DNA of 64,000 nt. Origin: Candidatus Altiarchaeales archaeon. GTDB taxonomy: Archaea; Altiarchaeota; Altiarchaeia; IMC4; SCGC-AAA252-I15. The stretch's first letter is position 1, and the number at the start of each line of letters is the position of its first letter. Below, piece after piece: positions 1-64,000 of this stretch. Under the pieces are notes generated by a model. It was given only the letters and a program-made list of their open reading frames with translations, was not told the DNA's origin and made no database searches. The position numbers and the translations under genes are program-made. Location of the stretch: positions 32,001-96,000 of the forward strand of contig WJMO01000005.1 of assembly GCA_014727915.1 (NCBI GenBank). The letters are read 5' to 3'.

Positions 1-660
1 GCTGGCATCATGTCTTTTATAGAATTTATGCGGCGGCGAATCTATGAGGGCTCTGCCGCTGAAGAACTCGTAGGCCCCGTCTTCGGGGAAATTCCCGCTC
101 TCCAGCACCTCCACCAGACGGTCTAAGAGCAGATATGACAGCCGGTGCCCCCGGTGGTTCTCAACGACTGCAAGCCCCGCACCATAGAATGTGTTGCCTT
201 TTCCATATCCTGGGTCTTCGGGGACTTTCTCAAGCGAGCTGAAGTATGGCTTCTCTATGGGTCCTCCGAAGAGGAAACCAACGAGTTCCTTGCCTCTCTC
301 CAAAACCAGGACCATCGAACGCGGGTCTTCGAACATGTCTTTCACACTGTCCTCGGTGTACGTGTATGGGCCTCCAAACCTCCTTTCAAGCTCCATGAAG
401 CTATCCTTTATCAAAGGCCAATCATCGGATCCCACGTCGCGTATGACCACCCACCCGAGGTTCTTGCCCATCGACCTTCCAAGACGGTCTACCATCCTGT
501 CGGTCGCGTCCACGTCCAAACCCAACCCAGGGTCTGCCCATGATCTAAGAATCCCGTCGTTGGGTGGCATGTTCTTAGGCTCTAGCCATTGGATCTCCCG
601 GCCTGCATCCAGGTCTGCAACCAAAAGACGACGCCTACCCTCTCCGTGTGAAGACCCCAT
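1..660 (-). CDS. GNAT-family N-acetyltransferase, partial (runs off the left edge)
   Basis: Not in the ORF track. My translation from ATG at 660 is open to position 1: MGSSHGEG...SMVLVLERGKELVGFLFGGP...TFYGAGLAVVENHRGHRLSYLLLDRL...HKFYKRH, which resembles GNAT motif A and the C-terminal FY motif. Confidence 0.65.
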   Translation of the reverse strand, partial: MGSSHGEGRRRLLVADLDAGREIQWLEPKNMPPNDGILRSWADPGLGLDVDATDRMVDRLGRSMGKNLGWVVIRDVGSDDWPLIKDSFMELERRFGGPYTYTEDSVKDMFEDPRSMVLVLERGKELVGFLFGGPIEKPYFSSLEKVPEDPGYGKGNTFYGAGLAVVENHRGHRLSYLLLDRLVEVLESGNFPEDGAYEFFSGRALIDSPPHKFYKRHDAS

Positions 661-857
661 ATGTTAAAAAATCATCCAATATTAAATTAAATACTTTGTC
701 CAAGCCCAAGTGGCTGTTGGCTTGGGTGACCTTCTTCTCCGAGGCTGCAACCATATAAAAAAACATGGAGAAACCAGATCAACTATCAGACAGACCAGGC
801 GGTAGTATATGGTGGTTCTCCTCTTTTTTTTTTAGGGTGTTGGTGAATGGGCTCAAG

Positions 858-931
858 CGGACCCGCTGGGATTCGAACCCAGGTCCGGGGATCCGAAGTC
901 CCCAAGGATATCCAGACTACCCTACGGGCCC
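858..931 (-). tRNA. tRNA-Arg(TCG)
   Basis: Reverse complement reads GGGCCCG TAGGGTAGTCTGGATATCCT T GGGGA CT TCG GA TCCCC GGAC CTGGG TTCGAAT CCCAG CGGGTCC G: full cloverleaf, no intron, CCA not encoded. Confidence 0.95.
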
Positions 932-1000
932 AATCGCTTTTTGTGTTTTATGATAAGGCTTAGGTTGATTAAAAGCATGTTCCTCTTCTTTCTCTTGTTT

Positions 1001-1348
1001 TTAGGGGTTTGTTATTCCGCAGGTTCCTATGGTAGTCATCGATATTATCCATATCGCGGATTGTACCAATATCAATCCGACAAACGCGTGTATTATTCCT
1101 GATTTTGCCGCTTTCCTCAGGGCGGGGTCTTCAGCGGACCCTATCCATTTCAGGCCTTGGATTGTCACCACCAGCACTGCGACCCCTCCTGAGATGGAAT
1201 ATAGCAGCCAGTGGATGTTGGAGAGCACGTTGCATATGACCTCTTTGGCGCTTTGGGCTCCGCTGCTCTGGGCCATTACGGCTCCGAGGTTCAGCATCAT
1301 TGCTATTGTGAAAATTCCCATCCCCCTAATCGCTTCCGCAGGCTTCAT
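1001..1348 (-). CDS. TrbC/VirB2-like pilin
   Basis: Signal-like N-terminus (AVMA/QS), then two hydrophobic helices flanking GLKWIGSAEDPALRKAAKSGI, the typical VirB2-type hairpin. Likely start is MKPAE at 1348. Confidence 0.65.
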   Translation of the reverse strand: MKPAEAIRGMGIFTIAMMLNLGAVMAQSSGAQSAKEVICNVLSNIHWLLYSISGGVAVLVVTIQGLKWIGSAEDPALRKAAKSGIIHAFVGLILVQSAIWIISMTTIGTCGITNP

Positions 1349-1418
1349 ATACTCACCCAAACAACACACTTCATGTACATTGTTCCACTATCTTAGGGTG
1401 TTTTTGGGTTAATAAACC

Positions 1419-1838
1419 TTAAGGCTTCAATTTTTCGGCTTTATTCCTCTCTGGGTCACCGAGCAGGTCTCGGTTGTGCTCTTCCCTGGGCAGCTGATAA
1501 TAGAACATGTTCCTTATCACCGACATTAGGATCATCCCTGACATAAGCCCAAAACTCAGGCCTGCACCCATTTCACCCCCTAATAGGCTCTTAAGGTAAT
1601 GGGTCAGTGTCCTGGCTAATACTATGAACAACAGGGGGTTGACCATTGCAGCAGCTATCATGCCCTCTTCTAGGCCCAGCCTGCGAACATAGAACCTGTA
1701 GAGGGGGCTGGTGTCTTCGTTTATCCAATTGGGGAAACCGAATCCCCTGACCTTCCTGAAGCAGAGATAGGTGACGAGGACATCGCACCAGACCATCAAC
1801 GTTAATAAAAGATGTAGGAGGGTGTATTCCATCATCAA
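1419..1838 (-). CDS. small multi-pass membrane protein (DUF5658-like)
   Basis: 139 aa, about 3 hydrophobic segments, D..vTY...E..P motif. Confidence 0.45.
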   Translation of the reverse strand: MMMEYTLLHLLLTLMVWCDVLVTYLCFRKVRGFGFPNWINEDTSPLYRFYVRRLGLEEGMIAAAMVNPLLFIVLARTLTHYLKSLLGGEMGAGLSFGLMSGMILMSVIRNMFYYQLPREEHNRDLLGDPERNKAEKLKP

Positions 1839-1905
1839 CTGAATCCACTCCAGAATTAATAAATGACCAAGAACATTTTTTTCCCGTGATTCTCAATTCT
1901 TCATT

Positions 1906-3132
1906 ATGTCACTGTCAGATCCTGCCCGGGCGGTTCTGGAATCTAATGACGTAGACGGCTCTAGCACTCGTCCCAGCCCCCGCCTCTATCCCCACCAGTG
2001 GCTTTGGGACTCCTGTTTCATCGCAGTCGGCTACTCCCACTTCAACGTGTCCAGGGCCAAGCGGGAGATTTTAAGCGCTCTTGGGGGCCAGTGGGAGAAT
2101 GGCATGATACCCCATATAAGATTCAACCCTGAGGTGAGGGACTACTTCCCCTCGCCGGGTGATTGGGGTGTACCGGACGGGAAAATGACCTCCGGCATAA
2201 CCCAGCCGCCAATGCCGGCCATCGCAGCATGGGAGATATTCCGGCGAGACAGGGACCGTTCCTTCCTGGAGAAAGTGCATGGCAGCCTCTGCAGCTACCA
2301 CGAATACCTACACAGTGAACGAGGCGGAGAAGTCCTGTTCATAGTACACCCTTGGGAGAGCGGCATGGATAACTCCCCGATATTCGACAGCGCTTTGCAG
2401 AGGATTGAAGTCGATGACACGCTTGAATATTTGAGGATGGACCGAGACCTGGTGGATGAGGCTCAAAGGCCTGTGAAGGAGCACTATGACCGGTACATGC
2501 AACTGCTGAAGACTTTCCAGGAGTTTGAATACGACATTGGAGATATCAGGCGGAATTCTGACTTCATATTCGAGGATGTGCTTTTCAACTCCATATGGTC
2601 CCGTGCCAACCAAGACTTGGCGAGGATATGCAGGGAGGTCGGAGAGGATGGTGCGGAATATAGTGAATGGTGTGAAAGGACCAATGAGGAAATGGCCCGC
2701 CGGGAATTCAGATGCTACGACGCAAAATCAGAGGAGTATGTTGAAAAGCTGAGCTGCGCGGCCATAATGCCATTGTATGCCGACGCTGTTGAAAAAGACG
2801 ACCTGGCTGGTGTCCTGTCGTCGATTGACGCCCTAACCCTAGAGCACCCAATCTGCTCATATGGGCCCGGCCAGCCCGAGTTCGACCCTTCCTGCTACTG
2901 GCGCGGACCCGTATGGGTCAACATAAACTGGTTCCTCATAAGGGGCCTGCTGGACTACGGATTAAACGACCTGGCACGGGAAATCACAGGCAAGACGCTT
3001 AAGATGATAGGGGAAAACGGTTTCCGAGAATACTACAATCCGCTCTCAGGTGAAGGCTATGGTGGTGATAGGTTCAGCTGGACGGCAGCATTATGCATAG
3101 ATATCGAAAAGTCGATGGTGAACGGCATATGA
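1906..3132 (+). CDS. GH63/MGH1-like glycoside hydrolase (mannosyl/glucosylglycerate hydrolase-like)
   Basis: YPHQWLWDSCF, SGITQPP, HPWESGMDNSP, YWRGPVW, EYYNP and FSWTAA motifs. Confidence 0.88.
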   Translation: MSLSDPARAVLESNDVDGSSTRPSPRLYPHQWLWDSCFIAVGYSHFNVSRAKREILSALGGQWENGMIPHIRFNPEVRDYFPSPGDWGVPDGKMTSGITQPPMPAIAAWEIFRRDRDRSFLEKVHGSLCSYHEYLHSERGGEVLFIVHPWESGMDNSPIFDSALQRIEVDDTLEYLRMDRDLVDEAQRPVKEHYDRYMQLLKTFQEFEYDIGDIRRNSDFIFEDVLFNSIWSRANQDLARICREVGEDGAEYSEWCERTNEEMARREFRCYDAKSEEYVEKLSCAAIMPLYADAVEKDDLAGVLSSIDALTLEHPICSYGPGQPEFDPSCYWRGPVWVNINWFLIRGLLDYGLNDLAREITGKTLKMIGENGFREYYNPLSGEGYGGDRFSWTAALCIDIEKSMVNGI

Positions 3133-3168
3133 TTAAATATACCCAATGAGCCTAATATTATCCTGATA

Positions 3169-4185
3169 ATGCTTCCTATGCGATACTATGTTGCTCTGAT
3201 AATCGTGGTGGCATCTCTCATATTGTACTATGTCTCATGGCCTCTCGGTTTTTTGGAAGTTATTTCACCCCCGCCGGTGGCAGACCTCTTCATAAAAGAC
3301 CCTGGGAATCCCCTCGACCTTCCATACGGGCCTGCCTCTGGCTGTCTACACCCAGATGTTAAATACTTCCCTGAAGGACGATCCGGGTACAGGTTCTGGA
3401 TGTACTACACACCATGGCCCCCCGACTCTGCCGAATACCCATACCTCGCCCGTTCAAACGATACCGTCAATTTCACATCAGAAGATGTGGTGAACCCCCT
3501 GTTCACCCCTGGCACGCCTGGCAGCTGGGATGACAGCTACCTGGCCGACGTGGATGTTATGCTAGTGAACGACACCTGGATGATGTACTATGCCGGGTGC
3601 TCCTCGGATCAGTGCAGCATAGGCCTCGCGCTTTCTGGCGATGGCGTAAACTGGCGGAAATACCGTTCAAACCCCGTGATCCCTGAACCGTCAGTAGAGC
3701 CGACAGTCGTCCTGGCGGATGGATCGTACCACATGTGGTACTCATGCAACAAAAAATCCCTGATAGTCTCTGCACTATCCAAGATGAAAATAATCAAGAA
3801 CATGTTTGTCTGCTATGCAACCTCTGAGGATGGCATTAGCTGGGATAGACACGGGACCGTGGACATACCACCGACCTACTATAACATCCATGCGAACGTG
3901 GTCTTTGATGATGGAACCTTCCATATGATGAGGCGCGCCCGCGACGGCATCAGCCTAGCATACTACACTTCAGAGGACGGAATTGACTGGGAACTACAGG
4001 GTTACGTACTATCCCCCTCACCCGAAGAAAGGCAGATATATCGCTCGTCTCAGCTGGAGAGCCCTCTCTCAGACGACTGGGTCGAACTGGACGGCAGCAG
4101 AATAATCTATTACTCATACCTTAACTTCACCGAACCAGGTTTTAACACCCCGCGCATAGGACTCGCAATAGAGGATACAGTTTGA
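3169..4185 (+). CDS. secreted/anchored five-bladed beta-propeller glycoside hydrolase-like protein
   Basis: N-terminal TM segment; repeated S.DG..W (Asp-box-like) motifs, HPDV, WMYY. Confidence 0.65.
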   Translation: MLPMRYYVALIIVVASLILYYVSWPLGFLEVISPPPVADLFIKDPGNPLDLPYGPASGCLHPDVKYFPEGRSGYRFWMYYTPWPPDSAEYPYLARSNDTVNFTSEDVVNPLFTPGTPGSWDDSYLADVDVMLVNDTWMMYYAGCSSDQCSIGLALSGDGVNWRKYRSNPVIPEPSVEPTVVLADGSYHMWYSCNKKSLIVSALSKMKIIKNMFVCYATSEDGISWDRHGTVDIPPTYYNIHANVVFDDGTFHMMRRARDGISLAYYTSEDGIDWELQGYVLSPSPEERQIYRSSQLESPLSDDWVELDGSRIIYYSYLNFTEPGFNTPRIGLAIEDTV

Positions 4186-4233
4186 AACGTCTTTAATGTG
4201 TATCTTTTAACCGCCCAATACCAGAAATGATTC

Positions 4234-5088
4234 ATGACGGATCCCTCCTCGTCCATAGTTCCGGGGTTGGTGGATTTCATCTCACAGATGCCTTCGAAGG
4301 TCACATCCGGCGACCTGCTTGCGGTATCCCTTGTCCTGATATCCATCTACCTCCTGGTCTACTTGATAAACAAGCTCACCGGGCTGATAATATTCCTACT
4401 CAAGAAGGTATTCCTCCTGGTGATCGTCCTACTGGCATTCTACAGGTTCATGGAGGATTTCATGACGAAGGTGGGGGCTGAGGGCTTCACCCAAGACAAC
4501 CTAGTGCTCGGGGTGGCGGGCACATTTGTGGGTTTCATAGCCACTGCCATAGCACTCTACGCCGCCCTATCCTCGCTGAAGGACATACACATATCACGAA
4601 CCGATGGTAAGAAGAAAGAGGAAGAGGAGGTTGGAGCGGAGCCTGAAGAGGTCGAAAGCGAGAAGAAAGAGATGAAACCAGGCAAGGAAGACTCTGGGCT
4701 CGGATTAAGCAATCTGTTGTCTGTCCAATCGCTGAAGAGCGACCGCCACCTCGGCGCAGTATTGGCCTACCTGGTGATCGCCGAGTTCGGGGTGTTCTCA
4801 TCCAAGACCATGGCCGCCCCCACACCCGCGGTCGGAGTCGGGTTCTTCGCGGTCTTCATGGTGGCTGCGCTTTTCTTCATACGCCAGAGCTACAGCGACT
4901 ACATGAAGGGGCTCCGTCACCTGGGAGCAGCAATCCTATTCGGCGGAATCCTCTCCCTGATACTGGGGCACTTCTGGGGGGGCTATCCTCTCGAAAAGCT
5001 ACTGTCAACAGCCTATTTCGCAACCGACTCACTGGTAGCCCTTGTTACCGGGCTTTCAGTGAGCCTTTTCATGGGAAGCAGAAGCTAA
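4234..5088 (+). CDS. hypothetical polytopic membrane protein
   Basis: 284 aa, about 7 TM segments with a central charged loop. Confidence 0.7.
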   Translation: MTDPSSSIVPGLVDFISQMPSKVTSGDLLAVSLVLISIYLLVYLINKLTGLIIFLLKKVFLLVIVLLAFYRFMEDFMTKVGAEGFTQDNLVLGVAGTFVGFIATAIALYAALSSLKDIHISRTDGKKKEEEEVGAEPEEVESEKKEMKPGKEDSGLGLSNLLSVQSLKSDRHLGAVLAYLVIAEFGVFSSKTMAAPTPAVGVGFFAVFMVAALFFIRQSYSDYMKGLRHLGAAILFGGILSLILGHFWGGYPLEKLLSTAYFATDSLVALVTGLSVSLFMGSRS

Positions 5089-5700
5089 AACCTTTTTATC
5101 CTCTTTGCTGAGCAGGCGGGCTTCCAACAGTATCAGCGGCAGGGACGCTATTACCGCAATCACGAAAAGGAAAACAGTCAGCGACATAATCCCCACCAGG
5201 ACGTTCAATCCCCCGACAGTCTTGAACAGCTTGTTATCCCGGGCTCTCCAGACCCCAACACCAAAGGCTAATGAGGTGATGCCCGAGACTATGGCGCCAA
5301 CAAGGTAGGATGCCATGTAGAAGGTGTTGGTGTGGCTGCTTCCCATCCAAAAAAGGAGTTCGCCGACTATCTCGAAACCCATGGCGATCATCGAGGACAA
5401 TACCGCCATTGCAGAAGCGTAACCCAGCAACCTGCTCTTGCACTCCAATCCCAACTTCATGAAACCTGTGATGGCAACCGAGTAGACGACGAAGGTCACA
5501 GGCGCGAACAACGCCATCAACAGCGAGAAATTCCTGTAAGCGTCCGGGGAGTCCCCCCTCTCATAGCTGACATAAAAAGACACTGGCAACAGTATAAGGT
5601 ACAATATAAACGTCAGATAGTATGCCCTGACGCTGACGCTGAACGGAAAATCCCGTAGCACCCCATCAACGTGCTTTCCGAACAGGCTGGAACCGCCCAT
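5056..5700 (-). CDS. hypothetical membrane protein (DUF996-like C-terminus)
   Basis: 214 aa, multiple TM segments, LFKTVGGL motif. Confidence 0.55.
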   Translation of the reverse strand: MGGSSLFGKHVDGVLRDFPFSVSVRAYYLTFILYLILLPVSFYVSYERGDSPDAYRNFSLLMALFAPVTFVVYSVAITGFMKLGLECKSRLLGYASAMAVLSSMIAMGFEIVGELLFWMGSSHTNTFYMASYLVGAIVSGITSLAFGVGVWRARDNKLFKTVGGLNVLVGIMSLTVFLFVIAVIASLPLILLEARLLSKEDKKVLASASHEKAH

Positions 5701-5737
5701 GATTTACTTCTCTCAATCCACGGTTAAAAAGCCAATT

Positions 5738-6103
5738 TCACCTGTTTTCTGTGCTGTCCAGTGGAACGCCACGATATGACATGATTCCCTCACATCCACT
5801 GCTTTCCCCCCTTATGAACTTTCTCGCTGCATCCTCGCCCAACTCCTTCATATCCGCCGACCGGAACAGCAGCTGGATTCCATGTACCGTGGGCTTTCCA
5901 CCTCTCATAACCTGCAACCCCAGGGAATCCAACCTCATGCCCTCCAAGTCCTCCTTCAAACAGTCTTCGGATGTTATCCAGAGGTCGCCGCCCATGCCAA
6001 GGCACACATAACCCTCCAAAACCCTTGAGTCCACGCCATAGTCTCTAGTCCAGGACTCTACTATCCTCTTCTTCTCCTTGCTGTTTAGTATCTTCAACAT
6101 CAT
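5738..6103 (-). CDS. NOL1/NOP2-associated PUA/NIP7-like protein
   Basis: Start MMLKILNSKEKK overlaps the stop of the upstream m5C methyltransferase; SLGL...KPT..GIQL pattern. Confidence 0.6.
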   Translation of the reverse strand: MMLKILNSKEKKRIVESWTRDYGVDSRVLEGYVCLGMGGDLWITSEDCLKEDLEGMRLDSLGLQVMRGGKPTVHGIQLLFRSADMKELGEDAARKFIRGESSGCEGIMSYRGVPLDSTENR

Positions 6104-6987
6104 CTTCTCAGCTTCGCCGCGAAAAAACCGCCCGTGTCGTTCTCGTGGGGGTATATGCGCACGCTGTTCTCCACCTCTGGACCATAACGTTTGCCCTTCC
6201 ATTCCAATAGTCCGTTCCTGCTCTTGAACTCCCCGCCTATGCCCTCACATGACAGGCCATGTTTCCTAATCGCATGGTCTACTACTGCCTCGTTCTCCTC
6301 CGGGCTGAACGTGCAGGTGCTATAGACCAGCACACCATCCTTCTTCAGAAAGCTTGCTGCAACATCCATGAGCTTCCTCTGAACACCAGCGCACCTTCTC
6401 ACATTACCCTCGCTCCAGGACTTCAACGCTTCCGGGTTCTCACGCAGCTGCCCCAAGTTGCTGCAGGGAGCATCCAACAGGACCCTATCGAACCGCATTT
6501 TGCTCCTGAACCGGGCCCCGTCCACGTTCGACACAACCGTGTTAACGACGCCCATCCGGTTCAAGTTGAACCGCAGCGTCTTCAAACGCTGACTGTCCAA
6601 CTCATTGGCGACGATACAACCCTCATTCTTCATCATCGCAGCCATCTGCGTGGTCTTGCTGCCAGGCGCAGCCGTCAGGTCTAGCACGCAATCGCATTCA
6701 ACAGGGTCCAGGACCTCGGCTGCCAGCATGCTCGCGCTCTCCTGCACGTAAAGCAGTCCCTGGAAGTGTTCTATCGAGTCCCCAACCCGCGCCTCCGTGT
6801 AGAATCCCGTGTGCGACCAGGGCACGGGCTCAGAATCGAAAACACTCGTCACATCGTCTATGGACGCCTTCAACGTGTTCACACGGTATGAAGTCCGCGG
6901 GGGCCTGCTGCAGGCCTCCGCAAACTCATCGTATTCCCCCTCCAGTTGAAGCCTCAATCTAGCCTCTAATACCCCGGGTATTTGCAT
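6100..6987 (-). CDS. RsmB/NOP2-family RNA cytosine-C5 methyltransferase
   Basis: RVNTLK, YVQESASM, VLDLTAAPGSKTTQ, DAPCS and YSTCTFSPEENE motifs. Confidence 0.95.
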   Translation of the reverse strand: MQIPGVLEARLRLQLEGEYDEFAEACSRPPRTSYRVNTLKASIDDVTSVFDSEPVPWSHTGFYTEARVGDSIEHFQGLLYVQESASMLAAEVLDPVECDCVLDLTAAPGSKTTQMAAMMKNEGCIVANELDSQRLKTLRFNLNRMGVVNTVVSNVDGARFRSKMRFDRVLLDAPCSNLGQLRENPEALKSWSEGNVRRCAGVQRKLMDVAASFLKKDGVLVYSTCTFSPEENEAVVDHAIRKHGLSCEGIGGEFKSRNGLLEWKGKRYGPEVENSVRIYPHENDTGGFFAAKLRR

Positions 6988-7054
6988 TTTTATTGTCGTA
7001 TGTGAGTATAGTTAAGCCATAATTTCATTAAATATTGTTTAGAGAGTTTTTAGG

Positions 7055-7474
7055 ATGGAATACAAGGTTGTTGTTTCGGACTCCAAGACAGGGAAATCCT
7101 ACAATGTGGAGTTAAAGGACCAGGAAGCCAAGAAAATCAAGGGCTTGAAGATATCAGACAGCTTAGAAGGCGCGGTGGTCGGCCTCCCAGGGTACAAGCT
7201 CGAAGTGACAGGCGGAAGCGACAAAGGAGGCTTCCCCATGAAGAAGGGAGTGCACGGGGCAACCGCGCAGAAGATACTCATGGGCAAGGGCACAGGCTAC
7301 AGGGCCAAGACCGGAGACCGGGCCAGGAGGCGCATACACGGCGAGGAAGTCGGAGACAATGTGGTCCAGGTAAACACCAAAATAATCGAATACGGCAGCA
7401 AACCAGTGGATGAACTTCTAGGAAAACCAGCCGAGGAACCCGGAGAAGAGGAGAAAACCGAGGGGGGTGCCTGA
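7055..7474 (+). CDS. rps6e: 30S ribosomal protein S6e
   Basis: [17 protein letters not shown] motif; conserved position before aIF2-gamma. Confidence 0.97.
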
Positions 7475-7479
7475 TTCCC

Positions 7480-8679
7480 ATGCAGTCAGAGGTCAACATC
7501 GGTTTGGTGGGCCACGTAGACCATGGTAAGACAACCCTGACCAAAGCCCTCTCCGGCCGGTGGACCGACACCCACAGCGAGGAAATACGCAGGGGAATCT
7601 CCATAAGGCTCGGCTACGCCGACATAGACCTTTACCGGTGCGAATCCTGCCCAGAGCCCGACTGCTTCACAACAGACAAGAAATGCGGCAAATGCGGGGG
7701 AGAAGCCAAGCTAATGCGCAGGGTGTCATTCGTCGACGCCCCAGGCCACGAGACCCTAATGGCCACCATGCTGTCCGGAGCCGCCATAATGGACGGCGCC
7801 CTTCTGGTTATCGCAGCCAACGAGAAATGCCCCCAACCCCAGACAGCCGAGCACCTCACAGCACTGGACAGCCTCGGAATAAAGAACATCGTCATCGCCC
7901 AGAACAAAGTCGACCTCGTGGAGAGCGACCGTGCCAAGGAGAACTTCAAGGAGATAAAAGAGTTCATAAAAGGCACTTCACTGGAAGACGCTCCCATCAT
8001 ACCCATCGCAGCACACTACGGAGTGAACATGGACATACTCATACAGGCCATGGAGGAGTTCATCCCCACGCCCGAACGCGACAAGAAGCTGCCTGCCCGC
8101 ATGTACGTGGCCCGCTCGTTCGACATCAACAAGCCAGGCGTCGACGTAACCGAACTTTCCGGAGGCATACTAGGCGGGTCCCTGACACAGGGGGAGATAA
8201 AGGTCGGCGACGAGATAGAACTGAGTCCCGGCGTGAAGAAGAAGAACACCTACCGGCCCATAACCACCAAGGTGGTCAGCTTGAGCGCCGGCGGGGAGGA
8301 AACTGATGCGGTCGACCCCGGAGGGCTGATAGCGATAGGCACCGAATTGGACCCCTCCCTGACCAAGTCAGACAACCTGTCCGGGAATGTCGTCGGCAAG
8401 CCCGGCACGCTGCCTCCAGTCAGGGAATCCCTCAAGCTCGATGTCAAACTACTCGACCGGCTGATAGGATTCGAAGAGGACATCAAGCCAATAGCGAAGG
8501 GAGAGCCGTTGATGCTCAGCTGCGGCAGCGCCGTCACCGTCGGCGTAGTCCAGAACCCCGGCAAGGGCGAGCTAGCATTGAAGCTCCCCGTCTGCGCAGA
8601 TGAAGGGGACAAGGTCGCCCTATCAAGGCGTGTGGGCGCCCGCTGGCACCTCATCGGATACGGAGTCATCAAAGACTAA
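7480..8679 (+). CDS. eif2g: translation initiation factor 2 subunit gamma
   Basis: [24 protein letters not shown], zinc ribbon, DAPGHE, QNKVD. Confidence 0.98.
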
Positions 8680-8680
8680 A

Positions 8681-9055
8681 ATGGATGTTGTCCTGGACAC
8701 CAACTTCCTGCTACTCCCCCATCAGATGGGCGTGGACATATTCTCGGAGATAACCAGGGTCGTGTCCGAGGAGCATCGGCTGATGACGCTATCCCCCGTA
8801 CTGGCGGAGCTCAACAACCTCATAGGGCCTTCAGGAGACGGGGTCGCAGCCAAGGTCGGGATGCAGCTGCTCCTGGAAAAGAAGGTCTTCGTAGTCGGAG
8901 TCCCAGAGGCCAATGCGGACGAAGCGATAGTAAACTACGCAAGTGACAACAAGGCGATAGTCTGCACCAACGACGGGGGTCTGAAGTCACGACTGAAGAA
9001 GAAGCGGGTCAAGGTACTATGCCTGAAGGGCAAGGACCACCTAGGATTCGCATAA
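8681..9055 (+). CDS. PIN-domain protein (Fcf1/Utp24-like)
   Basis: MDVVLDTNFL...ADEAI...CTND; conserved neighbour of aIF2-gamma. Confidence 0.9.
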   Translation: MDVVLDTNFLLLPHQMGVDIFSEITRVVSEEHRLMTLSPVLAELNNLIGPSGDGVAAKVGMQLLLEKKVFVVGVPEANADEAIVNYASDNKAIVCTNDGGLKSRLKKKRVKVLCLKGKDHLGFA

Positions 9056-9074
9056 TATTCTTTAAGGACTCTTA

Positions 9075-9941
9075 CTATTCGTGCCTTATTATCGTGCTCT
9101 CCTTGTCTAACGGGTTATCAACGAATTTTTGCAGTGTCATCCTGCCCTCGGCCACTTCACCGAGGTTGGCCAGCACCGGCAGCAGGTTGTTGTTGTAGAA
9201 CTGCTGTTTACCCATTGCAGTAGACCGTGTGCTATGGCCCGCTTTGAGGGCTGCTTTACCAGCTGCTTGTATCAGCTCTGGCTGAGCCAGTCCTTCACCG
9301 GGCTCCTTCAATCCCAGACTGTCGGCCCTGTCCCATATCCTCCTGCCCTCAACCCTGGCGTCCTCTATGATCTGGCCCAATGTCTTGTCGCAGTCGAAGC
9401 ACTCCCTGAATCTCATGTTGTTTCTGACATGCTCTGGAACAACATCCGCAAGTTTCATATTTTCCAGACTAGTAATCTGGCCTGGGATATGATTCCCTAG
9501 AACCGGGCTGTCCCGGCCTTGCTGCTCCAATGGCACGACCCTCATCGGCGTGGGCGTCAACCTGATCTCTTGCTCTGCGGGTGCCTGCGCACCATTTTCC
9601 AGTGGCCTTCCCTCGCACGTGAACCTGAGCTCGCCCGTGCTCTGAGCCACCTGCTTCATTAAATCCCTGTCTCCCCGCTTTAAAGCTGCCGCCGCCCTCT
9701 CCAACGCCCCCCTAACCTCCTTCATGTCCTCGCTTCTGCCTGTGCTGTCCCGAATAGCCAACAGCGAACTATGGCCGATCTGAGCTGCTTTGTTCGCAAG
9801 TCCCTTGCCCCTTATCTGCATCAGCCCGGGGTGAAGTTCCCCTGATTCGGATGTTAGGTCAACTTCTATGGTCGTCCTGCCACGTTCGTCCACGTTCTTG
9901 CTGACGCCTCTTATGTGCCTACGCTCCAGGGTGACTGCCAT
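9075..9941 (-). CDS. hypothetical protein carrying the shared N-terminal domain (insert gene 4)
   Basis: 288-aa ORF; its N-terminus aligns by eye with three neighbours. Confidence 0.75.
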   Translation of the reverse strand: MAVTLERRHIRGVSKNVDERGRTTIEVDLTSESGELHPGLMQIRGKGLANKAAQIGHSSLLAIRDSTGRSEDMKEVRGALERAAAALKRGDRDLMKQVAQSTGELRFTCEGRPLENGAQAPAEQEIRLTPTPMRVVPLEQQGRDSPVLGNHIPGQITSLENMKLADVVPEHVRNNMRFRECFDCDKTLGQIIEDARVEGRRIWDRADSLGLKEPGEGLAQPELIQAAGKAALKAGHSTRSTAMGKQQFYNNNLLPVLANLGEVAEGRMTLQKFVDNPLDKESTIIRHE

Positions 9942-9985
9942 AAAAGCATATGGGAATCGATCAGTTAATAAATAGGGACTTACTC

Positions 9986-11458
9986 CTATCCTTGCCTGTG
10001 GGTGCTGCCCGTGCTCAGCTGCATTCTTGTGAATCCGTCCAATATGGCCTTCGCTCTCCCCTGGTAGTGCTCTCTGGTGCCCGGGGGCAGGGCTTGTGTC
10101 AGCTCTCCCGTGTATCCTGCGAAACTCTCAGGGCTCATCTGCACCGCAACGGTCAGGTCCGCTATGGTCGGGGGCCCCATAACAGTGGAATTCAAAGCCC
10201 TATCAGATGGCGTATTCCTCACTCTCTCGGACGCGTACTTCAACGCCCGGGCGAAACACAACTCACCCGGCTCGCTAGCCTGTATCGTGGGATTTCCCTG
10301 CGGATAGGCTTGTTTCGCCCTCTCGGCCTGGCCGCGGAGGCACTCTCCCCTAACCCATCCTGCGACCTGGTTGACGTAGCGGGCGGCGTTCATGTAGGCG
10401 CTCCTCGCGGTAGCAACCTGCTTTTCATCAGCGGTGGCAGACGTCCGCCTGGCCATCTGGTCCATTGCCACTTGGCTCAGGTGCTCGTCGAGGGTCAGAC
10501 CCCTGCGCTGGGCTGCCCGGGTCATCTCAGATATCCTCTGCCCTATGTAGAGCTTGACGGCATTCGGGTTCTCAAGCTGGGGGTTGGACTTCAGGAACTC
10601 CGCGTCGGAGGCTGGGAACTCCCTGCCACACGCCGCCTCGGCGATGCGCGCGCTCTGCCTCATGATCTGAGCCTGGCTTCCGGGGTTTTCCATGTCGCTT
10701 CCCCGGTTGGGACAGTTCTTCATGTCAACCGTTAGAACGCCGAGCTTCACATCCGACTCCGCGTTTGGAGCGGCTGGTATGTTCTGCTGTACTGCCCCAG
10801 CAGCTGGGACGCTGCCTGTGACCGGCGGGGCCTGGACTTCACGAGCCCGCGGGGGTGCTGGGGCAGCTGGAGGTGTCGGGGGATATCCTACTCTCTGAGG
10901 TGCGACCTGCTCTGGCATGGTCTGCGGGGGCAACACGACCGGCGGCTGTTTTGTCTGCCGGACTACCGGCGGCGGCTCGACCTCCCCCTCCCTATGCCCC
11001 GGTGCCGGCGGCGGCTTTGGAGACTGCCTGATTCCCGTCCTTGGAAGGGGCGGAGGCCTGATGTTTCTGGTGGAGGTCGCAGGCTGGTCTGATGTCACCT
11101 CCCTACCTTCTGATATGAAGCTGAAAGCGTAGCATTTGTCTACTGCAGACTTCCTCTCAGGGTTTATGACTCCTCCTGTTCTGAGGTCGGCGAGGGCGTC
11201 CCCGAAGAAGCTCTGGACCTTAAGCTGAGTGTCCAAGTCTGGGGTGTCGGTCTCCCCCTGGACTTTCTTTATTGCGGACAGTCCTCTCTGCCCCATTGCC
11301 TCGATCTGCTGGTGGGTGCTGCCCGGGGGAACGACCTCCTCGTTTCCCGGCCTCAGATGCACGTATAGTGTGAGCTTCTCCTGCCTGTCGTGGCCGTGGT
11401 CTCCGACTTGGGCTTTGACGCTCTCTATGTGCTCCTCCCTAATCTGTTTTACGGCCAC
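9986..11458 (-). CDS. hypothetical protein: shared N-terminal domain, Pro-rich linker, helical C-terminal domain (insert gene 3)
   Basis: 490-aa ORF with GTG start; MAVKQIREEHIESV N-terminus; Pro-rich linker. Confidence 0.75.
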   Translation of the reverse strand: MAVKQIREEHIESVKAQVGDHGHDRQEKLTLYVHLRPGNEEVVPPGSTHQQIEAMGQRGLSAIKKVQGETDTPDLDTQLKVQSFFGDALADLRTGGVINPERKSAVDKCYAFSFISEGREVTSDQPATSTRNIRPPPLPRTGIRQSPKPPPAPGHREGEVEPPPVVRQTKQPPVVLPPQTMPEQVAPQRVGYPPTPPAAPAPPRAREVQAPPVTGSVPAAGAVQQNIPAAPNAESDVKLGVLTVDMKNCPNRGSDMENPGSQAQIMRQSARIAEAACGREFPASDAEFLKSNPQLENPNAVKLYIGQRISEMTRAAQRRGLTLDEHLSQVAMDQMARRTSATADEKQVATARSAYMNAARYVNQVAGWVRGECLRGQAERAKQAYPQGNPTIQASEPGELCFARALKYASERVRNTPSDRALNSTVMGPPTIADLTVAVQMSPESFAGYTGELTQALPPGTREHYQGRAKAILDGFTRMQLSTGSTHRQG

Positions 11459-11753
11459 CTTCAGATTCTCCAGTATGCTGTCTCTTTATATTCTCAAGCA
11501 GCTTGCTCTTCTCGTCGAGGTCGTGTATTATCTCCTCGTCCAGCCTAACCTTGATGTTCTCCACGTTCTTGGCGCCGAGCTTCTCCAACACCTCCGACGC
11601 GGGCTTGCCCGACAGCTTCCTGAGGAACTCAACGGTGTCCTCGTCCAGTTTTTCAGGGTCAACGTCGACTGTGATGTTCAGCTTGCCGGTCTCAGGGTCA
11701 GTGGACACCACAACCTCCCGGATACCCTCCTTCCTGATCTCAGGCTCCATCAC
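11439..11753 (-). CDS. small protein made mostly of the shared N-terminal domain (insert gene 2)
   Basis: IRKEGIREVVVSTDPETGKLNITVDVDP...LEKLGAKNVENI. Confidence 0.7.
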   Translation of the reverse strand: MMEPEIRKEGIREVVVSTDPETGKLNITVDVDPEKLDEDTVEFLRKLSGKPASEVLEKLGAKNVENIKVRLDEEIIHDLDEKSKLLENIKRQHTGESEGGRKTD

Positions 11754-11816
11754 ATATATACATTAAAAGAGGGGGTTATTTAATGGAATCCCCACACCCA
11801 AGGGCACAGTCTCCCG

Positions 11817-14093
11817 TCACATATCTGCCTTCTCTGTCGTGGCTGCTTTCTCAGCAGATTCAGTTACTGGTTGCTCTGCTCCGCCGGTCAGGCTGGCTAG
11901 CGTGTGTGCCACCACCCTCTGATGGTCTTCCTGTTCCATGGACTTGAGCCGGTCCGCGCCGAGGGCGCTCTGGTACACCATCCCGGCAATCAGCCGCGGA
12001 TCGTCCTTGCCGGTCTTTTCATCCGGGCCGAGCTCCAAGTAGCCTAGCATCTGCTCGGCGCCGAGCCCCAGGGACCGAAGACGTCCTGATATCTCGGCTC
12101 CAATCTGCTCTTGTGTCGCGCCGGCTGGGATGGGATGGGCCAACCTGTCCAGCAACCTCTCACGCTCACCCCCAGCTCCTGATTCCCCTCTCATTCTCCC
12201 GCTTATCTGGGCGAACATCTTTCCGTGTTCCGGCTCCCCCATGGACTCCAGCCTTTCATGTCCAAGGGCCCGGGTGTAAACAGCCCTGGCTATCATCCTA
12301 GGGTCGTCTGCCGGGTATTCCCCTGGTTTGGTGCAGGCTTCGAACTCCTCCGGGGTTATGCCCACGGCCTTCATCCTGTCGGATATCTCTGCGGCGACCT
12401 GCTCCGGCGGGACGTCTGGTTTAACAGGGGATCTTATCCTCTGCTCGATGCTCTGTCTTTCCCCCTCACCCTGCTCGGGAGGCTTGTGTCCCATCTTGTG
12501 AAGTATGTCGTTCACCATTCTGGCGTGTTCTTCACCGGTCATCCTGCCCTCACCGCCTTCCCCTCCGTTGACCCGTTCAGCGCCTAGTGACTGGAGGTAT
12601 ATAGCGTGCGCCCTGTAAAGCGGGTCATCGGGTCTCATGTTCTCGTCTGGCGGGGTCTGAACTGCTTCCAGGAACCTCTCGGATGTTATCCCCCCACCCT
12701 GCAACCTCGACCCTATCTCCGCGGCAATCTCGTCATTGGACGTTCCGGCGGGTATGGTCTCGGCCATGACCCTCTCCCTCATCCTCTCATCCATGGCTGT
12801 GGAGGGCCCGGCATCCTGTCTTGGAGGGCTTGCACCATCCGATGTTTCCCCTGCTGATCGCATGCCCCCCACCATCGCCAGCTCGTCCTCTGATACTATG
12901 CTCCCCAGCTCCCCATCGGTCAGGGCGCTCTCCTTCCTCCTTGCGGCTGCCCTGAGCCTCACCTCCCTATGGGCCTTCTGGTGGGGTCCCAGCCTGAAGC
13001 CCCTACCAGTATTCGGCGTGTACTCGTAGGGTTCCTCTATGAATTCGTTGCCCACCCTGAAGGTGAGGCTGTAGCTCTGGTCCATGCCGTTACGGTCGCC
13101 TGTGAACTCCCCCGACTTGTTCTTCGTGCCGTCGACTGCCGCGTTCAGGAAGTTCTGCGCCTCCAACTGGGTTTGCAGCTCGAAACCATGCGCCTTCTTC
13201 CTTATGGATTCCAATGAAGCCGGCCCAAGTTCTTCAAGCCGGTCGCTTGTCGGCTCCGGCCTTGGAACCATAGACTCACAACCCTCCCCTAACGTGACAT
13301 ACAATTTGACACCGGTCGGTGTCTTCTCGGCTTTGACCTCCTCTATGTCATCCGGCCTAATCGCGTCCGGGCCCCTAACAAAATCCCCTGGCTCTCCCGC
13401 CATAGGGGCTGCTACTGGACTCTCTGTTTTCGCCGTATTCACATCCCCGGTTGCAGTAGGGTCCCCGCCTGGAACAGCCCGTCTCTCAGCGGTCGCATCC
13501 TGACCTTCCGCTGAAGTTCTTACCTGCTGGTCTACGTCGCGCCTATCCTGCCTTTCCGATGTTGGCGCATCAGAAGTTGGGGTGCCGGGTCCTGGTGCGG
13601 TCGTAGCCTCTGGGTTAGCCGCTGGCCTCGGCGTCTCTGATGTTGCAGGTGCCGCCCTCTCGCCCTTTTCTGGTGGCATGTCCGCTGATTTCCCCCTTCT
13701 CTCGCCTCCTTTCTGCGCGGGCTGGGGCATGTCTCCTTCCACGAACTCGATCGTCTTGCACCCCTGGTCTATCAGGCCTGCCGTGATAAACGACAGGTCT
13801 CCAGTATCTCTTATCTCGTTGCCTGCCAGGTCGAGGAACTCCGCCGCCCTCTGCCTCTCATGCAAGCTCCTGTCTTTTGGGGATGTTCGGGCGTGTATTG
13901 CACTCAGCGAGTCCGCGCCGAGGTGTTCGAACCTGTCTGCCGGCCCCAAACCCGCGAACTCAGGACCCGGAGGAATAACACCCGCCTTCGGGTCCAGGTG
14001 AACGCGGATTGCCAGCTTACCATCCTCTCCCACTTCAGTGCGCACGCCCTTGATGTCCTCAGGCCTCAGCTGCTGGATCCTCTTGGCCATCAT
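11817..14093 (-). CDS. hypothetical protein: two copies of the shared N-terminal domain plus three ~90-aa helical repeats (insert gene 1)
   Basis: 758-aa ORF; internal repeats visible in the translation. Confidence 0.85.
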   Translation of the reverse strand: MMAKRIQQLRPEDIKGVRTEVGEDGKLAIRVHLDPKAGVIPPGPEFAGLGPADRFEHLGADSLSAIHARTSPKDRSLHERQRAAEFLDLAGNEIRDTGDLSFITAGLIDQGCKTIEFVEGDMPQPAQKGGERRGKSADMPPEKGERAAPATSETPRPAANPEATTAPGPGTPTSDAPTSERQDRRDVDQQVRTSAEGQDATAERRAVPGGDPTATGDVNTAKTESPVAAPMAGEPGDFVRGPDAIRPDDIEEVKAEKTPTGVKLYVTLGEGCESMVPRPEPTSDRLEELGPASLESIRKKAHGFELQTQLEAQNFLNAAVDGTKNKSGEFTGDRNGMDQSYSLTFRVGNEFIEEPYEYTPNTGRGFRLGPHQKAHREVRLRAAARRKESALTDGELGSIVSEDELAMVGGMRSAGETSDGASPPRQDAGPSTAMDERMRERVMAETIPAGTSNDEIAAEIGSRLQGGGITSERFLEAVQTPPDENMRPDDPLYRAHAIYLQSLGAERVNGGEGGEGRMTGEEHARMVNDILHKMGHKPPEQGEGERQSIEQRIRSPVKPDVPPEQVAAEISDRMKAVGITPEEFEACTKPGEYPADDPRMIARAVYTRALGHERLESMGEPEHGKMFAQISGRMRGESGAGGERERLLDRLAHPIPAGATQEQIGAEISGRLRSLGLGAEQMLGYLELGPDEKTGKDDPRLIAGMVYQSALGADRLKSMEQEDHQRVVAHTLASLTGGAEQPVTESAEKAATTEKADM
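11880..12780 (-). repeat. three tandem ~90-aa protein repeats
   Basis: AAEIGSRLQGGGIT..DDPLYRAHAIYLQSLGAERV / AAEISDRMKAVGIT..DDPRMIARAVYTRALGHERL / GAEISGRLRSLGLG..DDPRLIAGMVYQSALGADRL; boundaries approximate. Confidence 0.85.
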
Positions 14094-14300
14094 AGAAAAC
14101 TGGGAAACACACCCCTAAATACCGCATATTCAAAATTATTCAAAGAATTTTCAAAATAATCCTGACTTTTCCCCCTATAGTTGTTGTTTGCTGCTTTTAT
14201 ACCCTATTGGCGTAATATTATAGGTTTCAGATGCACCTGAGTCTGCCATTGCACTGGCAGAATGCAGGGAAGTATGTGAAGATCTGGGTGTGCAAATAAA

Positions 14301-14927
14301 ATGTACAAGATAGTTACAGTTGAGGACACGGTCAGGGTCCCGCCGGCTAGGTTCAGCGAAGACCTGGAGACCGTGATAACGCAGGAACTGGAGAACATGG
14401 TAGTCGGCAGGATAGACAAGAGCCTTGGAGTGGTGCTGGCTGTCACAGGCATCGACGAAGTCGGCGACGGGAAGATCATACTAGGCGACGGCGCAGTATA
14501 CTACAGCGCAAGATTCAAGATACTAGTCTACGAGCCAATGGTCAACGAGGTAGTCGAGGGCGAGGTCACTGAGGTCACGGAATTCGGCGTGTTCGTCGGG
14601 TTCGGCCCCATCGACGGGCTCATACACGTGTCCCAGATAACCGAGGACTTCATGAGCTACGACCAGAAGAACAGCTCGTTCGTGGGCCGGGAATCAAACA
14701 AGATACTCAAGGTAGCGGATGTCGTACAGGCCAGGATAGTCACGGTGAGCATGAAGTCCCGGGCCACGGAGTCGAAGATCGGATTGACGATGAGGCAGCC
14801 CTACCTGGGCAAGCTGGAGTGGATAGAGGACGACCGGAAGAAGCTCGAGGAGAAGATAAAGGCCGAAGACAACAAGGAAAAGGAGAAGGAAAAGAAGAAG
14901 GGCGGCAAGAAGGAGGGTGATAAATGA
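14301..14927 (+). CDS. rpoE1: RNA polymerase subunit E' (Rpo7)
   Basis: VRVPP, GDGAVYY, S1 domain GPIDGLIHVSQI, KIGLTMRQPYLGKLEWI. Confidence 0.97.
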   Translation: MYKIVTVEDTVRVPPARFSEDLETVITQELENMVVGRIDKSLGVVLAVTGIDEVGDGKIILGDGAVYYSARFKILVYEPMVNEVVEGEVTEVTEFGVFVGFGPIDGLIHVSQITEDFMSYDQKNSSFVGRESNKILKVADVVQARIVTVSMKSRATESKIGLTMRQPYLGKLEWIEDDRKKLEEKIKAEDNKEKEKEKKKGGKKEGDK

Positions 14928-15100
14928 GGGCCTGCAAGTCATGCATGCGGTTGAGCGAGGAGGAGCGCTGTCCAGTCTGCGGCTCCAACACGAGCCAGTA
15001 CTGGAGCGGCTACTTCGCAGTATTGGATCCTGAGACCTCACAGATAGCGAAGAAGATGGGCATAAAGTCCCCCGGCCAGTACGCGCTCAAGGTGAGGTAG
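14924..15100 (+). CDS. spt4: transcription elongation factor Spt4 (RpoE'')
   Basis: Not in the ORF track. My translation: MRACKSCMRLSEEERCPVCGSNTSQYWSGYFAVLDPETSQIAKKMGIKSPGQYALKVR. Confidence 0.95.
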   Translation: MRACKSCMRLSEEERCPVCGSNTSQYWSGYFAVLDPETSQIAKKMGIKSPGQYALKVR

Positions 15101-15105
15101 ATTGC

Positions 15106-15594
15106 ATGGAGTTGACGCCCCGGCTCAGGGAAGAGCTGAAGAAGCCCCTCGGCGACGTAGTGACGGAAACATCCAAGATTCCCGTTGACGCGCCGCTCAT
15201 ATGCGTCGGTGACACCGCATCGGACACGATGCTCTCAGCGGGCTACAAGCCCAAGCTCCTAGTCTATGACGGCAGGACCGGAAGGCACGAGATCGGCGTG
15301 TCGGAGACGATAAGCTCATACGATGCCGTGGAGCGAACCGTCGCTAACCCGCCCGGAAAGCTTGAGGAAGGCGTTTTCGAGCTGTTCAGGGAGGTCTTGG
15401 ATGGCGGTGGGCCTGGCAGGGTCTACGTCGAAGGCGAGGAGGATTTGACCGCGCTCGCGGCCATAAGGGAGGCTGCAGTCGGTTCGGTGGTCGTCTACGG
15501 GCAGCCGGGCGAGGGCCTGGTAGTCGTGGACGTCAACGAGAAAACGAAAAATAGGGTTAACAAGATAATCGAGGATATGGAAGATGGAAGTTGA
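15106..15594 (+). CDS. GTP-dependent dephospho-CoA kinase (DUF359)
   Basis: LKKPLG, VGD, NPPG, VEGEEDL and YGQPGEG motifs. Confidence 0.92.
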   Translation: MELTPRLREELKKPLGDVVTETSKIPVDAPLICVGDTASDTMLSAGYKPKLLVYDGRTGRHEIGVSETISSYDAVERTVANPPGKLEEGVFELFREVLDGGGPGRVYVEGEEDLTALAAIREAAVGSVVVYGQPGEGLVVVDVNEKTKNRVNKIIEDMEDGS

Positions 15595-16090
15595 TATGAT
15601 CGAGGACAAGGAGAACCCCCTCCTAAACAGGAGGGAGATACGGTTTAAGGTGTCCTACCAGGGTCCGACCCCTGCCAGGCAGGATGTGCGGAGCAAGATA
15701 ATTGCGATGCTGAACTTGGACAAGGAACTCACCCTGTTGGACAAGCTGGATCCTCAGCAGGGGTCCCAGGTTGCGCTTGGATACCTTAAGTCCTACGGTG
15801 ACAAGGCTGCGATGTCCATAGAGCCGGAGTACCTGTTGAAGAGGAACTTCGAGGTCAAGGAGGAGCCGAAGGAAGACGGTGGCTCGCCTCCCTCAGGTGA
15901 TGATGGGGGCAGCCCGGACGGAGAGGGCGAAAGCGGCGGTGACAAGGCCGCGGCTGAGGGCGGAGACGCTAAGTCTGAGAAGTCTGGGGCAGGCAAGCCG
16001 GATGAGAAGGCGGAGAAGGATGATGAGAAAGGCGAGGATAAGGCTAAGGCAGGCTCTGAAGACGAGACCGGCCCTAAGGAGGGTGAGTGA
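15584..16090 (+). CDS. rps24e: 30S ribosomal protein S24e with long acidic/Gly C-terminal extension
   Basis: [11 protein letters not shown]...TPARQDVR; conserved synteny. Confidence 0.93.
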
Positions 16091-16323
16091 TGGCTAAAGG
16101 CAAGAAGAAACGCAGGGAAAGGGAGAGGAAGGAGAAGGTGCCCAAGAGGAAGAGCGCCAAGTGGAAGGTATATGATGTCTCAGGAGAGGCTGTTAAGAGG
16201 AGTCTGAAATCATGCCCCAAATGTGGTGACGGCGTTTTCCTAGCGGACCATAAGACGCGCATGACCTGCGGGAAATGCGGTTACACGGAGTTCACCCGAA
16301 AGGGAGAAGAGGAAGAAAAATAG
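16090..16323 (+). CDS. rps27ae: 30S ribosomal protein S27ae
   Basis: [27 protein letters not shown]. Confidence 0.97.
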
Positions 16324-16358
16324 GAGCACTTAACTGCATTCACTCCCAATGTTTTCCA

Positions 16359-16907
16359 ATGAGGGTCGTGGGTTTGGACCTGGCCGGAAGCCCTAAGAAC
16401 AGCACAGGATTCTGCATTTTGGAGGTTGAGGGCGGGAAGACCGTCCATACCCGGCTGATACACTCTGACGAGGAGATACTGTCGGATGTCACGTCCGCTG
16501 ACCCGGACCTCGTGGCAGTTGACGCGCCCCTCATCTACGAGGGTGTGCGCAGGAACTGCGATGACCTGCTTCGCGAATATGGTGCCCTGCCCGTGACCTT
16601 GAAGGGCATGGAGGTTCTTGCAGAACGCGGGAGAAAGATCGCATCCGACCTGAAGCGATTGGGCCTGGATTATATCGAGGTTTTCCCTACTGCGTCCGCG
16701 AAGATACTGGGAGTATACAGCAAGAACGACTTCACACTCCAGAAGAACATGATGGCATTGGACCTGAAGGGGGACCTGAACACCAAGATACTATCAAGGG
16801 ACGAGTTGGACGCGGTCCTCGCCTCGTTGACGGGATTCCTCTATCTCCAGGGCCAGTCCGAGCCGGTCGGCGACGAAAACGGCCTCGTTCACATACCTCT
16901 CGTCTGA
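16359..16907 (+). CDS. DUF429 family protein (RNase H-like fold)
   Basis: VVGLDLAG, VAVDAPL, IEVFPTAS, DELDA motifs. Confidence 0.85.
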   Translation: MRVVGLDLAGSPKNSTGFCILEVEGGKTVHTRLIHSDEEILSDVTSADPDLVAVDAPLIYEGVRRNCDDLLREYGALPVTLKGMEVLAERGRKIASDLKRLGLDYIEVFPTASAKILGVYSKNDFTLQKNMMALDLKGDLNTKILSRDELDAVLASLTGFLYLQGQSEPVGDENGLVHIPLV

Positions 16908-16943
16908 TGCTATAAAAGCGTCTAATACCATAGTTGAAACGTA

Positions 16944-18317
16944 ATGGGCGAATACGATTTCATCGTCGTGGGCGGGGGGCCGGCTGGAATGTTCGCCGCA
17001 TACGCCCTATCAGAAGCTGGAAGGAAGGTTCTGTTACTCGATGAGGGCAAGAACGTTTCAGACCGGCATTGTCCCATGGCCGAGTCTGGCGCATGCGTAA
17101 ACTGCAGGCCCTGCGATGTTATGACCGGACTGGGGGGTTCCGGGCTTTACAGTGATGGCACCCTGAACTTGAGGCCTGACATCGGCGGCGACCTCAGTCA
17201 GCTGACTGGCAGTGATGACCGGGCCTGGGAGCTGGTCGAACGTGTGGACGAGATATTCCTGCGTCATGGGGCTCCCGATAGGCTATACGGGGGGGACGAG
17301 GAGAAGATCGCCGAGTTGAAGAGGCGCTGTGCCTCTGACGACATCAAGTTCATAGACATACGTCAGCGTCACATAGGCACGGAGAACACTCCTGCGGTCA
17401 TCGAATCCATTGCGGAGCATCTGAGGGGTTCCGGAGTTGATATCATGGTGTCCACCAGGGTTGAGGACATCATAGTGGAGGATGGCCGGTGTGTCGGGGT
17501 CAAGACCGTCAAGGAAGAGTTCAGGGCTGGCGGCGTTCTACTGGCTCCTGGCAGAGTAGGGGCAAAGTGGGTTGATGAGCTGGTTGCTGAGCACGGTATA
17601 AAGGCTGTTTTCGGCCCTATCGACGTGGGGGTGAGGGTTGAGGTTCCAGCGTTGATAATGGAGTCCGTCATCGAGGTCAACCATGACCCTAAGTTCCACA
17701 TACGAACCCCAACATATGACGATTTTGTCCGTACATTCTGCACTAACCACCAAGGATGGGTTGTGAAGGAGAGCTATGATGGCCTGGTCGGAGTTAACGG
17801 GCATAGCATGCTCAAGGACATGTCTGGCAACACTAACTTCGCCTTCCTGGTGAGGGTGGCTTTGACTGAGCCAGTTGAGGACACGGTCGAATACGGCCGC
17901 GCGATAGCCGACCTGGCCACCACAATAGGGGGTGGGAAGCCGATACTACAGCGTCTCGGAGACCTCAGGCATGGCCGCAGGTCGCACCCCCATAACATCG
18001 CGGATAACCTGTTCGAGAACACGTTGAAGGATGTCACGCCCGGGGATGTTTCGATGGCGTTGCCTCACCGGATCGTCGAGGACATACTAGAGGGGTTGGA
18101 GAAGTTGAACGATGTGATACCTGGGGTGAACTCGGATTCCACATTGGTCTATGCCCCGGAGCTGAAGTTCTACAGCATGTGCGTGGAGGTAGGGTCCAGG
18201 ATGGACTCTAGCATCCCTGGATTGCACGTTGCAGGTGATGGGGTGGGGTTGAGCAGGGACATAGTTAATGCGGCTGCGACTGGTTTGCTGGCTGCTGAGG
18301 GAATGCTGCCACGATGA
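16944..18317 (+). CDS. NAD(P)/FAD-dependent oxidoreductase (COG2509-like)
   Basis: VVGGGPAG, Cys cluster [30 protein letters not shown]. Confidence 0.9.
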
Positions 18318-18823
18318 ACGCGTCCGTTTTGAGGCTGGGTCACAGGCACAGCAGGGACAAGCGCATCAGCACACATGTCGCGTTGACTGCCAGGGCGTTC
18401 GGCGCCTCCAGGATAGTCTATGATGGTCGTGCTGTTGATGTTAAGGAGAGCGTCGATGAGATAACCTCCTCATGGGGTGGTGACTTCAAGGTCGAGTTCA
18501 CGGAAGGCTACCGTGATTTCATCAACTCCTTCGAGGGCTTGAAGGTTCATCTCACAATGTATGGCCTGCCCCTGGATGATGTGGTGGCCGACTTCGGCCT
18601 TGAGGGGGATATTCTGGTTGTGGTCGGAGGTGCGAAGGTGCCTTCGGATGTGTTTGAGCTGGTGGACTACAACGTTGCAGTGGGTAATCAACCGCACTCG
18701 GAGGTCGCGGCTCTTGCAGTGTTCCTTGACCGCATATTCGGGGGTGGTGAGCTGGACAGGGACTTCAAGGGCAGGATGAGAATTGTCCCTCAGAACCGCG
18801 GGAAGAAAGTATTGGAGGGATAG
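18314..18823 (+). CDS. trm56: tRNA (cytidine(56)-2'-O)-methyltransferase
   Basis: [49 protein letters not shown]. Confidence 0.96.
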
Positions 18824-18828
18824 TCGAC

Positions 18829-21800
18829 TTATTCGTCTCCTCGGTCGTCGTCTTCGCTTCCCCCGGTTATGCCATAGTCTATCTGGCCTGACTCGTCTCG
18901 GTCTTCAAGCATGTCCTCCAACTGCCTTCCGACGCTCTTTGTGCGCTGCCTACCGAAACCTCCCATGTAGGTCATGTGTTCCTTGAGTGTTTGCATTCCT
19001 GCTCTGTCCTCACCCATCATCTCAGCGCCTAAATCCCCCACCTTCTCCTGGGCTGGGGATACGCCAGTCGAACCTGAGACTTCGCTATCTGGTGCTGCCT
19101 GGCTCGCCTGGGGTCCTGAACCCTCCTCGGTTTCTGATGGCTGTGCGGTTCCCGCATCTGCTGATGCGGTTGGCGCAGGCTCAGATGTCGGCGTTGGCTG
19201 CTGGCTCGCGTCCGGCTCTTGCGCAGGCTGTGATGTTGCGGTCGGCTGCTGGGTTGCATCAGGTTCTGGGGTTGATGGTGTGGTGTCAGGCTGTTGTGCG
19301 CTGGTCTCTGCCGCTTCGGGTTCCGGCGTCGTTGGCTGCTGTCCGTCGCCTGCTGCGGGTGCTCCCTGCTGGCTCTGGTCTGGCTGCGCCTCCGCCCCGC
19401 CCTCGGCTGCCTGGGCTTCGTTGGCTCTCATGTGGTTGAGTGTTGACTGTTTCAAAGCGTCGTTCTGGTCGGCGTTCATGCTCACCGCCTGGTCGTGTGT
19501 TAGGGCTCTCGTGTACGCTGTTGATGCGGTCTGCCCTCCGCTCCCGTATTCCGGGGCCTCGCCGGCTGGGGTGTCCACGAACTGTTGGAAGTCATCAGCG
19601 CTCACTCCCGCCTCTTGCATCTGCTGGGCCATCTCCGCCCCCTGCCGGTCTGTTTCAGCGTCTATCCTCGGATGGGGCCTCTGCTGCTGTTGTCCTCCGG
19701 TCCCCGCCTGTCCGCCCCGTCTGCTCTGGCTTCCGGTTGAACCTGCGGTCGTGGATGTTCCCCTACCATCCCTGCGCGCGCTGTATGCTGTCACAACGCT
19801 TTGGCCCGCGCCCCAGGCGCCGCGCACTCCCATCTTCCCAAGCCTCCATCCCAGGGGGAATGAGCTCAAACCCCCGGTCGCGGCGAACTTCAATGCTTCC
19901 ATGGGTGCGTGTATAAAAGCAATCTTGGCGGCTGCCACTCCCAGGTCCATGCCAATCCCTGCGGCTTTCCCTAGCACGAACCCTATCCTCGAGCTTGCCC
20001 TGTCCTGCCCCCTATAGCTTGTGACGGTATCGCGTATCCCCGTGGTTGACATGCCATCGAATACTCCGCTGAAGAACGTGCTCTCCCTTACGCCCCCCCT
20101 GACGGTGTTCAGCCCTTCCGATAGTTGTCCCGGGTCTGTTCCGAGCTTCCGAGCGGACAGTTGCATCTGCCGCTGTCTTATCTTGTTCAAAGTCGCCTCT
20201 CTTGTCGCCGGGTTCTGGAGGGCTGCGTTCACTCCCGCGGTCCCGGAGGGCATCATCGCGCCTCCCGGGTAGTCTGTGCGGCCGACGTCCTGGACGGCAT
20301 CCTGCCAGCTGGCTCCGCCTACGGCCTCCAGCAACTGGCTGTCGCTGGCGTTCCTCAGGTCTCCGACAGTGTTTATTCCTGCTTGCTGGAGGTTAGCCAC
20401 GGTCGTGTCGGAGTTAAGCCCCAGTGATTCCATGACCTCCCTGTTGTATCCGCTGTCTATCCCCAGGCCCTGGGCTGACTGCCCGATTGCCCTTCCAATA
20501 CCCGTCACTTCCATGACCTTGCTTACCGTGTAGGCCGATATTCCCAACCCCACCAGGGTCCCCGCTCCCATCCCTCCTATGCCTGCTATAGTGCCTATTA
20601 TGGCGAGCGCCTGGACTGTCATCGCCCATTTGCCGAGGCCCCATGCGGTCCCGATCACGCCCGCGCTTGCCATGGCTCCTAGGATGTTGCTTGCGACGTA
20701 TGATAGGCCTGCTCCTACGTTGTATATGCCCATTATGGACTTGCCAACAAGAGTCTCCGACCTGTAGAATGGTGTTTTCGGCTGCTGGGAGGCTGTGCTT
20801 GGCTGACTGCTTGGCCCGCCAGTGGTCTCTCCTAATCCCCTGCCTAGTCCGAAGCCCCATCCCCCGACCCATCTTCCGAAGGACCAGAGCCCGCTTCCAA
20901 CACCGAACATCCGCCCCTGGCGTGCGAACCATTTGCCCCACCTCTGCCTTCTCGCTGCTGTCCTCTTCTGATACCTCTCCGCAAAGCCTTTCATGCCTGG
21001 CATCTTGGAGAGCACCCTACTTGCTTTAGCTCTCTGGCCTACCCTAGCCCTTCTTGATATGGACTTCAATTCGCTGGTTCCCAGGCCGCCCTGCTCTGCC
21101 TCGTCACCTCCCATGAACATCTTTGAGATGTTCCGGCCCACGAATGACCCGCTCATGCCGATCGCACCCAACGCACCCGCATTATAGGACCACTTGGCCG
21201 CTCTCAAAAGGCTTCTCCCTATCATGTTCCCTGTCTTGGGCAGGGCTCCTCCTATGCCCATGCCTATGAACATGCCCAGCGGACCCCCAGCCAACGCGCC
21301 GATGGCTCCGCCTATAACCATTCCCATACCGCGTTTTCTGACCTGTCCCACACCCCACATGGCAGCCTTCTGCACGTGCTTACCAAATCCTAGCCCTACT
21401 CCCATGCCTATCGCAAGCCCGAGGGGGCCTCCCAGGGCGAGTCCGATGCCGGCTGATATGGCGATGCCCATCGCCCGGTGACCCAGGTATCCTCCGACGG
21501 CCACTCCCGCTCTCTTAGCCCATCCCGCGCCATAGTATGCGCCAAGTCCGATGCCGTATCCGGCCCATCCCAGCCCGTAACCGGCATAGTATGCTCCTTT
21601 GCCTGCGAGCCACGCGCCCTTGCCGGCCAGCCACAGTCCAGCGCCAGCAGCCATTCCCGCCACACCGATCAATGCTCCCAGACCGTATCCTCTCCCCAGC
21701 AGTCCTACGCTCCCTCTCATCAGAGAACCTCCCAGTCCGCTCAGACCCTTCGTAGCAGCCCAGCCTATGCCCATACCCAATCCCTTTAGTCCTGCCCAAC

Positions 21801-23160
21801 CGTATGACAGGGCACCGCTGCCAAGCTTACCTGCTGCGCCGCTGACAGTCTTCCAAGCCTGCCCAACCCGTCCTTGCTCCCATCTCTTAGCAGTCTGGCT
21901 CCACTTCCGCCTCCTCTCCGATGGCCTCTTACCCGGTTTCTTGCCGCTTTTAGGCCCTCCCGGCCGTTTTTTCATCTTCTTCCCGAGCCTTGATATGCTT
22001 CCCACCCCTGCTGACAGTCCGGCGGCGACCACGGCTTCCGCGCTCTGAGCCTGCATCATCTGCCCCGCCCCGACCATTGCAACACCTGCGAAGCCGGGGG
22101 TCAGCTGCCCCGCCCCAGATAGTATTGCCCCTATCATCGCAAGCGCTCCTGTGACTATCAAGGGGGAGATGATTATCATGCACATCAGGGAGATGGCCGC
22201 GAAAACGGTGAAATTCGACTCTACGGTCGGCCGGGCCTCCATCACTATCCCCGTTATCAGCACCCACATTGCCATGACGACATTCACCATAGCCCATGTA
22301 AGGCTGTACTTCAGGAACGTGCGCCCTATGCTCTTGGTGAAGTCCCACAGGTACAGGAGGCAGGTCAGAGGCATCATTATCGCCATCAGATGGATTATTG
22401 TATATCTCAACATGATCATCGTCACCGCCAGCAGGCCTACTATCTGACCGCAGCAGAAGGAGAAAAGATAGGCCTTGTTGTCCTTGCCTATCCCCTTGTA
22501 CGAGGATGCTATGCTCTTCCCAAAGTCCGGGCTGGTTGTGACCTGCTGGTATAGGCCGTCGATCCTGTTATAGCAGTGGTCCGGCACATCATATACTTCC
22601 GCGCATGTAAGCGGGGGCGGCCCGGGGTTGGCTATGGGCGGGGGGTCCTTCATTATCACGCCGCCTATCAGGCTGACCGTGATCTGGTATGAGATGTCAA
22701 TGAGCATCTGGTAGAAGTAAGGGGAGAAGGGCACTATGATAAGTGCGAGCAGCAGCCTCTGGAGCTGCGCCTTTGCGGCCGCTCTCTCTCCCGGGCTGTT
22801 GGAGAATATCATCATCTTTATGGCGGTTATGAGTATTGCGAATATGACCAGGGGCATGATCCACCGCATCACCATCCCGGCCATTAACAGCGTGTTGCCC
22901 TGGTTTATGACGGGCCTTCCAAGGGTTTCATTGCTTAGGCTCCAGGGTATGAGGTTTATCAAGAGGGCGGAGTCCCCCATGAAAGTATGCAATATGAACG
23001 CGTAGAAGTCTATGACCAGATTGGAGAACCATTCGCTAACCCCCTTTATCACGTCTCCTGAGATGGCTGCGGCACTCTGTGAAAAAACCAGTATCAACAG
23101 TATTGCTGACGCAGCTTTAGCCTTCTTCGCAGAATAAACCGTCTCTAAGGATGTTTTCAT
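18829..23160 (-). CDS. extended VirB6/TrbL-like polytopic membrane protein (1443 aa)
   Basis: N-terminal multi-TM region with SNSPGERAAAKAQLQRLLL and LRYTIIHLMAIMMPLTCLLYLWDFTKSIGRTF (VirB6-like R..L....PL.....T motif), then glycine zippers, HhH-like motif, shared helical repeat and an acidic P/Q/T tail. Confidence 0.7.
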   Translation of the reverse strand: MKTSLETVYSAKKAKAASAILLILVFSQSAAAISGDVIKGVSEWFSNLVIDFYAFILHTFMGDSALLINLIPWSLSNETLGRPVINQGNTLLMAGMVMRWIMPLVIFAILITAIKMMIFSNSPGERAAAKAQLQRLLLALIIVPFSPYFYQMLIDISYQITVSLIGGVIMKDPPPIANPGPPPLTCAEVYDVPDHCYNRIDGLYQQVTTSPDFGKSIASSYKGIGKDNKAYLFSFCCGQIVGLLAVTMIMLRYTIIHLMAIMMPLTCLLYLWDFTKSIGRTFLKYSLTWAMVNVVMAMWVLITGIVMEARPTVESNFTVFAAISLMCMIIISPLIVTGALAMIGAILSGAGQLTPGFAGVAMVGAGQMMQAQSAEAVVAAGLSAGVGSISRLGKKMKKRPGGPKSGKKPGKRPSERRRKWSQTAKRWEQGRVGQAWKTVSGAAGKLGSGALSYGWAGLKGLGMGIGWAATKGLSGLGGSLMRGSVGLLGRGYGLGALIGVAGMAAGAGLWLAGKGAWLAGKGAYYAGYGLGWAGYGIGLGAYYGAGWAKRAGVAVGGYLGHRAMGIAISAGIGLALGGPLGLAIGMGVGLGFGKHVQKAAMWGVGQVRKRGMGMVIGGAIGALAGGPLGMFIGMGIGGALPKTGNMIGRSLLRAAKWSYNAGALGAIGMSGSFVGRNISKMFMGGDEAEQGGLGTSELKSISRRARVGQRAKASRVLSKMPGMKGFAERYQKRTAARRQRWGKWFARQGRMFGVGSGLWSFGRWVGGWGFGLGRGLGETTGGPSSQPSTASQQPKTPFYRSETLVGKSIMGIYNVGAGLSYVASNILGAMASAGVIGTAWGLGKWAMTVQALAIIGTIAGIGGMGAGTLVGLGISAYTVSKVMEVTGIGRAIGQSAQGLGIDSGYNREVMESLGLNSDTTVANLQQAGINTVGDLRNASDSQLLEAVGGASWQDAVQDVGRTDYPGGAMMPSGTAGVNAALQNPATREATLNKIRQRQMQLSARKLGTDPGQLSEGLNTVRGGVRESTFFSGVFDGMSTTGIRDTVTSYRGQDRASSRIGFVLGKAAGIGMDLGVAAAKIAFIHAPMEALKFAATGGLSSFPLGWRLGKMGVRGAWGAGQSVVTAYSARRDGRGTSTTAGSTGSQSRRGGQAGTGGQQQQRPHPRIDAETDRQGAEMAQQMQEAGVSADDFQQFVDTPAGEAPEYGSGGQTASTAYTRALTHDQAVSMNADQNDALKQSTLNHMRANEAQAAEGGAEAQPDQSQQGAPAAGDGQQPTTPEPEAAETSAQQPDTTPSTPEPDATQQPTATSQPAQEPDASQQPTPTSEPAPTASADAGTAQPSETEEGSGPQASQAAPDSEVSGSTGVSPAQEKVGDLGAEMMGEDRAGMQTLKEHMTYMGGFGRQRTKSVGRQLEDMLEDRDESGQIDYGITGGSEDDDRGDE

Positions 23161-23210
23161 GGCGGCAGCCCAGTAAAAATATGGGTTCCAAACTATTTAA
23201 TTATAATATA

Positions 23211-26200
23211 CTATGCCTTACCGTCGAATTCGTCCCTTGCCTTCGCGAAGTCCAGGGCCTTCCCACTGAAGAACCTGTAGGACATTACAGCCGCGAAGGC
23301 TATCAGCAACACCCACAGGTTGTCCATCAGGTAATCGCAGAATTCCGGGGGCTTGTCCACTGGGACGGTGTCCACGAACGGGACTGACCTCTTGAAACCA
23401 TGGTCGTCGTGGCAGGTTATGACTGCCGTGATCAGCCGGTCCACGGGGAACATTATCTCCTCGTTAAGGTCGTACCATCCAGTGTATTCTATGTACGGGT
23501 GCTGGAACTGTATGTAGAAGTGCTTGCAGTATGGGTCGTACCCGTCTTCTGAGCTCTGGTTCGTGCATACGTTAAGCACTGCCGGCCATACCTTTATTAT
23601 CCTGGAGTTCTCGTTGAAGTCCGATTCCAGGTAGAACTCTTCAGGCGGGGGCTTGTTGACCCTCACCGTAAGGCCTCCGCTTCCGGCTCCGTGTTGTGCT
23701 CCGTCGGGGCAGATGGGAGCGTCTCCGAAGGCGGGGAAGTCCTGGCTCTGGAAGGGGGTGTAGACTTCAATGTCGGTGAATCCTAGCTCGTACTCTGTGA
23801 GCGAGTTGCTGTCTAGTATGAGCGTGTACGACTGTGGCGCAATGCCCTTCGGCTCGCATTCTTTGAGGTATTCTATATTGCATTTGCTCTCTCCGAAGTT
23901 CCATTTGTACCTGAACTGGAAGTGGTCCAGCCAGTAGGCTTTGAACTCCTCCTCGGCGCAGTGGTTCCTGTACTTGCTGGGCACTCCCTCGCATGGGACC
24001 AGCCCAGACAGAACCCACTTGTTCAGGTCCTTGCAGGTCTCGTTGTCGATGGGGTAGAGGTTTTCGAACTCCTCCTTGTATTCGCAGTCGCACCTGCCCC
24101 CCTCGCATACCAGATCCGCTATCTGGTTGCACATTGGCGGGCAGTCCTGGATAGAAGAGCACTGGTAGTCGACGTCCCTCCACTCTTCGCTGTCGCAGTA
24201 TAGCGCGTACCTCACATACGCTTTGCCTATGGGCTTGCTCTTCTTCAGGAATCTCACGTTGGTCCACTCGTCAACCCTCCAGTTGTCGTCGTCCAGGCCA
24301 CGCTCAACATCCTGCATCCTCCAGTAAAGCGCTGCGAAGTCGTAGTAGTGCGGTTCGTCCTCGTGGAAGTTCCTTAGCAGGCCGATGTTGGAGGATATCT
24401 CGTATATGTAGTTGTAGCATTCAGCACGGCCCTTGTCAACAAGCCATAGGGGGTGCTTCCAGGTGTACTGTGAGCCGTATGCGCTGAACTGGTCTATGAA
24501 GAAGTGGCTCTTCTTGGATGGGTTGTACGTCCACCTGACATACAGTGGGTCGCTTGTCTCGTATTCCAAGTCTATCTCCTGGCCTGGCGGGGTCAACCGG
24601 GTCTTGTAGCATTCCTTGGCCAGGTCGAGGAGCCTTGCGTTCTCCTCGGTGACCTCCTTCCAGTCCTGGGGAAGTGTCGACTGCAACGCGGTCCCGTCAT
24701 GCCAGGGGTAGTACTTCTTCGGCGTGAAGTCCATCATAAGGTATTGTTCGTAAGCGTCTTCTATGGTTAGTGTGAACCCGTCGAATAGGTCGTATACGAA
24801 TCTTCCGGGGCTCCTTGTCGACTCCTCGTCCACGGCTTTGAAGTTCAGGTAGGCGAAGGCCCAGTTCTCGTTGCTGCTGTCCTCGTGTCCGTGCTGTATC
24901 GTCCCGTTCACCTTTATCACCGCCTCGGAGTTCCCCGAGTCTATGGGGTTCTCCACCCTCAGATGGTCTCCGTAGTCGTCAGCCCATATCCTCGAATAGT
25001 CCTTCATCTTCTCGTAGACTATCTCCCACTCGCACGGTCCCTTGTCCTTCGTAACCAGGTAGTCTGCGAGGTTTACGCTGTCGTGGTGCCAGCACCCCCA
25101 GCAGGTGTAGTCGCACCTGCAGTCGTGGTAGTAGTAGCATTCCAGCTCTATGGGCACCCCGTTGCATGTGGTCCAGTAGGTGCACTCGCACCACGAGTGC
25201 GCGGGCGGGTTGTCGTTATCCCACTGGAAGGGTATGGGGTCCTGGGTGTATGGGGTCCTGGGCTGGTTGCCCCGGCAACAGCAGGGCGGCGTGAAGTCCC
25301 CGGCGTACACTTCATTGTGGGTAACGAACCATTCCGTCTCGCATGTTATGTCGTTGACTATGATCTCCTCCCACTGCTCCCACCTGTAGCTGATGACCTT
25401 CTCCTCGAGCCTGCTGCAACCCTGCCAACCGCACTGTTTGACCAGCAGCTCCCGTTTCATCTCGTTTATTACGCTGTACTTGAGCCCCACGTTCAGGTAC
25501 CTGGTCTCCGGGCTCAGCTGCACCTCCTGCTTGTCCTCGTGCATGACCGAAGCAGGCGCCGGCGGCTTCTCGGTCAGCAGGTTGTCCTTTCCATATAACT
25601 TGTTGCTTGTCTTGGCCTTGCTGAAAGATTGCACGTCAACTACGCCGTGGTTCTCGTCGTATTCCGTTACCATGATGTCCATCTGGGCGAACGGCTCCTG
25701 CCCGGGGTTTCTCGGGTATGTGTGAACCTCTTTCCTCTGCATCCTACCGCATGATTTCGGGATGTGGGCTGCGGCGTCGACGGCGTAGGGGTCCACTGGC
25801 ATTCCATCGACTACCTTCCCTCCTGTGAATCCTCCATGCCCTGACATGACCACGTTGCACTGGTGCGCTCCACCGGACACGTCAGACCTCTTGCACGTTG
25901 TTGGTTCCATCGAGTTGCAGGTCCCTGGCATGCAACCCATGCATCCTCCGTCGACCTCCCCTCCGCCTGCCATGTCGCATCCTTTGATCCCATCCTCCTT
26001 GTCCCAGTCGCCTCTCATCGCCCGCCCGCAGTTGCACTCCTCTGATATGCACTCCAGCGTCCGGCCGTCCGGCCCGTTGAGGAACGACTTGTACGGTTTC
26101 ACGGTGGCGTCTATGCCCCAGAAGTCGCCGTTGCAGACCGGCAGCGGCTCCCCATACTGGTACTGGTCTCCGAAGTTCCGGGCCTCGAACCATATGGGGC

Positions 26201-29200
26201 TCTCCGGGCACCTGTACGGCTCCGAAGCTACGCAGTAGGTGCAGTACTCGGGGCCTTTGCCCGTGGCGCAGCCGTCGGGTGGCTTTCCCCCGCCGCTGAA
26301 CAGCCAGCGATCGTCCTCATACCACGAGTCCTGGCCCCTGCACGTGGCCTCCCAACCCGCTGCCTCGCTGCAGTTCGGTATCATGAATCCTGCCCCCGAG
26401 TATATCCAGACCGGCTCATCCCCGCTCCTCGTCCACGTCTGAGACCATTCCTCCTGGTCTTCAACGTCCTTCGGCTTGCAGTCCCTCCCAGTCCACGTCC
26501 AGTTCTCCTTGCAGCAGGCTGTCTCGCTGCTTGGGGGTGTGCTGCTGTGTATGTTGCCGGTGCATATGAGGTCCGTGTCCGGGAGGCATTCGTCGTCGTC
26601 TTCGCATGGGCCCTCCTCCTCCTCGCACCATTGTCCGGTCTCATCATGCTTCATCCAGCACCATGTCCTCTCCTCTATGCCTCCGCTGCTCTGGTCTTTG
26701 ACGCCTATCGTATCGTACATCTCGACGAAACGAACTGCCTCTCCCGTCGGGAGGCAGCACTCGTGCGTGAGGTCCCATTCGGTTTCGCTGGGGCAGCAGT
26801 GGCCCTCCTGGAACCTGTCTATGCCCTTAGCATGGGCTGTTATGTTGTTCGCGCTGCAGTGCAGGTACTTTATCTGCGGGTCCTCCGGGGGTATCCTGTA
26901 GTGGGCGCAGTCGCTGCTCGTCTGGCAGACCCCGCCCATCCCCTCCAACCACTTGCCCCTCGCCTCTTCCGGGCATTCTTCAATATCCTGGTAGCAGAGC
27001 TCGTTCTCTTCGAACCTGCAGCAGTCGTCTATGTAGTGGGTTCCCGCAGGGCAGCAGAACTTGCTCCCCCCCTCGTATGATTCCACGCACTTCAAACCCT
27101 GGATGCAGTCCTCGTCTTCCCTGCAAGGCCCCTCGTGGACGTTCAGCAGCCCGCAATCGTACCTGCCTGGCAGAGTGTAAGCGCAGTTCGGCTCCATGTC
27201 CTCCGGGTATCCTACGTCGGTCGTCAGGAAGCTCAGCTCGGGGACGATCTTGAAAACCTTCGCCCACACGCTGTCCACGTTGAACTGCCTGTAGTACATG
27301 AGGTCGTAGTTGAAGCAGAGGTCCGGGCAGACGGTGTGCTTGTTGCATGCGAGGCACGGGTCGTGGCGTTTGCTCCCCGGACGATCCCACTCATCCCTTG
27401 TCTCCGCCTGCGGGCACTCTCCCCCGCTGCTGGTCTCGAAGGCGCAGTAGCCCGGCCGACTGCAGTAGAAGTCCTCGTCTATGGAGTCGTTGCGCTTCCA
27501 GTACCTGTCCCGCACAGTGTCGCCGTCCGGGAACACTCCCGGCATGGTTCCAGTGTACTCCGCGTACTCGTCGAAGAAACCAGCTCCGTGGACGTAACCG
27601 TATTTCTCAAGCTGGTCGTTGCAGTTCCTTCCATGGAAGTGCGTGGGCGGATAGTGGCTGTAGTTGTATCCTGCGGACTTGTTCTCGTCCCATACCACCC
27701 TGACCCCCCCGTATCCGCAGTAGCCCTGGCTGGCGACGGACTGGCTGTGGTCTGAGGTGTAGGGTGTGCACTGCCACCCTCCCATGTCGATGTTGTCCCC
27801 GTTCTCGAACATCTGCTGGCACTGTTCCGGGGGGTCGTAGCTGACCCAGCCTTCTCCCATGTCACAGCCTGCGGGCCCCACATTGCATGTCACCTCGACA
27901 CCTCCAACTTCGCATGTGTTGTCCGGCGGGCAGTTCGGGCACGGGCACGGCAGGGTCTCCCTCCTGTTGCAGGTAGCCCACCTGCAGTAGTATTCGACGC
28001 AGCTCTGGTCCGCGCAGGGCATGATCCATACCTCCCAGTCCGTCCACGCCCCTCCTGGGCCTGGGTTGTAGAGGTGCATCCAAAAGGGAGGCTGCTTCCA
28101 CTCTATCTCCCTGACAAAGTATGCCGTGACGTTGGTTATGATGGACTCGACCGCCTTCTGAACCACTGTTTCATCCGGCAGCCCGTTCTCGAAGTCGTAT
28201 TTCTCGTCGTATATGCCGTCCTGCCGGTGGTATGCCGGGTTATCGGCTGCCGCATCGTCGTCGAGGTCCAGGTATCCGTAGTAGTCTGCCTGCTTCTCCC
28301 AGTAACCGCACTTTGCTATTGGGGTCGGGTCGAAGGGGTTTCCCGCGTTATAGTGTATGGAGGCTATGGCCGACCCTAGGCTGCAGGTGGAGAACCCGCT
28401 CCAGCAGTTGTCGCAACCCCATATCCTCTCGATCGTGTCGTCATTCCACCACATCAGCCCCATGCCGACGGTCTCTATCTCGTATATGTGCTGGCTGGGC
28501 CTCATGAGCTGGTAGTATTCGAGGCCCTTGTTGGCTCCGAACCTGGAGACCTCGAAGGCCGAGATGTAAGTGCCTGGCTCGTCGTAGAACTTGCCCTCGT
28601 CTCGCATTGCGTACGTGCAGTTCCCAAAACCGCCTATGCCTATCAGCTCACTGTACGTTTCCTCTATCTTCTGGTATGGCCCCAGGTTGAACGTCTTGCA
28701 CCTCCCCCTCGCGCGTGTCTCCCCCATGCTGTCGCATATCCGGGACAGTATGTAGTCTGTGTGGTACTCTTCCTCGTTGAATACTCTTAGCTTGTTGATG
28801 TAGTCGCTGTCGTCCACGCCCAATACCTGGTATTCGCCCCCGACTAGCACATAGTCCCCGAATGTGCTTTCCTTCGGGTCTGTCAGCAGGGGCAGCCGCC
28901 GGTAGTTGACGTGCTTTGTCCTGACCCTGGTCGCGACACCCGCGGAGACCAGATCCTCGCAGTTTGGGTCGGCACCCCAGTCTATGCTGTCCCCGTCTAT
29001 CTTCCCGCAGGTGTATTCGCCGTTGTTCTTGACCCTGATGAACCTTAGGAAGCAGTTTAGCAGGTCCTTCGGGGCGCCACCCGCTATCAGAGGGTCCAGG
29101 TTCTTGTCGTATACTTCACTGTAGCATATGTCCTCCCCGTCCTCCTCGTAGCAGTCCAATACCAGCCTGCCTTTGTCGTCAACCAACACCTCAGCGTAGT

Positions 29201-29936
29201 ATAGCTCTTCCGAGTCCTCGTATCCGCAGCTGTACGACGGCCACCTGTAGTCTCCCTGAACGGTGTTCGGGTAGGGGTGGCATTCCTCATACCCTACCTT
29301 TGGGACGCAGTCCTCGCCGGTGTCCTCGTCAACATACCAGTATTCGCATGTGTTGGGCACGCATGTGTTGGGGTCGATCATCCTGTACTCGTCGTCCCTC
29401 AGCTCGAAGTATAATCTGGGGCCGGGGCTCGATCCCCTGCAGTAGTCGTCCTCCTGCCCTCCGCCAGCAGTCCCTATGACCTGGCCCATCTTGACCACCT
29501 CATCGTGTTCTGCAGACCTTGACTGCAGGTGCCCGTAGAATGCAGTGTACTTGCCATCCAAGGACTCCAGCTCTATAGCGCATCCCAGATAGTAGTCGAA
29601 GCCGCTCTCGTCAGTCTCGTTGAACCACTTGACTGTCCCGTCGAAGGCTGCGTACACGGGGTCCCCGTCGGCGGCGTACATGTCGAATCCGAAGTGGCCG
29701 TCCTGTACTTCACCCTCTCCCGAGACGCAAAGTGAAAGCAGAGCGCCCTCAGGTGCCTGAGTCGAATCCACAGGCCAGTCCATCTCGTAGGTGTCCCTGC
29801 AGTAGTGGCAGCATTTGTCGTTGAAGGCGTCGTTTTCCTCCTGTGCGGAGGTGCAGAGGCGGGCGGAGACGGTTTGCGAGTGCAAGATCAGAAGCAAAGA
29901 CGCGATTAGAACTGCCCTGCCACTCCACCCTTTCAT
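23211..29936 (-). CDS. giant Cys-rich surface protein with N-terminal M23-family (degenerate) domain and C-terminal TM anchor (2241 aa)
   Basis: Signal peptide; WPVD..HFGFDMYAADGDPVYAAFDGTV..YGHL..VKMGQVIG..GPRLYFEL; about 120 Cys by hand count; C-terminal NLWVLLIAFAAVMSYRFF. Confidence 0.8.
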   Translation of the reverse strand: MKGWSGRAVLIASLLLILHSQTVSARLCTSAQEENDAFNDKCCHYCRDTYEMDWPVDSTQAPEGALLSLCVSGEGEVQDGHFGFDMYAADGDPVYAAFDGTVKWFNETDESGFDYYLGCAIELESLDGKYTAFYGHLQSRSAEHDEVVKMGQVIGTAGGGQEDDYCRGSSPGPRLYFELRDDEYRMIDPNTCVPNTCEYWYVDEDTGEDCVPKVGYEECHPYPNTVQGDYRWPSYSCGYEDSEELYYAEVLVDDKGRLVLDCYEEDGEDICYSEVYDKNLDPLIAGGAPKDLLNCFLRFIRVKNNGEYTCGKIDGDSIDWGADPNCEDLVSAGVATRVRTKHVNYRRLPLLTDPKESTFGDYVLVGGEYQVLGVDDSDYINKLRVFNEEEYHTDYILSRICDSMGETRARGRCKTFNLGPYQKIEETYSELIGIGGFGNCTYAMRDEGKFYDEPGTYISAFEVSRFGANKGLEYYQLMRPSQHIYEIETVGMGLMWWNDDTIERIWGCDNCWSGFSTCSLGSAIASIHYNAGNPFDPTPIAKCGYWEKQADYYGYLDLDDDAAADNPAYHRQDGIYDEKYDFENGLPDETVVQKAVESIITNVTAYFVREIEWKQPPFWMHLYNPGPGGAWTDWEVWIMPCADQSCVEYYCRWATCNRRETLPCPCPNCPPDNTCEVGGVEVTCNVGPAGCDMGEGWVSYDPPEQCQQMFENGDNIDMGGWQCTPYTSDHSQSVASQGYCGYGGVRVVWDENKSAGYNYSHYPPTHFHGRNCNDQLEKYGYVHGAGFFDEYAEYTGTMPGVFPDGDTVRDRYWKRNDSIDEDFYCSRPGYCAFETSSGGECPQAETRDEWDRPGSKRHDPCLACNKHTVCPDLCFNYDLMYYRQFNVDSVWAKVFKIVPELSFLTTDVGYPEDMEPNCAYTLPGRYDCGLLNVHEGPCREDEDCIQGLKCVESYEGGSKFCCPAGTHYIDDCCRFEENELCYQDIEECPEEARGKWLEGMGGVCQTSSDCAHYRIPPEDPQIKYLHCSANNITAHAKGIDRFQEGHCCPSETEWDLTHECCLPTGEAVRFVEMYDTIGVKDQSSGGIEERTWCWMKHDETGQWCEEEEGPCEDDDECLPDTDLICTGNIHSSTPPSSETACCKENWTWTGRDCKPKDVEDQEEWSQTWTRSGDEPVWIYSGAGFMIPNCSEAAGWEATCRGQDSWYEDDRWLFSGGGKPPDGCATGKGPEYCTYCVASEPYRCPESPIWFEARNFGDQYQYGEPLPVCNGDFWGIDATVKPYKSFLNGPDGRTLECISEECNCGRAMRGDWDKEDGIKGCDMAGGGEVDGGCMGCMPGTCNSMEPTTCKRSDVSGGAHQCNVVMSGHGGFTGGKVVDGMPVDPYAVDAAAHIPKSCGRMQRKEVHTYPRNPGQEPFAQMDIMVTEYDENHGVVDVQSFSKAKTSNKLYGKDNLLTEKPPAPASVMHEDKQEVQLSPETRYLNVGLKYSVINEMKRELLVKQCGWQGCSRLEEKVISYRWEQWEEIIVNDITCETEWFVTHNEVYAGDFTPPCCCRGNQPRTPYTQDPIPFQWDNDNPPAHSWCECTYWTTCNGVPIELECYYYHDCRCDYTCWGCWHHDSVNLADYLVTKDKGPCEWEIVYEKMKDYSRIWADDYGDHLRVENPIDSGNSEAVIKVNGTIQHGHEDSSNENWAFAYLNFKAVDEESTRSPGRFVYDLFDGFTLTIEDAYEQYLMMDFTPKKYYPWHDGTALQSTLPQDWKEVTEENARLLDLAKECYKTRLTPPGQEIDLEYETSDPLYVRWTYNPSKKSHFFIDQFSAYGSQYTWKHPLWLVDKGRAECYNYIYEISSNIGLLRNFHEDEPHYYDFAALYWRMQDVERGLDDDNWRVDEWTNVRFLKKSKPIGKAYVRYALYCDSEEWRDVDYQCSSIQDCPPMCNQIADLVCEGGRCDCEYKEEFENLYPIDNETCKDLNKWVLSGLVPCEGVPSKYRNHCAEEEFKAYWLDHFQFRYKWNFGESKCNIEYLKECEPKGIAPQSYTLILDSNSLTEYELGFTDIEVYTPFQSQDFPAFGDAPICPDGAQHGAGSGGLTVRVNKPPPEEFYLESDFNENSRIIKVWPAVLNVCTNQSSEDGYDPYCKHFYIQFQHPYIEYTGWYDLNEEIMFPVDRLITAVITCHDDHGFKRSVPFVDTVPVDKPPEFCDYLMDNLWVLLIAFAAVMSYRFFSGKALDFAKARDEFDGKA

Positions 29937-29965
29937 ATCGAGTAAACTATTAATAATTAATATTA

Positions 29966-31042
29966 TTATAAGCGTTGCTCACCTGTCAGGGCGAAAAAGA
30001 CCGTGGCGTCGGCGAGGCTGTCCTGTGTTATGTAACCCAAAAGTTTGTTCCTGTCCGAGACCAGCACCAGTGTCTTGCCCAACAGCAGCTTCAATGATTC
30101 GTCAACCCTCAGGTCCCCGTCCAAGACAAGGAAGTCCAATCCATCCTCCTCCCCTATCCTGGACTCCGGGTCGACCTTCTTCAATGCTCTGATGTCCAGC
30201 ACACCCCTCATCACACCGTCGGAGTCCACCTTCACATATAGGTTCTCACCCCTTCGGAACGTTGTGTTCAGGAACTCCCTCCACGTAAGCCCATCATTGA
30301 CGTACCTTATGTCCTGGACTGCGATATCCCGCAGCCTAGCCCCCTTCAAAGCCCGTCTAAGGCTGATATACTTCAGCTCGCTCCCGCCCGCCAGGTAGAG
30401 GAGGCCTCCTATGGCAATCCACCATATGTTCCACGATAGCAGTCCCAAGAAGGCTATGGTGAGGAATATGAACTGGCCTACCGCGGTCGCTATCCTCGTC
30501 GCCCGCGTGTAGTCCATCCACAAAGCCAACGTGCTCCTGAACACCCTCCCCCCGTCCATGGGGAACGCTGGCAGCATGTTGAACGCGCCAAGTATGAGAT
30601 TGAGGGAGACGATGATGCTCACGATCCCAGAGAGGCTGTCCATGGCGAAGCTACCATCCACGATGCCCGAGGTCACCTCGTCATATCCTATGAAGTCCAG
30701 GTTCAACGCGAATATCAGTAACAACCCGACTGCAGCCAGCATGAAGTTGAACATTGGGCCCACGACGGCCACCCTCAGCTCGACCACAGGGTCGTCCGGC
30801 AACTCTATGCTCGCGACTCCGCCGATGGGCAGGAGGGTTATCTTCGGCACCTTCACCCCGTGCATCATCGCAGTGAGGGAGTGCACGAGCTCATGAGCCA
30901 GGACGATGGTGAATATCAGAGAGAAGAACAGGAAACCCTGGATGCCCAATCCAACTAGGATGAACATGAACCACACTATGAATAGCAGGTGCAGCTCGAT
31001 GGATATGCCCTTTACCTTGAATATGCTGTAAGACCAGCGCAT
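29966..31042 (-). CDS. site-2 protease (M50) with CBS-like C-terminus
   Basis: HELVH, LLPIGG, GPMFN, FNMLPAFPMDGGR. Confidence 0.93.
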   Translation of the reverse strand: MRWSYSIFKVKGISIELHLLFIVWFMFILVGLGIQGFLFFSLIFTIVLAHELVHSLTAMMHGVKVPKITLLPIGGVASIELPDDPVVELRVAVVGPMFNFMLAAVGLLLIFALNLDFIGYDEVTSGIVDGSFAMDSLSGIVSIIVSLNLILGAFNMLPAFPMDGGRVFRSTLALWMDYTRATRIATAVGQFIFLTIAFLGLLSWNIWWIAIGGLLYLAGGSELKYISLRRALKGARLRDIAVQDIRYVNDGLTWREFLNTTFRRGENLYVKVDSDGVMRGVLDIRALKKVDPESRIGEEDGLDFLVLDGDLRVDESLKLLLGKTLVLVSDRNKLLGYITQDSLADATVFFALTGEQRL

Positions 31043-31049
31043 GTTGCCT

Positions 31050-31538
31050 CTAACCCCTCTGTATGGCGGTCGCTCCGGTTCGGGCGATCTCCTTTATGCC
31101 CAGCGTCCTCATGATGCTCAGGAACGCGTTTATCTTGTTAGTATCTCCGATTATCTCGACAGACAGCGTCTTCGGGCTGACATCCACGATGTTGCCCCTG
31201 AATACGTCAGCGTACTGTATGACCTGAGCCTTCTGCTTCTCAGATGGCGTGTTCACCTTTACGATGCACAGCTCCCTCATAACCGCGTTATCGGGTGATA
31301 TGTCCGTGACCCTTATGACGTTCACGAGCTTGTTCATCTGCTTGTTTATCTGCTCCAGCACACGGTCGTCGCCGCGGGTTACAATGGTCATCCTCGCGAT
31401 GTCCGGATGGTCGGTGGCGCCGACGGTGATGCTCTCTATGTTGAACTTCCGCCTCGCGAACAAAGACGCTATCCTCTGCAGGACTCCCGGCTTATGCTCC
31501 ACCAAAGCAGTGAACACGTGAACTCTCTCCTCGCTCAT
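31050..31538 (-). CDS. ilvN: acetolactate synthase small subunit
   Basis: VEHKPGVLQRIASLFARRKFNIESITVG, EQINKQMNKLVNV, EIARTG. Confidence 0.96.
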   Translation of the reverse strand: MSEERVHVFTALVEHKPGVLQRIASLFARRKFNIESITVGATDHPDIARMTIVTRGDDRVLEQINKQMNKLVNVIRVTDISPDNAVMRELCIVKVNTPSEKQKAQVIQYADVFRGNIVDVSPKTLSVEIIGDTNKINAFLSIMRTLGIKEIARTGATAIQRG

Positions 31539-31603
31539 ACTATGCCCTCCTGACTTGCTAGTATTTATAGACGTTTCTATTATAAAGACTACTTACCTGC
31601 AAA

Positions 31604-32392
31604 ATGGCTGACGGAGACTATCCTGAACCGGGGGAGCTGGTTATCGGCACTGTCAAGAGCATATTCAACCAGGGCGCCTTCATAGACCTGGACGAGTACA
31701 CCGGCCGAAGGGGCATGCTGCACCTGTCCGAGATAAGCCTGAAATGGGTGCGGAACATCCGGGACTACGTGAAAGAGGGGCAGAAGGTTGTTGTGGTAGT
31801 CCTGAGGATAGACCCCAAAAGGGGCCACATCGACCTGTCTCTTCGGAGGGTGAATGACTCCCAGAGGAAGCAGAAGCTGCAGCAGGTAAAGCAGAAGCAG
31901 AGGGCGTTGAAGCTTTTGGAGCTGATGGCGTCGGAGCTGAAGCTGAAGCCAGAATCCGTCACCAAGAAGCTGTCGAACACGCTTTCAGAATATGACTCCC
32001 TCTACTCCGGCCTTGAGGCCATCTCACTGGACGAGAAGGTCGCAGACGGCCTTGACATCCCCGACAAGTGGCGCAAGAAGCTCGTGGAGCTGGTGAAGAA
32101 GAGCATCAAACCACCGGTGGTCGAGGTGACGGGCTTCGTAAAATTGCAGAGCTTCGAGTCCGACGGCGTTGAAATGATAAAATCCTCCCTGCGTGAGATA
32201 CTGAAGCACAAGCCCCGTGACTGCGACATGGAACTAAACTATGTGTCCGCGCCGCTGTACAGGGTGAAGGTCCGGGCCTCCGACTACAAGAAGGCGGAGA
32301 AGGCCATGCGCAAAGCCGTCGACCAGGGCATCTCCTACGTTGAAAGCCACAAGGGCAACGGCGAATTCCACAGGGAGCTGGAGGGGAAATGA
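31604..32392 (+). CDS. eif2a: translation initiation factor 2 subunit alpha
   Basis: YPEPGELVIGTV S1 domain, KWVRNIRD, GHIDLSLRRV, SAPLY. Confidence 0.97.
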   Translation: MADGDYPEPGELVIGTVKSIFNQGAFIDLDEYTGRRGMLHLSEISLKWVRNIRDYVKEGQKVVVVVLRIDPKRGHIDLSLRRVNDSQRKQKLQQVKQKQRALKLLELMASELKLKPESVTKKLSNTLSEYDSLYSGLEAISLDEKVADGLDIPDKWRKKLVELVKKSIKPPVVEVTGFVKLQSFESDGVEMIKSSLREILKHKPRDCDMELNYVSAPLYRVKVRASDYKKAEKAMRKAVDQGISYVESHKGNGEFHRELEGK

Positions 32393-32556
32393 GGATACGA
32401 AAGTGCCCCGAATGCGGAGGGTACACTCTTAAAGAATCATGCGGTAAATGTAACGTTAAATCGTCGCAGGTCGGGCCGGCCAGATACTCTCCAGAGGACC
32501 CGTATGGCTGCTACCGCCGGCAGATGAAGGAGCAGATGGGACATGGAAGAGATTAA
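32389..32556 (+). CDS. nop10: H/ACA RNP protein Nop10
   Basis: Not in the ORF track. My translation: MRIRKCPECGGYTLKESCGKC...PARYSPEDPYGCYRRQMK; canonical position between aIF2-alpha and PAC2. Confidence 0.93.
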   Translation: MRIRKCPECGGYTLKESCGKCNVKSSQVGPARYSPEDPYGCYRRQMKEQMGHGRD

Positions 32557-33310
32557 GATAAACATGATTGAGCGGCCTGAGCTGAAGAAAACCATACTCA
32601 TAGAGGGACTCCCGGGGATAGGCTTGGTCGGCAAGCTCGCGGGCGATCACCTCAAGGACGAGCTTAAGGCAGTTAAGTTCGCAGAGCTGACCTCCACTTA
32701 CCTCCCGCCGCAGGTCAGCATACAGGACGACGGGACGGTGAAGCTCGTCAACATGGAAATGTACTATTGGAAGGGCAAGGAGAACGATATCATACTGCTG
32801 TTGGGCGACTTCCAGGGTTTGACGCCTGAAAGCCAGTATTACATCGCCGACAGGATACTGGACTTCGGCAAAGACTACGATCTCAGGCGTCTTTACACGC
32901 TCGGCGGCTTGGGGACGGGAGCAATAACCCACACTCCAAGGGTTTTCGGTGCTGCCACTTCCAAGAACCTGGTCTCAGAACTGGAAGAATATGGGATAGT
33001 ATTCAAGGGCGGTGGAGCCATATTCGGCGCCAGCGGCCTCCTGCTAGGCCTCTCGATACCGCGGAAAATCGAGGCGGTGTGTCTCATGGGTGAGACACAC
33101 GGGCAGATAATCGACGCCAAATCGGCGGAGGCGGTGCTGCAGATCCTGACCAAGATACTGGGAGTCGAGGTTAACATGAACGAGCTTAAGAAGAAGGCCC
33201 GGCAGACCGAGGACCAGATCAACAAGATGAGCCAGATGATCGACACCCACCGGAAGTCTGTGGAGAGACAGCAGGAACTACTGGACGAGAACCCATTCTA
33301 CATACGCTGA
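32543..33310 (+). CDS. PAC2-family proteasome assembly chaperone
   Basis: LIEGLPGIGLVGKLA, LPPQV, YTLGG, IFGASGLLLG, CLMGETHG. Confidence 0.93.
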   Translation: MEEIKINMIERPELKKTILIEGLPGIGLVGKLAGDHLKDELKAVKFAELTSTYLPPQVSIQDDGTVKLVNMEMYYWKGKENDIILLLGDFQGLTPESQYYIADRILDFGKDYDLRRLYTLGGLGTGAITHTPRVFGAATSKNLVSELEEYGIVFKGGGAIFGASGLLLGLSIPRKIEAVCLMGETHGQIIDAKSAEAVLQILTKILGVEVNMNELKKKARQTEDQINKMSQMIDTHRKSVERQQELLDENPFYIR

Positions 33311-33319
33311 AATAAAATC

Positions 33320-33832
33320 CTATTCGCTCTTGCATATGCATGTGGGCGGGGAGGCGCAGCACCCGCTCCCCGACGGCTTGTAGGTGCATGTCCTGCCGGG
33401 ATCGCAGGAGGCTGCAGCGCAGTTGCTCGGGCTAGGGTTGCGGACCTCACGGCAGGTCAACATTGTGGTGGTTGTTGGATTGGTGGTTGATGTCACAGCG
33501 GGTTGAGTGGCTGAAGGAGCTGCAGTAGACGATGTCACCCCCACCGTTGATGTGGTCACAACATACTTCAGAGTAGTTGATGAAGGCGTCAGTGTAGTCG
33601 TCGGGGTTTCAGCGACATATGCGGTGGTTGATGTTGTATGCTCAACTGTCGTCGCCGTTACCTCAACCGTTGATGTAACTTGCGCGCCCGTGGTTGCAGT
33701 GGGGTTCAAAGTGGTGGAAGGCGGGCTCACCGTCGTCGTTGCCACTCCTGCGTCTCCCCCGATGCACCCGCAGAAGAGCAGCGCCAAAACCACAGCGGAC
33801 GACCTAGCCCCCAAGGTTCCTCTTGACCTCAT
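33320..33832 (-). CDS. Thr-rich putative lipoprotein with small Cys-rich C-terminal module
   Basis: Lipobox-like LFCGC, Thr/Ser stalk, 8 Cys in the last ~45 aa. Confidence 0.7.
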   Translation of the reverse strand: MRSRGTLGARSSAVVLALLFCGCIGGDAGVATTTVSPPSTTLNPTATTGAQVTSTVEVTATTVEHTTSTTAYVAETPTTTLTPSSTTLKYVVTTSTVGVTSSTAAPSATQPAVTSTTNPTTTTMLTCREVRNPSPSNCAAASCDPGRTCTYKPSGSGCCASPPTCICKSE

Positions 33833-34676
33833 CCCATATCCTCTCCACGCTCTTCACCAGCTCACCATCCCCGTATTCTACTATGGTCTTACGCTCGATC
33901 ATAGCCTCCGTGAACGACCTGCTATAGGGTACCATGCCCGCGAATCCTACACCCCTGTCCCCGCAGTACTCCCTTATCTCCGTGGTCTTCCCGGGGTTTA
34001 TGTCGCTCTTGTTGACGCACACCAACGCTTTCACCTTGAAATGGTCCGTGACATCCAGCACTCTCTTCATGTCATGGACTCCGCTGACCGTCGGCTCCGC
34101 CACAACCAGCGCCAGGTCAGCCCCTCCGATGGAGGCGATAACCGGACATCCTATACCTGGGGATCCGTCCAATATGATGAGGCCGACTCCATGCTCCTCC
34201 GCAACCCTCCTGGCATTCTCTCTGACTACGGTCACGAGCTTTCCAGAGGCCTCCTCACCCGGTTTAAGCCGTGCATGGGATAGCATCCCATGCCGTGTGC
34301 TGGAGACAAAAGCCTTGCCAGACGACTTATCCACCATCCTGACCGCGTTGTGGGGGCATACCAGCTTGCACACCCCGCAACCCTCACAGTGCAGGGCATC
34401 GACCTCACAGTCCTTGATAGCGTCGAACCTGCACTTGCTAGTGCACAAACCACAGTTTCTGCACCTTGAAGGGTCTATCTCAGCGGTCTGAAACGCCTTG
34501 AAATCATGCTCCTCCCTCACCTCAGGGTCCAAGAGCAGGTGCAGGTTGCTCGCGTCCACGTCACAGTCTGCCATGACCTTTTCCGCTTCTAGGGAGGCGA
34601 AGGCCCCGACCAGGCTGGTCTTCCCAGTCCCGCCCTTACCGCTCAGTACCGTCACCTGTTTCAACTTCCTCTTCAC
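33804..34676 (-). CDS. MinD-superfamily P-loop ATPase with inserted 2x[4Fe-4S] ferredoxin
   Basis: SGKGGTGKT, DCDVDA.N, CxxCxxC motifs, DGSPGIGCP. Confidence 0.92.
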   Translation of the reverse strand: MKRKLKQVTVLSGKGGTGKTSLVGAFASLEAEKVMADCDVDASNLHLLLDPEVREEHDFKAFQTAEIDPSRCRNCGLCTSKCRFDAIKDCEVDALHCEGCGVCKLVCPHNAVRMVDKSSGKAFVSSTRHGMLSHARLKPGEEASGKLVTVVRENARRVAEEHGVGLIILDGSPGIGCPVIASIGGADLALVVAEPTVSGVHDMKRVLDVTDHFKVKALVCVNKSDINPGKTTEIREYCGDRGVGFAGMVPYSRSFTEAMIERKTIVEYGDGELVKSVERIWDEVKRNLGG

Positions 34677-36150
34677 CTCCCATGATATTCCTCTTGATCT
34701 TCAGGTACAACAGTATCAACGGAACTCCGACCGCGGTCAAACCCATTATGAGCAGCAAGTTCGGTCCTGTGAACACGTCTGATATGGCTGTGCCGAACAG
34801 GAGGAGATAGAAGGCGGGTGTCGCCAGATTCAGGGCGGCCCAAAGCCCGGCGGCCAGCAACCCTATCATCAATGCCAGCTCCCACATTGTGTCCACGTTC
34901 AATATCTCCCTCCTGGTCGTTAGGACTATTAGGGCGGTCGATCCCAGGGCGTACAATAGTATTCCGACAGCGGCTAGTATGTTGTTCAACAGCTCCGGCG
35001 CGAATACGAGTATGACTCCCAGGCAGAGCATCATGTTGCCCGACAGCAGCTTCAGAACCTGCCCCTCCTCTTCCTTGAGCTTCCTGGACCCGAGGGTGTA
35101 TGTGAAGACCCCTACGATGGTCATGAGAGGCAGGACGTATACTGCATTGTAGAGCGCTAGGTACATGTAATATTGCAGGTTGGAGAGGTTGCTCAGGGTG
35201 AGCACCCGCGTGTAGACCATCGGGAACCCTGCCGTGCAGAGGAGCTCATAGCTGTTTGCTGCGATGGCCAATACGGCAGTCCCGAATATCATCGACGGCA
35301 GCTCCGACGCCTTCATGAGATTCCGCATGCGCGTGAACAGCTTGGGCTTGGCCGAGTCCGGAATGCTCAGGGACAGGCCCTCCTGGAGCCAGAAGAAGTC
35401 CTTTATGTTTATCGCGGCGACGGCCAAGGCGATCAAACCAGCAAGCAAGGTTATCCATTTTATCTGCCCTATCATGAGGAAAAGGTTCAGCCACGCGGCC
35501 ATGAAGATGAAGTACACGAACCCGGAGAAGAACACGAATATCCCCCCTATCAGGAGCATCCTCACCCTGGACTTGGCGTGTATAAGCAGGCTCAGCAGGA
35601 AGAACAACACGAAGAACGCGCAGGGGTTGAAGCCGTCCAAGCCTCCGAGTATCACCGTGAACAATGGAAGGGACATGGTTGTCGCGTCGACCTCGCCCAG
35701 AAGTGGAAGCTCGACGGCGGTCTCGTTCCTATCGACTTCAACGCACTGGTCGCATTCGGGGTCGTCGCATGCGTGCGTGCTGTGAAAGCATTCGAGTATC
35801 ATGTCCTCGATCTCCTTCCCCGACGTTGCGTCATCGCGGTAGCCGACCTTCATGTCCCCGCAGATGAATGTGCCCGGGACTCCAGTGGCGGAACCACCGC
35901 ACTCTGATGCCATCTCATAGTAGAGCTTGGCGTTCTCCTCGCTCTCAGAGACCTCATACCTGTAGACCTCAAGCCAGGGGTACTTCTCCTCCAACCGGTC
36001 TAGGAAGGGTTTCTCGTGGGCGCAGTGGGGGCACCCCTTAGAATAGAAGAAGTGAACTATGACTGCAGAGTCACTGTCGGCTTCCTCGGCTCCGCTGGCA
36101 AAGCCGACGGCCAGAGCCAGGAAAACCATTGCAACAAGCAACCTCCTCAT
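34636..36150 (-). CDS. membrane protein with extracytoplasmic thioredoxin domain and CcdA/DsbD-like TM domain
   Basis: Signal peptide, FYSKGCPHC, GVP, DGFNPC and ELLCTAGFP in the TM region. Confidence 0.8.
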   Translation of the reverse strand: MRRLLVAMVFLALAVGFASGAEEADSDSAVIVHFFYSKGCPHCAHEKPFLDRLEEKYPWLEVYRYEVSESEENAKLYYEMASECGGSATGVPGTFICGDMKVGYRDDATSGKEIEDMILECFHSTHACDDPECDQCVEVDRNETAVELPLLGEVDATTMSLPLFTVILGGLDGFNPCAFFVLFFLLSLLIHAKSRVRMLLIGGIFVFFSGFVYFIFMAAWLNLFLMIGQIKWITLLAGLIALAVAAINIKDFFWLQEGLSLSIPDSAKPKLFTRMRNLMKASELPSMIFGTAVLAIAANSYELLCTAGFPMVYTRVLTLSNLSNLQYYMYLALYNAVYVLPLMTIVGVFTYTLGSRKLKEEEGQVLKLLSGNMMLCLGVILVFAPELLNNILAAVGILLYALGSTALIVLTTRREILNVDTMWELALMIGLLAAGLWAALNLATPAFYLLLFGTAISDVFTGPNLLLIMGLTAVGVPLILLYLKIKRNIMGGEEEVETGDGTER

Positions 36151-36980
36151 AGCGCCTCCCTCTTCATTAGGTCAAATAAGCCAATAAATCCCTTCCTATA
36201 CTCGCTCAACTCCCTGGTGAACGGCACACCCCTGGAATAGAGCCTGGCTATCTCGATGTCGTCAGGTATCCGCATCAATACCGGTATGCCCCTGTCCTCG
36301 CAGTATCTGTCCACGCTATCATAGCCTTCACGGTGCCTGTTCACGACAACACCGTGGGGTATGCCCATGACCTCAAGCATTTCAGCCGCGAGCTCAAGGT
36401 CGTTCAACCCGAACGGCGTCGGCTCGGCGACCAGGAGGCAGAAGTCAGACCCTCCAACGGATTCTATCACCGCACACGAAGTTCCGGGGGGGCAGTCCAC
36501 TATCGCATCCTCCCCCCATCTGATCCTCTCCTTAACCTTCCTTATCACGGGAGTTGCCATAGCCTCACCAGTGTTCAGCAAACCATAAGTCAATCCAACA
36601 CCGTCCACTTTCCCCGATAAGACCTCGCCCACGGTCCTCCTGCCCTCCGTTATCGCTCCCCTAGGGCAGGCTAGCATGCAGCCGCCACAACCGTGGCAGA
36701 GAATGTCGAAGGTCATGAATGCATTTTCCACGACCGCTAAAGCGTTGTACCTGCAGAAGTCCGCGCACCGGCCGCAGTAGTCGCACATGCTCTCATCGAC
36801 CACTGGCACCATCACCTCCACAGCCTCACCGGGTCCCAAATCGGGATTCAGGAATATGTGGCAGTTCGGCTCTTCAACGTCGCAGTCCAGGAGATGCACG
36901 TCACCCAAGGCAAGCGCCAGGTTCACTGCAACGGTTGTCTTGCCTGTTCCTCCCTTCCCGCTCGCTACCGAAACGATCAT
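36147..36980 (-). CDS. MinD-superfamily P-loop ATPase with inserted ferredoxin
   Basis: MIVSVASGKGGTGKTT, DCDVEEPN, CDYCGRC, DCPPGTSC. Confidence 0.92.
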   Translation of the reverse strand: MIVSVASGKGGTGKTTVAVNLALALGDVHLLDCDVEEPNCHIFLNPDLGPGEAVEVMVPVVDESMCDYCGRCADFCRYNALAVVENAFMTFDILCHGCGGCMLACPRGAITEGRRTVGEVLSGKVDGVGLTYGLLNTGEAMATPVIRKVKERIRWGEDAIVDCPPGTSCAVIESVGGSDFCLLVAEPTPFGLNDLELAAEMLEVMGIPHGVVVNRHREGYDSVDRYCEDRGIPVLMRIPDDIEIARLYSRGVPFTRELSEYRKGFIGLFDLMKREAL

Positions 36981-36981
36981 G

Positions 36982-37377
36982 CTATTTTTTCTCACAACCC
37001 GGTCCCGGGCTCTCACCCTTGAAAGCGTGCCTTTTGCAGGCATTGGAATCGCTTGCCTCGGCCAGCGCACCTTCATTGAACTGGCTTACTGCATCTCTTA
37101 CATCCCCTCCAGCTCCGACAAACGCCTTTATCCCCTTCTCCCTGAAGAACTGGACTGCCCTCCTCCCAAGGCCGCTGCAGACTATTGCCTCAACCCCCTC
37201 GTCAGCAAGCAGCTCAGGGGGTGTCCTCTCCCCTCCCCTGTGGTGGCTGGTGTTCGGAACAATAGTCACATCCCATGTTTCACTGTCCACTATCGTATAC
37301 GTTGGCGTTCGCCCAAAGTGCTCTCCAACCCGGTCATCTAATCCTCCGCCTCCCATGCTCGGCACTGCAACCCTCAT
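36982..37377 (-). CDS. NifB/NifX family FeMo-cofactor-binding domain protein
   Basis: MRVAVPS, HFGR motif, CSGLG. Confidence 0.88.
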   Translation of the reverse strand: MRVAVPSMGGGGLDDRVGEHFGRTPTYTIVDSETWDVTIVPNTSHHRGGERTPPELLADEGVEAIVCSGLGRRAVQFFREKGIKAFVGAGGDVRDAVSQFNEGALAEASDSNACKRHAFKGESPGPGCEKK

Positions 37378-37721
37378 CTTCGCTCTCCTCCAAAATCATC
37401 TATCGCCTTGACCACGAGCTGGGTGTACATGAGCGACGGACCGCCGCCCATAAAAGCCGCAACAAAACATGTCTCCATTATCTCCTCTTCTGTTGCTCCG
37501 GATTCCAAGGCTTTTTTCACATGGTATGCGATACACCATCTGCAGTGTGTGGCGACTGAAAGAGCTATGCTGATCAGTTCCTTGGTCTTGTGGGGTAGGG
37601 CTCCCTCCTTCTCTGCTGTGTGCATGAAGCTTCCGAAGGCCTTCATCTGCTCAGGGTACTCCTCACCCAGCTGATTCAGCGAATTATTGACTTCCCCCAA
37701 CACCTCTTCCATCGAATCCAT
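37374..37721 (-). CDS. carboxymuconolactone decarboxylase (AhpD-like) family protein
   Basis: GALPHKTKELI..LSVATHCRWCIAYH; probable start MDSMEE. Confidence 0.88.
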   Translation of the reverse strand: MDSMEEVLGEVNNSLNQLGEEYPEQMKAFGSFMHTAEKEGALPHKTKELISIALSVATHCRWCIAYHVKKALESGATEEEIMETCFVAAFMGGGPSLMYTQLVVKAIDDFGGERR

Positions 37722-37722
37722 C

Positions 37723-38142
37723 CTACGTGCCTCCCCTTCGCCTGCCCTGCCCCCTACCGCCAAAGCCCCTTCTTCCGCCACCAAAGTGGTCTCTGACGGT
37801 GGGCCCTTCAACAGGTTTCAATATGCCTTTTGCGTATTCCCTCGCTGCTTCACCTGCGTTGCCCCGGTATTGGATCATCTCAACGCCTCCCTGGGACAGC
37901 ACCGCCGCTGCGTTGGGCCCGAAGTTCCCTGCGATCACCGCCTTCGCTCCCATCTCGTTTACCTGCTGGGCGGCCTGTATCCCTGCTCCGCCCGCGGAGG
38001 AGAACCCGGTGTTCCCAACGACCTCAGTCTTGGCAACTTCCCCGCCTTCGCATTCCGCGACCGTGAAGTTCCGGCATCTCCCGAAGACAGGCGATACACC
38101 GTCCTCTAGACCGCCCTCGTTCGTCGCAATAACCACCTTCAT
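37723..38142 (-). CDS. NifB/NifX family protein
   Basis: VFGRC, GGAGIQAAQ, GNFGPNA, RGG-rich tail. Confidence 0.88.
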   Translation of the reverse strand: MKVVIATNEGGLEDGVSPVFGRCRNFTVAECEGGEVAKTEVVGNTGFSSAGGAGIQAAQQVNEMGAKAVIAGNFGPNAAAVLSQGGVEMIQYRGNAGEAAREYAKGILKPVEGPTVRDHFGGGRRGFGGRGQGRRRGGT

Positions 38143-38146
38143 GTTC

Positions 38147-38341
38147 TCACCCCCTTGTCATCCGCATGCCGCATCTGGGGCATGTTACCGTGTTGCACGG
38201 GGTTCCCCTAACGTGCGGCGTCGTGTGCCCGCATGACGGGCATCTGCAGCTACCCGGGCCTCCCGGGCCGCCGCCTACCATCCTTCCTCTGCCTCCGCGG
38301 CCGGGTCCTATCCTCGGTCCTCTACCGTCTCCTCTTGGCAT
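38147..38341 (-). CDS. small Gly-rich zinc-ribbon protein (DUF5320-like N-terminus)
   Basis: MPRGDGRGP...CRCPSCG...HVRGTPC...CPRCG. Confidence 0.75.
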   Translation of the reverse strand: MPRGDGRGPRIGPGRGGRGRMVGGGPGGPGSCRCPSCGHTTPHVRGTPCNTVTCPRCGMRMTRG

Positions 38342-38347
38342 CTCATC

Positions 38348-38767
38348 TCACCTCTTCTTTGTTTTTATCCTCTTGCTCCCGCATTCTGGGCATTCACTAG
38401 GCCTCCTAGTGCTAGCTTCCTGCTTCCACTGGTGTCCGTCCTCTGAGCACCTGTACATCCTCTCCCCCTTCGCGAGATAGTCGCCACCCCTTATCTCTAT
38501 TGCCTTCCCGTTCAGGAGCGCGTCAGCGACCTTGCCCCTCGCGGACTTCAACTCCCTTGCGAGAGTCCTCCTCGAGACCTTCATCCTCTTGGCTGCCGCC
38601 TCGTGCTCCATAGTCTCATGGTCGACCAGCCTTATCGCCTCCAGTTCCTCAACCTTCAGCTCGACCACGTCAAGTTCCGTCAATGGTATCTGCCGCGGCT
38701 TGAAGTAGTCCACGTCCGGGACTCCCTTCACCTTCCTCAGGCATTTGGGTCTGCCCCTGTCTCCCAT
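38348..38767 (-). CDS. DUF134 HTH DNA-binding protein with C-terminal zinc ribbon
   Basis: [40 protein letters not shown]. Confidence 0.9.
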
Positions 38768-38796
38768 GTTAGAACAGATGGAAATACAAGAATATA

Positions 38797-38814
38797 AATG
38801 CCCATATGGGCATT
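38797..38814. promoter_or_regulatory. perfect 18-bp palindrome, putative operator of the DUF134 operon
   Basis: AATGCCCATATGGGCATT overlaps the upstream edge of a minus-strand TATA-like TTTATATT (38791-38798), about 30 bp before the DUF134 ATG. Confidence 0.6.
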
Positions 38815-39313
38815 AATTTAGCACGACTACCTTGTGGACTCCCCTGACCCTCAGCAGCTTGTCTATCATGTTCCTCGGTATGGGGTTCTCGGTTATCACG
38901 GTCATCTCCGGGTTGTCGAACATGGGATCGTCCGCGATCACCTGGCGTATGCCGATGTTGGCGTTGCTCAAAGTGTTCGTCACCCCCGCCACTATCCCCT
39001 TCCCGGCCGCGTCATCGGGTATTATCTCTATCGCCCCGTAGCCGAGTATGGGCGCCAGCTCCCTGAGTGAAGGCGTGATGGCGAGGTTCTCGAAAATCCT
39101 CCTCAGCTTCTCCCTCCCTAGTATCGTCCTGACAGTGGACTTCACCACCCTCCTGTCAACCTCCAACACCCTGGAGACGCTTATCATGGAGACCTCCACC
39201 TCTCCAGCCAACAATTCACCCTCAGCGGATACCCTGATGCCGTTCCTAAGCAGGTACTCCGCAACCCGACGCTGCGCACCCTTGCCTGAAAAGGCCTTCT
39301 CAAGATCCAACAT
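38813..39313 (-). CDS. ACT-domain regulator (COG2150-like)
   Basis: VDRRVV..TV..I, GIVAGV...IGIRQVIADDP motifs. Confidence 0.85.
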   Translation of the reverse strand: MLDLEKAFSGKGAQRRVAEYLLRNGIRVSAEGELLAGEVEVSMISVSRVLEVDRRVVKSTVRTILGREKLRRIFENLAITPSLRELAPILGYGAIEIIPDDAAGKGIVAGVTNTLSNANIGIRQVIADDPMFDNPEMTVITENPIPRNMIDKLLRVRGVHKVVVLN

Positions 39314-39373
39314 AGCCAGTAATCCAATAGGCACAAAAACTATAAAAATGCACAAAAACAGACATAAATGCTG

Positions 39374-39559
39374 TTAGTGTTTCCAGGTGGTGGGGTGCTC
39401 GCATTCCGCGCCTTCGAACACGCACAAGGGGCAGAGAAACCGGTCAACCTCCCTTTCCACACCGTCTATAAACGCGACTTCAGTGTGCGAGTAGGTCCAG
39501 GTTCTTATGTCCTGTAACTGTAGGGTTCCACAGCGGGGGCAGTTAACCAACTCACTCAC
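39374..39559 (-). CDS. small zinc-finger protein
   Basis: 61 aa with GTG start; CPRC and CPLC pairs. Confidence 0.5.
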   Translation of the reverse strand: MSELVNCPRCGTLQLQDIRTWTYSHTEVAFIDGVEREVDRFLCPLCVFEGAECEHPTTWKH

Positions 39560-39633
39560 CGAATACGGATTAGATCTCCCTACCTATAATGTTAGGGGCA
39601 AAACAGTGCCAAACGAGTGGGACAATGGGGGCC

Positions 39634-41331
39634 CTAAAGGAGAACCGCCTTCAAAGATGCTCCGACCACCACGGTCACCACGACCATCAAAGCCATGGAC
39701 TTCAACAGGTCCTTCAAACCCAGCTCCCTGTAGAGGACTGTGAAAGTGGCGATGCACGGGAAGTAAATCGCGAGTATCGTGGACGCGATGGTAAGCTGCT
39801 CGGCTGACATGCCAAGAGGTGCTAGCATGCCCACCGCGACATCCTTGCGCAGGAAACCCACGATCAACGCGATGGCAGCTTCCTCCGGCAGCCCGAACAA
39901 TTCACCCATGACCGGCCCGAAAAACCCCGCGATGAAAGAGACCACTCCCGTGACATACGTGAGATTAACTGCCAACACACCCAACAGCACGTAGGGCACC
40001 GCGTCCGTTATGAAGTACTTGACCCTGACCCAAGTCTTCTTCAACAGGGATCTCGGGTCTGGTCTGCGGTAGGGCGGCACCTCAAGCAGTATCTCAGGGC
40101 TCTCCCCGGGGATGAACCTGTTCAAGGCCAGGCCCACAACGACATAGAGCGCCAGGAGAGTCGCATAGGTTATTGCGATATACCTCAGACCGTACCTTGA
40201 AAGAAGACCGATTATCACCGCGTTCTGCGCGAGGCAGGGTATGCATAGCGCCATGAGCGTCGCTGATATGAACCTCTGCTTCTTGGTCTCCAATATCCTC
40301 GTTGACAATACCCCCGGAACATTACAACCCAGCCCGAGTATGGTCGGCACTATCGCTGAACCGTGCAGTCCGATGCGGTGCATAAGATTGTCCATCAGCG
40401 TGGCTAGCCGGGGCAGGTAGCCGACATCCTCCAGAAAACTGAGGGCAAGGTAGAAAAGGACCACGAAGGGCAATACCATGTCCAACGGAACGTATACCCC
40501 CGTGGTCAGGACTCCCAGGCTCTCTATGAAATCCTCGCCGCTGCCCAGCAGGATCTCGTGCATCATGCCCGACGGGAAAACCCCTTCAACCAAACCCCGG
40601 ACCAGGGGGCCGTAGACTCCGATGAAGAAAGGGTCGAGGACGTTCTCAATGATGAAGTTCCCGGTGTTGATGATGAACGAGAACATGAGGAACAGCACAG
40701 CCAACGCTATGGGTATCCCGGTCAACGGCTTTATGGTCGCGTCCTCCAACGCTTCCGTGAACGTGTGGTCCTTCTCATGGAGCTTCTGAACCTTGGATAC
40801 TATATGCCCCACTTCCTTCCAACGCTCCTCGTCACTCCTCTCCCCCCCGACGGTCCTGGCCTCCGAAAGCCTGTCAACAAGTCTCTTCACGCCCTCGCCT
40901 GTAACTGCGACCGTCTCGACCACCGGCACGCCCAAACTCCTCTCAAGGTCGTCAACGTCCACCTCGACTCCCAGGTGCCTTGCGTCGTCGCTCATGTTCA
41001 ACGCCACAACAGTCGGCTTTCCCGATTCCAGCACCTGCAGCGTCAGATAGAGGTTCCGCTCCAGGTTGGTCGCGTCCACCACATCGATGACGACATCACC
41101 TTCGGGGAGCATCTCGGACGCGGCCTTTTCAGCCGGGTTCTCGGCGGTGAGAGCGTATGTCCCAGGCACATCGACGAGCTCGACCATCTCCCCGCCGTAC
41201 TTCATCCTCCCCGTGCAGTAGCTGACAGTTGTCCCAGGGTAGTTGCTGCACATCACGTGCACTCCCGTCAGCCGCGAGAAGAGCGCGCTCTTGCCCACGT
41301 TGGGGTTTCCCATCAGCAGTACCCGCATCAT
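39634..41331 (-). CDS. feoB: ferrous iron transporter FeoB
   Basis: GNPNVGKS, NYPGTTV, DVPGTY, DATNLERNL, LEDVGYLPR, GLGCNVP, YFPCIAT. Confidence 0.96.
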   Translation of the reverse strand: MMRVLLMGNPNVGKSALFSRLTGVHVMCSNYPGTTVSYCTGRMKYGGEMVELVDVPGTYALTAENPAEKAASEMLPEGDVVIDVVDATNLERNLYLTLQVLESGKPTVVALNMSDDARHLGVEVDVDDLERSLGVPVVETVAVTGEGVKRLVDRLSEARTVGGERSDEERWKEVGHIVSKVQKLHEKDHTFTEALEDATIKPLTGIPIALAVLFLMFSFIINTGNFIIENVLDPFFIGVYGPLVRGLVEGVFPSGMMHEILLGSGEDFIESLGVLTTGVYVPLDMVLPFVVLFYLALSFLEDVGYLPRLATLMDNLMHRIGLHGSAIVPTILGLGCNVPGVLSTRILETKKQRFISATLMALCIPCLAQNAVIIGLLSRYGLRYIAITYATLLALYVVVGLALNRFIPGESPEILLEVPPYRRPDPRSLLKKTWVRVKYFITDAVPYVLLGVLAVNLTYVTGVVSFIAGFFGPVMGELFGLPEEAAIALIVGFLRKDVAVGMLAPLGMSAEQLTIASTILAIYFPCIATFTVLYRELGLKDLLKSMALMVVVTVVVGASLKAVLL

Positions 41332-41960
41332 ATCACCTTAACCTTGGATGCCATCCCACGGCCTATGCTCACTCTCGTGTTGCCTGTCTTCACCACCAGC
41401 GGGCCCCCAAGCGGCTCCCTGGCAACCACCTTCACCCTCTTGCCCTCCATCAGCCCGAGCGTCATCATCTTCTCCTGGAACCTGCTTCCCCCATCCAACC
41501 GTTTCAAGGTGACTGTTTCCCCCTCGAGCACGTTTATCAGGCTCCTGTCCTTTCTCTTGCCGGGGGGTATGGGCTTGTGGTCGTCCGGGCATTCGCCGGG
41601 ATAATCCATGAACCTGTCCAGGGCATCGGCCGCCTCGTCCGAGAGGCTGTGCTCCATCTGGCAGGCCTGATCGTGGACCCTGCTCTTCCTTATCTTAAGC
41701 ACGTCGCATAGGAACCTCTCAAGTAGCCTGTGCTTCCTCTTCACGTTCTCCCCGATCCTCAGCCCCTTCTTGGTCAGCCTGACCCCCTGGTATGGCTTGT
41801 GCCTGATCAGGCCCTTGCGGTCCAGCTTCCTCAGCATCTCCGAGACGCTGGACTCTTTCACTCCCAGCTCCCTGGCTATCTCCCCAGTCTTCGCCTCCTT
41901 TCCGTCTTCAAGCAGGCCGTAGATGGTCTCCAGGTACTCCTCCTTGCTCCTGTGCGGCAT
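41328..41960 (-). CDS. DtxR/MntR-family metal-dependent repressor with FeoA domain
   Basis: EEYLETIY, SVSEML, HRLLERFL, CQMEH, CP..HKPIP, FeoA-like C-terminus. Confidence 0.93.
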   Translation of the reverse strand: MPHRSKEEYLETIYGLLEDGKEAKTGEIARELGVKESSVSEMLRKLDRKGLIRHKPYQGVRLTKKGLRIGENVKRKHRLLERFLCDVLKIRKSRVHDQACQMEHSLSDEAADALDRFMDYPGECPDDHKPIPPGKRKDRSLINVLEGETVTLKRLDGGSRFQEKMMTLGLMEGKRVKVVAREPLGGPLVVKTGNTRVSIGRGMASKVKVI

Positions 41961-41992
41961 AGAAGATACATTACCCTCCAAACATATAAATA

Positions 41993-42008
41993 TTTAGGCA
42001 AGCCTAAA
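41993..42008. promoter_or_regulatory. DtxR-type operator palindrome
   Basis: TTTAGGC-AA-GCCTAAA, matching the TTAGG-n4-CCTAA pattern of DtxR-family boxes, directly upstream of dtxR-feoB. Confidence 0.75.
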
Positions 42009-42153
42009 AAATAATTATTCAATATTATTTGGATAAATATTTTAATAATTTATAAAAAAACACAGATAGTTTCCAATATTGTCTTTTGCCCGCTTCTGGT
42101 CTCCGCTCCGCTACCAACCCGTATTTAAACCCTTCAGACTATTATCTTCTTTG

Positions 42154-43059
42154 ATGGAACACGGCGAACTCAGGGGGCTGAGATACGTGCTCATAGCGGC
42201 GATGGTGAGCGGCTTCGCAATATTCGCAAACAAATTCTTCGTGGGCGTCTACTCCGACGCGTTCGTGTACACAACAGCCAAGAACATCCTGGCGGCAACC
42301 TTCCTCGCGGCGCTGCTGGCCTTCACCAATGACATGCAACAGCTGAGGAAGCTCAAGCGAAAGGACTGGCTGAAGCTGTCCTCGATCGGAGTGGTCGGCG
42401 GGAGCATACCTTTCCTGTTGTTCTTCAAGGGACTCACATTGACATCTGCTGCGAGCGGCGCGTTCATACACAAGACCATGTTCGTCTGGGTCGCAGCACT
42501 CTCAACATTCTTCCTGAGGGAGCGGCTGAAGCTGCACCACATAACTGCAGCACTCCTGCTGCTGGCTGGTAACCTCCTGGCCATCGGATTGAACGCGTTC
42601 ACCGTCAACACGGGCGACCTCATGATACTCGCAGCCACGCTGTTCTGGGCCTGTGAGACAATCATATCCAAGAACGCGCTTAAGGACATCAAGCCCTCAG
42701 TCGTCGCATCCGCGAGGATGGCCTTCGGGTCCGTCGTCTTGCTGGGCTTCCTCGGAGCTACCGGTAGGATAGGGTCTCTGACGGCGTTGACGGCACCCCA
42801 GGCCGTTGCCGCCCTCACGACATCGGCGATTCTCTTCGCCTACGTGACCTCATGGTATAACGGGCTGAAGCTGGTGAGCGCATCGACCGCCACAGTAGTG
42901 TTATTACTGGGGGCGCCGGTGACGACCCTATTGTCTGCCACGTTCCTGTCGGCGGCGGTTCCGACAGTCCAGACGGCAGGCATCCTGATGGTATTGGCCG
43001 GCACAGTCGCTTATGTGCGGCTTTCCCCTGGTGGAACAGAACATGCGACCTTCGCCTGA
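42154..43059 (+). CDS. EamA/DMT family transporter
   Basis: About 10 TM segments, two-fold internal repeat, GDLMILAA. Confidence 0.85.
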   Translation: MEHGELRGLRYVLIAAMVSGFAIFANKFFVGVYSDAFVYTTAKNILAATFLAALLAFTNDMQQLRKLKRKDWLKLSSIGVVGGSIPFLLFFKGLTLTSAASGAFIHKTMFVWVAALSTFFLRERLKLHHITAALLLLAGNLLAIGLNAFTVNTGDLMILAATLFWACETIISKNALKDIKPSVVASARMAFGSVVLLGFLGATGRIGSLTALTAPQAVAALTTSAILFAYVTSWYNGLKLVSASTATVVLLLGAPVTTLLSATFLSAAVPTVQTAGILMVLAGTVAYVRLSPGGTEHATFA

Positions 43060-43777
43060 TGAGAGGGGGCTCAGGCTGTGCTCGCGCTACTCTTACCTGC
43101 CTAACAGCCTCGGATACTGCGGGCCGCCGGACGTTAACGAGAGGATACTCGAATACGCCCTCGGAGGCGGATGCAGTGACATCCGCGAAATCCTAACAAA
43201 GTTCGAGGCATTGCACCCCTACCTGGAATTGATAGCTGGATCGAACGGTTTCGACGACGAGTTCGACATCGACGTCGTTGAAGCCCTATGGGTCGGGAAC
43301 AGGCTTTTGGAGGCAGTATCCTCATCTGACATCCAGGACATGATCCATGCAAGGTTCAAAGGCTACCTTCCAGGCAGGATACTCGAATGCATGGTCGACC
43401 GCATACCGGAAGGTTCGCTGCCCCATCACAGCTTCCACGTCTTGCACATCCAAACCATAACCGGCGTCATCTCCCGCTCCGTTGAAAACCAGGACATGTG
43501 CAGGATAAGCTGGGGAACGGTTAAAGAGAAAGAGGACAAGCTGCTGGTGGATTCTCAGAAGCTGACCGTCGAGGACGGAAGATACAAACTGGTCCCCTGC
43601 GAGAAAGAGATAGAACATAAAGCCGCCGGCCGAACCTTCACCGAACCGGAACCAGGAGACGCCACATCGATACACTGGAACATGGCAGTCGAAGCATTGG
43701 ATGGAGCTAGATTATCTAATCTGCTGAAGTACACGGAACACAACCTGAACCTGCTGAAGCCCCTTTTACTCTCTTGA
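43043..43777 (+). CDS. DUF6390-like protein
   Basis: RYSYLPNSLGYCGP, FEALHPYL, VVEALWVGN, PHHSFHV, CRISWG, SIHW. Confidence 0.75.
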   Translation: MRPSPDERGLRLCSRYSYLPNSLGYCGPPDVNERILEYALGGGCSDIREILTKFEALHPYLELIAGSNGFDDEFDIDVVEALWVGNRLLEAVSSSDIQDMIHARFKGYLPGRILECMVDRIPEGSLPHHSFHVLHIQTITGVISRSVENQDMCRISWGTVKEKEDKLLVDSQKLTVEDGRYKLVPCEKEIEHKAAGRTFTEPEPGDATSIHWNMAVEALDGARLSNLLKYTEHNLNLLKPLLLS

Positions 43778-43799
43778 CACCCCCCCATAAAACCGTCAT

Positions 43800-43965
43800 G
43801 TCCGCTGGTTTTACCAGGTTCGCGCCGCATGTCGCTGCCCTCGATTGTCCGGGTTTGTTGGGCGTCTTCTTGAGCGGGAATTCAGAGGGCGTCGGAACCG
43901 GCTTCACCGGCGCCCCGCCAGACGGCGATACTACCAACACCACGACGGGCGCAACCCAGCCCTAG
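43800..43965. ncRNA. candidate structured non-coding RNA
   Basis: GC-rich intergenic block with nested complementary segments (see findings); no convincing ORF. Confidence 0.4.
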
Positions 43966-44036
43966 GAACCTTTTTTTCAGGTTTTTTAAGGGGTGTTTTC
44001 CATATTAATAGCCCAGTCAATGTAGGGTGTGTTGAT

Positions 44037-44795
44037 ATGATCGGCAAGAAGATCCGGATGGAGCGGATTATGGACCGCAAGAGCGGTAACATGGTTATTG
44101 TCCCCTTGGACCATGGAGTTACCGTCGGGCCCATAAAGGGTTTGGAGAACCTTGAGGAGACAGTCAACGACGTCGCCAAGGGCGGAGCCGACGCAGTGCT
44201 CATGCACAAGGGCATGGTGGGCCGCGGCCACAGGGGATACGGGAACGACATAGGCTTGATAGTGCACCTAAACGGTGGTAGTTCGGTGGCGCCGGACCCC
44301 AACAACAAGATAATAGTCACGACAGTCGCGGAAGCCGTGCGGATAGGCGCGGACGCGGTTTCGATACACATCAACGTGGGAGCTGACAAGGAGCATAGGA
44401 TGCTCCACGACCTCGGGATGGTAGCTGAAGAATGCGCAGACTTCGGGATGCCATTGCTGGCGATGATGTACCCCCGGGGCCCGGAGATAAAGAACAGCAC
44501 CGACGTCAAATACGTCCGTCACGTGGCGAGATTGGGCGCCGAACTCGGCGCGGACATAGTCAAGACCCTGTACACCGGGGAGAAGAAGACGTTCAAGGAG
44601 GTCGTGGACGGGTGTCCCGTCCCGATAGTGATAGCCGGCGGACCGAAGATAGAGTCCGAAGCCGACCTGCTGAAGATGGTCGAGGATGCAATGGACTGCG
44701 GAGCCAAGGGCATAAGCATAGGCCGGAACATCTTCCAAGCCGACGACAGGGTCGAGATCACGAAGAAGCTATGCAAGATAGTGCATGGAAAGTGA
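44037..44795 (+). CDS. aroA': 2-amino-3,7-dideoxy-D-threo-hept-6-ulosonate synthase / class I aldolase (DhnA family)
   Basis: [58 protein letters not shown]. Confidence 0.85.
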
Positions 44796-44859
44796 GCCAA
44801 TACATGATAGTGGGTCCAGTTCTGAGCAGAAAACAGACTGTATACTATAGTATATTAAA

Positions 44860-45774
44860 ATGGCACGTAACCTGAAGAAGTACTCGGACATCAAGGGCGG
44901 CATGGACCGCGGCAGCAGAGACCACAAGAGCAAACTCGCAGACAAGGACGGGGAAATCATGAAGGTGGCTTCCAAGAAGGTCATAGCCACGCACCCCTCC
45001 AACACAATAAAGAACGCGGCATCCCTGATGCGGGACAACGACGTCCGCAGGCTGCCCGTATTGGACGCGGGGACTGCGCGGCTTGAAGGCCTCGCGACCG
45101 CAGTGGACGTGCTGGACTTCATGGGAGGCGGGGAAAAATACAACATCATAGAAAAGGACTACGGGGGCAACTTCCTCTCGGCTATCAACACCCCCATCTC
45201 CAAGATAATGCGGGAGTCACAGTACCTTGACCGCCGTTCATCCGTAGAGGAGGTCGTGGACATCATGGTCGACAAGAAGACCAGCTGCATACCCGTCGTC
45301 GAAGACGACGAGGACCTGTCGGTCATCGCATTGGTGACTGAAAGGGACGTCCTGCCCATGGCAGGGGAATTCGGGGTTCCAGTGTCGGAGGTGATGAACT
45401 CCAAGCCCATAACGGCCTCTGAGGGCATGATGCTATCCGACGTCAGCAAGGTCATGGTAAGAAACCAGGTTCGTAGGCTTCCCGTCATAAAAGAGGGCAG
45501 CCTGGCAGGTGTGGTCACGGTCTTCGACGTCCTAGGATACCTGGAACGCGGAGAATACAAGGGCGTTGACGCGGAAGAGAACCTGAGCACCCGGGTGGAG
45601 GAGATAATGGCCTCGGAAGTCCTCGCGCTCAGGCCCGAAGAGGACCTGGGGGAAGCCGTAAAACTGATTGGAACAAGCGGCTACGGGGGTTTCCCCGTTG
45701 CGGAAGACGGCTCTCTGAAGGGCATCATAACGATCACGGACATCCTCAGATGGGTTTACCGCGAAAAAGGCTAG
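44860..45774 (+). CDS. CBS-domain protein (four CBS motifs)
   Basis: Repeated RRLPV / IPVV / GFPV...GIIT.TD motifs. Confidence 0.9.
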   Translation: MARNLKKYSDIKGGMDRGSRDHKSKLADKDGEIMKVASKKVIATHPSNTIKNAASLMRDNDVRRLPVLDAGTARLEGLATAVDVLDFMGGGEKYNIIEKDYGGNFLSAINTPISKIMRESQYLDRRSSVEEVVDIMVDKKTSCIPVVEDDEDLSVIALVTERDVLPMAGEFGVPVSEVMNSKPITASEGMMLSDVSKVMVRNQVRRLPVIKEGSLAGVVTVFDVLGYLERGEYKGVDAEENLSTRVEEIMASEVLALRPEEDLGEAVKLIGTSGYGGFPVAEDGSLKGIITITDILRWVYREKG

Positions 45775-45858
45775 TTCATTTATATAGGATAATGCGATAA
45801 TATCTTAGCCATATTTTCTCCTTCTGGCTTCAGGATGCTCAAATCCTGTGGAGGTGTT

Positions 45859-46089
45859 ATGTTGATCGAGCACAAGTTAGTCCCCAAACACGAGCTGATG
45901 AGCCCCGAAGAATCCCAGGCAGTGCTTGAAAAGTACAAAGTCACAAGGGATCAGATGCCCAAGATCCGGGCGAACGACCCGGGCATAAAGCACCTCCAAG
46001 CCAACGTAGGTGATTTGATAAGAATATCTAGGGTGTCGGAATACCTGGATAACTACGAATCCTACTATTACAGGGTGGTTGTTGAATGA
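45859..46089 (+). CDS. rpoH: RNA polymerase subunit H (Rpo5)
   Basis: HKLVPKHE, QMPKI..NDP, YYRVV; GGAGGTG Shine-Dalgarno-like motif upstream. Confidence 0.97.
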   Translation: MLIEHKLVPKHELMSPEESQAVLEKYKVTRDQMPKIRANDPGIKHLQANVGDLIRISRVSEYLDNYESYYYRVVVE

Positions 46090-47546
46090 GCAAGCAGTCT
46101 AAGATGCCGTCTGTGCGGCTTTCGGATTTCACAGACCGCGAAGACCTGATGAGATTCCAGGTGGAATCGTTCAACTGGCTTATAGAAAAGGGACTCCAGG
46201 AGGTCATAGACGAGAAGGGCACACTTGACATAGAGATACCAGACTACAGCCTGGAACTGGGGAAGATCACCGTCGGCAAGCCCGAAGTCAACGAGTCCGG
46301 CCAGGGTGTCGAGTCAAGGTACCCGTTCGAGTGCAGGCTCAGGAACCTAACATATGCGGCGCCCATAAACCTGGAGTTCGTCGAACGCGGCGAGTCAGTG
46401 AACGTCGAAATCGGCCACCTGCCAGTCATGCTCGGTTCCAAAGTATGTCTGCTCAACGGCTTGGACGAGATGGAGATGAAACGCCGCGGCGAAGACCCCA
46501 TGGACATGGGCGGCTACTTCATAATCAACGGCACAGAGAGGACTTTGATAATAGTGGAGGACCTCGCACCCAACCGGATCGTCACCACAAGGGAGACGAT
46601 AATGGGCAAGGACGTGGTCATAGCAAAGGTCTTCTCGGTCCGGCAGGGCTTCCGTTCCAGGGTTACGGTGGAGAAGCGGGAGGCATCCGGGGGCGCCACG
46701 CTTTTCGTGTCATTCCCGGGGATACCCAACAGGATACCCCTGACTGTGTTGATGACCGCCCTCGGCTTGGACGAAACCGACATACTGGGACTATTCGACA
46801 ACGAGACCCAGCTGGAGGTCAAGATAAACCTTGAGATGAAGCAGATGACCCCAGAGGAAGCCTTCGAATACATCGGCAAGAGGGCTGGGGCTGGCCACGC
46901 CAAACAGTACCAGGCCACCCGCGCCAACCAGGTCATAAACAACTTCCTGCTCCCCCACATCGGAAACTCGGAATCCGACCGGCAGAGGAAAGCAATCTAC
47001 CTGGGGATAATGGCGAAGAAAGTCCTTGAACTGGACCTTGGACTGCGAAAGGAGGACGACAAGGACCACTACAGCAACAAGAGGCTCAGATTATCCGGGG
47101 ACCTGATGCAGGAGCTGTTCAGGGTCAGCTTCAACAAGATCACGCGAGACATAAAATACCAGCTGGAAAAGCAGCACGCCCGTCACAGGGTGGTGAACGT
47201 GAAGACCGCGGTCCGTAGCAACAACCTGACGGAGAGCATCTGCTACGCGCTTGCGACCGGGAACTGGACCGGCGGCCGCAGCGGAGTAAGCCAGGTGCTT
47301 GACCGCACGAACTTCCTATCATACGTTACTCACCAGAGGAGGGTCAGCTCGCTGCTCAGCAGGAGCCACCCCCACTTCGAAGCACGAGACCTTCACGCGA
47401 CACAGCTTGGGAGGATATGCCCCAACGAGACCCCCGAGGGTCAGAACTGCGGGCTGGTGAAGAACCTGGCCGTGGGCGCGCTCATATCATCTGAGACGCC
47501 CGAGGCACCGTTGGAAAAGTACTTGAAGGAGTTCGGAGTAAAGTAA
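46086..47546 (+). CDS. rpoB2: RNA polymerase subunit B'' (N-terminal half)
   Basis: CRLRNLTY, GGYFIINGTER, DKDHYSNKRL, CPNETPEGQNCGLVKNLA. Confidence 0.97.
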   Translation: MSKQSKMPSVRLSDFTDREDLMRFQVESFNWLIEKGLQEVIDEKGTLDIEIPDYSLELGKITVGKPEVNESGQGVESRYPFECRLRNLTYAAPINLEFVERGESVNVEIGHLPVMLGSKVCLLNGLDEMEMKRRGEDPMDMGGYFIINGTERTLIIVEDLAPNRIVTTRETIMGKDVVIAKVFSVRQGFRSRVTVEKREASGGATLFVSFPGIPNRIPLTVLMTALGLDETDILGLFDNETQLEVKINLEMKQMTPEEAFEYIGKRAGAGHAKQYQATRANQVINNFLLPHIGNSESDRQRKAIYLGIMAKKVLELDLGLRKEDDKDHYSNKRLRLSGDLMQELFRVSFNKITRDIKYQLEKQHARHRVVNVKTAVRSNNLTESICYALATGNWTGGRSGVSQVLDRTNFLSYVTHQRRVSSLLSRSHPHFEARDLHATQLGRICPNETPEGQNCGLVKNLAVGALISSETPEAPLEKYLKEFGVK

Positions 47547-47547
47547 A

Positions 47548-49352
47548 TTGGCGACTGTAGTATACTTGAACGGGAGGCTTATAGGAGAGCACAGGAACCC
47601 GGAGTCCCTTGTAAGGAGACTCAAGGACCTGAGAAGGCAGAACAAGATAGACCCCACCGTATCCATTAGCTTCCATGAGGAGAACAACGAAGTCCAGGTC
47701 TACACCGACAAGGGCCGGACCCTACGGCCGCTGGTCATAATGGAAGAGGGCAAGCCAAGACTCACAAACAAGCACATAAAGGACCTTCGCGAGGGCAAGA
47801 TAGAATGGAAGAACCTGCTCGAAGACGGTCTCATCGAATACGTTGACGCTGAAGAGGAGGAGAACGCCTACGTGGCCGTCAGAGAGTATAAGATATCAAA
47901 GGAGCACACACACCTAGAGCTCACGCCTTCGCTGATGCTGGGCGTTAGTGCGGGATTCGCCCCTTGGCCGGAGCACAACTCCTCGCCGAGGGTGACGATG
48001 GCCGCCGCAATGGCTAAGCAGACCCTCGGGATGTACGCTTCAAACTACTTCTCACGTTTCGACAGCAGAGCCAACGTGCTCCACTACCCGCAGGCGCCGC
48101 TGGTTAAGACTGACATAGCGGATTCGCTCGAATACAGCAGGCGCCCGGCAGGCCAGAACTTCGTAGTCGCCATCATGAGCTACAAGGGCTACAACATGGA
48201 GGACGCCGTCATACTGAACCGGGGCAGCATCGAACGCGGCCTCGGACGGTCGACGTTCTTCAGGACCTACACCGCCGAGGAGCGGAGGTACCCAAGCGGT
48301 CAGAGGGACAGGTTCGAAGTCCCAAGCGAAGAGGTTGAGGGCGCACAGTCAGACGACACATACACCAAACTGGGCGAAGACGGGCTCATATACCCCGAAT
48401 CCGACGTCGGATCAGGGGAGGTGCTGATAGGCAGGACCTCACCGCCCAGGTTCCTCGAGGAGATCGGACCCTATGGTATCGTGGAGGAGCGGAGGCGGGA
48501 GACTTCCACGACCGTCCGGCACATGGAATCCGGCGTGGTCGACTGCGTAGTGATGACCGAGTCGGTGGAGCGGAACAAGCTGGCCAAGGTGAGGGTCCGC
48601 AGCCACAGGATGCCGGAGTTGGGAGACAAGTTCGCGTCCCGCCACGGCCAGAAGGGGGTCGTGGGCATGATCGTCCCCCAGGAGGACATGCCCTTCACAA
48701 AGCAGGGGATAACGCCAGACCTCATACTGAACCCCCACGCGATACCCTCCCGTATGACCGTAGGGCACGTGCTGGAGATGGTGGGGGGCAAGGTCGGAGC
48801 GATGGAGGGACGGTGCGTTAACGGCACTGCATTCGCCAACGAGGAAGAGGACGACCTACGAAACAAGCTAAAGGATTTGGGCTTCAACTACTCCGGGAAG
48901 GAAGTCCTGTACAACGGCGTCACCGGGGAGCGGTTCGAAGCCGAGATATTCGTCGGGATCGCATACTATCAGAAGCTACACCACATGGTAGCGAACAAGG
49001 TCCACGCCAGGTCAAGAGGCCCGGTTCAGATGCTTACCCGCCAGCCCACAGAAGGCCGCGCACGCGAAGGCGGGCTCAGGTTCGGGGAGATGGAGCGGGA
49101 CTGCCTCATCGGCCACGGAGTCTCAATGATGCTAAAGGACCGTCTGCTCGACGAGTCCGACAAGGTCGTCATACCCGTCTGCAGCAAATGCGGTATGGTG
49201 GCCGTCAACGACGTTGACCGCAGGCAGGTATACTGCCCACTATGCGGTGAAGTGCCCACATACCCTGTTGAGATGGCATACGCGTTCAAGCTGCTGCTGA
49301 ACGAGCTAATGGGCATGTGCATATTGCCAAAACTAAGGTTGAGTGATAAAGC

Positions 49353-49356
<4 letters not shown>
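47548..49356 (+). CDS. rpoB1: RNA polymerase subunit B' (C-terminal half)
   Basis: TTG start; GYNMEDA, GDKFASRHGQKG, NPHAIPSRMT, GGLRFGEMERD. Confidence 0.97.
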
Positions 49357-52959
<3,603 letters not shown>

Positions 52960-52966
52960 TTGAAAG

Positions 52967-53263
52967 GTGGACGTGAAGAAACAATTGAATGTTGCGATCG
53001 AGTCGGGGGAGGTGCAGATAGGCTCTAACAAGTCAATAGAATCTCTCTTGAACGGAAACCCCAAGCTGGTCCTACTCAGCAGGAACTGCCCCCGTAAGCA
53101 GAGGGAGGCCATAACCTACTACTGCCGCCTCGCTGGCGTCCCTGTTGTTACCCTGAAGGAGAACAGCGTCGAAGTGGGTTCTGGGGTCGGCAAGCCATAT
53201 CCCATATCTGCTGTTACCGTCTTGGACGAGGGCGAGTCCACGATACTCGAGGCTGCACAGTGA
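52967..53263 (+). CDS. rpl30e: 50S ribosomal protein L30e
   Basis: L7Ae fold: GSNKSI, NCP, GKPYPIS; conserved synteny. Confidence 0.92.
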   Translation: MDVKKQLNVAIESGEVQIGSNKSIESLLNGNPKLVLLSRNCPRKQREAITYYCRLAGVPVVTLKENSVEVGSGVGKPYPISAVTVLDEGESTILEAAQ

Positions 53264-53691
53264 ACAAGATAAGGTTTGACGCAGACGAGATAAAGCTCAT
53301 CTCAATGTTCGAGTCTACTACCGGGGCCAAGGTCAACGATTTTCTCATGGACAGCAACCTACTGTGCTTCCTCGTTAAGCAGGGCGACATGGGGTTGGCA
53401 ATCGGGAAGAACGGCAGCAAGGTCGAGAAGCTCAGGCGCTCTCTGGGAAGGAACATACTGGTGTTGGAGCACAGCGACGATCCTGAAAAGTTCATCGAGA
53501 ACATGTTCCATCCCGTAGAAGTACACGGTCTCGAAGTAGGGGACACGCCTGACGGGCTGATGGCGACGGTGCAGATAAGCATCGAAGACCGCAGCCGTGC
53601 CATAGGCCGGGAAGGCAGCAGGATAAGGATGGTCAAAGCCCTGGCAAAGAGGCACCACAACATAGGCAACATAAACCTGCGCGCAGTTTAA
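53260..53691 (+). CDS. nusA: archaeal NusA (KH domains)
   Basis: FESTTGA, AIGKNG, AIGREG. Confidence 0.95.
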   Translation: MNKIRFDADEIKLISMFESTTGAKVNDFLMDSNLLCFLVKQGDMGLAIGKNGSKVEKLRRSLGRNILVLEHSDDPEKFIENMFHPVEVHGLEVGDTPDGLMATVQISIEDRSRAIGREGSRIRMVKALAKRHHNIGNINLRAV

Positions 53692-53798
53692 AGTCTGAAT
53701 TATTTTGGCTTTTTCCATAATAATTTAAATTTTTTCCTTAATTGTTTGGGTCGTGTGGTTCTCTGCTATTATTCTCATTCTACCCATAGCCTTATGAT

Positions 53799-55880
53799 AT
53801 GCCGCCTAACAACCCCCAGGAGCTCCTGCCCCCGACGATGACCCCCCTGGAGACCGAGCTCGCACTTGAAGTCATCGAGGAGAAGCACTCGGACGCAGGC
53901 TTGAACGTCCCAGTCGACAAGTATGAACAGCCGGGGGAGTACGCCTTGGCTGTCCTGAAGAGGCTCGCTGGAGGTGATGAGATACAACAGGAGGACTTCG
54001 GCCACCTCTGCTATGGGATGATCCAACTATTGGAGGAACGTGATTCGCCGCGGCAGGCGATAGCAGAGATGAACCATGCTGCCAGATCGCAGATGATAAG
54101 CAGGTGGGCGTCCCCCGCATGGGCGGCCTTCGCCGGATTGTCCGAAAGGGACTTGGCAGCGCTTGAAGGCGGCGGCATCGACGAATATGAGGCTGCAGTC
54201 AGGGACCTTAGCTTGAAGGCGTTCATGGCCCACCGCTCAGCCGGGTCCCTTGAGGGCCAGGCCAAGCTCACGGTCCTCTCTGACGCCTTCGAAAGCTACG
54301 GGAGGGCGGCGAACCTGTCCATGACATTGGCGGACATGTACCCGCCCCCTGACGAGGAACAGCGAATCATAACCTATGAGATGGTGGCTTATCGGCGTTA
54401 CAGGGCTGGTGTTGTCGCTTCTGACCAATACGCTGAGTCAGGAGAGCTAACCCACTTGAACTCATCATACGCTCAGCATAGGAGGTCGGCTGAGATAACA
54501 GAAGACCTGGTGACCATGGACGAGGCAGCAGGCAGGGACCAGAACCACCGCAACCACCGGCTTTTCGCTTCCATGAGGAGCGAATACGCCGCCGAGGCTG
54601 CGAAGGAGCTGGCAGACAAGAAATACGATGGGGGAGCAGTCAATGTCGGCATCGAATATGACAAGAAATCATACGCATACTACCTGAACGCGGCAAGACA
54701 CGGGGAGGGCATACAGGAACCTCACGTCACCTCCGTCCTATTCCTCAGGGCGGCTGACAGGTCTAGAAGGGCCTCCCAGAACCTGGAGGGACTTAGCGGG
54801 GGAACCCATGGGCTTTCCACCATAAAGAACGCGCTAAAATGGCTTGACCTATCACAGAGGGCCTACCGCATCTCGGCGTCCATAGCCCGCCATGACGACC
54901 TGGAAGACCCGGTGGACACACACAAGTACCGTTACCTGGTGGAAAGCCTCTCCTCGGAGACCTCGTTCAAGGCTGCGGTGATTTACTCCCGGAGGAAGCC
55001 CCCGGGCATGCAGGCTCAAGCGCCGATGTTCCTAAAGATGTTCAACATAGCATATGATAGCGCGCGCAGGGCGGCTCATGAAGCCGAGTCGGTCTGGCAG
55101 GAGGCGGAAGATATCGGCGAAGACGATGATGCCCTCAAGTACCGTCGGCTTCAGGCAAGACAGCACGCCTACGCAGGGGACGCGGCTCTTAAGAGGGCAG
55201 GTGTCAAAGTGGATAGGGGCGATGTTGGCGGGGAGATGAAGTGGCTCAAACGCTCCATCGGCCAGTTCCGAAGGTCCTCCGATGTCTTCAGGGAGCTGGG
55301 CATGGGCAAGGACGAGGCCGCCCAGCTGAGCTGGATGGGAGACGCGGCCTGGCAGATGGGGGACTTCACAACTTCATATGAGGCTTTCAATCGTTCAGCC
55401 CAGGTCAGTGAGGCGTTGGGTCTGAGGCCTTCAATAATGCGTGCCAGGTGGAGCTACTCTGCCAGGGCCTCGGAGGCTGTCGGAGACTACAACTCCGCAT
55501 ATGAACAGAACATGAAAGCGGTTGAAATATGGGGTGCCGGAGAACAGAGGCCGCAGGACTTCCATCATGTTGTGGGCAACAGGATAGCCGCAGGGAGGAA
55601 TGCGATGCAGATGTTCGGCCAGACAGGAGATGAACAGTGGAGACGCCGGGGGGTCGAGCAGCTCACACAGGCGCGTGAGGCCATCAGAAAGATAAACATG
55701 ACAGCCCCTGCCAAGCACAGGCACCGTCATGACAGCAGCTATGACCAGTCCCTCGAGTTGATCGAAGACCCGGAGCTAAGAGACCAGCTTTCACTATGCC
55801 CATACCGGCCTGATGGGAAACCGGTCTGGGATGGGAGGGAAATAGTCGATCCAAGGTGGAAGTGGCTCAGGCGCGTTTGA
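53799..55880 (+). CDS. hypothetical alpha-solenoid (TPR/SNAP-like) protein
   Basis: 693 aa, Ala-rich helical repeats (Y/F.RSA. pattern; AGDAA, MGDAA). Confidence 0.65.
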   Translation: MPPNNPQELLPPTMTPLETELALEVIEEKHSDAGLNVPVDKYEQPGEYALAVLKRLAGGDEIQQEDFGHLCYGMIQLLEERDSPRQAIAEMNHAARSQMISRWASPAWAAFAGLSERDLAALEGGGIDEYEAAVRDLSLKAFMAHRSAGSLEGQAKLTVLSDAFESYGRAANLSMTLADMYPPPDEEQRIITYEMVAYRRYRAGVVASDQYAESGELTHLNSSYAQHRRSAEITEDLVTMDEAAGRDQNHRNHRLFASMRSEYAAEAAKELADKKYDGGAVNVGIEYDKKSYAYYLNAARHGEGIQEPHVTSVLFLRAADRSRRASQNLEGLSGGTHGLSTIKNALKWLDLSQRAYRISASIARHDDLEDPVDTHKYRYLVESLSSETSFKAAVIYSRRKPPGMQAQAPMFLKMFNIAYDSARRAAHEAESVWQEAEDIGEDDDALKYRRLQARQHAYAGDAALKRAGVKVDRGDVGGEMKWLKRSIGQFRRSSDVFRELGMGKDEAAQLSWMGDAAWQMGDFTTSYEAFNRSAQVSEALGLRPSIMRARWSYSARASEAVGDYNSAYEQNMKAVEIWGAGEQRPQDFHHVVGNRIAAGRNAMQMFGQTGDEQWRRRGVEQLTQAREAIRKINMTAPAKHRHRHDSSYDQSLELIEDPELRDQLSLCPYRPDGKPVWDGREIVDPRWKWLRRV

Positions 55881-55883
55881 AGG

Positions 55884-56798
55884 TCATCTCAGGCGGAATC
55901 GTCTGGCGGTTTCTCCGTCGACTTGGGCGATTGTTTTTTCCGCGTCTATCGTGTCCCTCCACTCCATACCGTCTTCCCCCTGGAATCTCGCCCTGCCGTG
56001 CCTTCTTATCGTCATACCCCCAGATTCGCTGATCCTGAAGTCGTTGTGGCCTCCCATCTTCCTGCCACCGCCGAATTCGTCCACGTTGATCGTGGTCATA
56101 CCGTCTACCCCAATGGCTTCCACAGTCTTCTGGGTTGTTGTGAAGACCATGTCCTCCCGCGTCAATGCGGCGCTGCTCCAGCCTGCCAGTGCCTCTGGAA
56201 CCCCTTTTCCATGGGGGTGTCTGGTCTCGTCCCATTCCTGGTGGCCCATGGACACCTTGTCCACCTTATCTGCTGTGTTCTCCTGCAGCTCGTCAAACAA
56301 CCGTTTGGCTTCGCTGTACCTTCCCCTACCGATTAGGGTGAGTAGGTTGGGTTTGACCTCCTTCCCGGTGTCCGGGGTGATAACAGCCTCTGAACCCATG
56401 CTTCTATAGAACCGGGGGCTGCCCTGGCTCATATCCACCCTGAAAACACGGTCAGCATGTTTTGGATATATCAGTATCTCCTCCCTGAACTGGCCTCCCC
56501 TGTCTTTCACTTCAAGATAGGCGGTGGCTCCCTCTTCCAGTTGCACCCTGGCCTGCGCCTGAAACGTCGACCCCTCGAAACAGGGTTTCAACCCATTGCT
56601 CCAGCTTGTGATACCGTTCTCTCTGATGCCCTGGTGGGCTGCCTGCGCAAACCCCGCAGCCTTCTCCAAACCCTCGGCAAAAGGCCGGTTAACCGTGTTA
56701 CCTGCGAATTCCTGCCATCCCCCTTGGACTTTTTCCGCCTGGGTTGCAGTCCCTGGCATCTGACCATGCACTCCACCCGGTTCCTTGACAACGCCCAT
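55884..56798 (-). CDS. hypothetical protein
   Basis: Long ORF convergent with the TPR-like gene; likely ATG at 56798 (the track uses 56855). Confidence 0.65.
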   Translation of the reverse strand: MGVVKEPGGVHGQMPGTATQAEKVQGGWQEFAGNTVNRPFAEGLEKAAGFAQAAHQGIRENGITSWSNGLKPCFEGSTFQAQARVQLEEGATAYLEVKDRGGQFREEILIYPKHADRVFRVDMSQGSPRFYRSMGSEAVITPDTGKEVKPNLLTLIGRGRYSEAKRLFDELQENTADKVDKVSMGHQEWDETRHPHGKGVPEALAGWSSAALTREDMVFTTTQKTVEAIGVDGMTTINVDEFGGGRKMGGHNDFRISESGGMTIRRHGRARFQGEDGMEWRDTIDAEKTIAQVDGETARRFRLR

Positions 56799-56899
56799 AA
56801 TCAAATCTTGGATGGACGGGTTAATAAGATGCAGAAACGGGGTTTTCTCTTCCAAGCCCGGAAACCTCTCTTTTATATAGTACTTCTACCTATATGTTG

Positions 56900-56975
56900 T
56901 AACCGTTTTTTGGCGGGTGAATTGGTGGCCCACAGCTGTTCTGGTGGGGTTCCAAGACTCATCTGTCAAGGGTTA
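56900..56975 (+). promoter_or_regulatory. long 5'-leader hairpin upstream of rps12
   Basis: TTGGCGGGTGA pairs with TCATCTGTCAA (3 G-U pairs); inner TTGG/CCAA and CCCAC/GTGGG; outer TAACC/GGTTA; TATA-like TTTTATATA at 56871-56879. Confidence 0.55.
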
Positions 56976-57010
56976 GTCAAAGTCTGAATCAGGTTTTTCT
57001 GGTTGAGAAA

Positions 57011-57439
57011 ATGGGTAAAGGAGAATTCGCAGCTAAGAAGCTGAAGGAATCACGCAGGCACTTCCGGTGGAAGAAGACAGACTACAGCAGGAGAGTGTTG
57101 AATCTGAAGGAGAGGCACGACCCGCTGGAGGGCGCCCCGCAGGCGAGGGGCATCGTATTGGAGAAGGTCGGCATCGAGGCCAAGCAGCCTAACTCCGCTA
57201 TCAGGAAGTGTGTGCGGGTTCAGCTGATTAAGAACGGCAGGCAGGTGACTGCGTTCGCTCCCCAGAACCGGGCCATAACATTCATCGACGAGCACGACCA
57301 GGTGCTGATCGAGGGATTGGGCGGCAGGAAGGGCCGGTCCATGGGCGACCTGTCCGGCGTGCGTTACAAGGTGATCAAAGTCAACGACATTTCATTGAAC
57401 GAGCTCGTCCACGGGCGGAAGGAGAAGCCACAGAGGTGA
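57011..57439 (+). CDS. rps12: 30S ribosomal protein S12 (uS12)
   Basis: [23 protein letters not shown]. Confidence 0.98.
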
Positions 57440-57443
57440 TAAG

Positions 57444-57833
57444 ATGAGACACGACCCACTTAACGACGCGATATCGACCATCAAGAACGCGGAGCGGACC
57501 GGAAAGAGCGAGTGCATGCTGAAGCCGGCGACCAAGCTGCTGGTGAGCGTGCTGCACATATTCCAGGAGAACGGTTACATCGGAGAATACGAGGTCGAAG
57601 GCAACAGGAGGGGCGGCTCTGTCAGAGTGAAGTTGATACGGCACATCAACGACTGCGGGGTCATCAAGCCGCGGTTCCCCGTAAAGAACCAGGATTTCAT
57701 ACAGTGGGAGAAGAGATATCTCCCCTCACGGGGTTTCGGGCTTTTGGTCGTGACCACACCCCAGGGCGTGATGAGCCACGAGGAAGCGAAGGACAAGGGC
57801 ATCGGCGGAAGGCTGATAGCCTACGCATACTAA
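57444..57833 (+). CDS. rps8: 30S ribosomal protein S8
   Basis: [33 protein letters not shown]. Confidence 0.97.
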
Positions 57834-57834
57834 G

Positions 57835-58404
57835 ATGAGCAACACGGATAAGAAGCACCACGGCGAACTTGAAGTCGGCCTGGTCGAGGGCGTCGAAGTG
57901 GACGCGAAGGGCCGGACCATCACTGTCAAGGGTCCTAAGGGAGAGCTTACCCGGAAGTTCAGGGAGGACTTCATCAGCTTCAAACCACATGATGGGCGAA
58001 TCCGGATACAGGCAAAGAGCAAGAGGCTGCCTTTGAGGAAGCAGATGGCGATCATGGGGACCATCGCGGGGCACATAAGGAACATGATGGAGGGCGTGAC
58101 CGACGGGTTCACCTACAAGCTCCGGGTCGTGTACTCGCATTTCCCCATGAAGGCGATGGTCCAGGGAAGCGAGTTCGTCATAGACAACTTCCTCGGGGAG
58201 AAGCACCCCCGCCGCACGAAAATATTGGATGGTGTGTCGGTGGATGTGAAGGGCAACGAGGTAGTTGTATCGGGTATAGACAAGGAGAGCGTGGGTCAGA
58301 CCGCTGCCAACATAGAGCAGCTAACCAGGATCAAGAACCTTGACGTCCGCATATTCCAGGACGGCATATACATAATCGAAAAAGCAGGCAAACCGGTATT
58401 ATGA
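57835..58404 (+). CDS. rpl6: 50S ribosomal protein L6
   Basis: [30 protein letters not shown]. Confidence 0.97.
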
Positions 58405-59114
58405 AGATGGCTGAGGCGAAATCAAAAAAGAAGAAGGCGAAGAAGCCCGCGAAAAAGGACGGCAAGCCCAAGGAGAAGTCCGCAGCCAAGAAGGCTGTCA
58501 AGAAGAAGGCTAAGAAGTCCGCAGCCAAGAAGAAGCCGGCGGAGAAGAAATCAGACGATTCGAAATCCGCAGGGAAGAAGGCTGTCAAGAAGAAGGCTAA
58601 GAAGTCCGCAGCCAAGAAGGAAGAGCCCGAGGCTAAGGAGGACGTCAAGGTTGGGGCCGAGCCTGAGGTGAAGGCCGAGGCGAAGCCCGAGGAGTCGAAG
58701 CCGAAGGTCAAGGCTGAGAAGCCGGTGGCCAAGATCAAGTACCTTCCGAAGGCGGATGCTGGGGAGCCTGCCAAGAAGAAGCCAAAGTTCAACCGCCAGG
58801 AGCTTCCGAGGCTGCCCAGGGTCAAGGACAAGTGGAGACACCCCAGGGGGATAGACAGCAAGAAGATCGAGAGCAAGAGGGGCAAGGGAGCTCTGCCGTC
58901 CATCGGATACAAGAAGCCCAAGGCCGTTTCAGGCTTGCAGTATGGTTTCCGCCCGGTCCAGGTTCACAACTTGGACGGCCTGAAGGACATCAACCCGGAC
59001 GTGGAGGCGGCTGTGATAGCATCATGTGTGGGGCGGAAGAAGAGGAACATGATAATCGAGGAGGCTAACAAGCTCAAGATAACCATATTGAACCCTCGGA
59101 GGGGTGAGGCATGA
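58401..59114 (+). CDS. rpl32e: 50S ribosomal protein L32e with Lys/Ala-rich N-terminal extension
   Basis: [29 protein letters not shown]. Confidence 0.93.
58488..58619 (+). repeat. 45-bp perfect direct repeat (2 copies) inside rpl32e
   Basis: AAGAAGGCTGTCAAGAAGAAGGCTAAGAAGTCCGCAGCCAAGAAG at 58488-58532 and 58575-58619 ([15 protein letters not shown]). Confidence 0.9.
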
Positions 59115-59551
59115 ACCTTAGGAACCAGAGGAGACTGGCGGCGGAGGTCTTGAAGGTCGGCGTCAACAGGGTCAAGTTCGACGGTGAGCGCCTGGAGGAC
59201 ATATCCGAGGCGTTGACCCGCGACGACATACGAACACTCATCAAATCCGGGGCCATATCCAGGAAGCCTGTCAAGGGCGTTTCCCGCGGCCGTGCCCGTG
59301 AGAGGGAGCGGCAGAAGGAGAAGGGCAGGCGAAGGGGGAAGGGCCATCGGAGGGGAACCTCCAATGCGAGGGCTCCCCGGAAGCGGGAGTGGATCCGGAA
59401 GATAAGGGCGGTCCGCGACGAGCTCAGGAAGCTGAAGGAGAAGAAGGAGATAACAGTCCCAGAGTATCGTAAGCTTTACAATCAGGCTAAGGGTAACCTG
59501 TTCCAGAGCAGGAGGCACCTGCGGGAGCATATCGAGAGGATGAGGAGGTAA
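59111..59551 (+). CDS. rpl19e: 50S ribosomal protein L19e
   Basis: QRRLAAEVLKVG, TRDDIR, GRRRGKGHRRG. Confidence 0.97.
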   Translation: MNLRNQRRLAAEVLKVGVNRVKFDGERLEDISEALTRDDIRTLIKSGAISRKPVKGVSRGRARERERQKEKGRRRGKGHRRGTSNARAPRKREWIRKIRAVRDELRKLKEKKEITVPEYRKLYNQAKGNLFQSRRHLREHIERMRR

Positions 59552-59553
59552 AA

Positions 59554-60078
59554 TTGGCTACTGGCGCTACATACAGTGTGAGGTACCGGAGGAAGAGGCA
59601 GCAGAAGACGGACTACAAGCGCAGGCTCAACCTCCTCAAGTCGGAGACCACGCGTTTTGTTGTCCGACCCACCAACAAGAACACAATCGCACAGCTAATC
59701 GAGTACAGCGAGGATGGGGACAAGGTAGTCGCCCAGGCCAACTCCGGCGAGCTGAAGAAGATGGGATGGGCCCACAGCACCTCCAACACCCCCGCAGCGT
59801 ACCTTTCAGGGTTGCTCTGCGGTGTGAGAGGCAGGGAGAAGGGCGTTGAGAAGGCTGTTTTGGACACGGGGTTATATCCGATGATCAGGGGTTCGAGGAT
59901 ATATGCCGCCTTGAAGGGTCTGATAGACTCGGGCGTGGAGTCCGGGGCGGACGAGGTGATCTTCCCCGCCGAGGACAGGATACGCGGGAAGGTTATAGCA
60001 GCATATGTTGAACGCTCAAAGAACATCGAGGCAGACTTCGACAAGGTCAAGGCTTCGATATTGAAGTCAAGCAAGTGA
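59554..60078 (+). CDS. rpl18: 50S ribosomal protein L18
   Basis: TTG start; KTDYKRRLNLLKS, NTPAAYLSG. Confidence 0.96.
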   Translation: MATGATYSVRYRRKRQQKTDYKRRLNLLKSETTRFVVRPTNKNTIAQLIEYSEDGDKVVAQANSGELKKMGWAHSTSNTPAAYLSGLLCGVRGREKGVEKAVLDTGLYPMIRGSRIYAALKGLIDSGVESGADEVIFPAEDRIRGKVIAAYVERSKNIEADFDKVKASILKSSK

Positions 60079-61043
60079 TGATAATGGCTGAAGAAGACAA
60101 GCCCAAGGGCGAAGAGGAGAAGAAGTTGGCTGAGAAGCCTAAAACCGGTGAGAAGCCCAAGACGGTGGATAAGGCTGAGGCTAAGCCAAAGGATAAGGAA
60201 GCTAGACCGGAGAAGAAGCCTGAGGAGAAGAAGCCTGAGGAGAAGAAGCCCGAAGCCAAGCCTAGGTCTGAAGCTTCTGAGAAAACGGCTGCCGGCAGGG
60301 ATTCCAGGGATTCCAGTCGTGGAGGACGGCCTAGAGAGCGCAGGTTCCCACCACGTGACGACGAGGAAGTCAAAGTCTGGAAGCCCAAGACAAAACTGGG
60401 TTGGAAGGTCCACAACGGCGAGATCACCTCGATGCACGAGGTCATGCAACAGTCCTCGCCGATAAAGGAGGTGGAGATAATAGACAAGCTGCTACCCGAA
60501 CTCCAGGAGGAGATACTCGACGTCGGCCGGGTCCAGAGGGTCACAGACTCCGGTAGGAGGATGAGATTCAGGATAGTCGCCGCCGTAGGTAACAGGGACG
60601 GGTACTTCGGCGTAGGCGAGTCAAAGGGGAAGGAAGCAGGCCCCACCATAAGGAAGAGCATAGAGCGCGCCAAGCTCAACATCAAAGAAGTCAAGAGGGG
60701 CTGCGGAAGCTGGGAGTGCGGATGCGGCAACCCACACACGGTCCCGTTCCTCGTGTCCGGGAAGGAAGGCAGCGTCAACGTCACCTTAAGACCCGCGCCA
60801 CGTGGCGTTGGGATAGTCAGCGGCGAGCTGGCCAAGACCATACTCTCACTCGCAGGCATAAAGGACGTTTGGGTCAGCACCAAAGGTCACACGCGAACCG
60901 GGATAAACTTCGCGCGTGCTGTGATCAACGCGTTGGAGAATACCAACTACGTCAAGATAAAGGAAGGAGACAACGAATGCCTCAACATAGTGGCTGGGCA
61001 GTCCAAGCAGCCCGAACCCGTTGTTGAAGAGGTACAGTCATGA
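60078..61043 (+). CDS. rps5: 30S ribosomal protein S5 with charged N-terminal extension
   Basis: WKPKTKLG, QRVTDSGRR, RGCGSWECGC, PAPRGVG; exact start uncertain. Confidence 0.96.
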   Translation: MIMAEEDKPKGEEEKKLAEKPKTGEKPKTVDKAEAKPKDKEARPEKKPEEKKPEEKKPEAKPRSEASEKTAAGRDSRDSSRGGRPRERRFPPRDDEEVKVWKPKTKLGWKVHNGEITSMHEVMQQSSPIKEVEIIDKLLPELQEEILDVGRVQRVTDSGRRMRFRIVAAVGNRDGYFGVGESKGKEAGPTIRKSIERAKLNIKEVKRGCGSWECGCGNPHTVPFLVSGKEGSVNVTLRPAPRGVGIVSGELAKTILSLAGIKDVWVSTKGHTRTGINFARAVINALENTNYVKIKEGDNECLNIVAGQSKQPEPVVEEVQS

Positions 61044-61516
61044 GCGGATCACTGGTAATCGTCAGGGTGCGGGGCAGAACCCACATAAAGGCCAACATAG
61101 AGGACACTATGAAAATGCTCTCCATAACCCGGAAGAACCACTGCACCATCGTCCCTGACAACCCCGAATACAGGGGGATGGTGACGAAAGCCAACGACTA
61201 CATCGCATGGGGCGAGGCGGACGAGAAGACCACAGCCAAACTACTAAGCGAAAGGGGAAAGGTCGAAGGCGGGAAAAAGCTCTCAGACTCGCATGTCAAG
61301 GATAACAGCAGCTTCACAGACATCAAATCCTTCGCGAAGGCCGTGTCAGCCGGCGAAGCCAAGCTCAAGGACGTCAAAGGATTGAAGCCCTTGTTCAGGC
61401 TTAACCCTCCTAAGAAGGGGTTCGAGCGCAAGGGCATAAAAAAACCCTACTCTGTGGGCGGAGCCCTCGGATACAGGGGCGAAAAGATAAGCGAACTGAT
61501 AGGGAGGATGATGTGA
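61040..61516 (+). CDS. rpl30: 50S ribosomal protein L30
   Basis: IVRVRG, DYIAWGE, FRLNPPKKG, GALGYRG. Confidence 0.96.
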   Translation: MSGSLVIVRVRGRTHIKANIEDTMKMLSITRKNHCTIVPDNPEYRGMVTKANDYIAWGEADEKTTAKLLSERGKVEGGKKLSDSHVKDNSSFTDIKSFAKAVSAGEAKLKDVKGLKPLFRLNPPKKGFERKGIKKPYSVGGALGYRGEKISELIGRMM

Positions 61517-62019
61517 TGGCCCACGGATCTCGCAAGACCAACAGGCTGAGGGGCAGCAGGACCCACGGATACGGCAACGCCCAAAAGCACAGGGGAGCCG
61601 GTAGCAGGGGCGGCCGGGGAATGTCAGGCAGCAAGAAGCAGAAGTGGGCTCGCATATCCAAGAACATGAAAGGATACTTCGGTAAGAAGGGTTTCAAAAG
61701 GCATAAGACCACAGTGGAAGACGTTAAGACCATGAACGTGGGCTACCTCTCGGACCACATAGGCAGATTGGTCTCAGAGGGCGCTGCGACAGAGTCCAAG
61801 GGAGCCTACACTATAGACCTTGCCGCGTCAGGCATAGGCAAGCTATTGGGCGCGGGCAAAGTCGAATCCAAACTCAATATCACAGTCAACAGCTGCTCTC
61901 CCCGGGCGAGGGAGAAGATAGAGGCAGCCGGAGGGACCGTTGAGGTCCAGAAGGCCGAGGACGAATTCCTGGAAGCCCAGTCAGGGGAAGAAGCTGAAGA
62001 CAGTGAATCCGGTGAGTAA
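61516..62019 (+). CDS. rpl15: 50S ribosomal protein L15
   Basis: RGSRTHGYG, RGAGSRGGRG, KLLGAG, KIEAAGG. Confidence 0.96.
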   Translation: MAHGSRKTNRLRGSRTHGYGNAQKHRGAGSRGGRGMSGSKKQKWARISKNMKGYFGKKGFKRHKTTVEDVKTMNVGYLSDHIGRLVSEGAATESKGAYTIDLAASGIGKLLGAGKVESKLNITVNSCSPRAREKIEAAGGTVEVQKAEDEFLEAQSGEEAEDSESGE

Positions 62020-63414
62020 ATGAATCTAGAGTTCGTCAGACCGTTCCTCAGGTTCCTCCCTGAGATAAAGATACCAGCGGGTAAGGTTCCGTTCAAGGAG
62101 AAGCTGATATGGACGTCGGTCGTCCTCATATTGTTCTACATAATGGGCAACATCTACCCATATGGGGTCACCCGCGAGAGCCTTTCAGAACACATAAGCG
62201 GTTTCGAGCAGATGACCATGATATTCGCCAGCAGCATCGGCTCGCTAACATCCGTCGGAATAGGCCCCATCGTAACTGCGTCTATCATACTTCAGCTGCT
62301 CACAGGCGCGGAGATGATAGACGTCGACCTGAAGACAAAGGAGGGCAAGGCTCTGTTCCAAGGCGCCCAGAAGATACTCACCATATTGATAGCTTTCTTC
62401 GAAGCTGGCGCGCTGGTCGTCGCGACCAACATGGTCGAAGGCACCGGCTTGATAGCTTTCACAGTATTCCAGATAGCCTTAGGCTCCATATTGCTGATGT
62501 ACATGGACGAGATCGTGTCAAAGTGGGGCATCGGCTCCGGGATATCATTGTTCATCGCAGGCGGGGTATCCCAGACGATAATAACCGGCTCGTTCAACCC
62601 GCTGAAGGGCGTCGGAGGTTTGAGGTTCGCAGGATACCTACCCAACTTCGTCGACCAGATGATATCAGGAAGCATGAACATAGCGTTGATAGCTCCCCTG
62701 ATAGCCACTGTGATCGTTTTCATAATAGTCGTCTACGGAGAGTCCATGCGGCTTGAGATACCCCTCGCCCACGGAGGCGTCCGAGGCGTCGGAGGCAGGT
62801 TCCCGCTGAAGTTCTTCTACGTCAGCAACATACCCGTCATATTGGCCGCCGCCCTGCTGATGAACGTCCGCATGTGGACCAGCTTCGTCGGAGTCGACAT
62901 ACAGTCGGGGATGGTGCCTGAGAACATGACAGTCTTCCAGAACATAATCTACACCATCGCCAACTACATCACCATGGGCAACCTTTACGGGATACTCCAG
63001 CCAGGCAACTGGCACATGCTATCGGACATATCCATATTCATCCACCTGCTCATATACATAGTGGTATTCTGCGCCCTCTGCGTCTTGTTCGGGCAGTTCT
63101 GGGTGCAGACGACCGGCTTGGACAGCGAGAGCGTAGCCAAGCAGATACAGGAGTATGGGATGCAGATACCAGGTTACCGGAGGGACAAGCGCATAGTAAA
63201 GAACGTCCTCGACCGTTACATACCTCAGATAACCATAATTAGCAGCGTGGCCGTTGGGTTGGTGGCGGCCGTAGCAGACCTAATGGGCGCCCTAGGCTCC
63301 GGCACCGGCATACTCCTGACTGTGGGCATCATCTACAGGCTCTACGAGGAGATCAGGCGGGAGCAGATGGCTGACATGAGCCCCATGTTCCGCAGGTTCA
63401 TGGGCAAGGCATAA
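62020..63414 (+). CDS. secY: preprotein translocase subunit SecY
   Basis: GIGPIVTASIILQLL, SKWGIGSGISLFI, YVSNIPVIL, GSGTGILL. Confidence 0.98.
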   Translation: MNLEFVRPFLRFLPEIKIPAGKVPFKEKLIWTSVVLILFYIMGNIYPYGVTRESLSEHISGFEQMTMIFASSIGSLTSVGIGPIVTASIILQLLTGAEMIDVDLKTKEGKALFQGAQKILTILIAFFEAGALVVATNMVEGTGLIAFTVFQIALGSILLMYMDEIVSKWGIGSGISLFIAGGVSQTIITGSFNPLKGVGGLRFAGYLPNFVDQMISGSMNIALIAPLIATVIVFIIVVYGESMRLEIPLAHGGVRGVGGRFPLKFFYVSNIPVILAAALLMNVRMWTSFVGVDIQSGMVPENMTVFQNIIYTIANYITMGNLYGILQPGNWHMLSDISIFIHLLIYIVVFCALCVLFGQFWVQTTGLDSESVAKQIQEYGMQIPGYRRDKRIVKNVLDRYIPQITIISSVAVGLVAAVADLMGALGSGTGILLTVGIIYRLYEEIRREQMADMSPMFRRFMGKA

Positions 63415-63450
63415 AACCGTTTTATTTCCCTCCTCCCACAATCATTTACC

Positions 63451-64000
63451 ATGAGGTGGGCAGTTTTAGCTATTGTTCTCGTGATTGTGGGTTCCGGATG
63501 CTTTCTGCCCCGTCCTGGCGAGGGCAGGCCCGGCTGGTGGGTTGCCATCGCCAGAGAGCCCACCACCACAACCACCACGGAGACAACAGCTACCACGACC
63601 ACTCTGAGGCTGCATGTCCCGATCCGCCCGGACGTTGGGTTGACCACTACGTCAACGACCACCACTACCACCACATCAACCACCTCCACCACCACAACGA
63701 CTTCCACCACGACCACTGCGACAATCGTGTTGAAGAGGCGCGAGTACCTAGAGAAGGACGGGATGAGCTTCTACCTGGATGATGTGACGACAGTCGATGA
63801 TGTGAACGTAATAACCCTCGACTATAACACCACCGACGGCAGATGGGAGTCAGTCACGTTCACCAACTCCACGATGATAGACAGGATGGAGGCGACCGTG
63901 GTCGGATACGGGCCGGAACTCACGGTCACACTGCACCTCCAGGACAACAAGTACCTCATAGAGAACACTCCAAAGGACGGGGAAGCCTTCGTTGTCGGTA
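63451..64000 (+). CDS. Thr-rich putative surface lipoprotein, partial (runs off the right edge)
   Basis: Not in the ORF track. My translation: MRWAVLAIVLVIVGSGCFLP...TTTTTTETT...TTSTTTTTTTSTT...; lipobox-like SGC; open to the window end. Confidence 0.75.
   Translation, partial: MRWAVLAIVLVIVGSGCFLPRPGEGRPGWWVAIAREPTTTTTTETTATTTTLRLHVPIRPDVGLTTTSTTTTTTTSTTSTTTTTSTTTTATIVLKRREYLEKDGMSFYLDDVTTVDDVNVITLDYNTTDGRWESVTFTNSTMIDRMEATVVGYGPELTVTLHLQDNKYLIENTPKDGEAFVVG

Follow-up and report, generated by a model that had tools for sequence, protein, structure and literature searches.

Gene Organization of the Array

The window, that is, the whole 64,000-nt stretch of Candidatus Altiarchaeales archaeon DNA that was analyzed (GCA_014727915.1 WJMO01000005.1:32001–96000), carries four ORFs of 288, 490, 104, and 758 aa on the minus strand at positions 9075–14093, and the genes flanking them are all on the plus strand. 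The ORF listing thus bore out the four-gene antisense array described in an earlier note that was made from the sequence alone. Read along the minus strand, D758 (11817–14093) is followed after 63 nt by C104 (11439–11753), which overlaps the GTG start of B490 (9986–11458) by 20 nt, with a GGAG 10–13 nt upstream of this GTG; A288 (9075–9941) lies 44 nt downstream of B490, and its 3′ end is 20 nt from a convergent PIN gene. C104 is a domain-only protein of 104 aa with a computed pI of 4.87, while its database copy begins one codon later at an ATG and has 103 aa.

The three longer proteins start with the same kind of domain (N-domain) and differ in what comes after it. In A288 the N-domain spans aa 1 to ~121 (window 9579–9941, minus strand; profile match at 9585–9941, E 6.2e-36), and the C-terminal part of ~160 aa has no relatives. 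In B490 it spans aa 1 to ~130 (11069–11458, minus strand), followed by a Pro-rich linker at about aa 130–230 and a C-terminal part of ~250 aa that is likewise without relatives. D758 carries two N-domains on the minus strand, copy 1 (13707–14093) leading into a Pro/Ala/Thr/Glu-rich linker, and copy 2 (12978–13376) leading through a spacer into three tandem repeats of ~100 aa (11859–12791; MAFFT alignment and HMM), namely R1 (12486–12791), R2 (12162–12485), and R3 (11859–12161). The Pro/Ala-rich linkers noticed earlier in all three longer proteins were recognized, as Pro/Ala/Thr-rich stretches, in B490 and D758; that of A288 is short. At the DNA level, the 3′ end of A288 matches R1 of D758 over 36 nt at 75% identity, which was judged too weak to count.

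The third-position GC content of the array genes (0.65–0.71) was host-like, as compared with 0.66–0.78 in eight flanking genes, and the ORFs of 288–758 aa are uninterrupted in DNA of about 60% GC, which argues that the genes are kept. TATA-like boxes, judged by eye, were seen 25–33 nt upstream of three of the array starts; a scan for bacterial-type promoters, which is unsuited to archaea, returned no site.

Homology of the Five Domain Copies

A profile built from the five copies was searched against the 1.81-Mb genome and hit exactly five places, all on the minus strand (9585–9941, 11081–11455, 11442–11750, 13005–13370, and 13707–14090), with no other at E ≤ 1. The copies were also compared pairwise by Smith–Waterman scores against 300 shuffles for each of the 10 pairs. 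Six pairs scored clearly above chance, with 0–1 of 300 shuffles matching the observed score: A288–D758N1 (z 12.3), B490–D758N1 (11.3), B490–D758N2 (13.8), D758N1–N2 (7.4), C104–D758N1 (5.4), and C104–D758N2 (4.8). The other four were not above chance (A288–B490, z 1.8; A288–C104, 1.2; B490–C104, 0.9; A288–D758N2, 0.4), so the homology is transitive via D758. In a blastp search covering the genome's 17,417 ORFs, A288 and B490 were linked to D758 (E 0.009 and 0.002, respectively); phmmer, run with its default filters, missed the paralogy.

Further, hhalign of eight short proteins against the four long N-domains, C104 being left out of the long set, gave a probability of 93.4% and an E of 2.5e-7 over 58 columns. 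When seven foreign short proteins were used as the profile, C104 ranked first in the genome (3.7e-33), D758 second (3.3e-4), and A288 third (0.022), with noise beginning at E 2.2 and B490 absent from the list. As judged from these alignments, the five domain copies in the four genes are homologous. The claim of five copies of one domain thus held when the alignment, HMM, and family count proposed with it were run, and the N-termini did align significantly; the domain in the long proteins, at about 120–130 aa, is larger than the motif first described.

A Small, Previously Undescribed Domain

The AlphaFold2 model of C104, computed with eight sequences, reached a pLDDT of 81.8 and predicted strands at residues 11–18 and 25–31 and helices at 38–47 and 52–93, that is, a β-hairpin and then helices including one of 42 residues. 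The model exposes surfaces typical of oligomers, from which we infer that the protein may oligomerize.

No convincing match to the shared domain was obtained in Pfam, NCBIfam, PADLOC, PHROG, or the PDB. With the short-protein fold as query, the best PDB match of Foldseek had an E of 0.62, so that none reached the threshold of 0.001; over 48,161 chains VIA-align gave a best Z of 3.6 and none at Z ≥ 5, and BFVD gave a best E of 0.12; a sequence-profile search of the PDB with the domain alignment gave a best E of 0.2. The domain is small and previously undescribed, in agreement with the novelty first proposed for it. The one housekeeping candidate, Enolase_N, was rejected: A288 and the genome's own enolase were paired in the genome-wide blastp at E 0.17, hhalign of the domain with the enolase N-terminus gave a probability of 2.2% and an E of 0.021 over 22 columns, and Pfam Enolase_N itself did not match.

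Several other candidates were considered and set aside. C104 scored 22.7 bits with the Notch NOD domain (PF06816; cut-off 20) yet over only 27 of the 56 profile positions, and three of the eight short proteins matched at E ≤ 5; this was judged a local strand–helix resemblance. BrnA_antitoxin (E 0.11) and RHH_1 (E 0.77) on C104 and Xre-like-HTH (E 0.12) on one short homologue fell far short of the cut-offs. Dismissed as weak were PADLOC PD-Lambda-2_C on C104 (E 0.0069; the other five proteins had no PADLOC match), fvmX3-analog in one of eight short proteins (E 5.2e-4), hnRNP_Q_AcD in two of eight, phrog_5333 (E 0.0086), RNA_pol_A_CTD, HTH_28, and DUF2997.

A Rare Family With a Conserved Short Member

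Among 1.84 billion representative proteins the family comprised nine matches, three of them array genes and six of them short proteins of 78–95 aa, and within the phylum two of the 61 genomes carried it. The short proteins (eight distinct sequences from different sources) share 36–47% identity, and their pI values were 4.7–5.4 in six, 6.1 in one, and 8.9 in one. By sequence, the family's conserved member is the domain-only protein. The other six short homologues lie on contigs of 502–13,288 bp. Single-protein locus scans yielded no locus for P0009 in metagenome contigs or P0006 in genome contigs, nor was a locus found for P0009 or P0010 in viral contigs, and plasmids and phages searched by tblastn with P0010 gave no match. 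In both genomes with a readable context, the short gene directly precedes a long partner.

Insertion Sites and the Second Carrier Genome

The array forms a 5.2-kb insertion (9056–14300) between two housekeeping genes, a PIN-domain gene ending at 9055 and the RpoE′ gene starting at 14301, which are only 79–253 bp apart in all four relatives examined; a genome of the same genus (G001) lacks the array. Neither direct repeats bracketing the insertion nor a nearby integrase were found. The second carrier (G013) has a 95-aa homologue immediately ahead of a 677/695-aa protein, and this pair is likewise an insertion into a conserved housekeeping neighborhood but at a different site, between arcTGT and an AIRS-like gene that are 316 bp apart in G000. 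The N-terminus of the G013 long partner is in register with the long N-domains, with a weak match (E 0.0031, probability 10%), so that the conserved pairing of short and long genes has a firm case in one genome and a weak case in the other. The array is a rare strain-specific insertion.

C-Terminal Parts and the Effector Reading

The C-terminal parts of the array's long proteins are not alike, as the earlier note had stated. A288, B490, and D758 had no relatives other than themselves in the 1.84 billion representatives and were confined to their own genome among the 61 of the phylum. Apart from the repeat described below, the same was true of the D758 C-terminal part within the family and phylum, and aa 240–490 of B490 (5.8 billion proteins) and aa 270–695 of the G013 long partner (P0012) retrieved only themselves from the databases. 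The Atlas models of A288 and B490 had a pLDDT of 0.45 each, with no usable matches for A288 or the B490 C-terminal part, and a single-sequence AlphaFold2 model of aa 290–695 of the G013 partner was unusable (pLDDT 39.9). From the Atlas models, disorder may prevail in the C-terminal parts.

Polymorphic toxins combine conserved N-terminal with variable C-terminal regions, the latter ending in a toxin domain, and have a downstream immunity gene and a trafficking domain or export signal (Zhang/Aravind-type definitions). The array does consist of paralogues with conserved N-terminal and variable C-terminal regions. For A288, B490, and D758, the Pfam, NCBIfam, PADLOC, and PHROGs libraries gave no family at E ≤ 0.001, toxin domains included, and no immunity or trafficking family matched the array proteins in the family libraries. 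Immunity genes next to the long genes were also absent, as previously noted: the intergenic gaps of 44 and 63 nt leave no room for them, and A288 is followed by the PIN gene after 20 nt. The four proteins have no membrane helix (best 19-residue mean Kyte–Doolittle value 0.16–0.97), again as first described, and no hydrophobic N-terminal stretch in a hydrophobicity scan. Of the polymorphic effector-like architecture proposed earlier, the common N-domain with unrelated C-termini stands, but the searches revealed neither a toxin domain nor an immunity gene, export signal, or convincing coupling ATPase; "polymorphic" is itself a stretch because the family occurs in only two of 61 phylum genomes. 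As to the targeting or assembly domain with variable cargo suggested in the note, the common N-domain and the unrelated C-termini were borne out, but no trafficking family matched and the hydrophobicity scan showed no export signal.

A D758-Type Repeat in a Neighboring Membrane Protein

The three D758 repeats were made into an HMM, which matched D758 itself at domain E values of 1.6e-42 to 9.9e-48 (self-matches by construction) and was searched against the 17,417 ORFs. It identified a single further copy (19381–19698, minus strand; E 1.5e-5, next ORF E 0.52) in P0013, a polytopic membrane protein of 1443 aa (18829–23160, minus strand), where it lies in the C-terminal tail. This copy is 20% identical to R1. 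Of the family's 21 genomes, only that of the window was found to have the repeat, and the C-terminal parts of A288 and B490 showed no match to it. P0013 lies ~5 kb from the array, and the one common ~100-aa repeat is the only link between them.

The N-terminal ~400 aa of P0013 are VirB6/TrbL-like, with a pilin-like hairpin ahead, and this region was matched in all 21 genomes of the family. Among seven members of the P0013 family, Pfam T4SS_pilin was detected in six (best E 1.2e-6) and TrbL in three (best 7.9e-6); P0013 of the window matched T4SS_pilin alone, at E 0.0018, short of the cut-off, and a PDB profile search with the N-terminal alignment gave no match. A 768-aa AAA_10 (VirB4-type) ORF lies about 4 kb from P0013 paralogues on contig C3. 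No convincing coupling protein of the VirD4 type was found in the genome, which is 90.6% complete: PF12696 was without a match, and PF02534 and PF10412 gave just P-loop matches of ~45 residues in ORFs of 516 and 546 aa. PF03135 did not match in this genome either.

Discussion

Tentatively, and at less than an even chance, we favor a reading of the array as a mobile accessory cassette of two parts, found at different sites in different genomes, whose domain-only protein would pair with the N-domains of long, variable partners. Such a cassette would join a conserved domain-only protein of ~80–100 aa to one or more long proteins, in each of which a divergent copy of the β-hairpin-plus-helix domain would lead, by way of disordered linkers, into C-terminal parts that evolve fast and are not conserved. 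The common domain would act as a pairing (oligomerization) module, the short protein may bind the N-domains of the long proteins as partner, cap, or chaperone, and in this way it could control the assembly or action of the variable parts. From a minimal pair of short and long genes, the cassette may have grown to four genes here via duplication and domain shuffling, by which D758 would have gained two N-domains and three repeats, one such repeat being common to the neighboring membrane protein.

The conservation of the short member and the short-then-long gene order fit an adaptor or partner role, and the earlier suggestion that the 104-aa protein is an adaptor is supported to this extent by sequence and gene order in the two genomes. 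The long proteins, for their part, may have a conflict-type or accessory role. Against this reading, C104 is not significantly similar to its coupled neighbor B490 (z 0.9), three long genes face one short gene in this genome, the N-terminus of the G013 long partner matches weakly, and the C-terminal parts may be mostly disordered. The function that we assign to the four array genes is an informed guess.

An alternative that we consider unlikely makes the long proteins clients of the VirB4/VirB6/pilin apparatus, which would export or transfer them, the short acidic protein serving them as secretion chaperone or adaptor much as VirE1 serves VirE2 and as small partners serve LXG toxins. It would account for the recurrence of the D758 repeat in the P0013 tail (E 1.5e-5 over 17,417 ORFs, in one of 21 family genomes), and the VirB4-type ORF near the P0013 paralogues, the small size and acidity of C104 and of most short proteins (pI 4.7–5.4 in six of eight), and the patchy, hypervariable distribution typical of effectors are consistent with it. 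However, the array lies outside any secretion locus, without a convincing coupling protein, toxin or enzyme family, or immunity gene; the VirB6-like family is present in 21 of 21 family genomes and the cassette in two; and the common repeat may reflect plain domain shuffling. Moreover, the apparatus's known relatives in archaea, Ced and Ted, import DNA (PMC9905601). The further step, that the array's products are the first candidates for protein clients of a conjugation-type apparatus in archaea, its domain and free-standing paralogue forming a composite signal that brings hypervariable cargo to the VirB6-like channel tail as an archaeal counterpart of chaperone-assisted effector delivery, is in our judgment a long shot.

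With three long genes to one short gene, and with no antitoxin, toxin, or defense family recognized beyond the weak PD-Lambda-2_C match (E 0.0069), it is also doubtful that the array is an intracellular toxin–antitoxin or abortive-infection cassette, in which the upstream short protein would neutralize a long effector, either binding the effector's N-domain or mimicking it. Toxin–antitoxin pairs are not known to have homologous partners, which counts against this reading as well. The coupling of a small upstream gene to a larger downstream one, the sporadic insertions between housekeeping genes at different sites without an integrase, the patchy distribution (two of 61 genomes), and the fast divergence of the long partner all speak in its favor.

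It is likewise unlikely that the four genes are young orphans without a specific function, left by an unrecognized integrated element or by runaway duplication. In favor of this, the long proteins have no relatives in the databases searched, their models are of low confidence or disordered, and the same-genus genome lacks the insertion; for positions 8600–14400 of the window no sequencing run, whether of RNA or DNA, is listed, which is evidence neither way. Set against this are the intact ORFs of 288–758 aa with host-like third-position GC in DNA of about 60% GC, the TATA-like boxes seen by eye 25–33 nt upstream of three starts, the conservation of the short protein over at least eight distinct sequences from different sources, and the lack of relatives in the viral, plasmid, and phage searches. 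Finally, and in our view very improbably, the array proteins could serve P0013 in the cytoplasm as scaffold or regulatory partners, docking on its tail via the repeat and not being exported themselves. This would suit the ~100-aa repeat common to D758 and P0013, the 5 kb between the two loci, and the likeness of long disordered linkers and helical repeats to scaffold proteins. Against it, D758 alone carries the repeat, with no match in the A288 and B490 C-terminal parts; the same-genus G001 and most relatives have P0013 or its orthologues but not the array; and the G013 pair (contig C29) is not beside its VirB6-like gene (C9).

If the preferred reading of a domain-only protein paired with long partners were true, the domain would be a new protein–protein recognition domain, and the array a compact natural case in archaea of a domain-only paralogue controlling its multi-domain relatives. 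If the link to P0013 were functional, it would offer a first handle on non-DNA substrates of Altiarchaeota-like conjugation-type machines; archaeal machines of this type have been investigated solely as importers of DNA (PMC9905601). The family is tiny (two of 61 genomes plus six metagenome fragments) and its long proteins are orphans, and its general importance is therefore uncertain.

Comparison With Known Systems

P0013 resembles CedA, which is described as a pilin-like hairpin and then a TrbL/VirB6-like polytopic region (PMC9905601), and the extended VirB6/CedA-like proteins (PMC12102498): it too has a hairpin and a polytopic region, plus a long C-terminal tail. The four array proteins, unlike these, are not membrane proteins and match no apparatus family.

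Similar to the LXG toxins of type VII secretion in Bacillota, the array combines a conserved N-terminal domain with variable C-termini, side-by-side genes, and a small partner; the small helical partners of LXG toxins are said to bind the N-terminal domain and to form a composite targeting signal (bioRxiv 10.1101/2023.07.21.550046, PMC10801868, PMC13560087). In contrast to LXG systems, neither the four array proteins nor the eight short homologues have an LXG or WXG100-type Pfam match, the domain is predicted to be a β-hairpin with helices and not an all-helical hairpin, the host is archaeal, and the array revealed neither a toxin domain nor an immunity gene. The short partner of the array is, moreover, a detectable homologue of the N-domain itself.

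VirE1 of Agrobacterium is described as a small acidic secretion chaperone co-expressed with the type IV secretion substrate VirE2 (PMC4513855, PMC5389803). The array likewise has a small acidic protein directly upstream of a much larger partner (C104, pI 4.87, overlapping B490 by 20 nt), in a genome with a VirB-type apparatus. This is a resemblance, not homology, as no sequence or fold relation exists, and no coupling protein was found in this genome. VirE1 is not known to be a paralogue of any part of VirE2.

MicroProteins such as Id and LITTLE ZIPPER are domain-only paralogues that titrate the dimerization domain of larger proteins, a concept that comes from eukaryotic transcription factors. 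The long proteins of the array differ from the targets of MicroProteins in having no recognizable DNA-binding or enzymatic domain. Like a MicroProtein, C104 is a single-domain protein homologous to the putative interaction domain of its multi-domain relatives, and by this analogy the array may be regulated through heteromers.

A Shared Domain in Four Adjacent Minus-Strand ORFs

Four ORFs, designated by protein length, form an array on the minus strand of the window, and the ORF listing places A288 at 9075–9941, B490 at 9986–11458 with a GTG start, C104 at 11439–11753 (its database copy, P0010, begins one codon later) and D758 at 11817–14093. Plus-strand housekeeping genes lie on both sides, with ribosomal protein S6e, initiation factor 2 gamma subunit and a PIN_9 protein encoded upstream, and RpoE′ (SHS2_Rpb7-N plus S1), S24e, S27ae, DUF429 and aTrm56 downstream. 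The starts of D758, C104 and A288 are each preceded by a TATA-like box, judged by eye, at a distance of 25–33 nt, and the GTG start of B490, with GGAG ahead of it, creates a 20-nt overlap with C104; together these features suggest that the array would be read as three transcripts, C104 and B490 being co-transcribed. The third-position GC of the array is like that of the host, and the elevated GC across this region (0.60) derives from second codon positions, that is, from Ala/Pro/Gly-rich proteins.

Five copies of one domain had been proposed by the earlier note, one each in A288, B490 and the domain-only C104 and two in D758, and a profile built from them matched the genome at these five positions and nowhere else. 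Of the 10 copy pairs, 6 scored far above chance in shuffle tests (z 4.8–13.8) and 4 did not (z 0.4–1.8), each copy being connected to the others via one of the two D758 copies. Genome-wide, among 17,417 ORFs, A288 and D758 matched at E 0.009, and B490 and D758 at E 0.002. C104 is the most divergent copy. The profile of eight short proteins aligned with that of the four long N-domains at a probability of 93.4% (E 2.5e-7, 58 columns), and a profile restricted to the seven foreign short proteins ranked C104 (3.7e-33), D758 (3.3e-4) and A288 (0.022) ahead of every other ORF in the genome; noise began at E 2.2, and B490 was absent from the list. These results indicated, at the level of sequence comparison, that the repeated domain is real. 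The domain extends beyond the motif described earlier, reaching ~120–130 aa in the long proteins, where it closes with one more conserved Gly plus a strand-like F-[IV]-x-E-G stretch not present in the short proteins. The N-domains span residues 1–121 of A288, 1–130 of B490, and 1–129 and 240–372 of D758. AlphaFold2 modeling of C104 from eight sequences (pLDDT 81.8, pTM 0.55) predicted a beta-hairpin (residues 11–18/25–31), a short helix (38–47) and a 42-residue helix (52–93).

Pfam, NCBIfam, PADLOC and PHROGs gave no consistent match to the shared domain, and the best PDB match by sequence profile had an E of 0.2. Foldseek searches of the domain model against PDB and BFVD yielded 0 matches at E ≤ 0.001, and a Foldseek-independent structure scan of 48,161 chains reached a best Z of 3.6. 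The only Pfam match over its cut-off, Notch NOD (22.7 bits vs. 20), covered 27 residues and recurred in only three of eight family members, so that it was taken as a local resemblance and the identity dismissed. The A288 N-terminus also shows some likeness to the N-terminal hairpin of the enolase encoded in this genome (genome-wide blastp E 0.17), and this housekeeping domain was rejected because the profile comparison gave a probability of 2.2% over 22 columns. These searches gave no evidence that the domain is a known one. The copies represent a small, previously undescribed domain family, unusual in combining a domain-only protein with long, variable ones.

The Array Is an Insertion

The source is a metagenome-assembled archaeal genome (1.81 Mb, 13 contigs, 90.6% complete), and the insertion is known from this assembly alone. 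RpoE′ was located in five relatives, of which G001, G013, G004 and G002 were compared and G011 was left out. The array is a strain-specific insertion: PIN was followed by RpoE′ at 79–253 bp in 4/4 relatives compared, and 5,245 bp separate the two genes in the window. No integrase was found, and no direct repeats flank the insertion. Two RpoE′ matches, L011 (G002:C10:68972–69574) and L012 (G011:C8:171594–172166), contain one in-frame TGA each, possibly reflecting a gene boundary, a sequencing error or recoding.

G013, from another genus of the same family, encodes a 95-aa short homologue (40.7% identity to C104 by tblastn), and the gene immediately after it is a long one, of 695 aa when read from a TTG start (677 aa in the NCBI annotation). 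This pair is flanked by arcTGT and an AIRS-like gene, and in the window's genome these two lie 316 bp apart, so that this locus, the only other one, is likewise an insertion. The unit thus appears to be a short plus a long gene, located at a different site in each of the two genomes. The N-terminus of the G013 long protein keeps register with the long N-domains, although the alignment is weak (E 0.0031, probability 10%), and no relatives were found for its C-terminal 426 residues. This C-terminal part (L007:7095–8312, plus strand) looks globular and contains a hydrophobic strand followed by His and, ~75 residues on, a hydrophobic strand followed by Gln-Gly-Cys, an arrangement reminiscent of the His/Cys dyad in cysteine peptidases of clan CD; searches of Pfam and of PDB sequences with it returned nothing, and its single-sequence model, with a pLDDT of 39.9, was too poor to use.

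The Family Is Rare and Its Long Proteins Diverge

When 1.84 billion representatives were searched exhaustively, the five-copy profile returned 9 proteins at E ≤ 0.001, comprising the three long proteins of the window and six short proteins of 78–95 aa. The short-family profile gave 6 in a word-indexed search of 5.8 billion proteins. The six short homologues each form a cluster of one and are encoded on contigs of 502–13,288 bp (ENA, Logan, JGI), those of P0006 and P0009 being 13.3 and 10.7 kb long. Among the 61 species genomes of the phylum in the collection, the family occurred in two, the window's own and G013, and the same-genus genome G001 (92% complete) had no member. None of the family was found in the viral contigs, phages and plasmids searched. 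A288, B490 and D758 were each present in 1 of the 61 genomes, their own only, and the C-terminal part of B490 had no relative among the 5.8 billion proteins.

Beyond the shared domain, the C-terminal parts are unrelated, as had been claimed, those of A288 and B490 matching neither each other nor the D758 repeat. The reported lack of TM segments was also confirmed, no stretch in any of the four proteins being hydrophobic enough for a membrane helix. Long hydrophobic-poor stretches follow the N-domain in B490 and D758, and D758 consists of two N-domains and then three ~100-aa repeats at aa 435–745. Atlas models of A288 and B490 had a pLDDT of 0.45. Window positions 9136–9171 (A288 3′ end) and 12538–12573 (D758 repeat 1) form a direct repeat of 36 nt with 75% identity in DNA; the protein-level match was not significant.

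Proposed Role of the Cassette

Homology, gene order, mobility and rarity of the cassette are shown by the comparisons above, and binding and role are inferred. Its conserved small partner, long partners that open with a copy of the same domain and otherwise resemble nothing found, tight short-then-long order, insertions at different sites and rarity together point to an accessory, conflict-type pattern rather than a housekeeping one. We tentatively propose that the shared domain would act as a pairing module, through which the short protein may bind the N-domains of the long proteins as their partner, cap or chaperone; this is our leading reading, and still a doubtful one. That short and long genes form a toxin–antitoxin-like pair is unlikely, and it is equally improbable that they are young orphans with no function.

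A Repeat Shared with a Conjugation-Type Membrane Protein

When modeled as an HMM, the three D758 repeats matched one other ORF of the genome at E 1.5e-5 (next 0.52), namely P0013, a 1443-aa protein encoded 5 kb from the array (window 18829–23160, minus strand), whose C-terminal tail carries the D758-type repeat at window 19381–19698. This repeat was found in 1/21 family genomes, the window's own only. P0013 is a polytopic membrane protein whose N-terminal ~400 aa were matched in 21/21 family genomes, usually in several copies, and its orthologues in G001 and G013 occupy the same locus. When seven members of the P0013 family were compared with Pfam, six matched T4SS_pilin (best 1.2e-6) and three TrbL/VirB6 (best 7.9e-6), the window's P0013 having a T4SS_pilin match only (E 0.0018). 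In CedA, as described, a pilin-like region likewise precedes a VirB6-like region (PMC9905601).

The P0013 tail (window 18829–20400, minus strand) also includes a stretch that resembles a helix-hairpin-helix (best seen as Pfam RNA_pol_A_CTD at E 0.18, which falls far short of the cut-off), and its D758-type repeat is followed by a long Pro/Thr/Gln/Glu-rich region like the D758 linker. P0013 is one of two giant genes flanked by aTrm56 and the gene for an M50 peptidase (window 18829–29936, minus strand); the other encodes a secreted, Cys-rich protein of 2241 aa that carries Peptidase_M23 (E 8.7e-14) at its N-terminus and a membrane anchor at its C-terminus. On contig C3, a 768-aa AAA_10 (VirB4-type) ORF at G000 C3:65550–66383 lies ~4 kb from paralogues of P0013; the interval G000 C3:65550–76323 contains it together with two of them (1685-aa and 691-aa ORFs), and a second pair of paralogues lies at G000 C12:247948–252560. 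The 90.6% complete genome contained no convincing coupling protein and no PF03135 match.

The shared repeat gives the array one intriguing link to a conjugation-type membrane protein. It is the single observation in favor of the long proteins being clients of the VirB4/VirB6-type apparatus, a reading weakened by the missing coupling protein and one that we regard as improbable. That the long proteins are scaffolds of the VirB6-like giant is the least likely of these explanations.

Comparison with Known Systems

In logic, the array comes closest to the LXG toxins, whose small partners are reported to complete a targeting signal, to the VirE1/VirE2 chaperone–substrate pair and to microProteins. 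The defining domains of these systems were not found in the array, and membership in each fails on this ground; the architecture seen in the earlier note is thus real in its shared N-domain and variable C-termini, but status as a polymorphic effector was not established.

Follow-up and report, generated by a model that had tools for sequence, protein, structure and literature searches.

Extended VirB6 proteins are a known feature of type IV secretion systems (T4SSs), with TraG of the F plasmid and the RvhB6 paralogues of the Rickettsiales as examples, and many uncultured archaea and bacteria with small genomes carry chromosomal T4SS-like genes with oversized VirB6-like subunits. In other secretion systems, 'evolved' effectors, such as the VgrG and PAAR fusions of the T6SS, are distinguished from 'cargo' effectors, such as those with MIX or FIX. 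Polymorphic toxins with an N-terminal handle are exemplified by the LXG toxins of the T7SS and their small Lap/WXG partners.

A further arrangement is that of the effector-associated domains (EADs), small and often α-helical domains that a core protein has in common with the product of the adjacent gene and for which homotypic bridging has been proposed (Kaur, Burroughs, Iyer, Aravind 2020, PMC7159879). Additionally, chromosomal T4SSs have been described in Patescibacteria; in the part of that study on which we draw, archaeal VirB4 is sampled only from Ced and Ted, which are archaeal DNA-import systems, and from three conjugative plasmids (PMC12102498). In the literature searched, we found no report of a tail module common to a VirB6-like protein and separate soluble proteins.

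The window analysed here is a stretch of 64,000 nucleotides (nt) from a Candidatus Altiarchaeales archaeon (contig WJMO01000005.1); coordinates are window positions, and all features located in it lie on the minus strand. In this genome and a related one, soluble proteins that share an N-terminal domain appear to carry copies of modules from the tails of VirB6-like proteins, the module differing between the two genomes. Otherwise uninterpretable orphan genes are thereby linked to a T4SS-like machine, and the pattern suggests that the tails of VirB6-like giants are modular functional parts rather than spacers. This module sharing is a lead rather than a result, because it draws on two genomes and on modest E-values only.

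A Plausible VirB6-like Protein and Its Tail

The 1443-aa protein (18829-23160) consists of a signal peptide, a pilin-like and VirB6-like polytopic domain, a Gly-rich hydrophobic middle and a hypervariable acidic tail. Its N-terminal polytopic domain (aa 1-400, 21961-23160) is present in 47 of the 49 genomes of the order. By hydropathy, it has about 7-8 hydrophobic helices in aa 1-390 and a 60-residue Cys-containing loop at 167-229, in agreement with the polytopic domain of VirB6/TrbL proteins, which has five or more transmembrane (TM) helices and a large loop. The AlphaFold2 (AF2) model of the domain (pLDDT 82.5, pTM 0.72) is made of long helices, and its best match among solved structures is to the VirB5/VirB6 stalk chains of R388, a possible likeness to TrwI/VirB6. 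In Foldseek, R388 stalk entries fill 8 of the top 10 rows (best E 0.12, probability 0.98, TM 0.43 by target). In VIA, the stalk chains reach Z 9.5, 8.9 and 8.6 over 224-235 of 260-272 residues at an rmsd of about 6 Å (5.8 Å over 235 residues for the top match), with the next unrelated structure at Z 7.2, Z values below about 13 not being decisive for helical proteins. The reference structures (PDB 7o3v, 8rt9 and 8rtd) are listed without TrwI/TrwJ chain labels; the matched chains are numbered to 272 and, judging by protein length, are presumably TrwI.

Similar to extended VirB6 proteins, the 1443-aa protein continues from its polytopic N-terminal membrane domain into a long hydrophilic extension and is one of several paralogues in the genome, some of which adjoin VirB4-like ATPase and pilin-like genes. 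Unlike them, it lacks a match to Pfam PF04610 (TrbL/VirB6), for which none was obtained at E≤10 anywhere in the genome, and a pilin-like two-helix segment appears to be fused ahead of its VirB6-like domain. The A3 profile matches three small pilin-like proteins (E 2.5e-5 to 2.3e-4). The whole protein matches no Pfam family at E≤0.1, and the best match of a membrane-domain profile among PDB sequences is only at E 3.3.

The genomic setting differs between the paralogues. The 1443-aa copy is paired not with an ATPase but with the gene of a secreted 2241-aa giant (23211-29936), in which family searches place an M23 peptidase domain at aa 80-183 and whose gene keeps its place upstream of the VirB6-like gene in three relatives (G001, G013 and G002). 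No AAA_10 ATPase was found on the contig that carries it (C12). The sole VirB4-like gene found, encoding a 768-aa AAA_10 protein, lies on another contig (C3:64824-67130), where a 682-aa and a 1665-aa VirB6-like paralogue stand beside it together with pilin-like genes; encoding alongside VirB4 and pilins thus applies to these two paralogues and not to the 1443-aa copy. With the R388 stalk as the best structural match of its modelled membrane domain and with paralogues beside a VirB4-like ATPase, the 1443-aa protein is plausibly VirB6-like. Chromosomal, non-plasmid VirB4, VirB2-like pilins and VirB6 in uncultured small-genome lineages are likewise reported for Patescibacteria, in a study that is bacterial and that, in the part on which we draw, leaves tail modules shared with soluble proteins unmentioned (PMC12102498).

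The orthologous tails cannot be aligned, and each has lineage-specific repeats flanked by two conserved regions, the membrane part and the C-terminal motif SVGRQLEDMLEDRDE (aa 1409-1423, 18892-18936). This motif is common to G001, G013 and two metagenomic homologues (P0007 and P0008), and G002 has only a degenerate form of it. Such variation is as expected of exchangeable or fast-evolving functional modules.

Four Copies of a Helical Module

The first-pass annotation had described one helical repeat as occurring three times in a 758-aa orphan protein (o758, 11817-14093) and once in the VirB6-like protein, and this is borne out. The C-terminus of o758 is made of three tandem repeats of ~100 aa: repeat 1 (aa 436-545, 12459-12788), repeat 2 (aa 546-645, 12159-12458) and repeat 3 (aa 646-745, 11859-12158). 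They match each other in pairwise blastp at 34-36% identity over 88-98 aligned aa (E 2.4e-11, 6.8e-16 and 1.4e-16). The single tail copy, as delimited by the HMM envelope, spans aa 1167-1252 of the 1443-aa protein (19405-19662) and includes the stretch quoted previously (aa 1172-1245, 19426-19647).

An HMM built from the three o758 repeats only was searched against the 17,417 six-frame open reading frames (ORFs) of at least 50 aa in the 1.8-Mb genome. The check proposed in the first-pass annotation came out significant: the sole match outside o758 is the tail stretch (E 1.6e-5, 24.8 bits), which spans HMM positions 14-99, i.e., 86 of the 102 profile positions, and the next match is at E 0.41. 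Reverse phmmer with the tail stretch gives o758 as the best non-self match (E 5.2e-5), with all three repeats in register, followed at E 0.0017 by an off-frame R/G-rich ORF within a real gene. When the tail stretch was shuffled 5000 times with its composition preserved, no shuffle reached the real 32.4 bits, the maximum being 11.0. In pairwise blastp, repeat 2, the closest copy, alone matches the tail (28% over 67 aa, E 2.8e-5), and repeats 1 and 3 give no match to it. As noted previously, YTRAL is identical between repeat 2 and the tail copy. The tail copy shares just 21-26% identity with the o758 repeats and seemingly lacks the first helix. Over all four copies identity is 21-37%; the frames stay open, nine positions are invariant and the helix register is kept. 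Low-complexity linkers flank the module in both proteins. On this sequence evidence, the homology of the o758 repeats and the tail copy is real, and it is the sole detectable link between the two loci.

The helical nature of the repeats, proposed from the sequence, agrees with the AF2 model of the o758 repeats, in which each repeat forms a separate unit and the helices of the repeats are in register. The pLDDT of the individual repeats is about 75-89, and the packing between repeats is undefined because pTM is 0.34. As modelled for the orphan repeats, the stretch of ~90-100 aa is a genuine domain of five helices that folds independently, and it is restricted to this lineage. The best match of the module profile among PDB sequences is only to RecX (E 0.037). 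With the three-repeat model, Foldseek gives nothing at E≤0.001 (best 0.29), and a wide VIA search peaks at Z 5.6 (FERM α-lobe, HopPmaL and Csm2-type bundles), below the level that is meaningful for helical bundles. For both the module and the small orphan protein o104 described below, the ESM Atlas yields no usable feature match, the structural neighbours having TM below 0.45.

A Genome-Specific Cassette of Orphan Genes

The o758 gene belongs to a group of four orphan genes whose products share an N-terminal domain of ~120 aa (the N-domain). The smallest product, o104 (104 aa, 11439-11753), consists of the N-domain only, and the last 20 nt at the 3' end of its gene are shared with the start of o490. 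In o490 (9986-11458) and o288 (9075-9941), the N-domain is followed by C-terminal regions without detectable relatives, of 365 and 173 aa, respectively. In o758, which has no signal peptide or TM segment in its sequence, two N-domain copies recognised by the profile (copy 1, aa 1-130, 13704-14093; copy 2, aa 241-375, 12969-13373) precede the three helical repeats. Only some of the N-domain pairs are recognised as similar in pairwise blastp (28-32% identity, E 4e-10 to 0.003); an N-domain profile recovers all five copies at E 1e-31 to 1e-44. These copies, in four adjacent ORFs, are the only ones in the genome (next match E 0.52), and the profile matches 2 of the 61 genomes of the phylum, the present one and G013. 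Among the longer proteins of a 5.8-billion-cluster collection, it matched only two of the window's own proteins.

The C-terminal parts of the orphan proteins are mutually unrelated. Those of o490 and o288, which make up two of the three N-domain proteins with a C-terminal part, match only themselves in the whole genome and have nothing detectable in common with any giant. No match to o758, o490 or o288 was obtained in Pfam, NCBIfam or PHROGs, where o104 and the 1443-aa protein give sub-threshold noise only; within the window, no recognisable toxin or enzyme family was found in the C-terminal parts with these collections. No immunity-like partner gene or small downstream gene was identified.

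Both relatives examined, G001, of the same genus, and G013, lack the whole cluster at the corresponding syntenic position, and o758 had no match among 40 relatives searched. Around the cluster, mobile-element signs are lacking, with no notable flanking direct repeat and no nearby tRNA. The genes o288, o490, o104 and o758 form a four-gene, genome-specific cassette or insertion with soluble products. Being genome-specific and absent from both syntenic relatives, the cluster is accessory rather than part of the conserved apparatus.

A Second Case in a Related Genome

The one relative with the N-domain, G013, encodes a 95-aa protein that consists of this domain only, is 39% identical to o104 (E 6e-20) and lies directly upstream of a gene for a 695-aa protein. 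The N-terminus of the latter aligns with the N-domain over its full length at borderline significance (E 0.008; 0.0026 with the 95-aa protein added to the profile; hhalign E 0.001). Its C-terminal domain (aa 452-687) recurs once elsewhere in the G013 genome, at aa 1435-1660 of a 2342-aa protein (E 1.5e-5 genome-wide, blastp E 7e-10), with aligned His and Cys residues, and the 2342-aa protein has a VirB6-like domain (A3 profile, E 7.7e-58). The ~230-aa His/Cys domain looks enzyme-like from its sequence, a resemblance that is only suggestive. It occurs in 2 of the 49 genomes of the order, the copy in G011 being part of a 655-aa protein without an N-domain.

Considering the o758 and the 695-aa cases together, each genome with the N-domain has one N-domain protein with a module that recurs in a VirB6-like tail, a different module in each genome. 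Since the N-domain occurs in two genomes only, this sharing pattern rests on two cases.

What the Shared Modules May Mean

Whether the cassette and the VirB6-like gene form one system, as the first-pass annotation proposed, has a divided answer. The loci are 4.7 kb apart, close to the ~5 kb first estimated, with housekeeping genes between them as described (the intervening genes are rpoE', DUF359, S24e, a 78-aa ORF, DUF429, an FAD oxidoreductase and Trm56). The real homology, the second, independent case in G013 and the plausible VirB6-like status of the membrane protein speak for one system; the module has no significant match in the orthologues searched, the cassette is missing in both relatives examined, and no ATPase lies beside this VirB6-like copy. 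With neither module nor cassette conserved and the VirB4-like gene on another contig, the system would at most be an accessory, strain-specific add-on, and the evidence hints at an accessory role of the orphan genes as partners of a secretion-type machine.

The reading that we tentatively favour is that the orphan proteins are free-standing tail modules with a common handle, a single pool of modules supplying both the N-domain proteins and the tails of the VirB6-like giants. The same functional module would then be used in two ways, as a fusion with the membrane subunit or as a separate protein. When separate, it would be brought to the T4SS-like apparatus by the shared N-domain as a handle, perhaps paired with the small protein of the gene just upstream, which consists of that domain only. 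The N-domain may accordingly act in recruitment or in secretion, the modules would be payloads, and a physical meeting of any of these proteins is presumed. 'Payload' is a label here and not a function, since the helical module carries no signature of an enzyme or toxin.

Several features of the cassette recall polymorphic effectors: the N-domain is conserved and the C-terminal parts are unrelated, a small handle-only protein is encoded directly upstream (o104 before o490, the 95-aa before the 695-aa protein of G013), and the cassette is strain-specific. As in evolved and cargo effectors, a C-terminal module of the free proteins recurs as part of a structural subunit of the machine. Unlike polymorphic effectors, the window has no recognisable toxin domain and no identified immunity gene, and unlike the effectors of the T6SS and T7SS, the cassette proteins, whose secretion is putative, go with a machine that is T4SS-like and archaeal. 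It seems unlikely that the N-domain proteins represent the first family recognisable as substrates or effectors of the chromosomal T4SS-like machines of these archaea, with the N-domain and its small partner as the recruitment signal, interchangeable payloads, and tails that are delivered or displayed effectors. If true, this would give a handle on the role of such machines in uncultured small-genome archaea.

The main alternative, a doubtful one in our estimation, is the homotypic docking put forward in the first-pass annotation: the module would be an adaptor whose tail copy binds the o758 copies and so tethers o758, and perhaps the other cassette proteins by way of the N-domains of o758, to the membrane machine. 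Within the genome, the small helical domain is confined to a core membrane component and to the product of a gene 4.7 kb from it, and the low-complexity linkers around it in both proteins would suit a free-swinging adaptor. EADs, as proposed homotypic bridges between a core protein and the product of an adjacent gene, offer a precedent; as described, they too are small helical domains of a core component and of a separate protein encoded nearby, may be present in multiple copies, and include lineage-specific paralogues that are closest to each other (PMC7159879). Unlike the EADs of NTPase-centred bacterial conflict systems, the present case has no NTPase core, no NTPase gene being found between or beside the two genes, which are near and not adjacent, and the host of the module is a secretion-type membrane protein. 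No Pfam model, those of EADs included, matches o758 or the tail, nor does any NCBIfam or PHROG family. Docking also sits poorly with the divergence of the tail copy from the o758 repeats and the seeming loss of its first helix, and the enzyme-like domain of G013 fits a payload better than an adaptor.

It is improbable that the module sharing is a by-product of evolution, in which tails and orphan genes would be fast-evolving, repeat-prone DNA and a segment was copied to or from a young neighbour and amplified threefold, leaving a shared origin without a functional link. Such an origin would account for the missing cassette at the syntenic site in G001 and G013, the lack of o758 matches in 40 relatives and of module relatives among 1.84 billion representative proteins, the private repeats of each orthologous tail, and a G+C content that is raised in both the orphan cluster and the tail (0.60 vs about 0.55). 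However, the four copies have diverged to 21-37% identity with frames, helix register and invariant positions kept, which argues for long maintenance under selection. Furthermore, the N-domain is retained, in five copies here and in G013, and like sharing recurs there with another giant and a domain unrelated to the module, which pure accident would not predict.

Finally, a chance or compositional likeness of two Ala/Glu/Gln-rich helical stretches without homology, for which the modest score, the pairwise match from repeat 2 only and the spurious off-frame ORF in the reverse search might be cited, is very improbable and already largely refuted by the genome-wide E-value of 1.6e-5 against 0.41 for the next match, the reciprocal match over 86 of 102 profile positions, the three repeats aligning in register, and same-composition shuffles that never exceed 11 bits.

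Searches for Relatives of the Module

A profile of all four copies, searched against the 1.84 billion representative proteins, found no relative beyond the window's own two proteins. Four long repetitive proteins that it matched were rejected as relatives, only pieces of 27-38 residues being aligned. Two of them (P0004 and P0005) have a short 'A..L...G(I/F)T' two-helix motif that resembles the first two helices of the module.

In the syntenic orthologues and neighbours in G001, G013 and G002 and in the metagenomic homologues P0007 and P0008, neither the module HMM nor the N-domain HMM gave a match below E 3.6, so the module has no significant match in these orthologues and homologues. No P0007-related locus was found in metagenome contigs. 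A short motif of the F.KM.P.Q type, not significant, recurs in the orthologous tails on visual inspection and is similar to the final helix junction of the module.

Homology between the orphan repeats and the VirB6-like tail

In this archaeal genome (1.8 Mb in 13 contigs), the four orphan genes o288 (9075-9941), o490 (9986-11458), o104 (11439-11753) and o758 (11817-14093), each named after its protein length in aa, follow one another head to tail on the window's minus strand. Between this cassette and the minus-strand gene of the 1443-aa VirB6-like membrane protein (18829-23160) lie housekeeping genes, as the first-pass annotation had stated; they are on the plus strand and comprise rpoE', DUF359, S24e, a 78-aa ORF, DUF429, an FAD oxidoreductase and Trm56.

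At its C-terminal end, o758 carries a threefold tandem repeat (aa 436-545, 546-645 and 646-745), the copies being 34-36% identical to each other (pairwise E 2.4e-11 to 1.4e-16). The earlier claim that the same helical repeat occurs a fourth time, in the VirB6-like protein, was upheld by the profile comparison suggested with it: an HMM built from the three o758 repeats alone, when searched against the complete set of 17,417 six-frame ORFs (at least 50 aa) of the genome, gave a significant match to the tail (aa 1167-1252; E 1.6e-5, 24.8 bits, 86 of 102 profile positions), its sole match outside o758, the runner-up genome-wide reaching E 0.41. In the reverse search from the tail stretch, o758 came out on top (E 5.2e-5) and aligned in register at each of its three repeats, and an off-frame ORF came next; the stretch itself scores 32.4 bits, and none of 5000 shuffles exceeded 11 bits. 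Nine positions are invariant across the four copies, and their alignment bears out the reported identity of YTRAL between repeat 2 and the tail copy; in pairwise comparison, the tail is detected by repeat 2 only and not by the other two repeats. At the level of sequence comparison, the homology is thus confirmed as real.

Structure and distribution of the module

AlphaFold2, run in single-sequence mode on o758 aa 428-758 (mean pLDDT 72.2, pTM 0.34), predicts every repeat well as a helical unit (block pLDDT about 75-89), the units being joined by low-confidence Gly/Glu linkers, and helix positions coincide in the alignment columns of all three repeats. Aligned to these, the tail copy would keep helices 1-5, and it has Pro and Gly at the sites of the first helix and of the helix 3 start. 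No family in Pfam, NCBIfam or PHROG matched the module, nor did the ESM Atlas or any PDB sequence (best RecX, E 0.037), and in fold searches with the repeat model no match rose above background (best Foldseek E 0.29; best VIA Z 5.6). Among 1.84 billion representative proteins, the four-copy profile recovered only the window's own two proteins as true matches; therefore, the repeat is not widespread in proteins unrelated to secretion, and the module is essentially private to this genome. Four long repetitive proteins in that search were rejected as relatives, matching short pieces only. Two unrelated giants (P0004 and P0005), one with caspase-like/HATPase-like regions and the other with ankyrin repeats by eye, each contain a two-helix motif of ~25 residues, 'A..L...G(I/F)T(P)', in many copies; it resembles module helices 1-2, perhaps as a common building block of helix-turn-helix-like type and not through homology.

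The VirB6-like protein

The 1443-aa protein consists of a signal peptide, ~7-8 hydrophobic helices (aa 1-390), a Lys/Arg-rich stretch, a Gly-rich hydrophobic middle and an acidic tail. The tail includes the module, a low-complexity stretch rich in Pro, Thr and Gln, and the C-terminal motif SVGRQLEDMLEDRDE. Its N-terminal membrane domain occurs in 47 of the 49 genomes of the order, mostly in multiple copies, with five ORFs in its own genome. Modelled from a 30-sequence alignment, this domain has a confident predicted fold (pLDDT 82.5, pTM 0.72), whose closest counterparts among solved structures are R388 TrwJ/VirB5-TrwI/VirB6 stalk chains, by Foldseek with probability 0.98 but an E of only 0.12, and by VIA with Z 9.5 (235 residues, rmsd 5.8 A; next unrelated chain Z 7.2). 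Pfam TrbL/VirB6 matched nothing across the whole genome, and no ATPase gene adjoins the 1443-aa copy. On contig C3, paralogues of 682 and 1665 aa are clustered with three small pilin-like genes and a gene for a 768-aa AAA_10 (VirB4-like) ATPase. The earlier identification therefore holds as a reasonable working label, because of the gene context of the paralogues and a best, non-decisive fold match.

The three C3 pilin-like proteins (C3:63208-63558, 63592-64266 and 77071-77421) are themselves matched by the membrane-domain profile (positions ~62-159; E 2.5e-5 to 2.3e-4), and thus a pilin-like hairpin appears to be fused in front of the VirB6-like domain. They have in common with the start of that domain (aa ~80-150; window 22700-22920) a two-helix segment marked by the motif SNSPGERAAAKAQ; in the 1443-aa protein this segment also weakly matches an NCBIfam mycoplasma ICE pilin-like model (E 0.02).

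Comparative context

In relatives of the same genus (G001) and family (G013), the order rsmB, eIF2-gamma ... rpoE' ... Trm56, VirB6-like gene, M23 giant is conserved, and nothing equivalent to the four orphan genes lies between the eIF2-gamma side and rpoE'. In a search of 40 relatives, o758 had no match. Neither flanking repeats nor a nearby tRNA mark the cassette. VirB6-like orthologues have their membrane parts in common, whereas several hundred residues of tail between these and the C-terminal motif are unalignable; each tail has its own private repeats, and none of those from G001, G013, G002 or the metagenomic homologues P0007 and P0008 matched the module. With the orthologous tails unalignable and lacking the module, and with the orphan genes missing from G001 and G013, the module thus lies within a stretch of high variability, the cassette is an accessory insertion, and neither belongs to the conserved apparatus. 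The C-terminal motif, (S/K)xG(E/R)QLE(E/D)MLEDRDE or, in short, LE(E/D)MLED (window 18892-18936, minus strand), is kept in G001, G013, P0007 and P0008 and only degenerate in G002; it is a candidate short linear signal.

The orphan family and a second case of sharing

A ~120-aa N-terminal domain (N-domain) is common to o288, o490, o104 and o758 (five copies, two of them in o758), with no further copy in the genome, whereas the C-terminal parts are mutually unrelated. In a large protein collection, the N-domain profile matched only the window's own proteins; of 61 genomes from the phylum it matched two, the present genome and G013. The latter encodes a 95-aa protein 39% identical to o104 (E 6e-20), directly upstream of and contiguous with a 695-aa protein (L030:10228-12315, contig C29 of G013), whose first 137 residues have a weak match to the whole of the N-domain (E 0.008 to 0.003; hhalign E 0.001). 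This pair mirrors o104-o490, whose reading frames overlap by 20 nt (window 11439-11458), which suggests that a small N-domain protein is translationally coupled with a larger one.

Within G013, the C-terminal domain of the 695-aa protein (aa 452-687) recurs exactly once, at aa 1435-1660 of a 2342-aa protein (L060:6981-14009, contig C9; E 1.5e-5 genome-wide, blastp E 7e-10, 24% identity). The 2342-aa protein, itself left out of the profile, has a VirB6-like membrane domain (E 7.7e-58). The shared ~230-aa domain, which matched nothing in Pfam, has an aligned His (AHSSPD/GGHGTPN) and Cys (QGCKSGA/ASCSTGA) and is possibly a Cys/His hydrolase; it also occurs in G011, in a 655-aa protein without the N-domain. 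Thus, each of the two genomes with N-domain proteins has one such protein whose C-terminal module recurs in a VirB6-like giant's tail, and the modules of the two genomes are unrelated to each other. This pattern, seen in two cases only, is the strongest of the new evidence linking the orphan family to these membrane proteins; the C-terminal parts of o490 and o288 show no sharing with VirB6-like giants.

Possible basis of module sharing

The reading we favour, tentatively, is that VirB6-like tails and N-domain proteins draw on one pool of modules. A module could be deployed fused to the VirB6-like subunit or, alternatively, free behind a common N-terminal handle, of which the small N-domain-only protein may be the partner. 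The same logic is familiar in toxin families built of a handle and a partner, and in the division between evolved and cargo effectors.

The main rival, which seems rather doubtful to us, is the docking idea of the first-pass annotation, here understood as homotypic, with the module as an adaptor between the VirB6-like tail and o758. Its best precedent is the effector-associated domains of bacterial conflict systems: one small helical domain is found both in a core protein and in what the neighbouring gene encodes, and a homotypic contact is proposed to bridge the two proteins (PMC7159879). The enzyme-like look of the G013 domain suits a payload better than an adaptor; the two roles are compatible and not mutually exclusive. 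Neutral duplication between fast-evolving neighbours would account for the private distribution of the module, but it is unlikely, leaving unexplained both the recurrence in G013 and the kept helix register and invariant residues. Chance resemblance between the o758 repeats and the tail stretch, set against none of 5000 shuffles, is very improbable and largely excluded.

Extended VirB6 proteins and adaptor/handle domains are already known kinds. Full-text searches, which retrieved only a few papers (among them PMC12102498), gave no report of a private tail module shared with a soluble N-domain family in an archaeal T4SS-like context.

Neighbouring and additional features

Adjacent to the VirB6-like gene, a minus-strand gene (23211-29936) encodes a 2241-aa secreted protein with a signal peptide and an M23 (LytM-type) peptidase domain (aa 80-183), i.e., a peptidoglycan peptidase domain in an archaeon. 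Its position upstream of the VirB6-like gene is conserved in G001, G013 and G002. The arrangement is reminiscent of Gram-positive conjugation systems and their cell-wall hydrolase; the giant could instead act on bacterial neighbours. Within the 1443-aa protein, a helix-hairpin-helix-like stretch, LGLNSDTTVANLQQAGINTVGDLRN (aa ~905-950; window 20400-20450), has by eye similar 'KL..AGI' stretches in the tails of P0007, P0008, G001 and G002. Away from any ATPase, contig C12 of this genome carries tandem VirB6-like giants of 1570 and 1450 aa (C12:243850-252905), without the His/Cys domain; the G013 2342-aa gene is the second of a tandem pair, whose neighbours resemble those of the C12 pair (by eye, from ORF starts).
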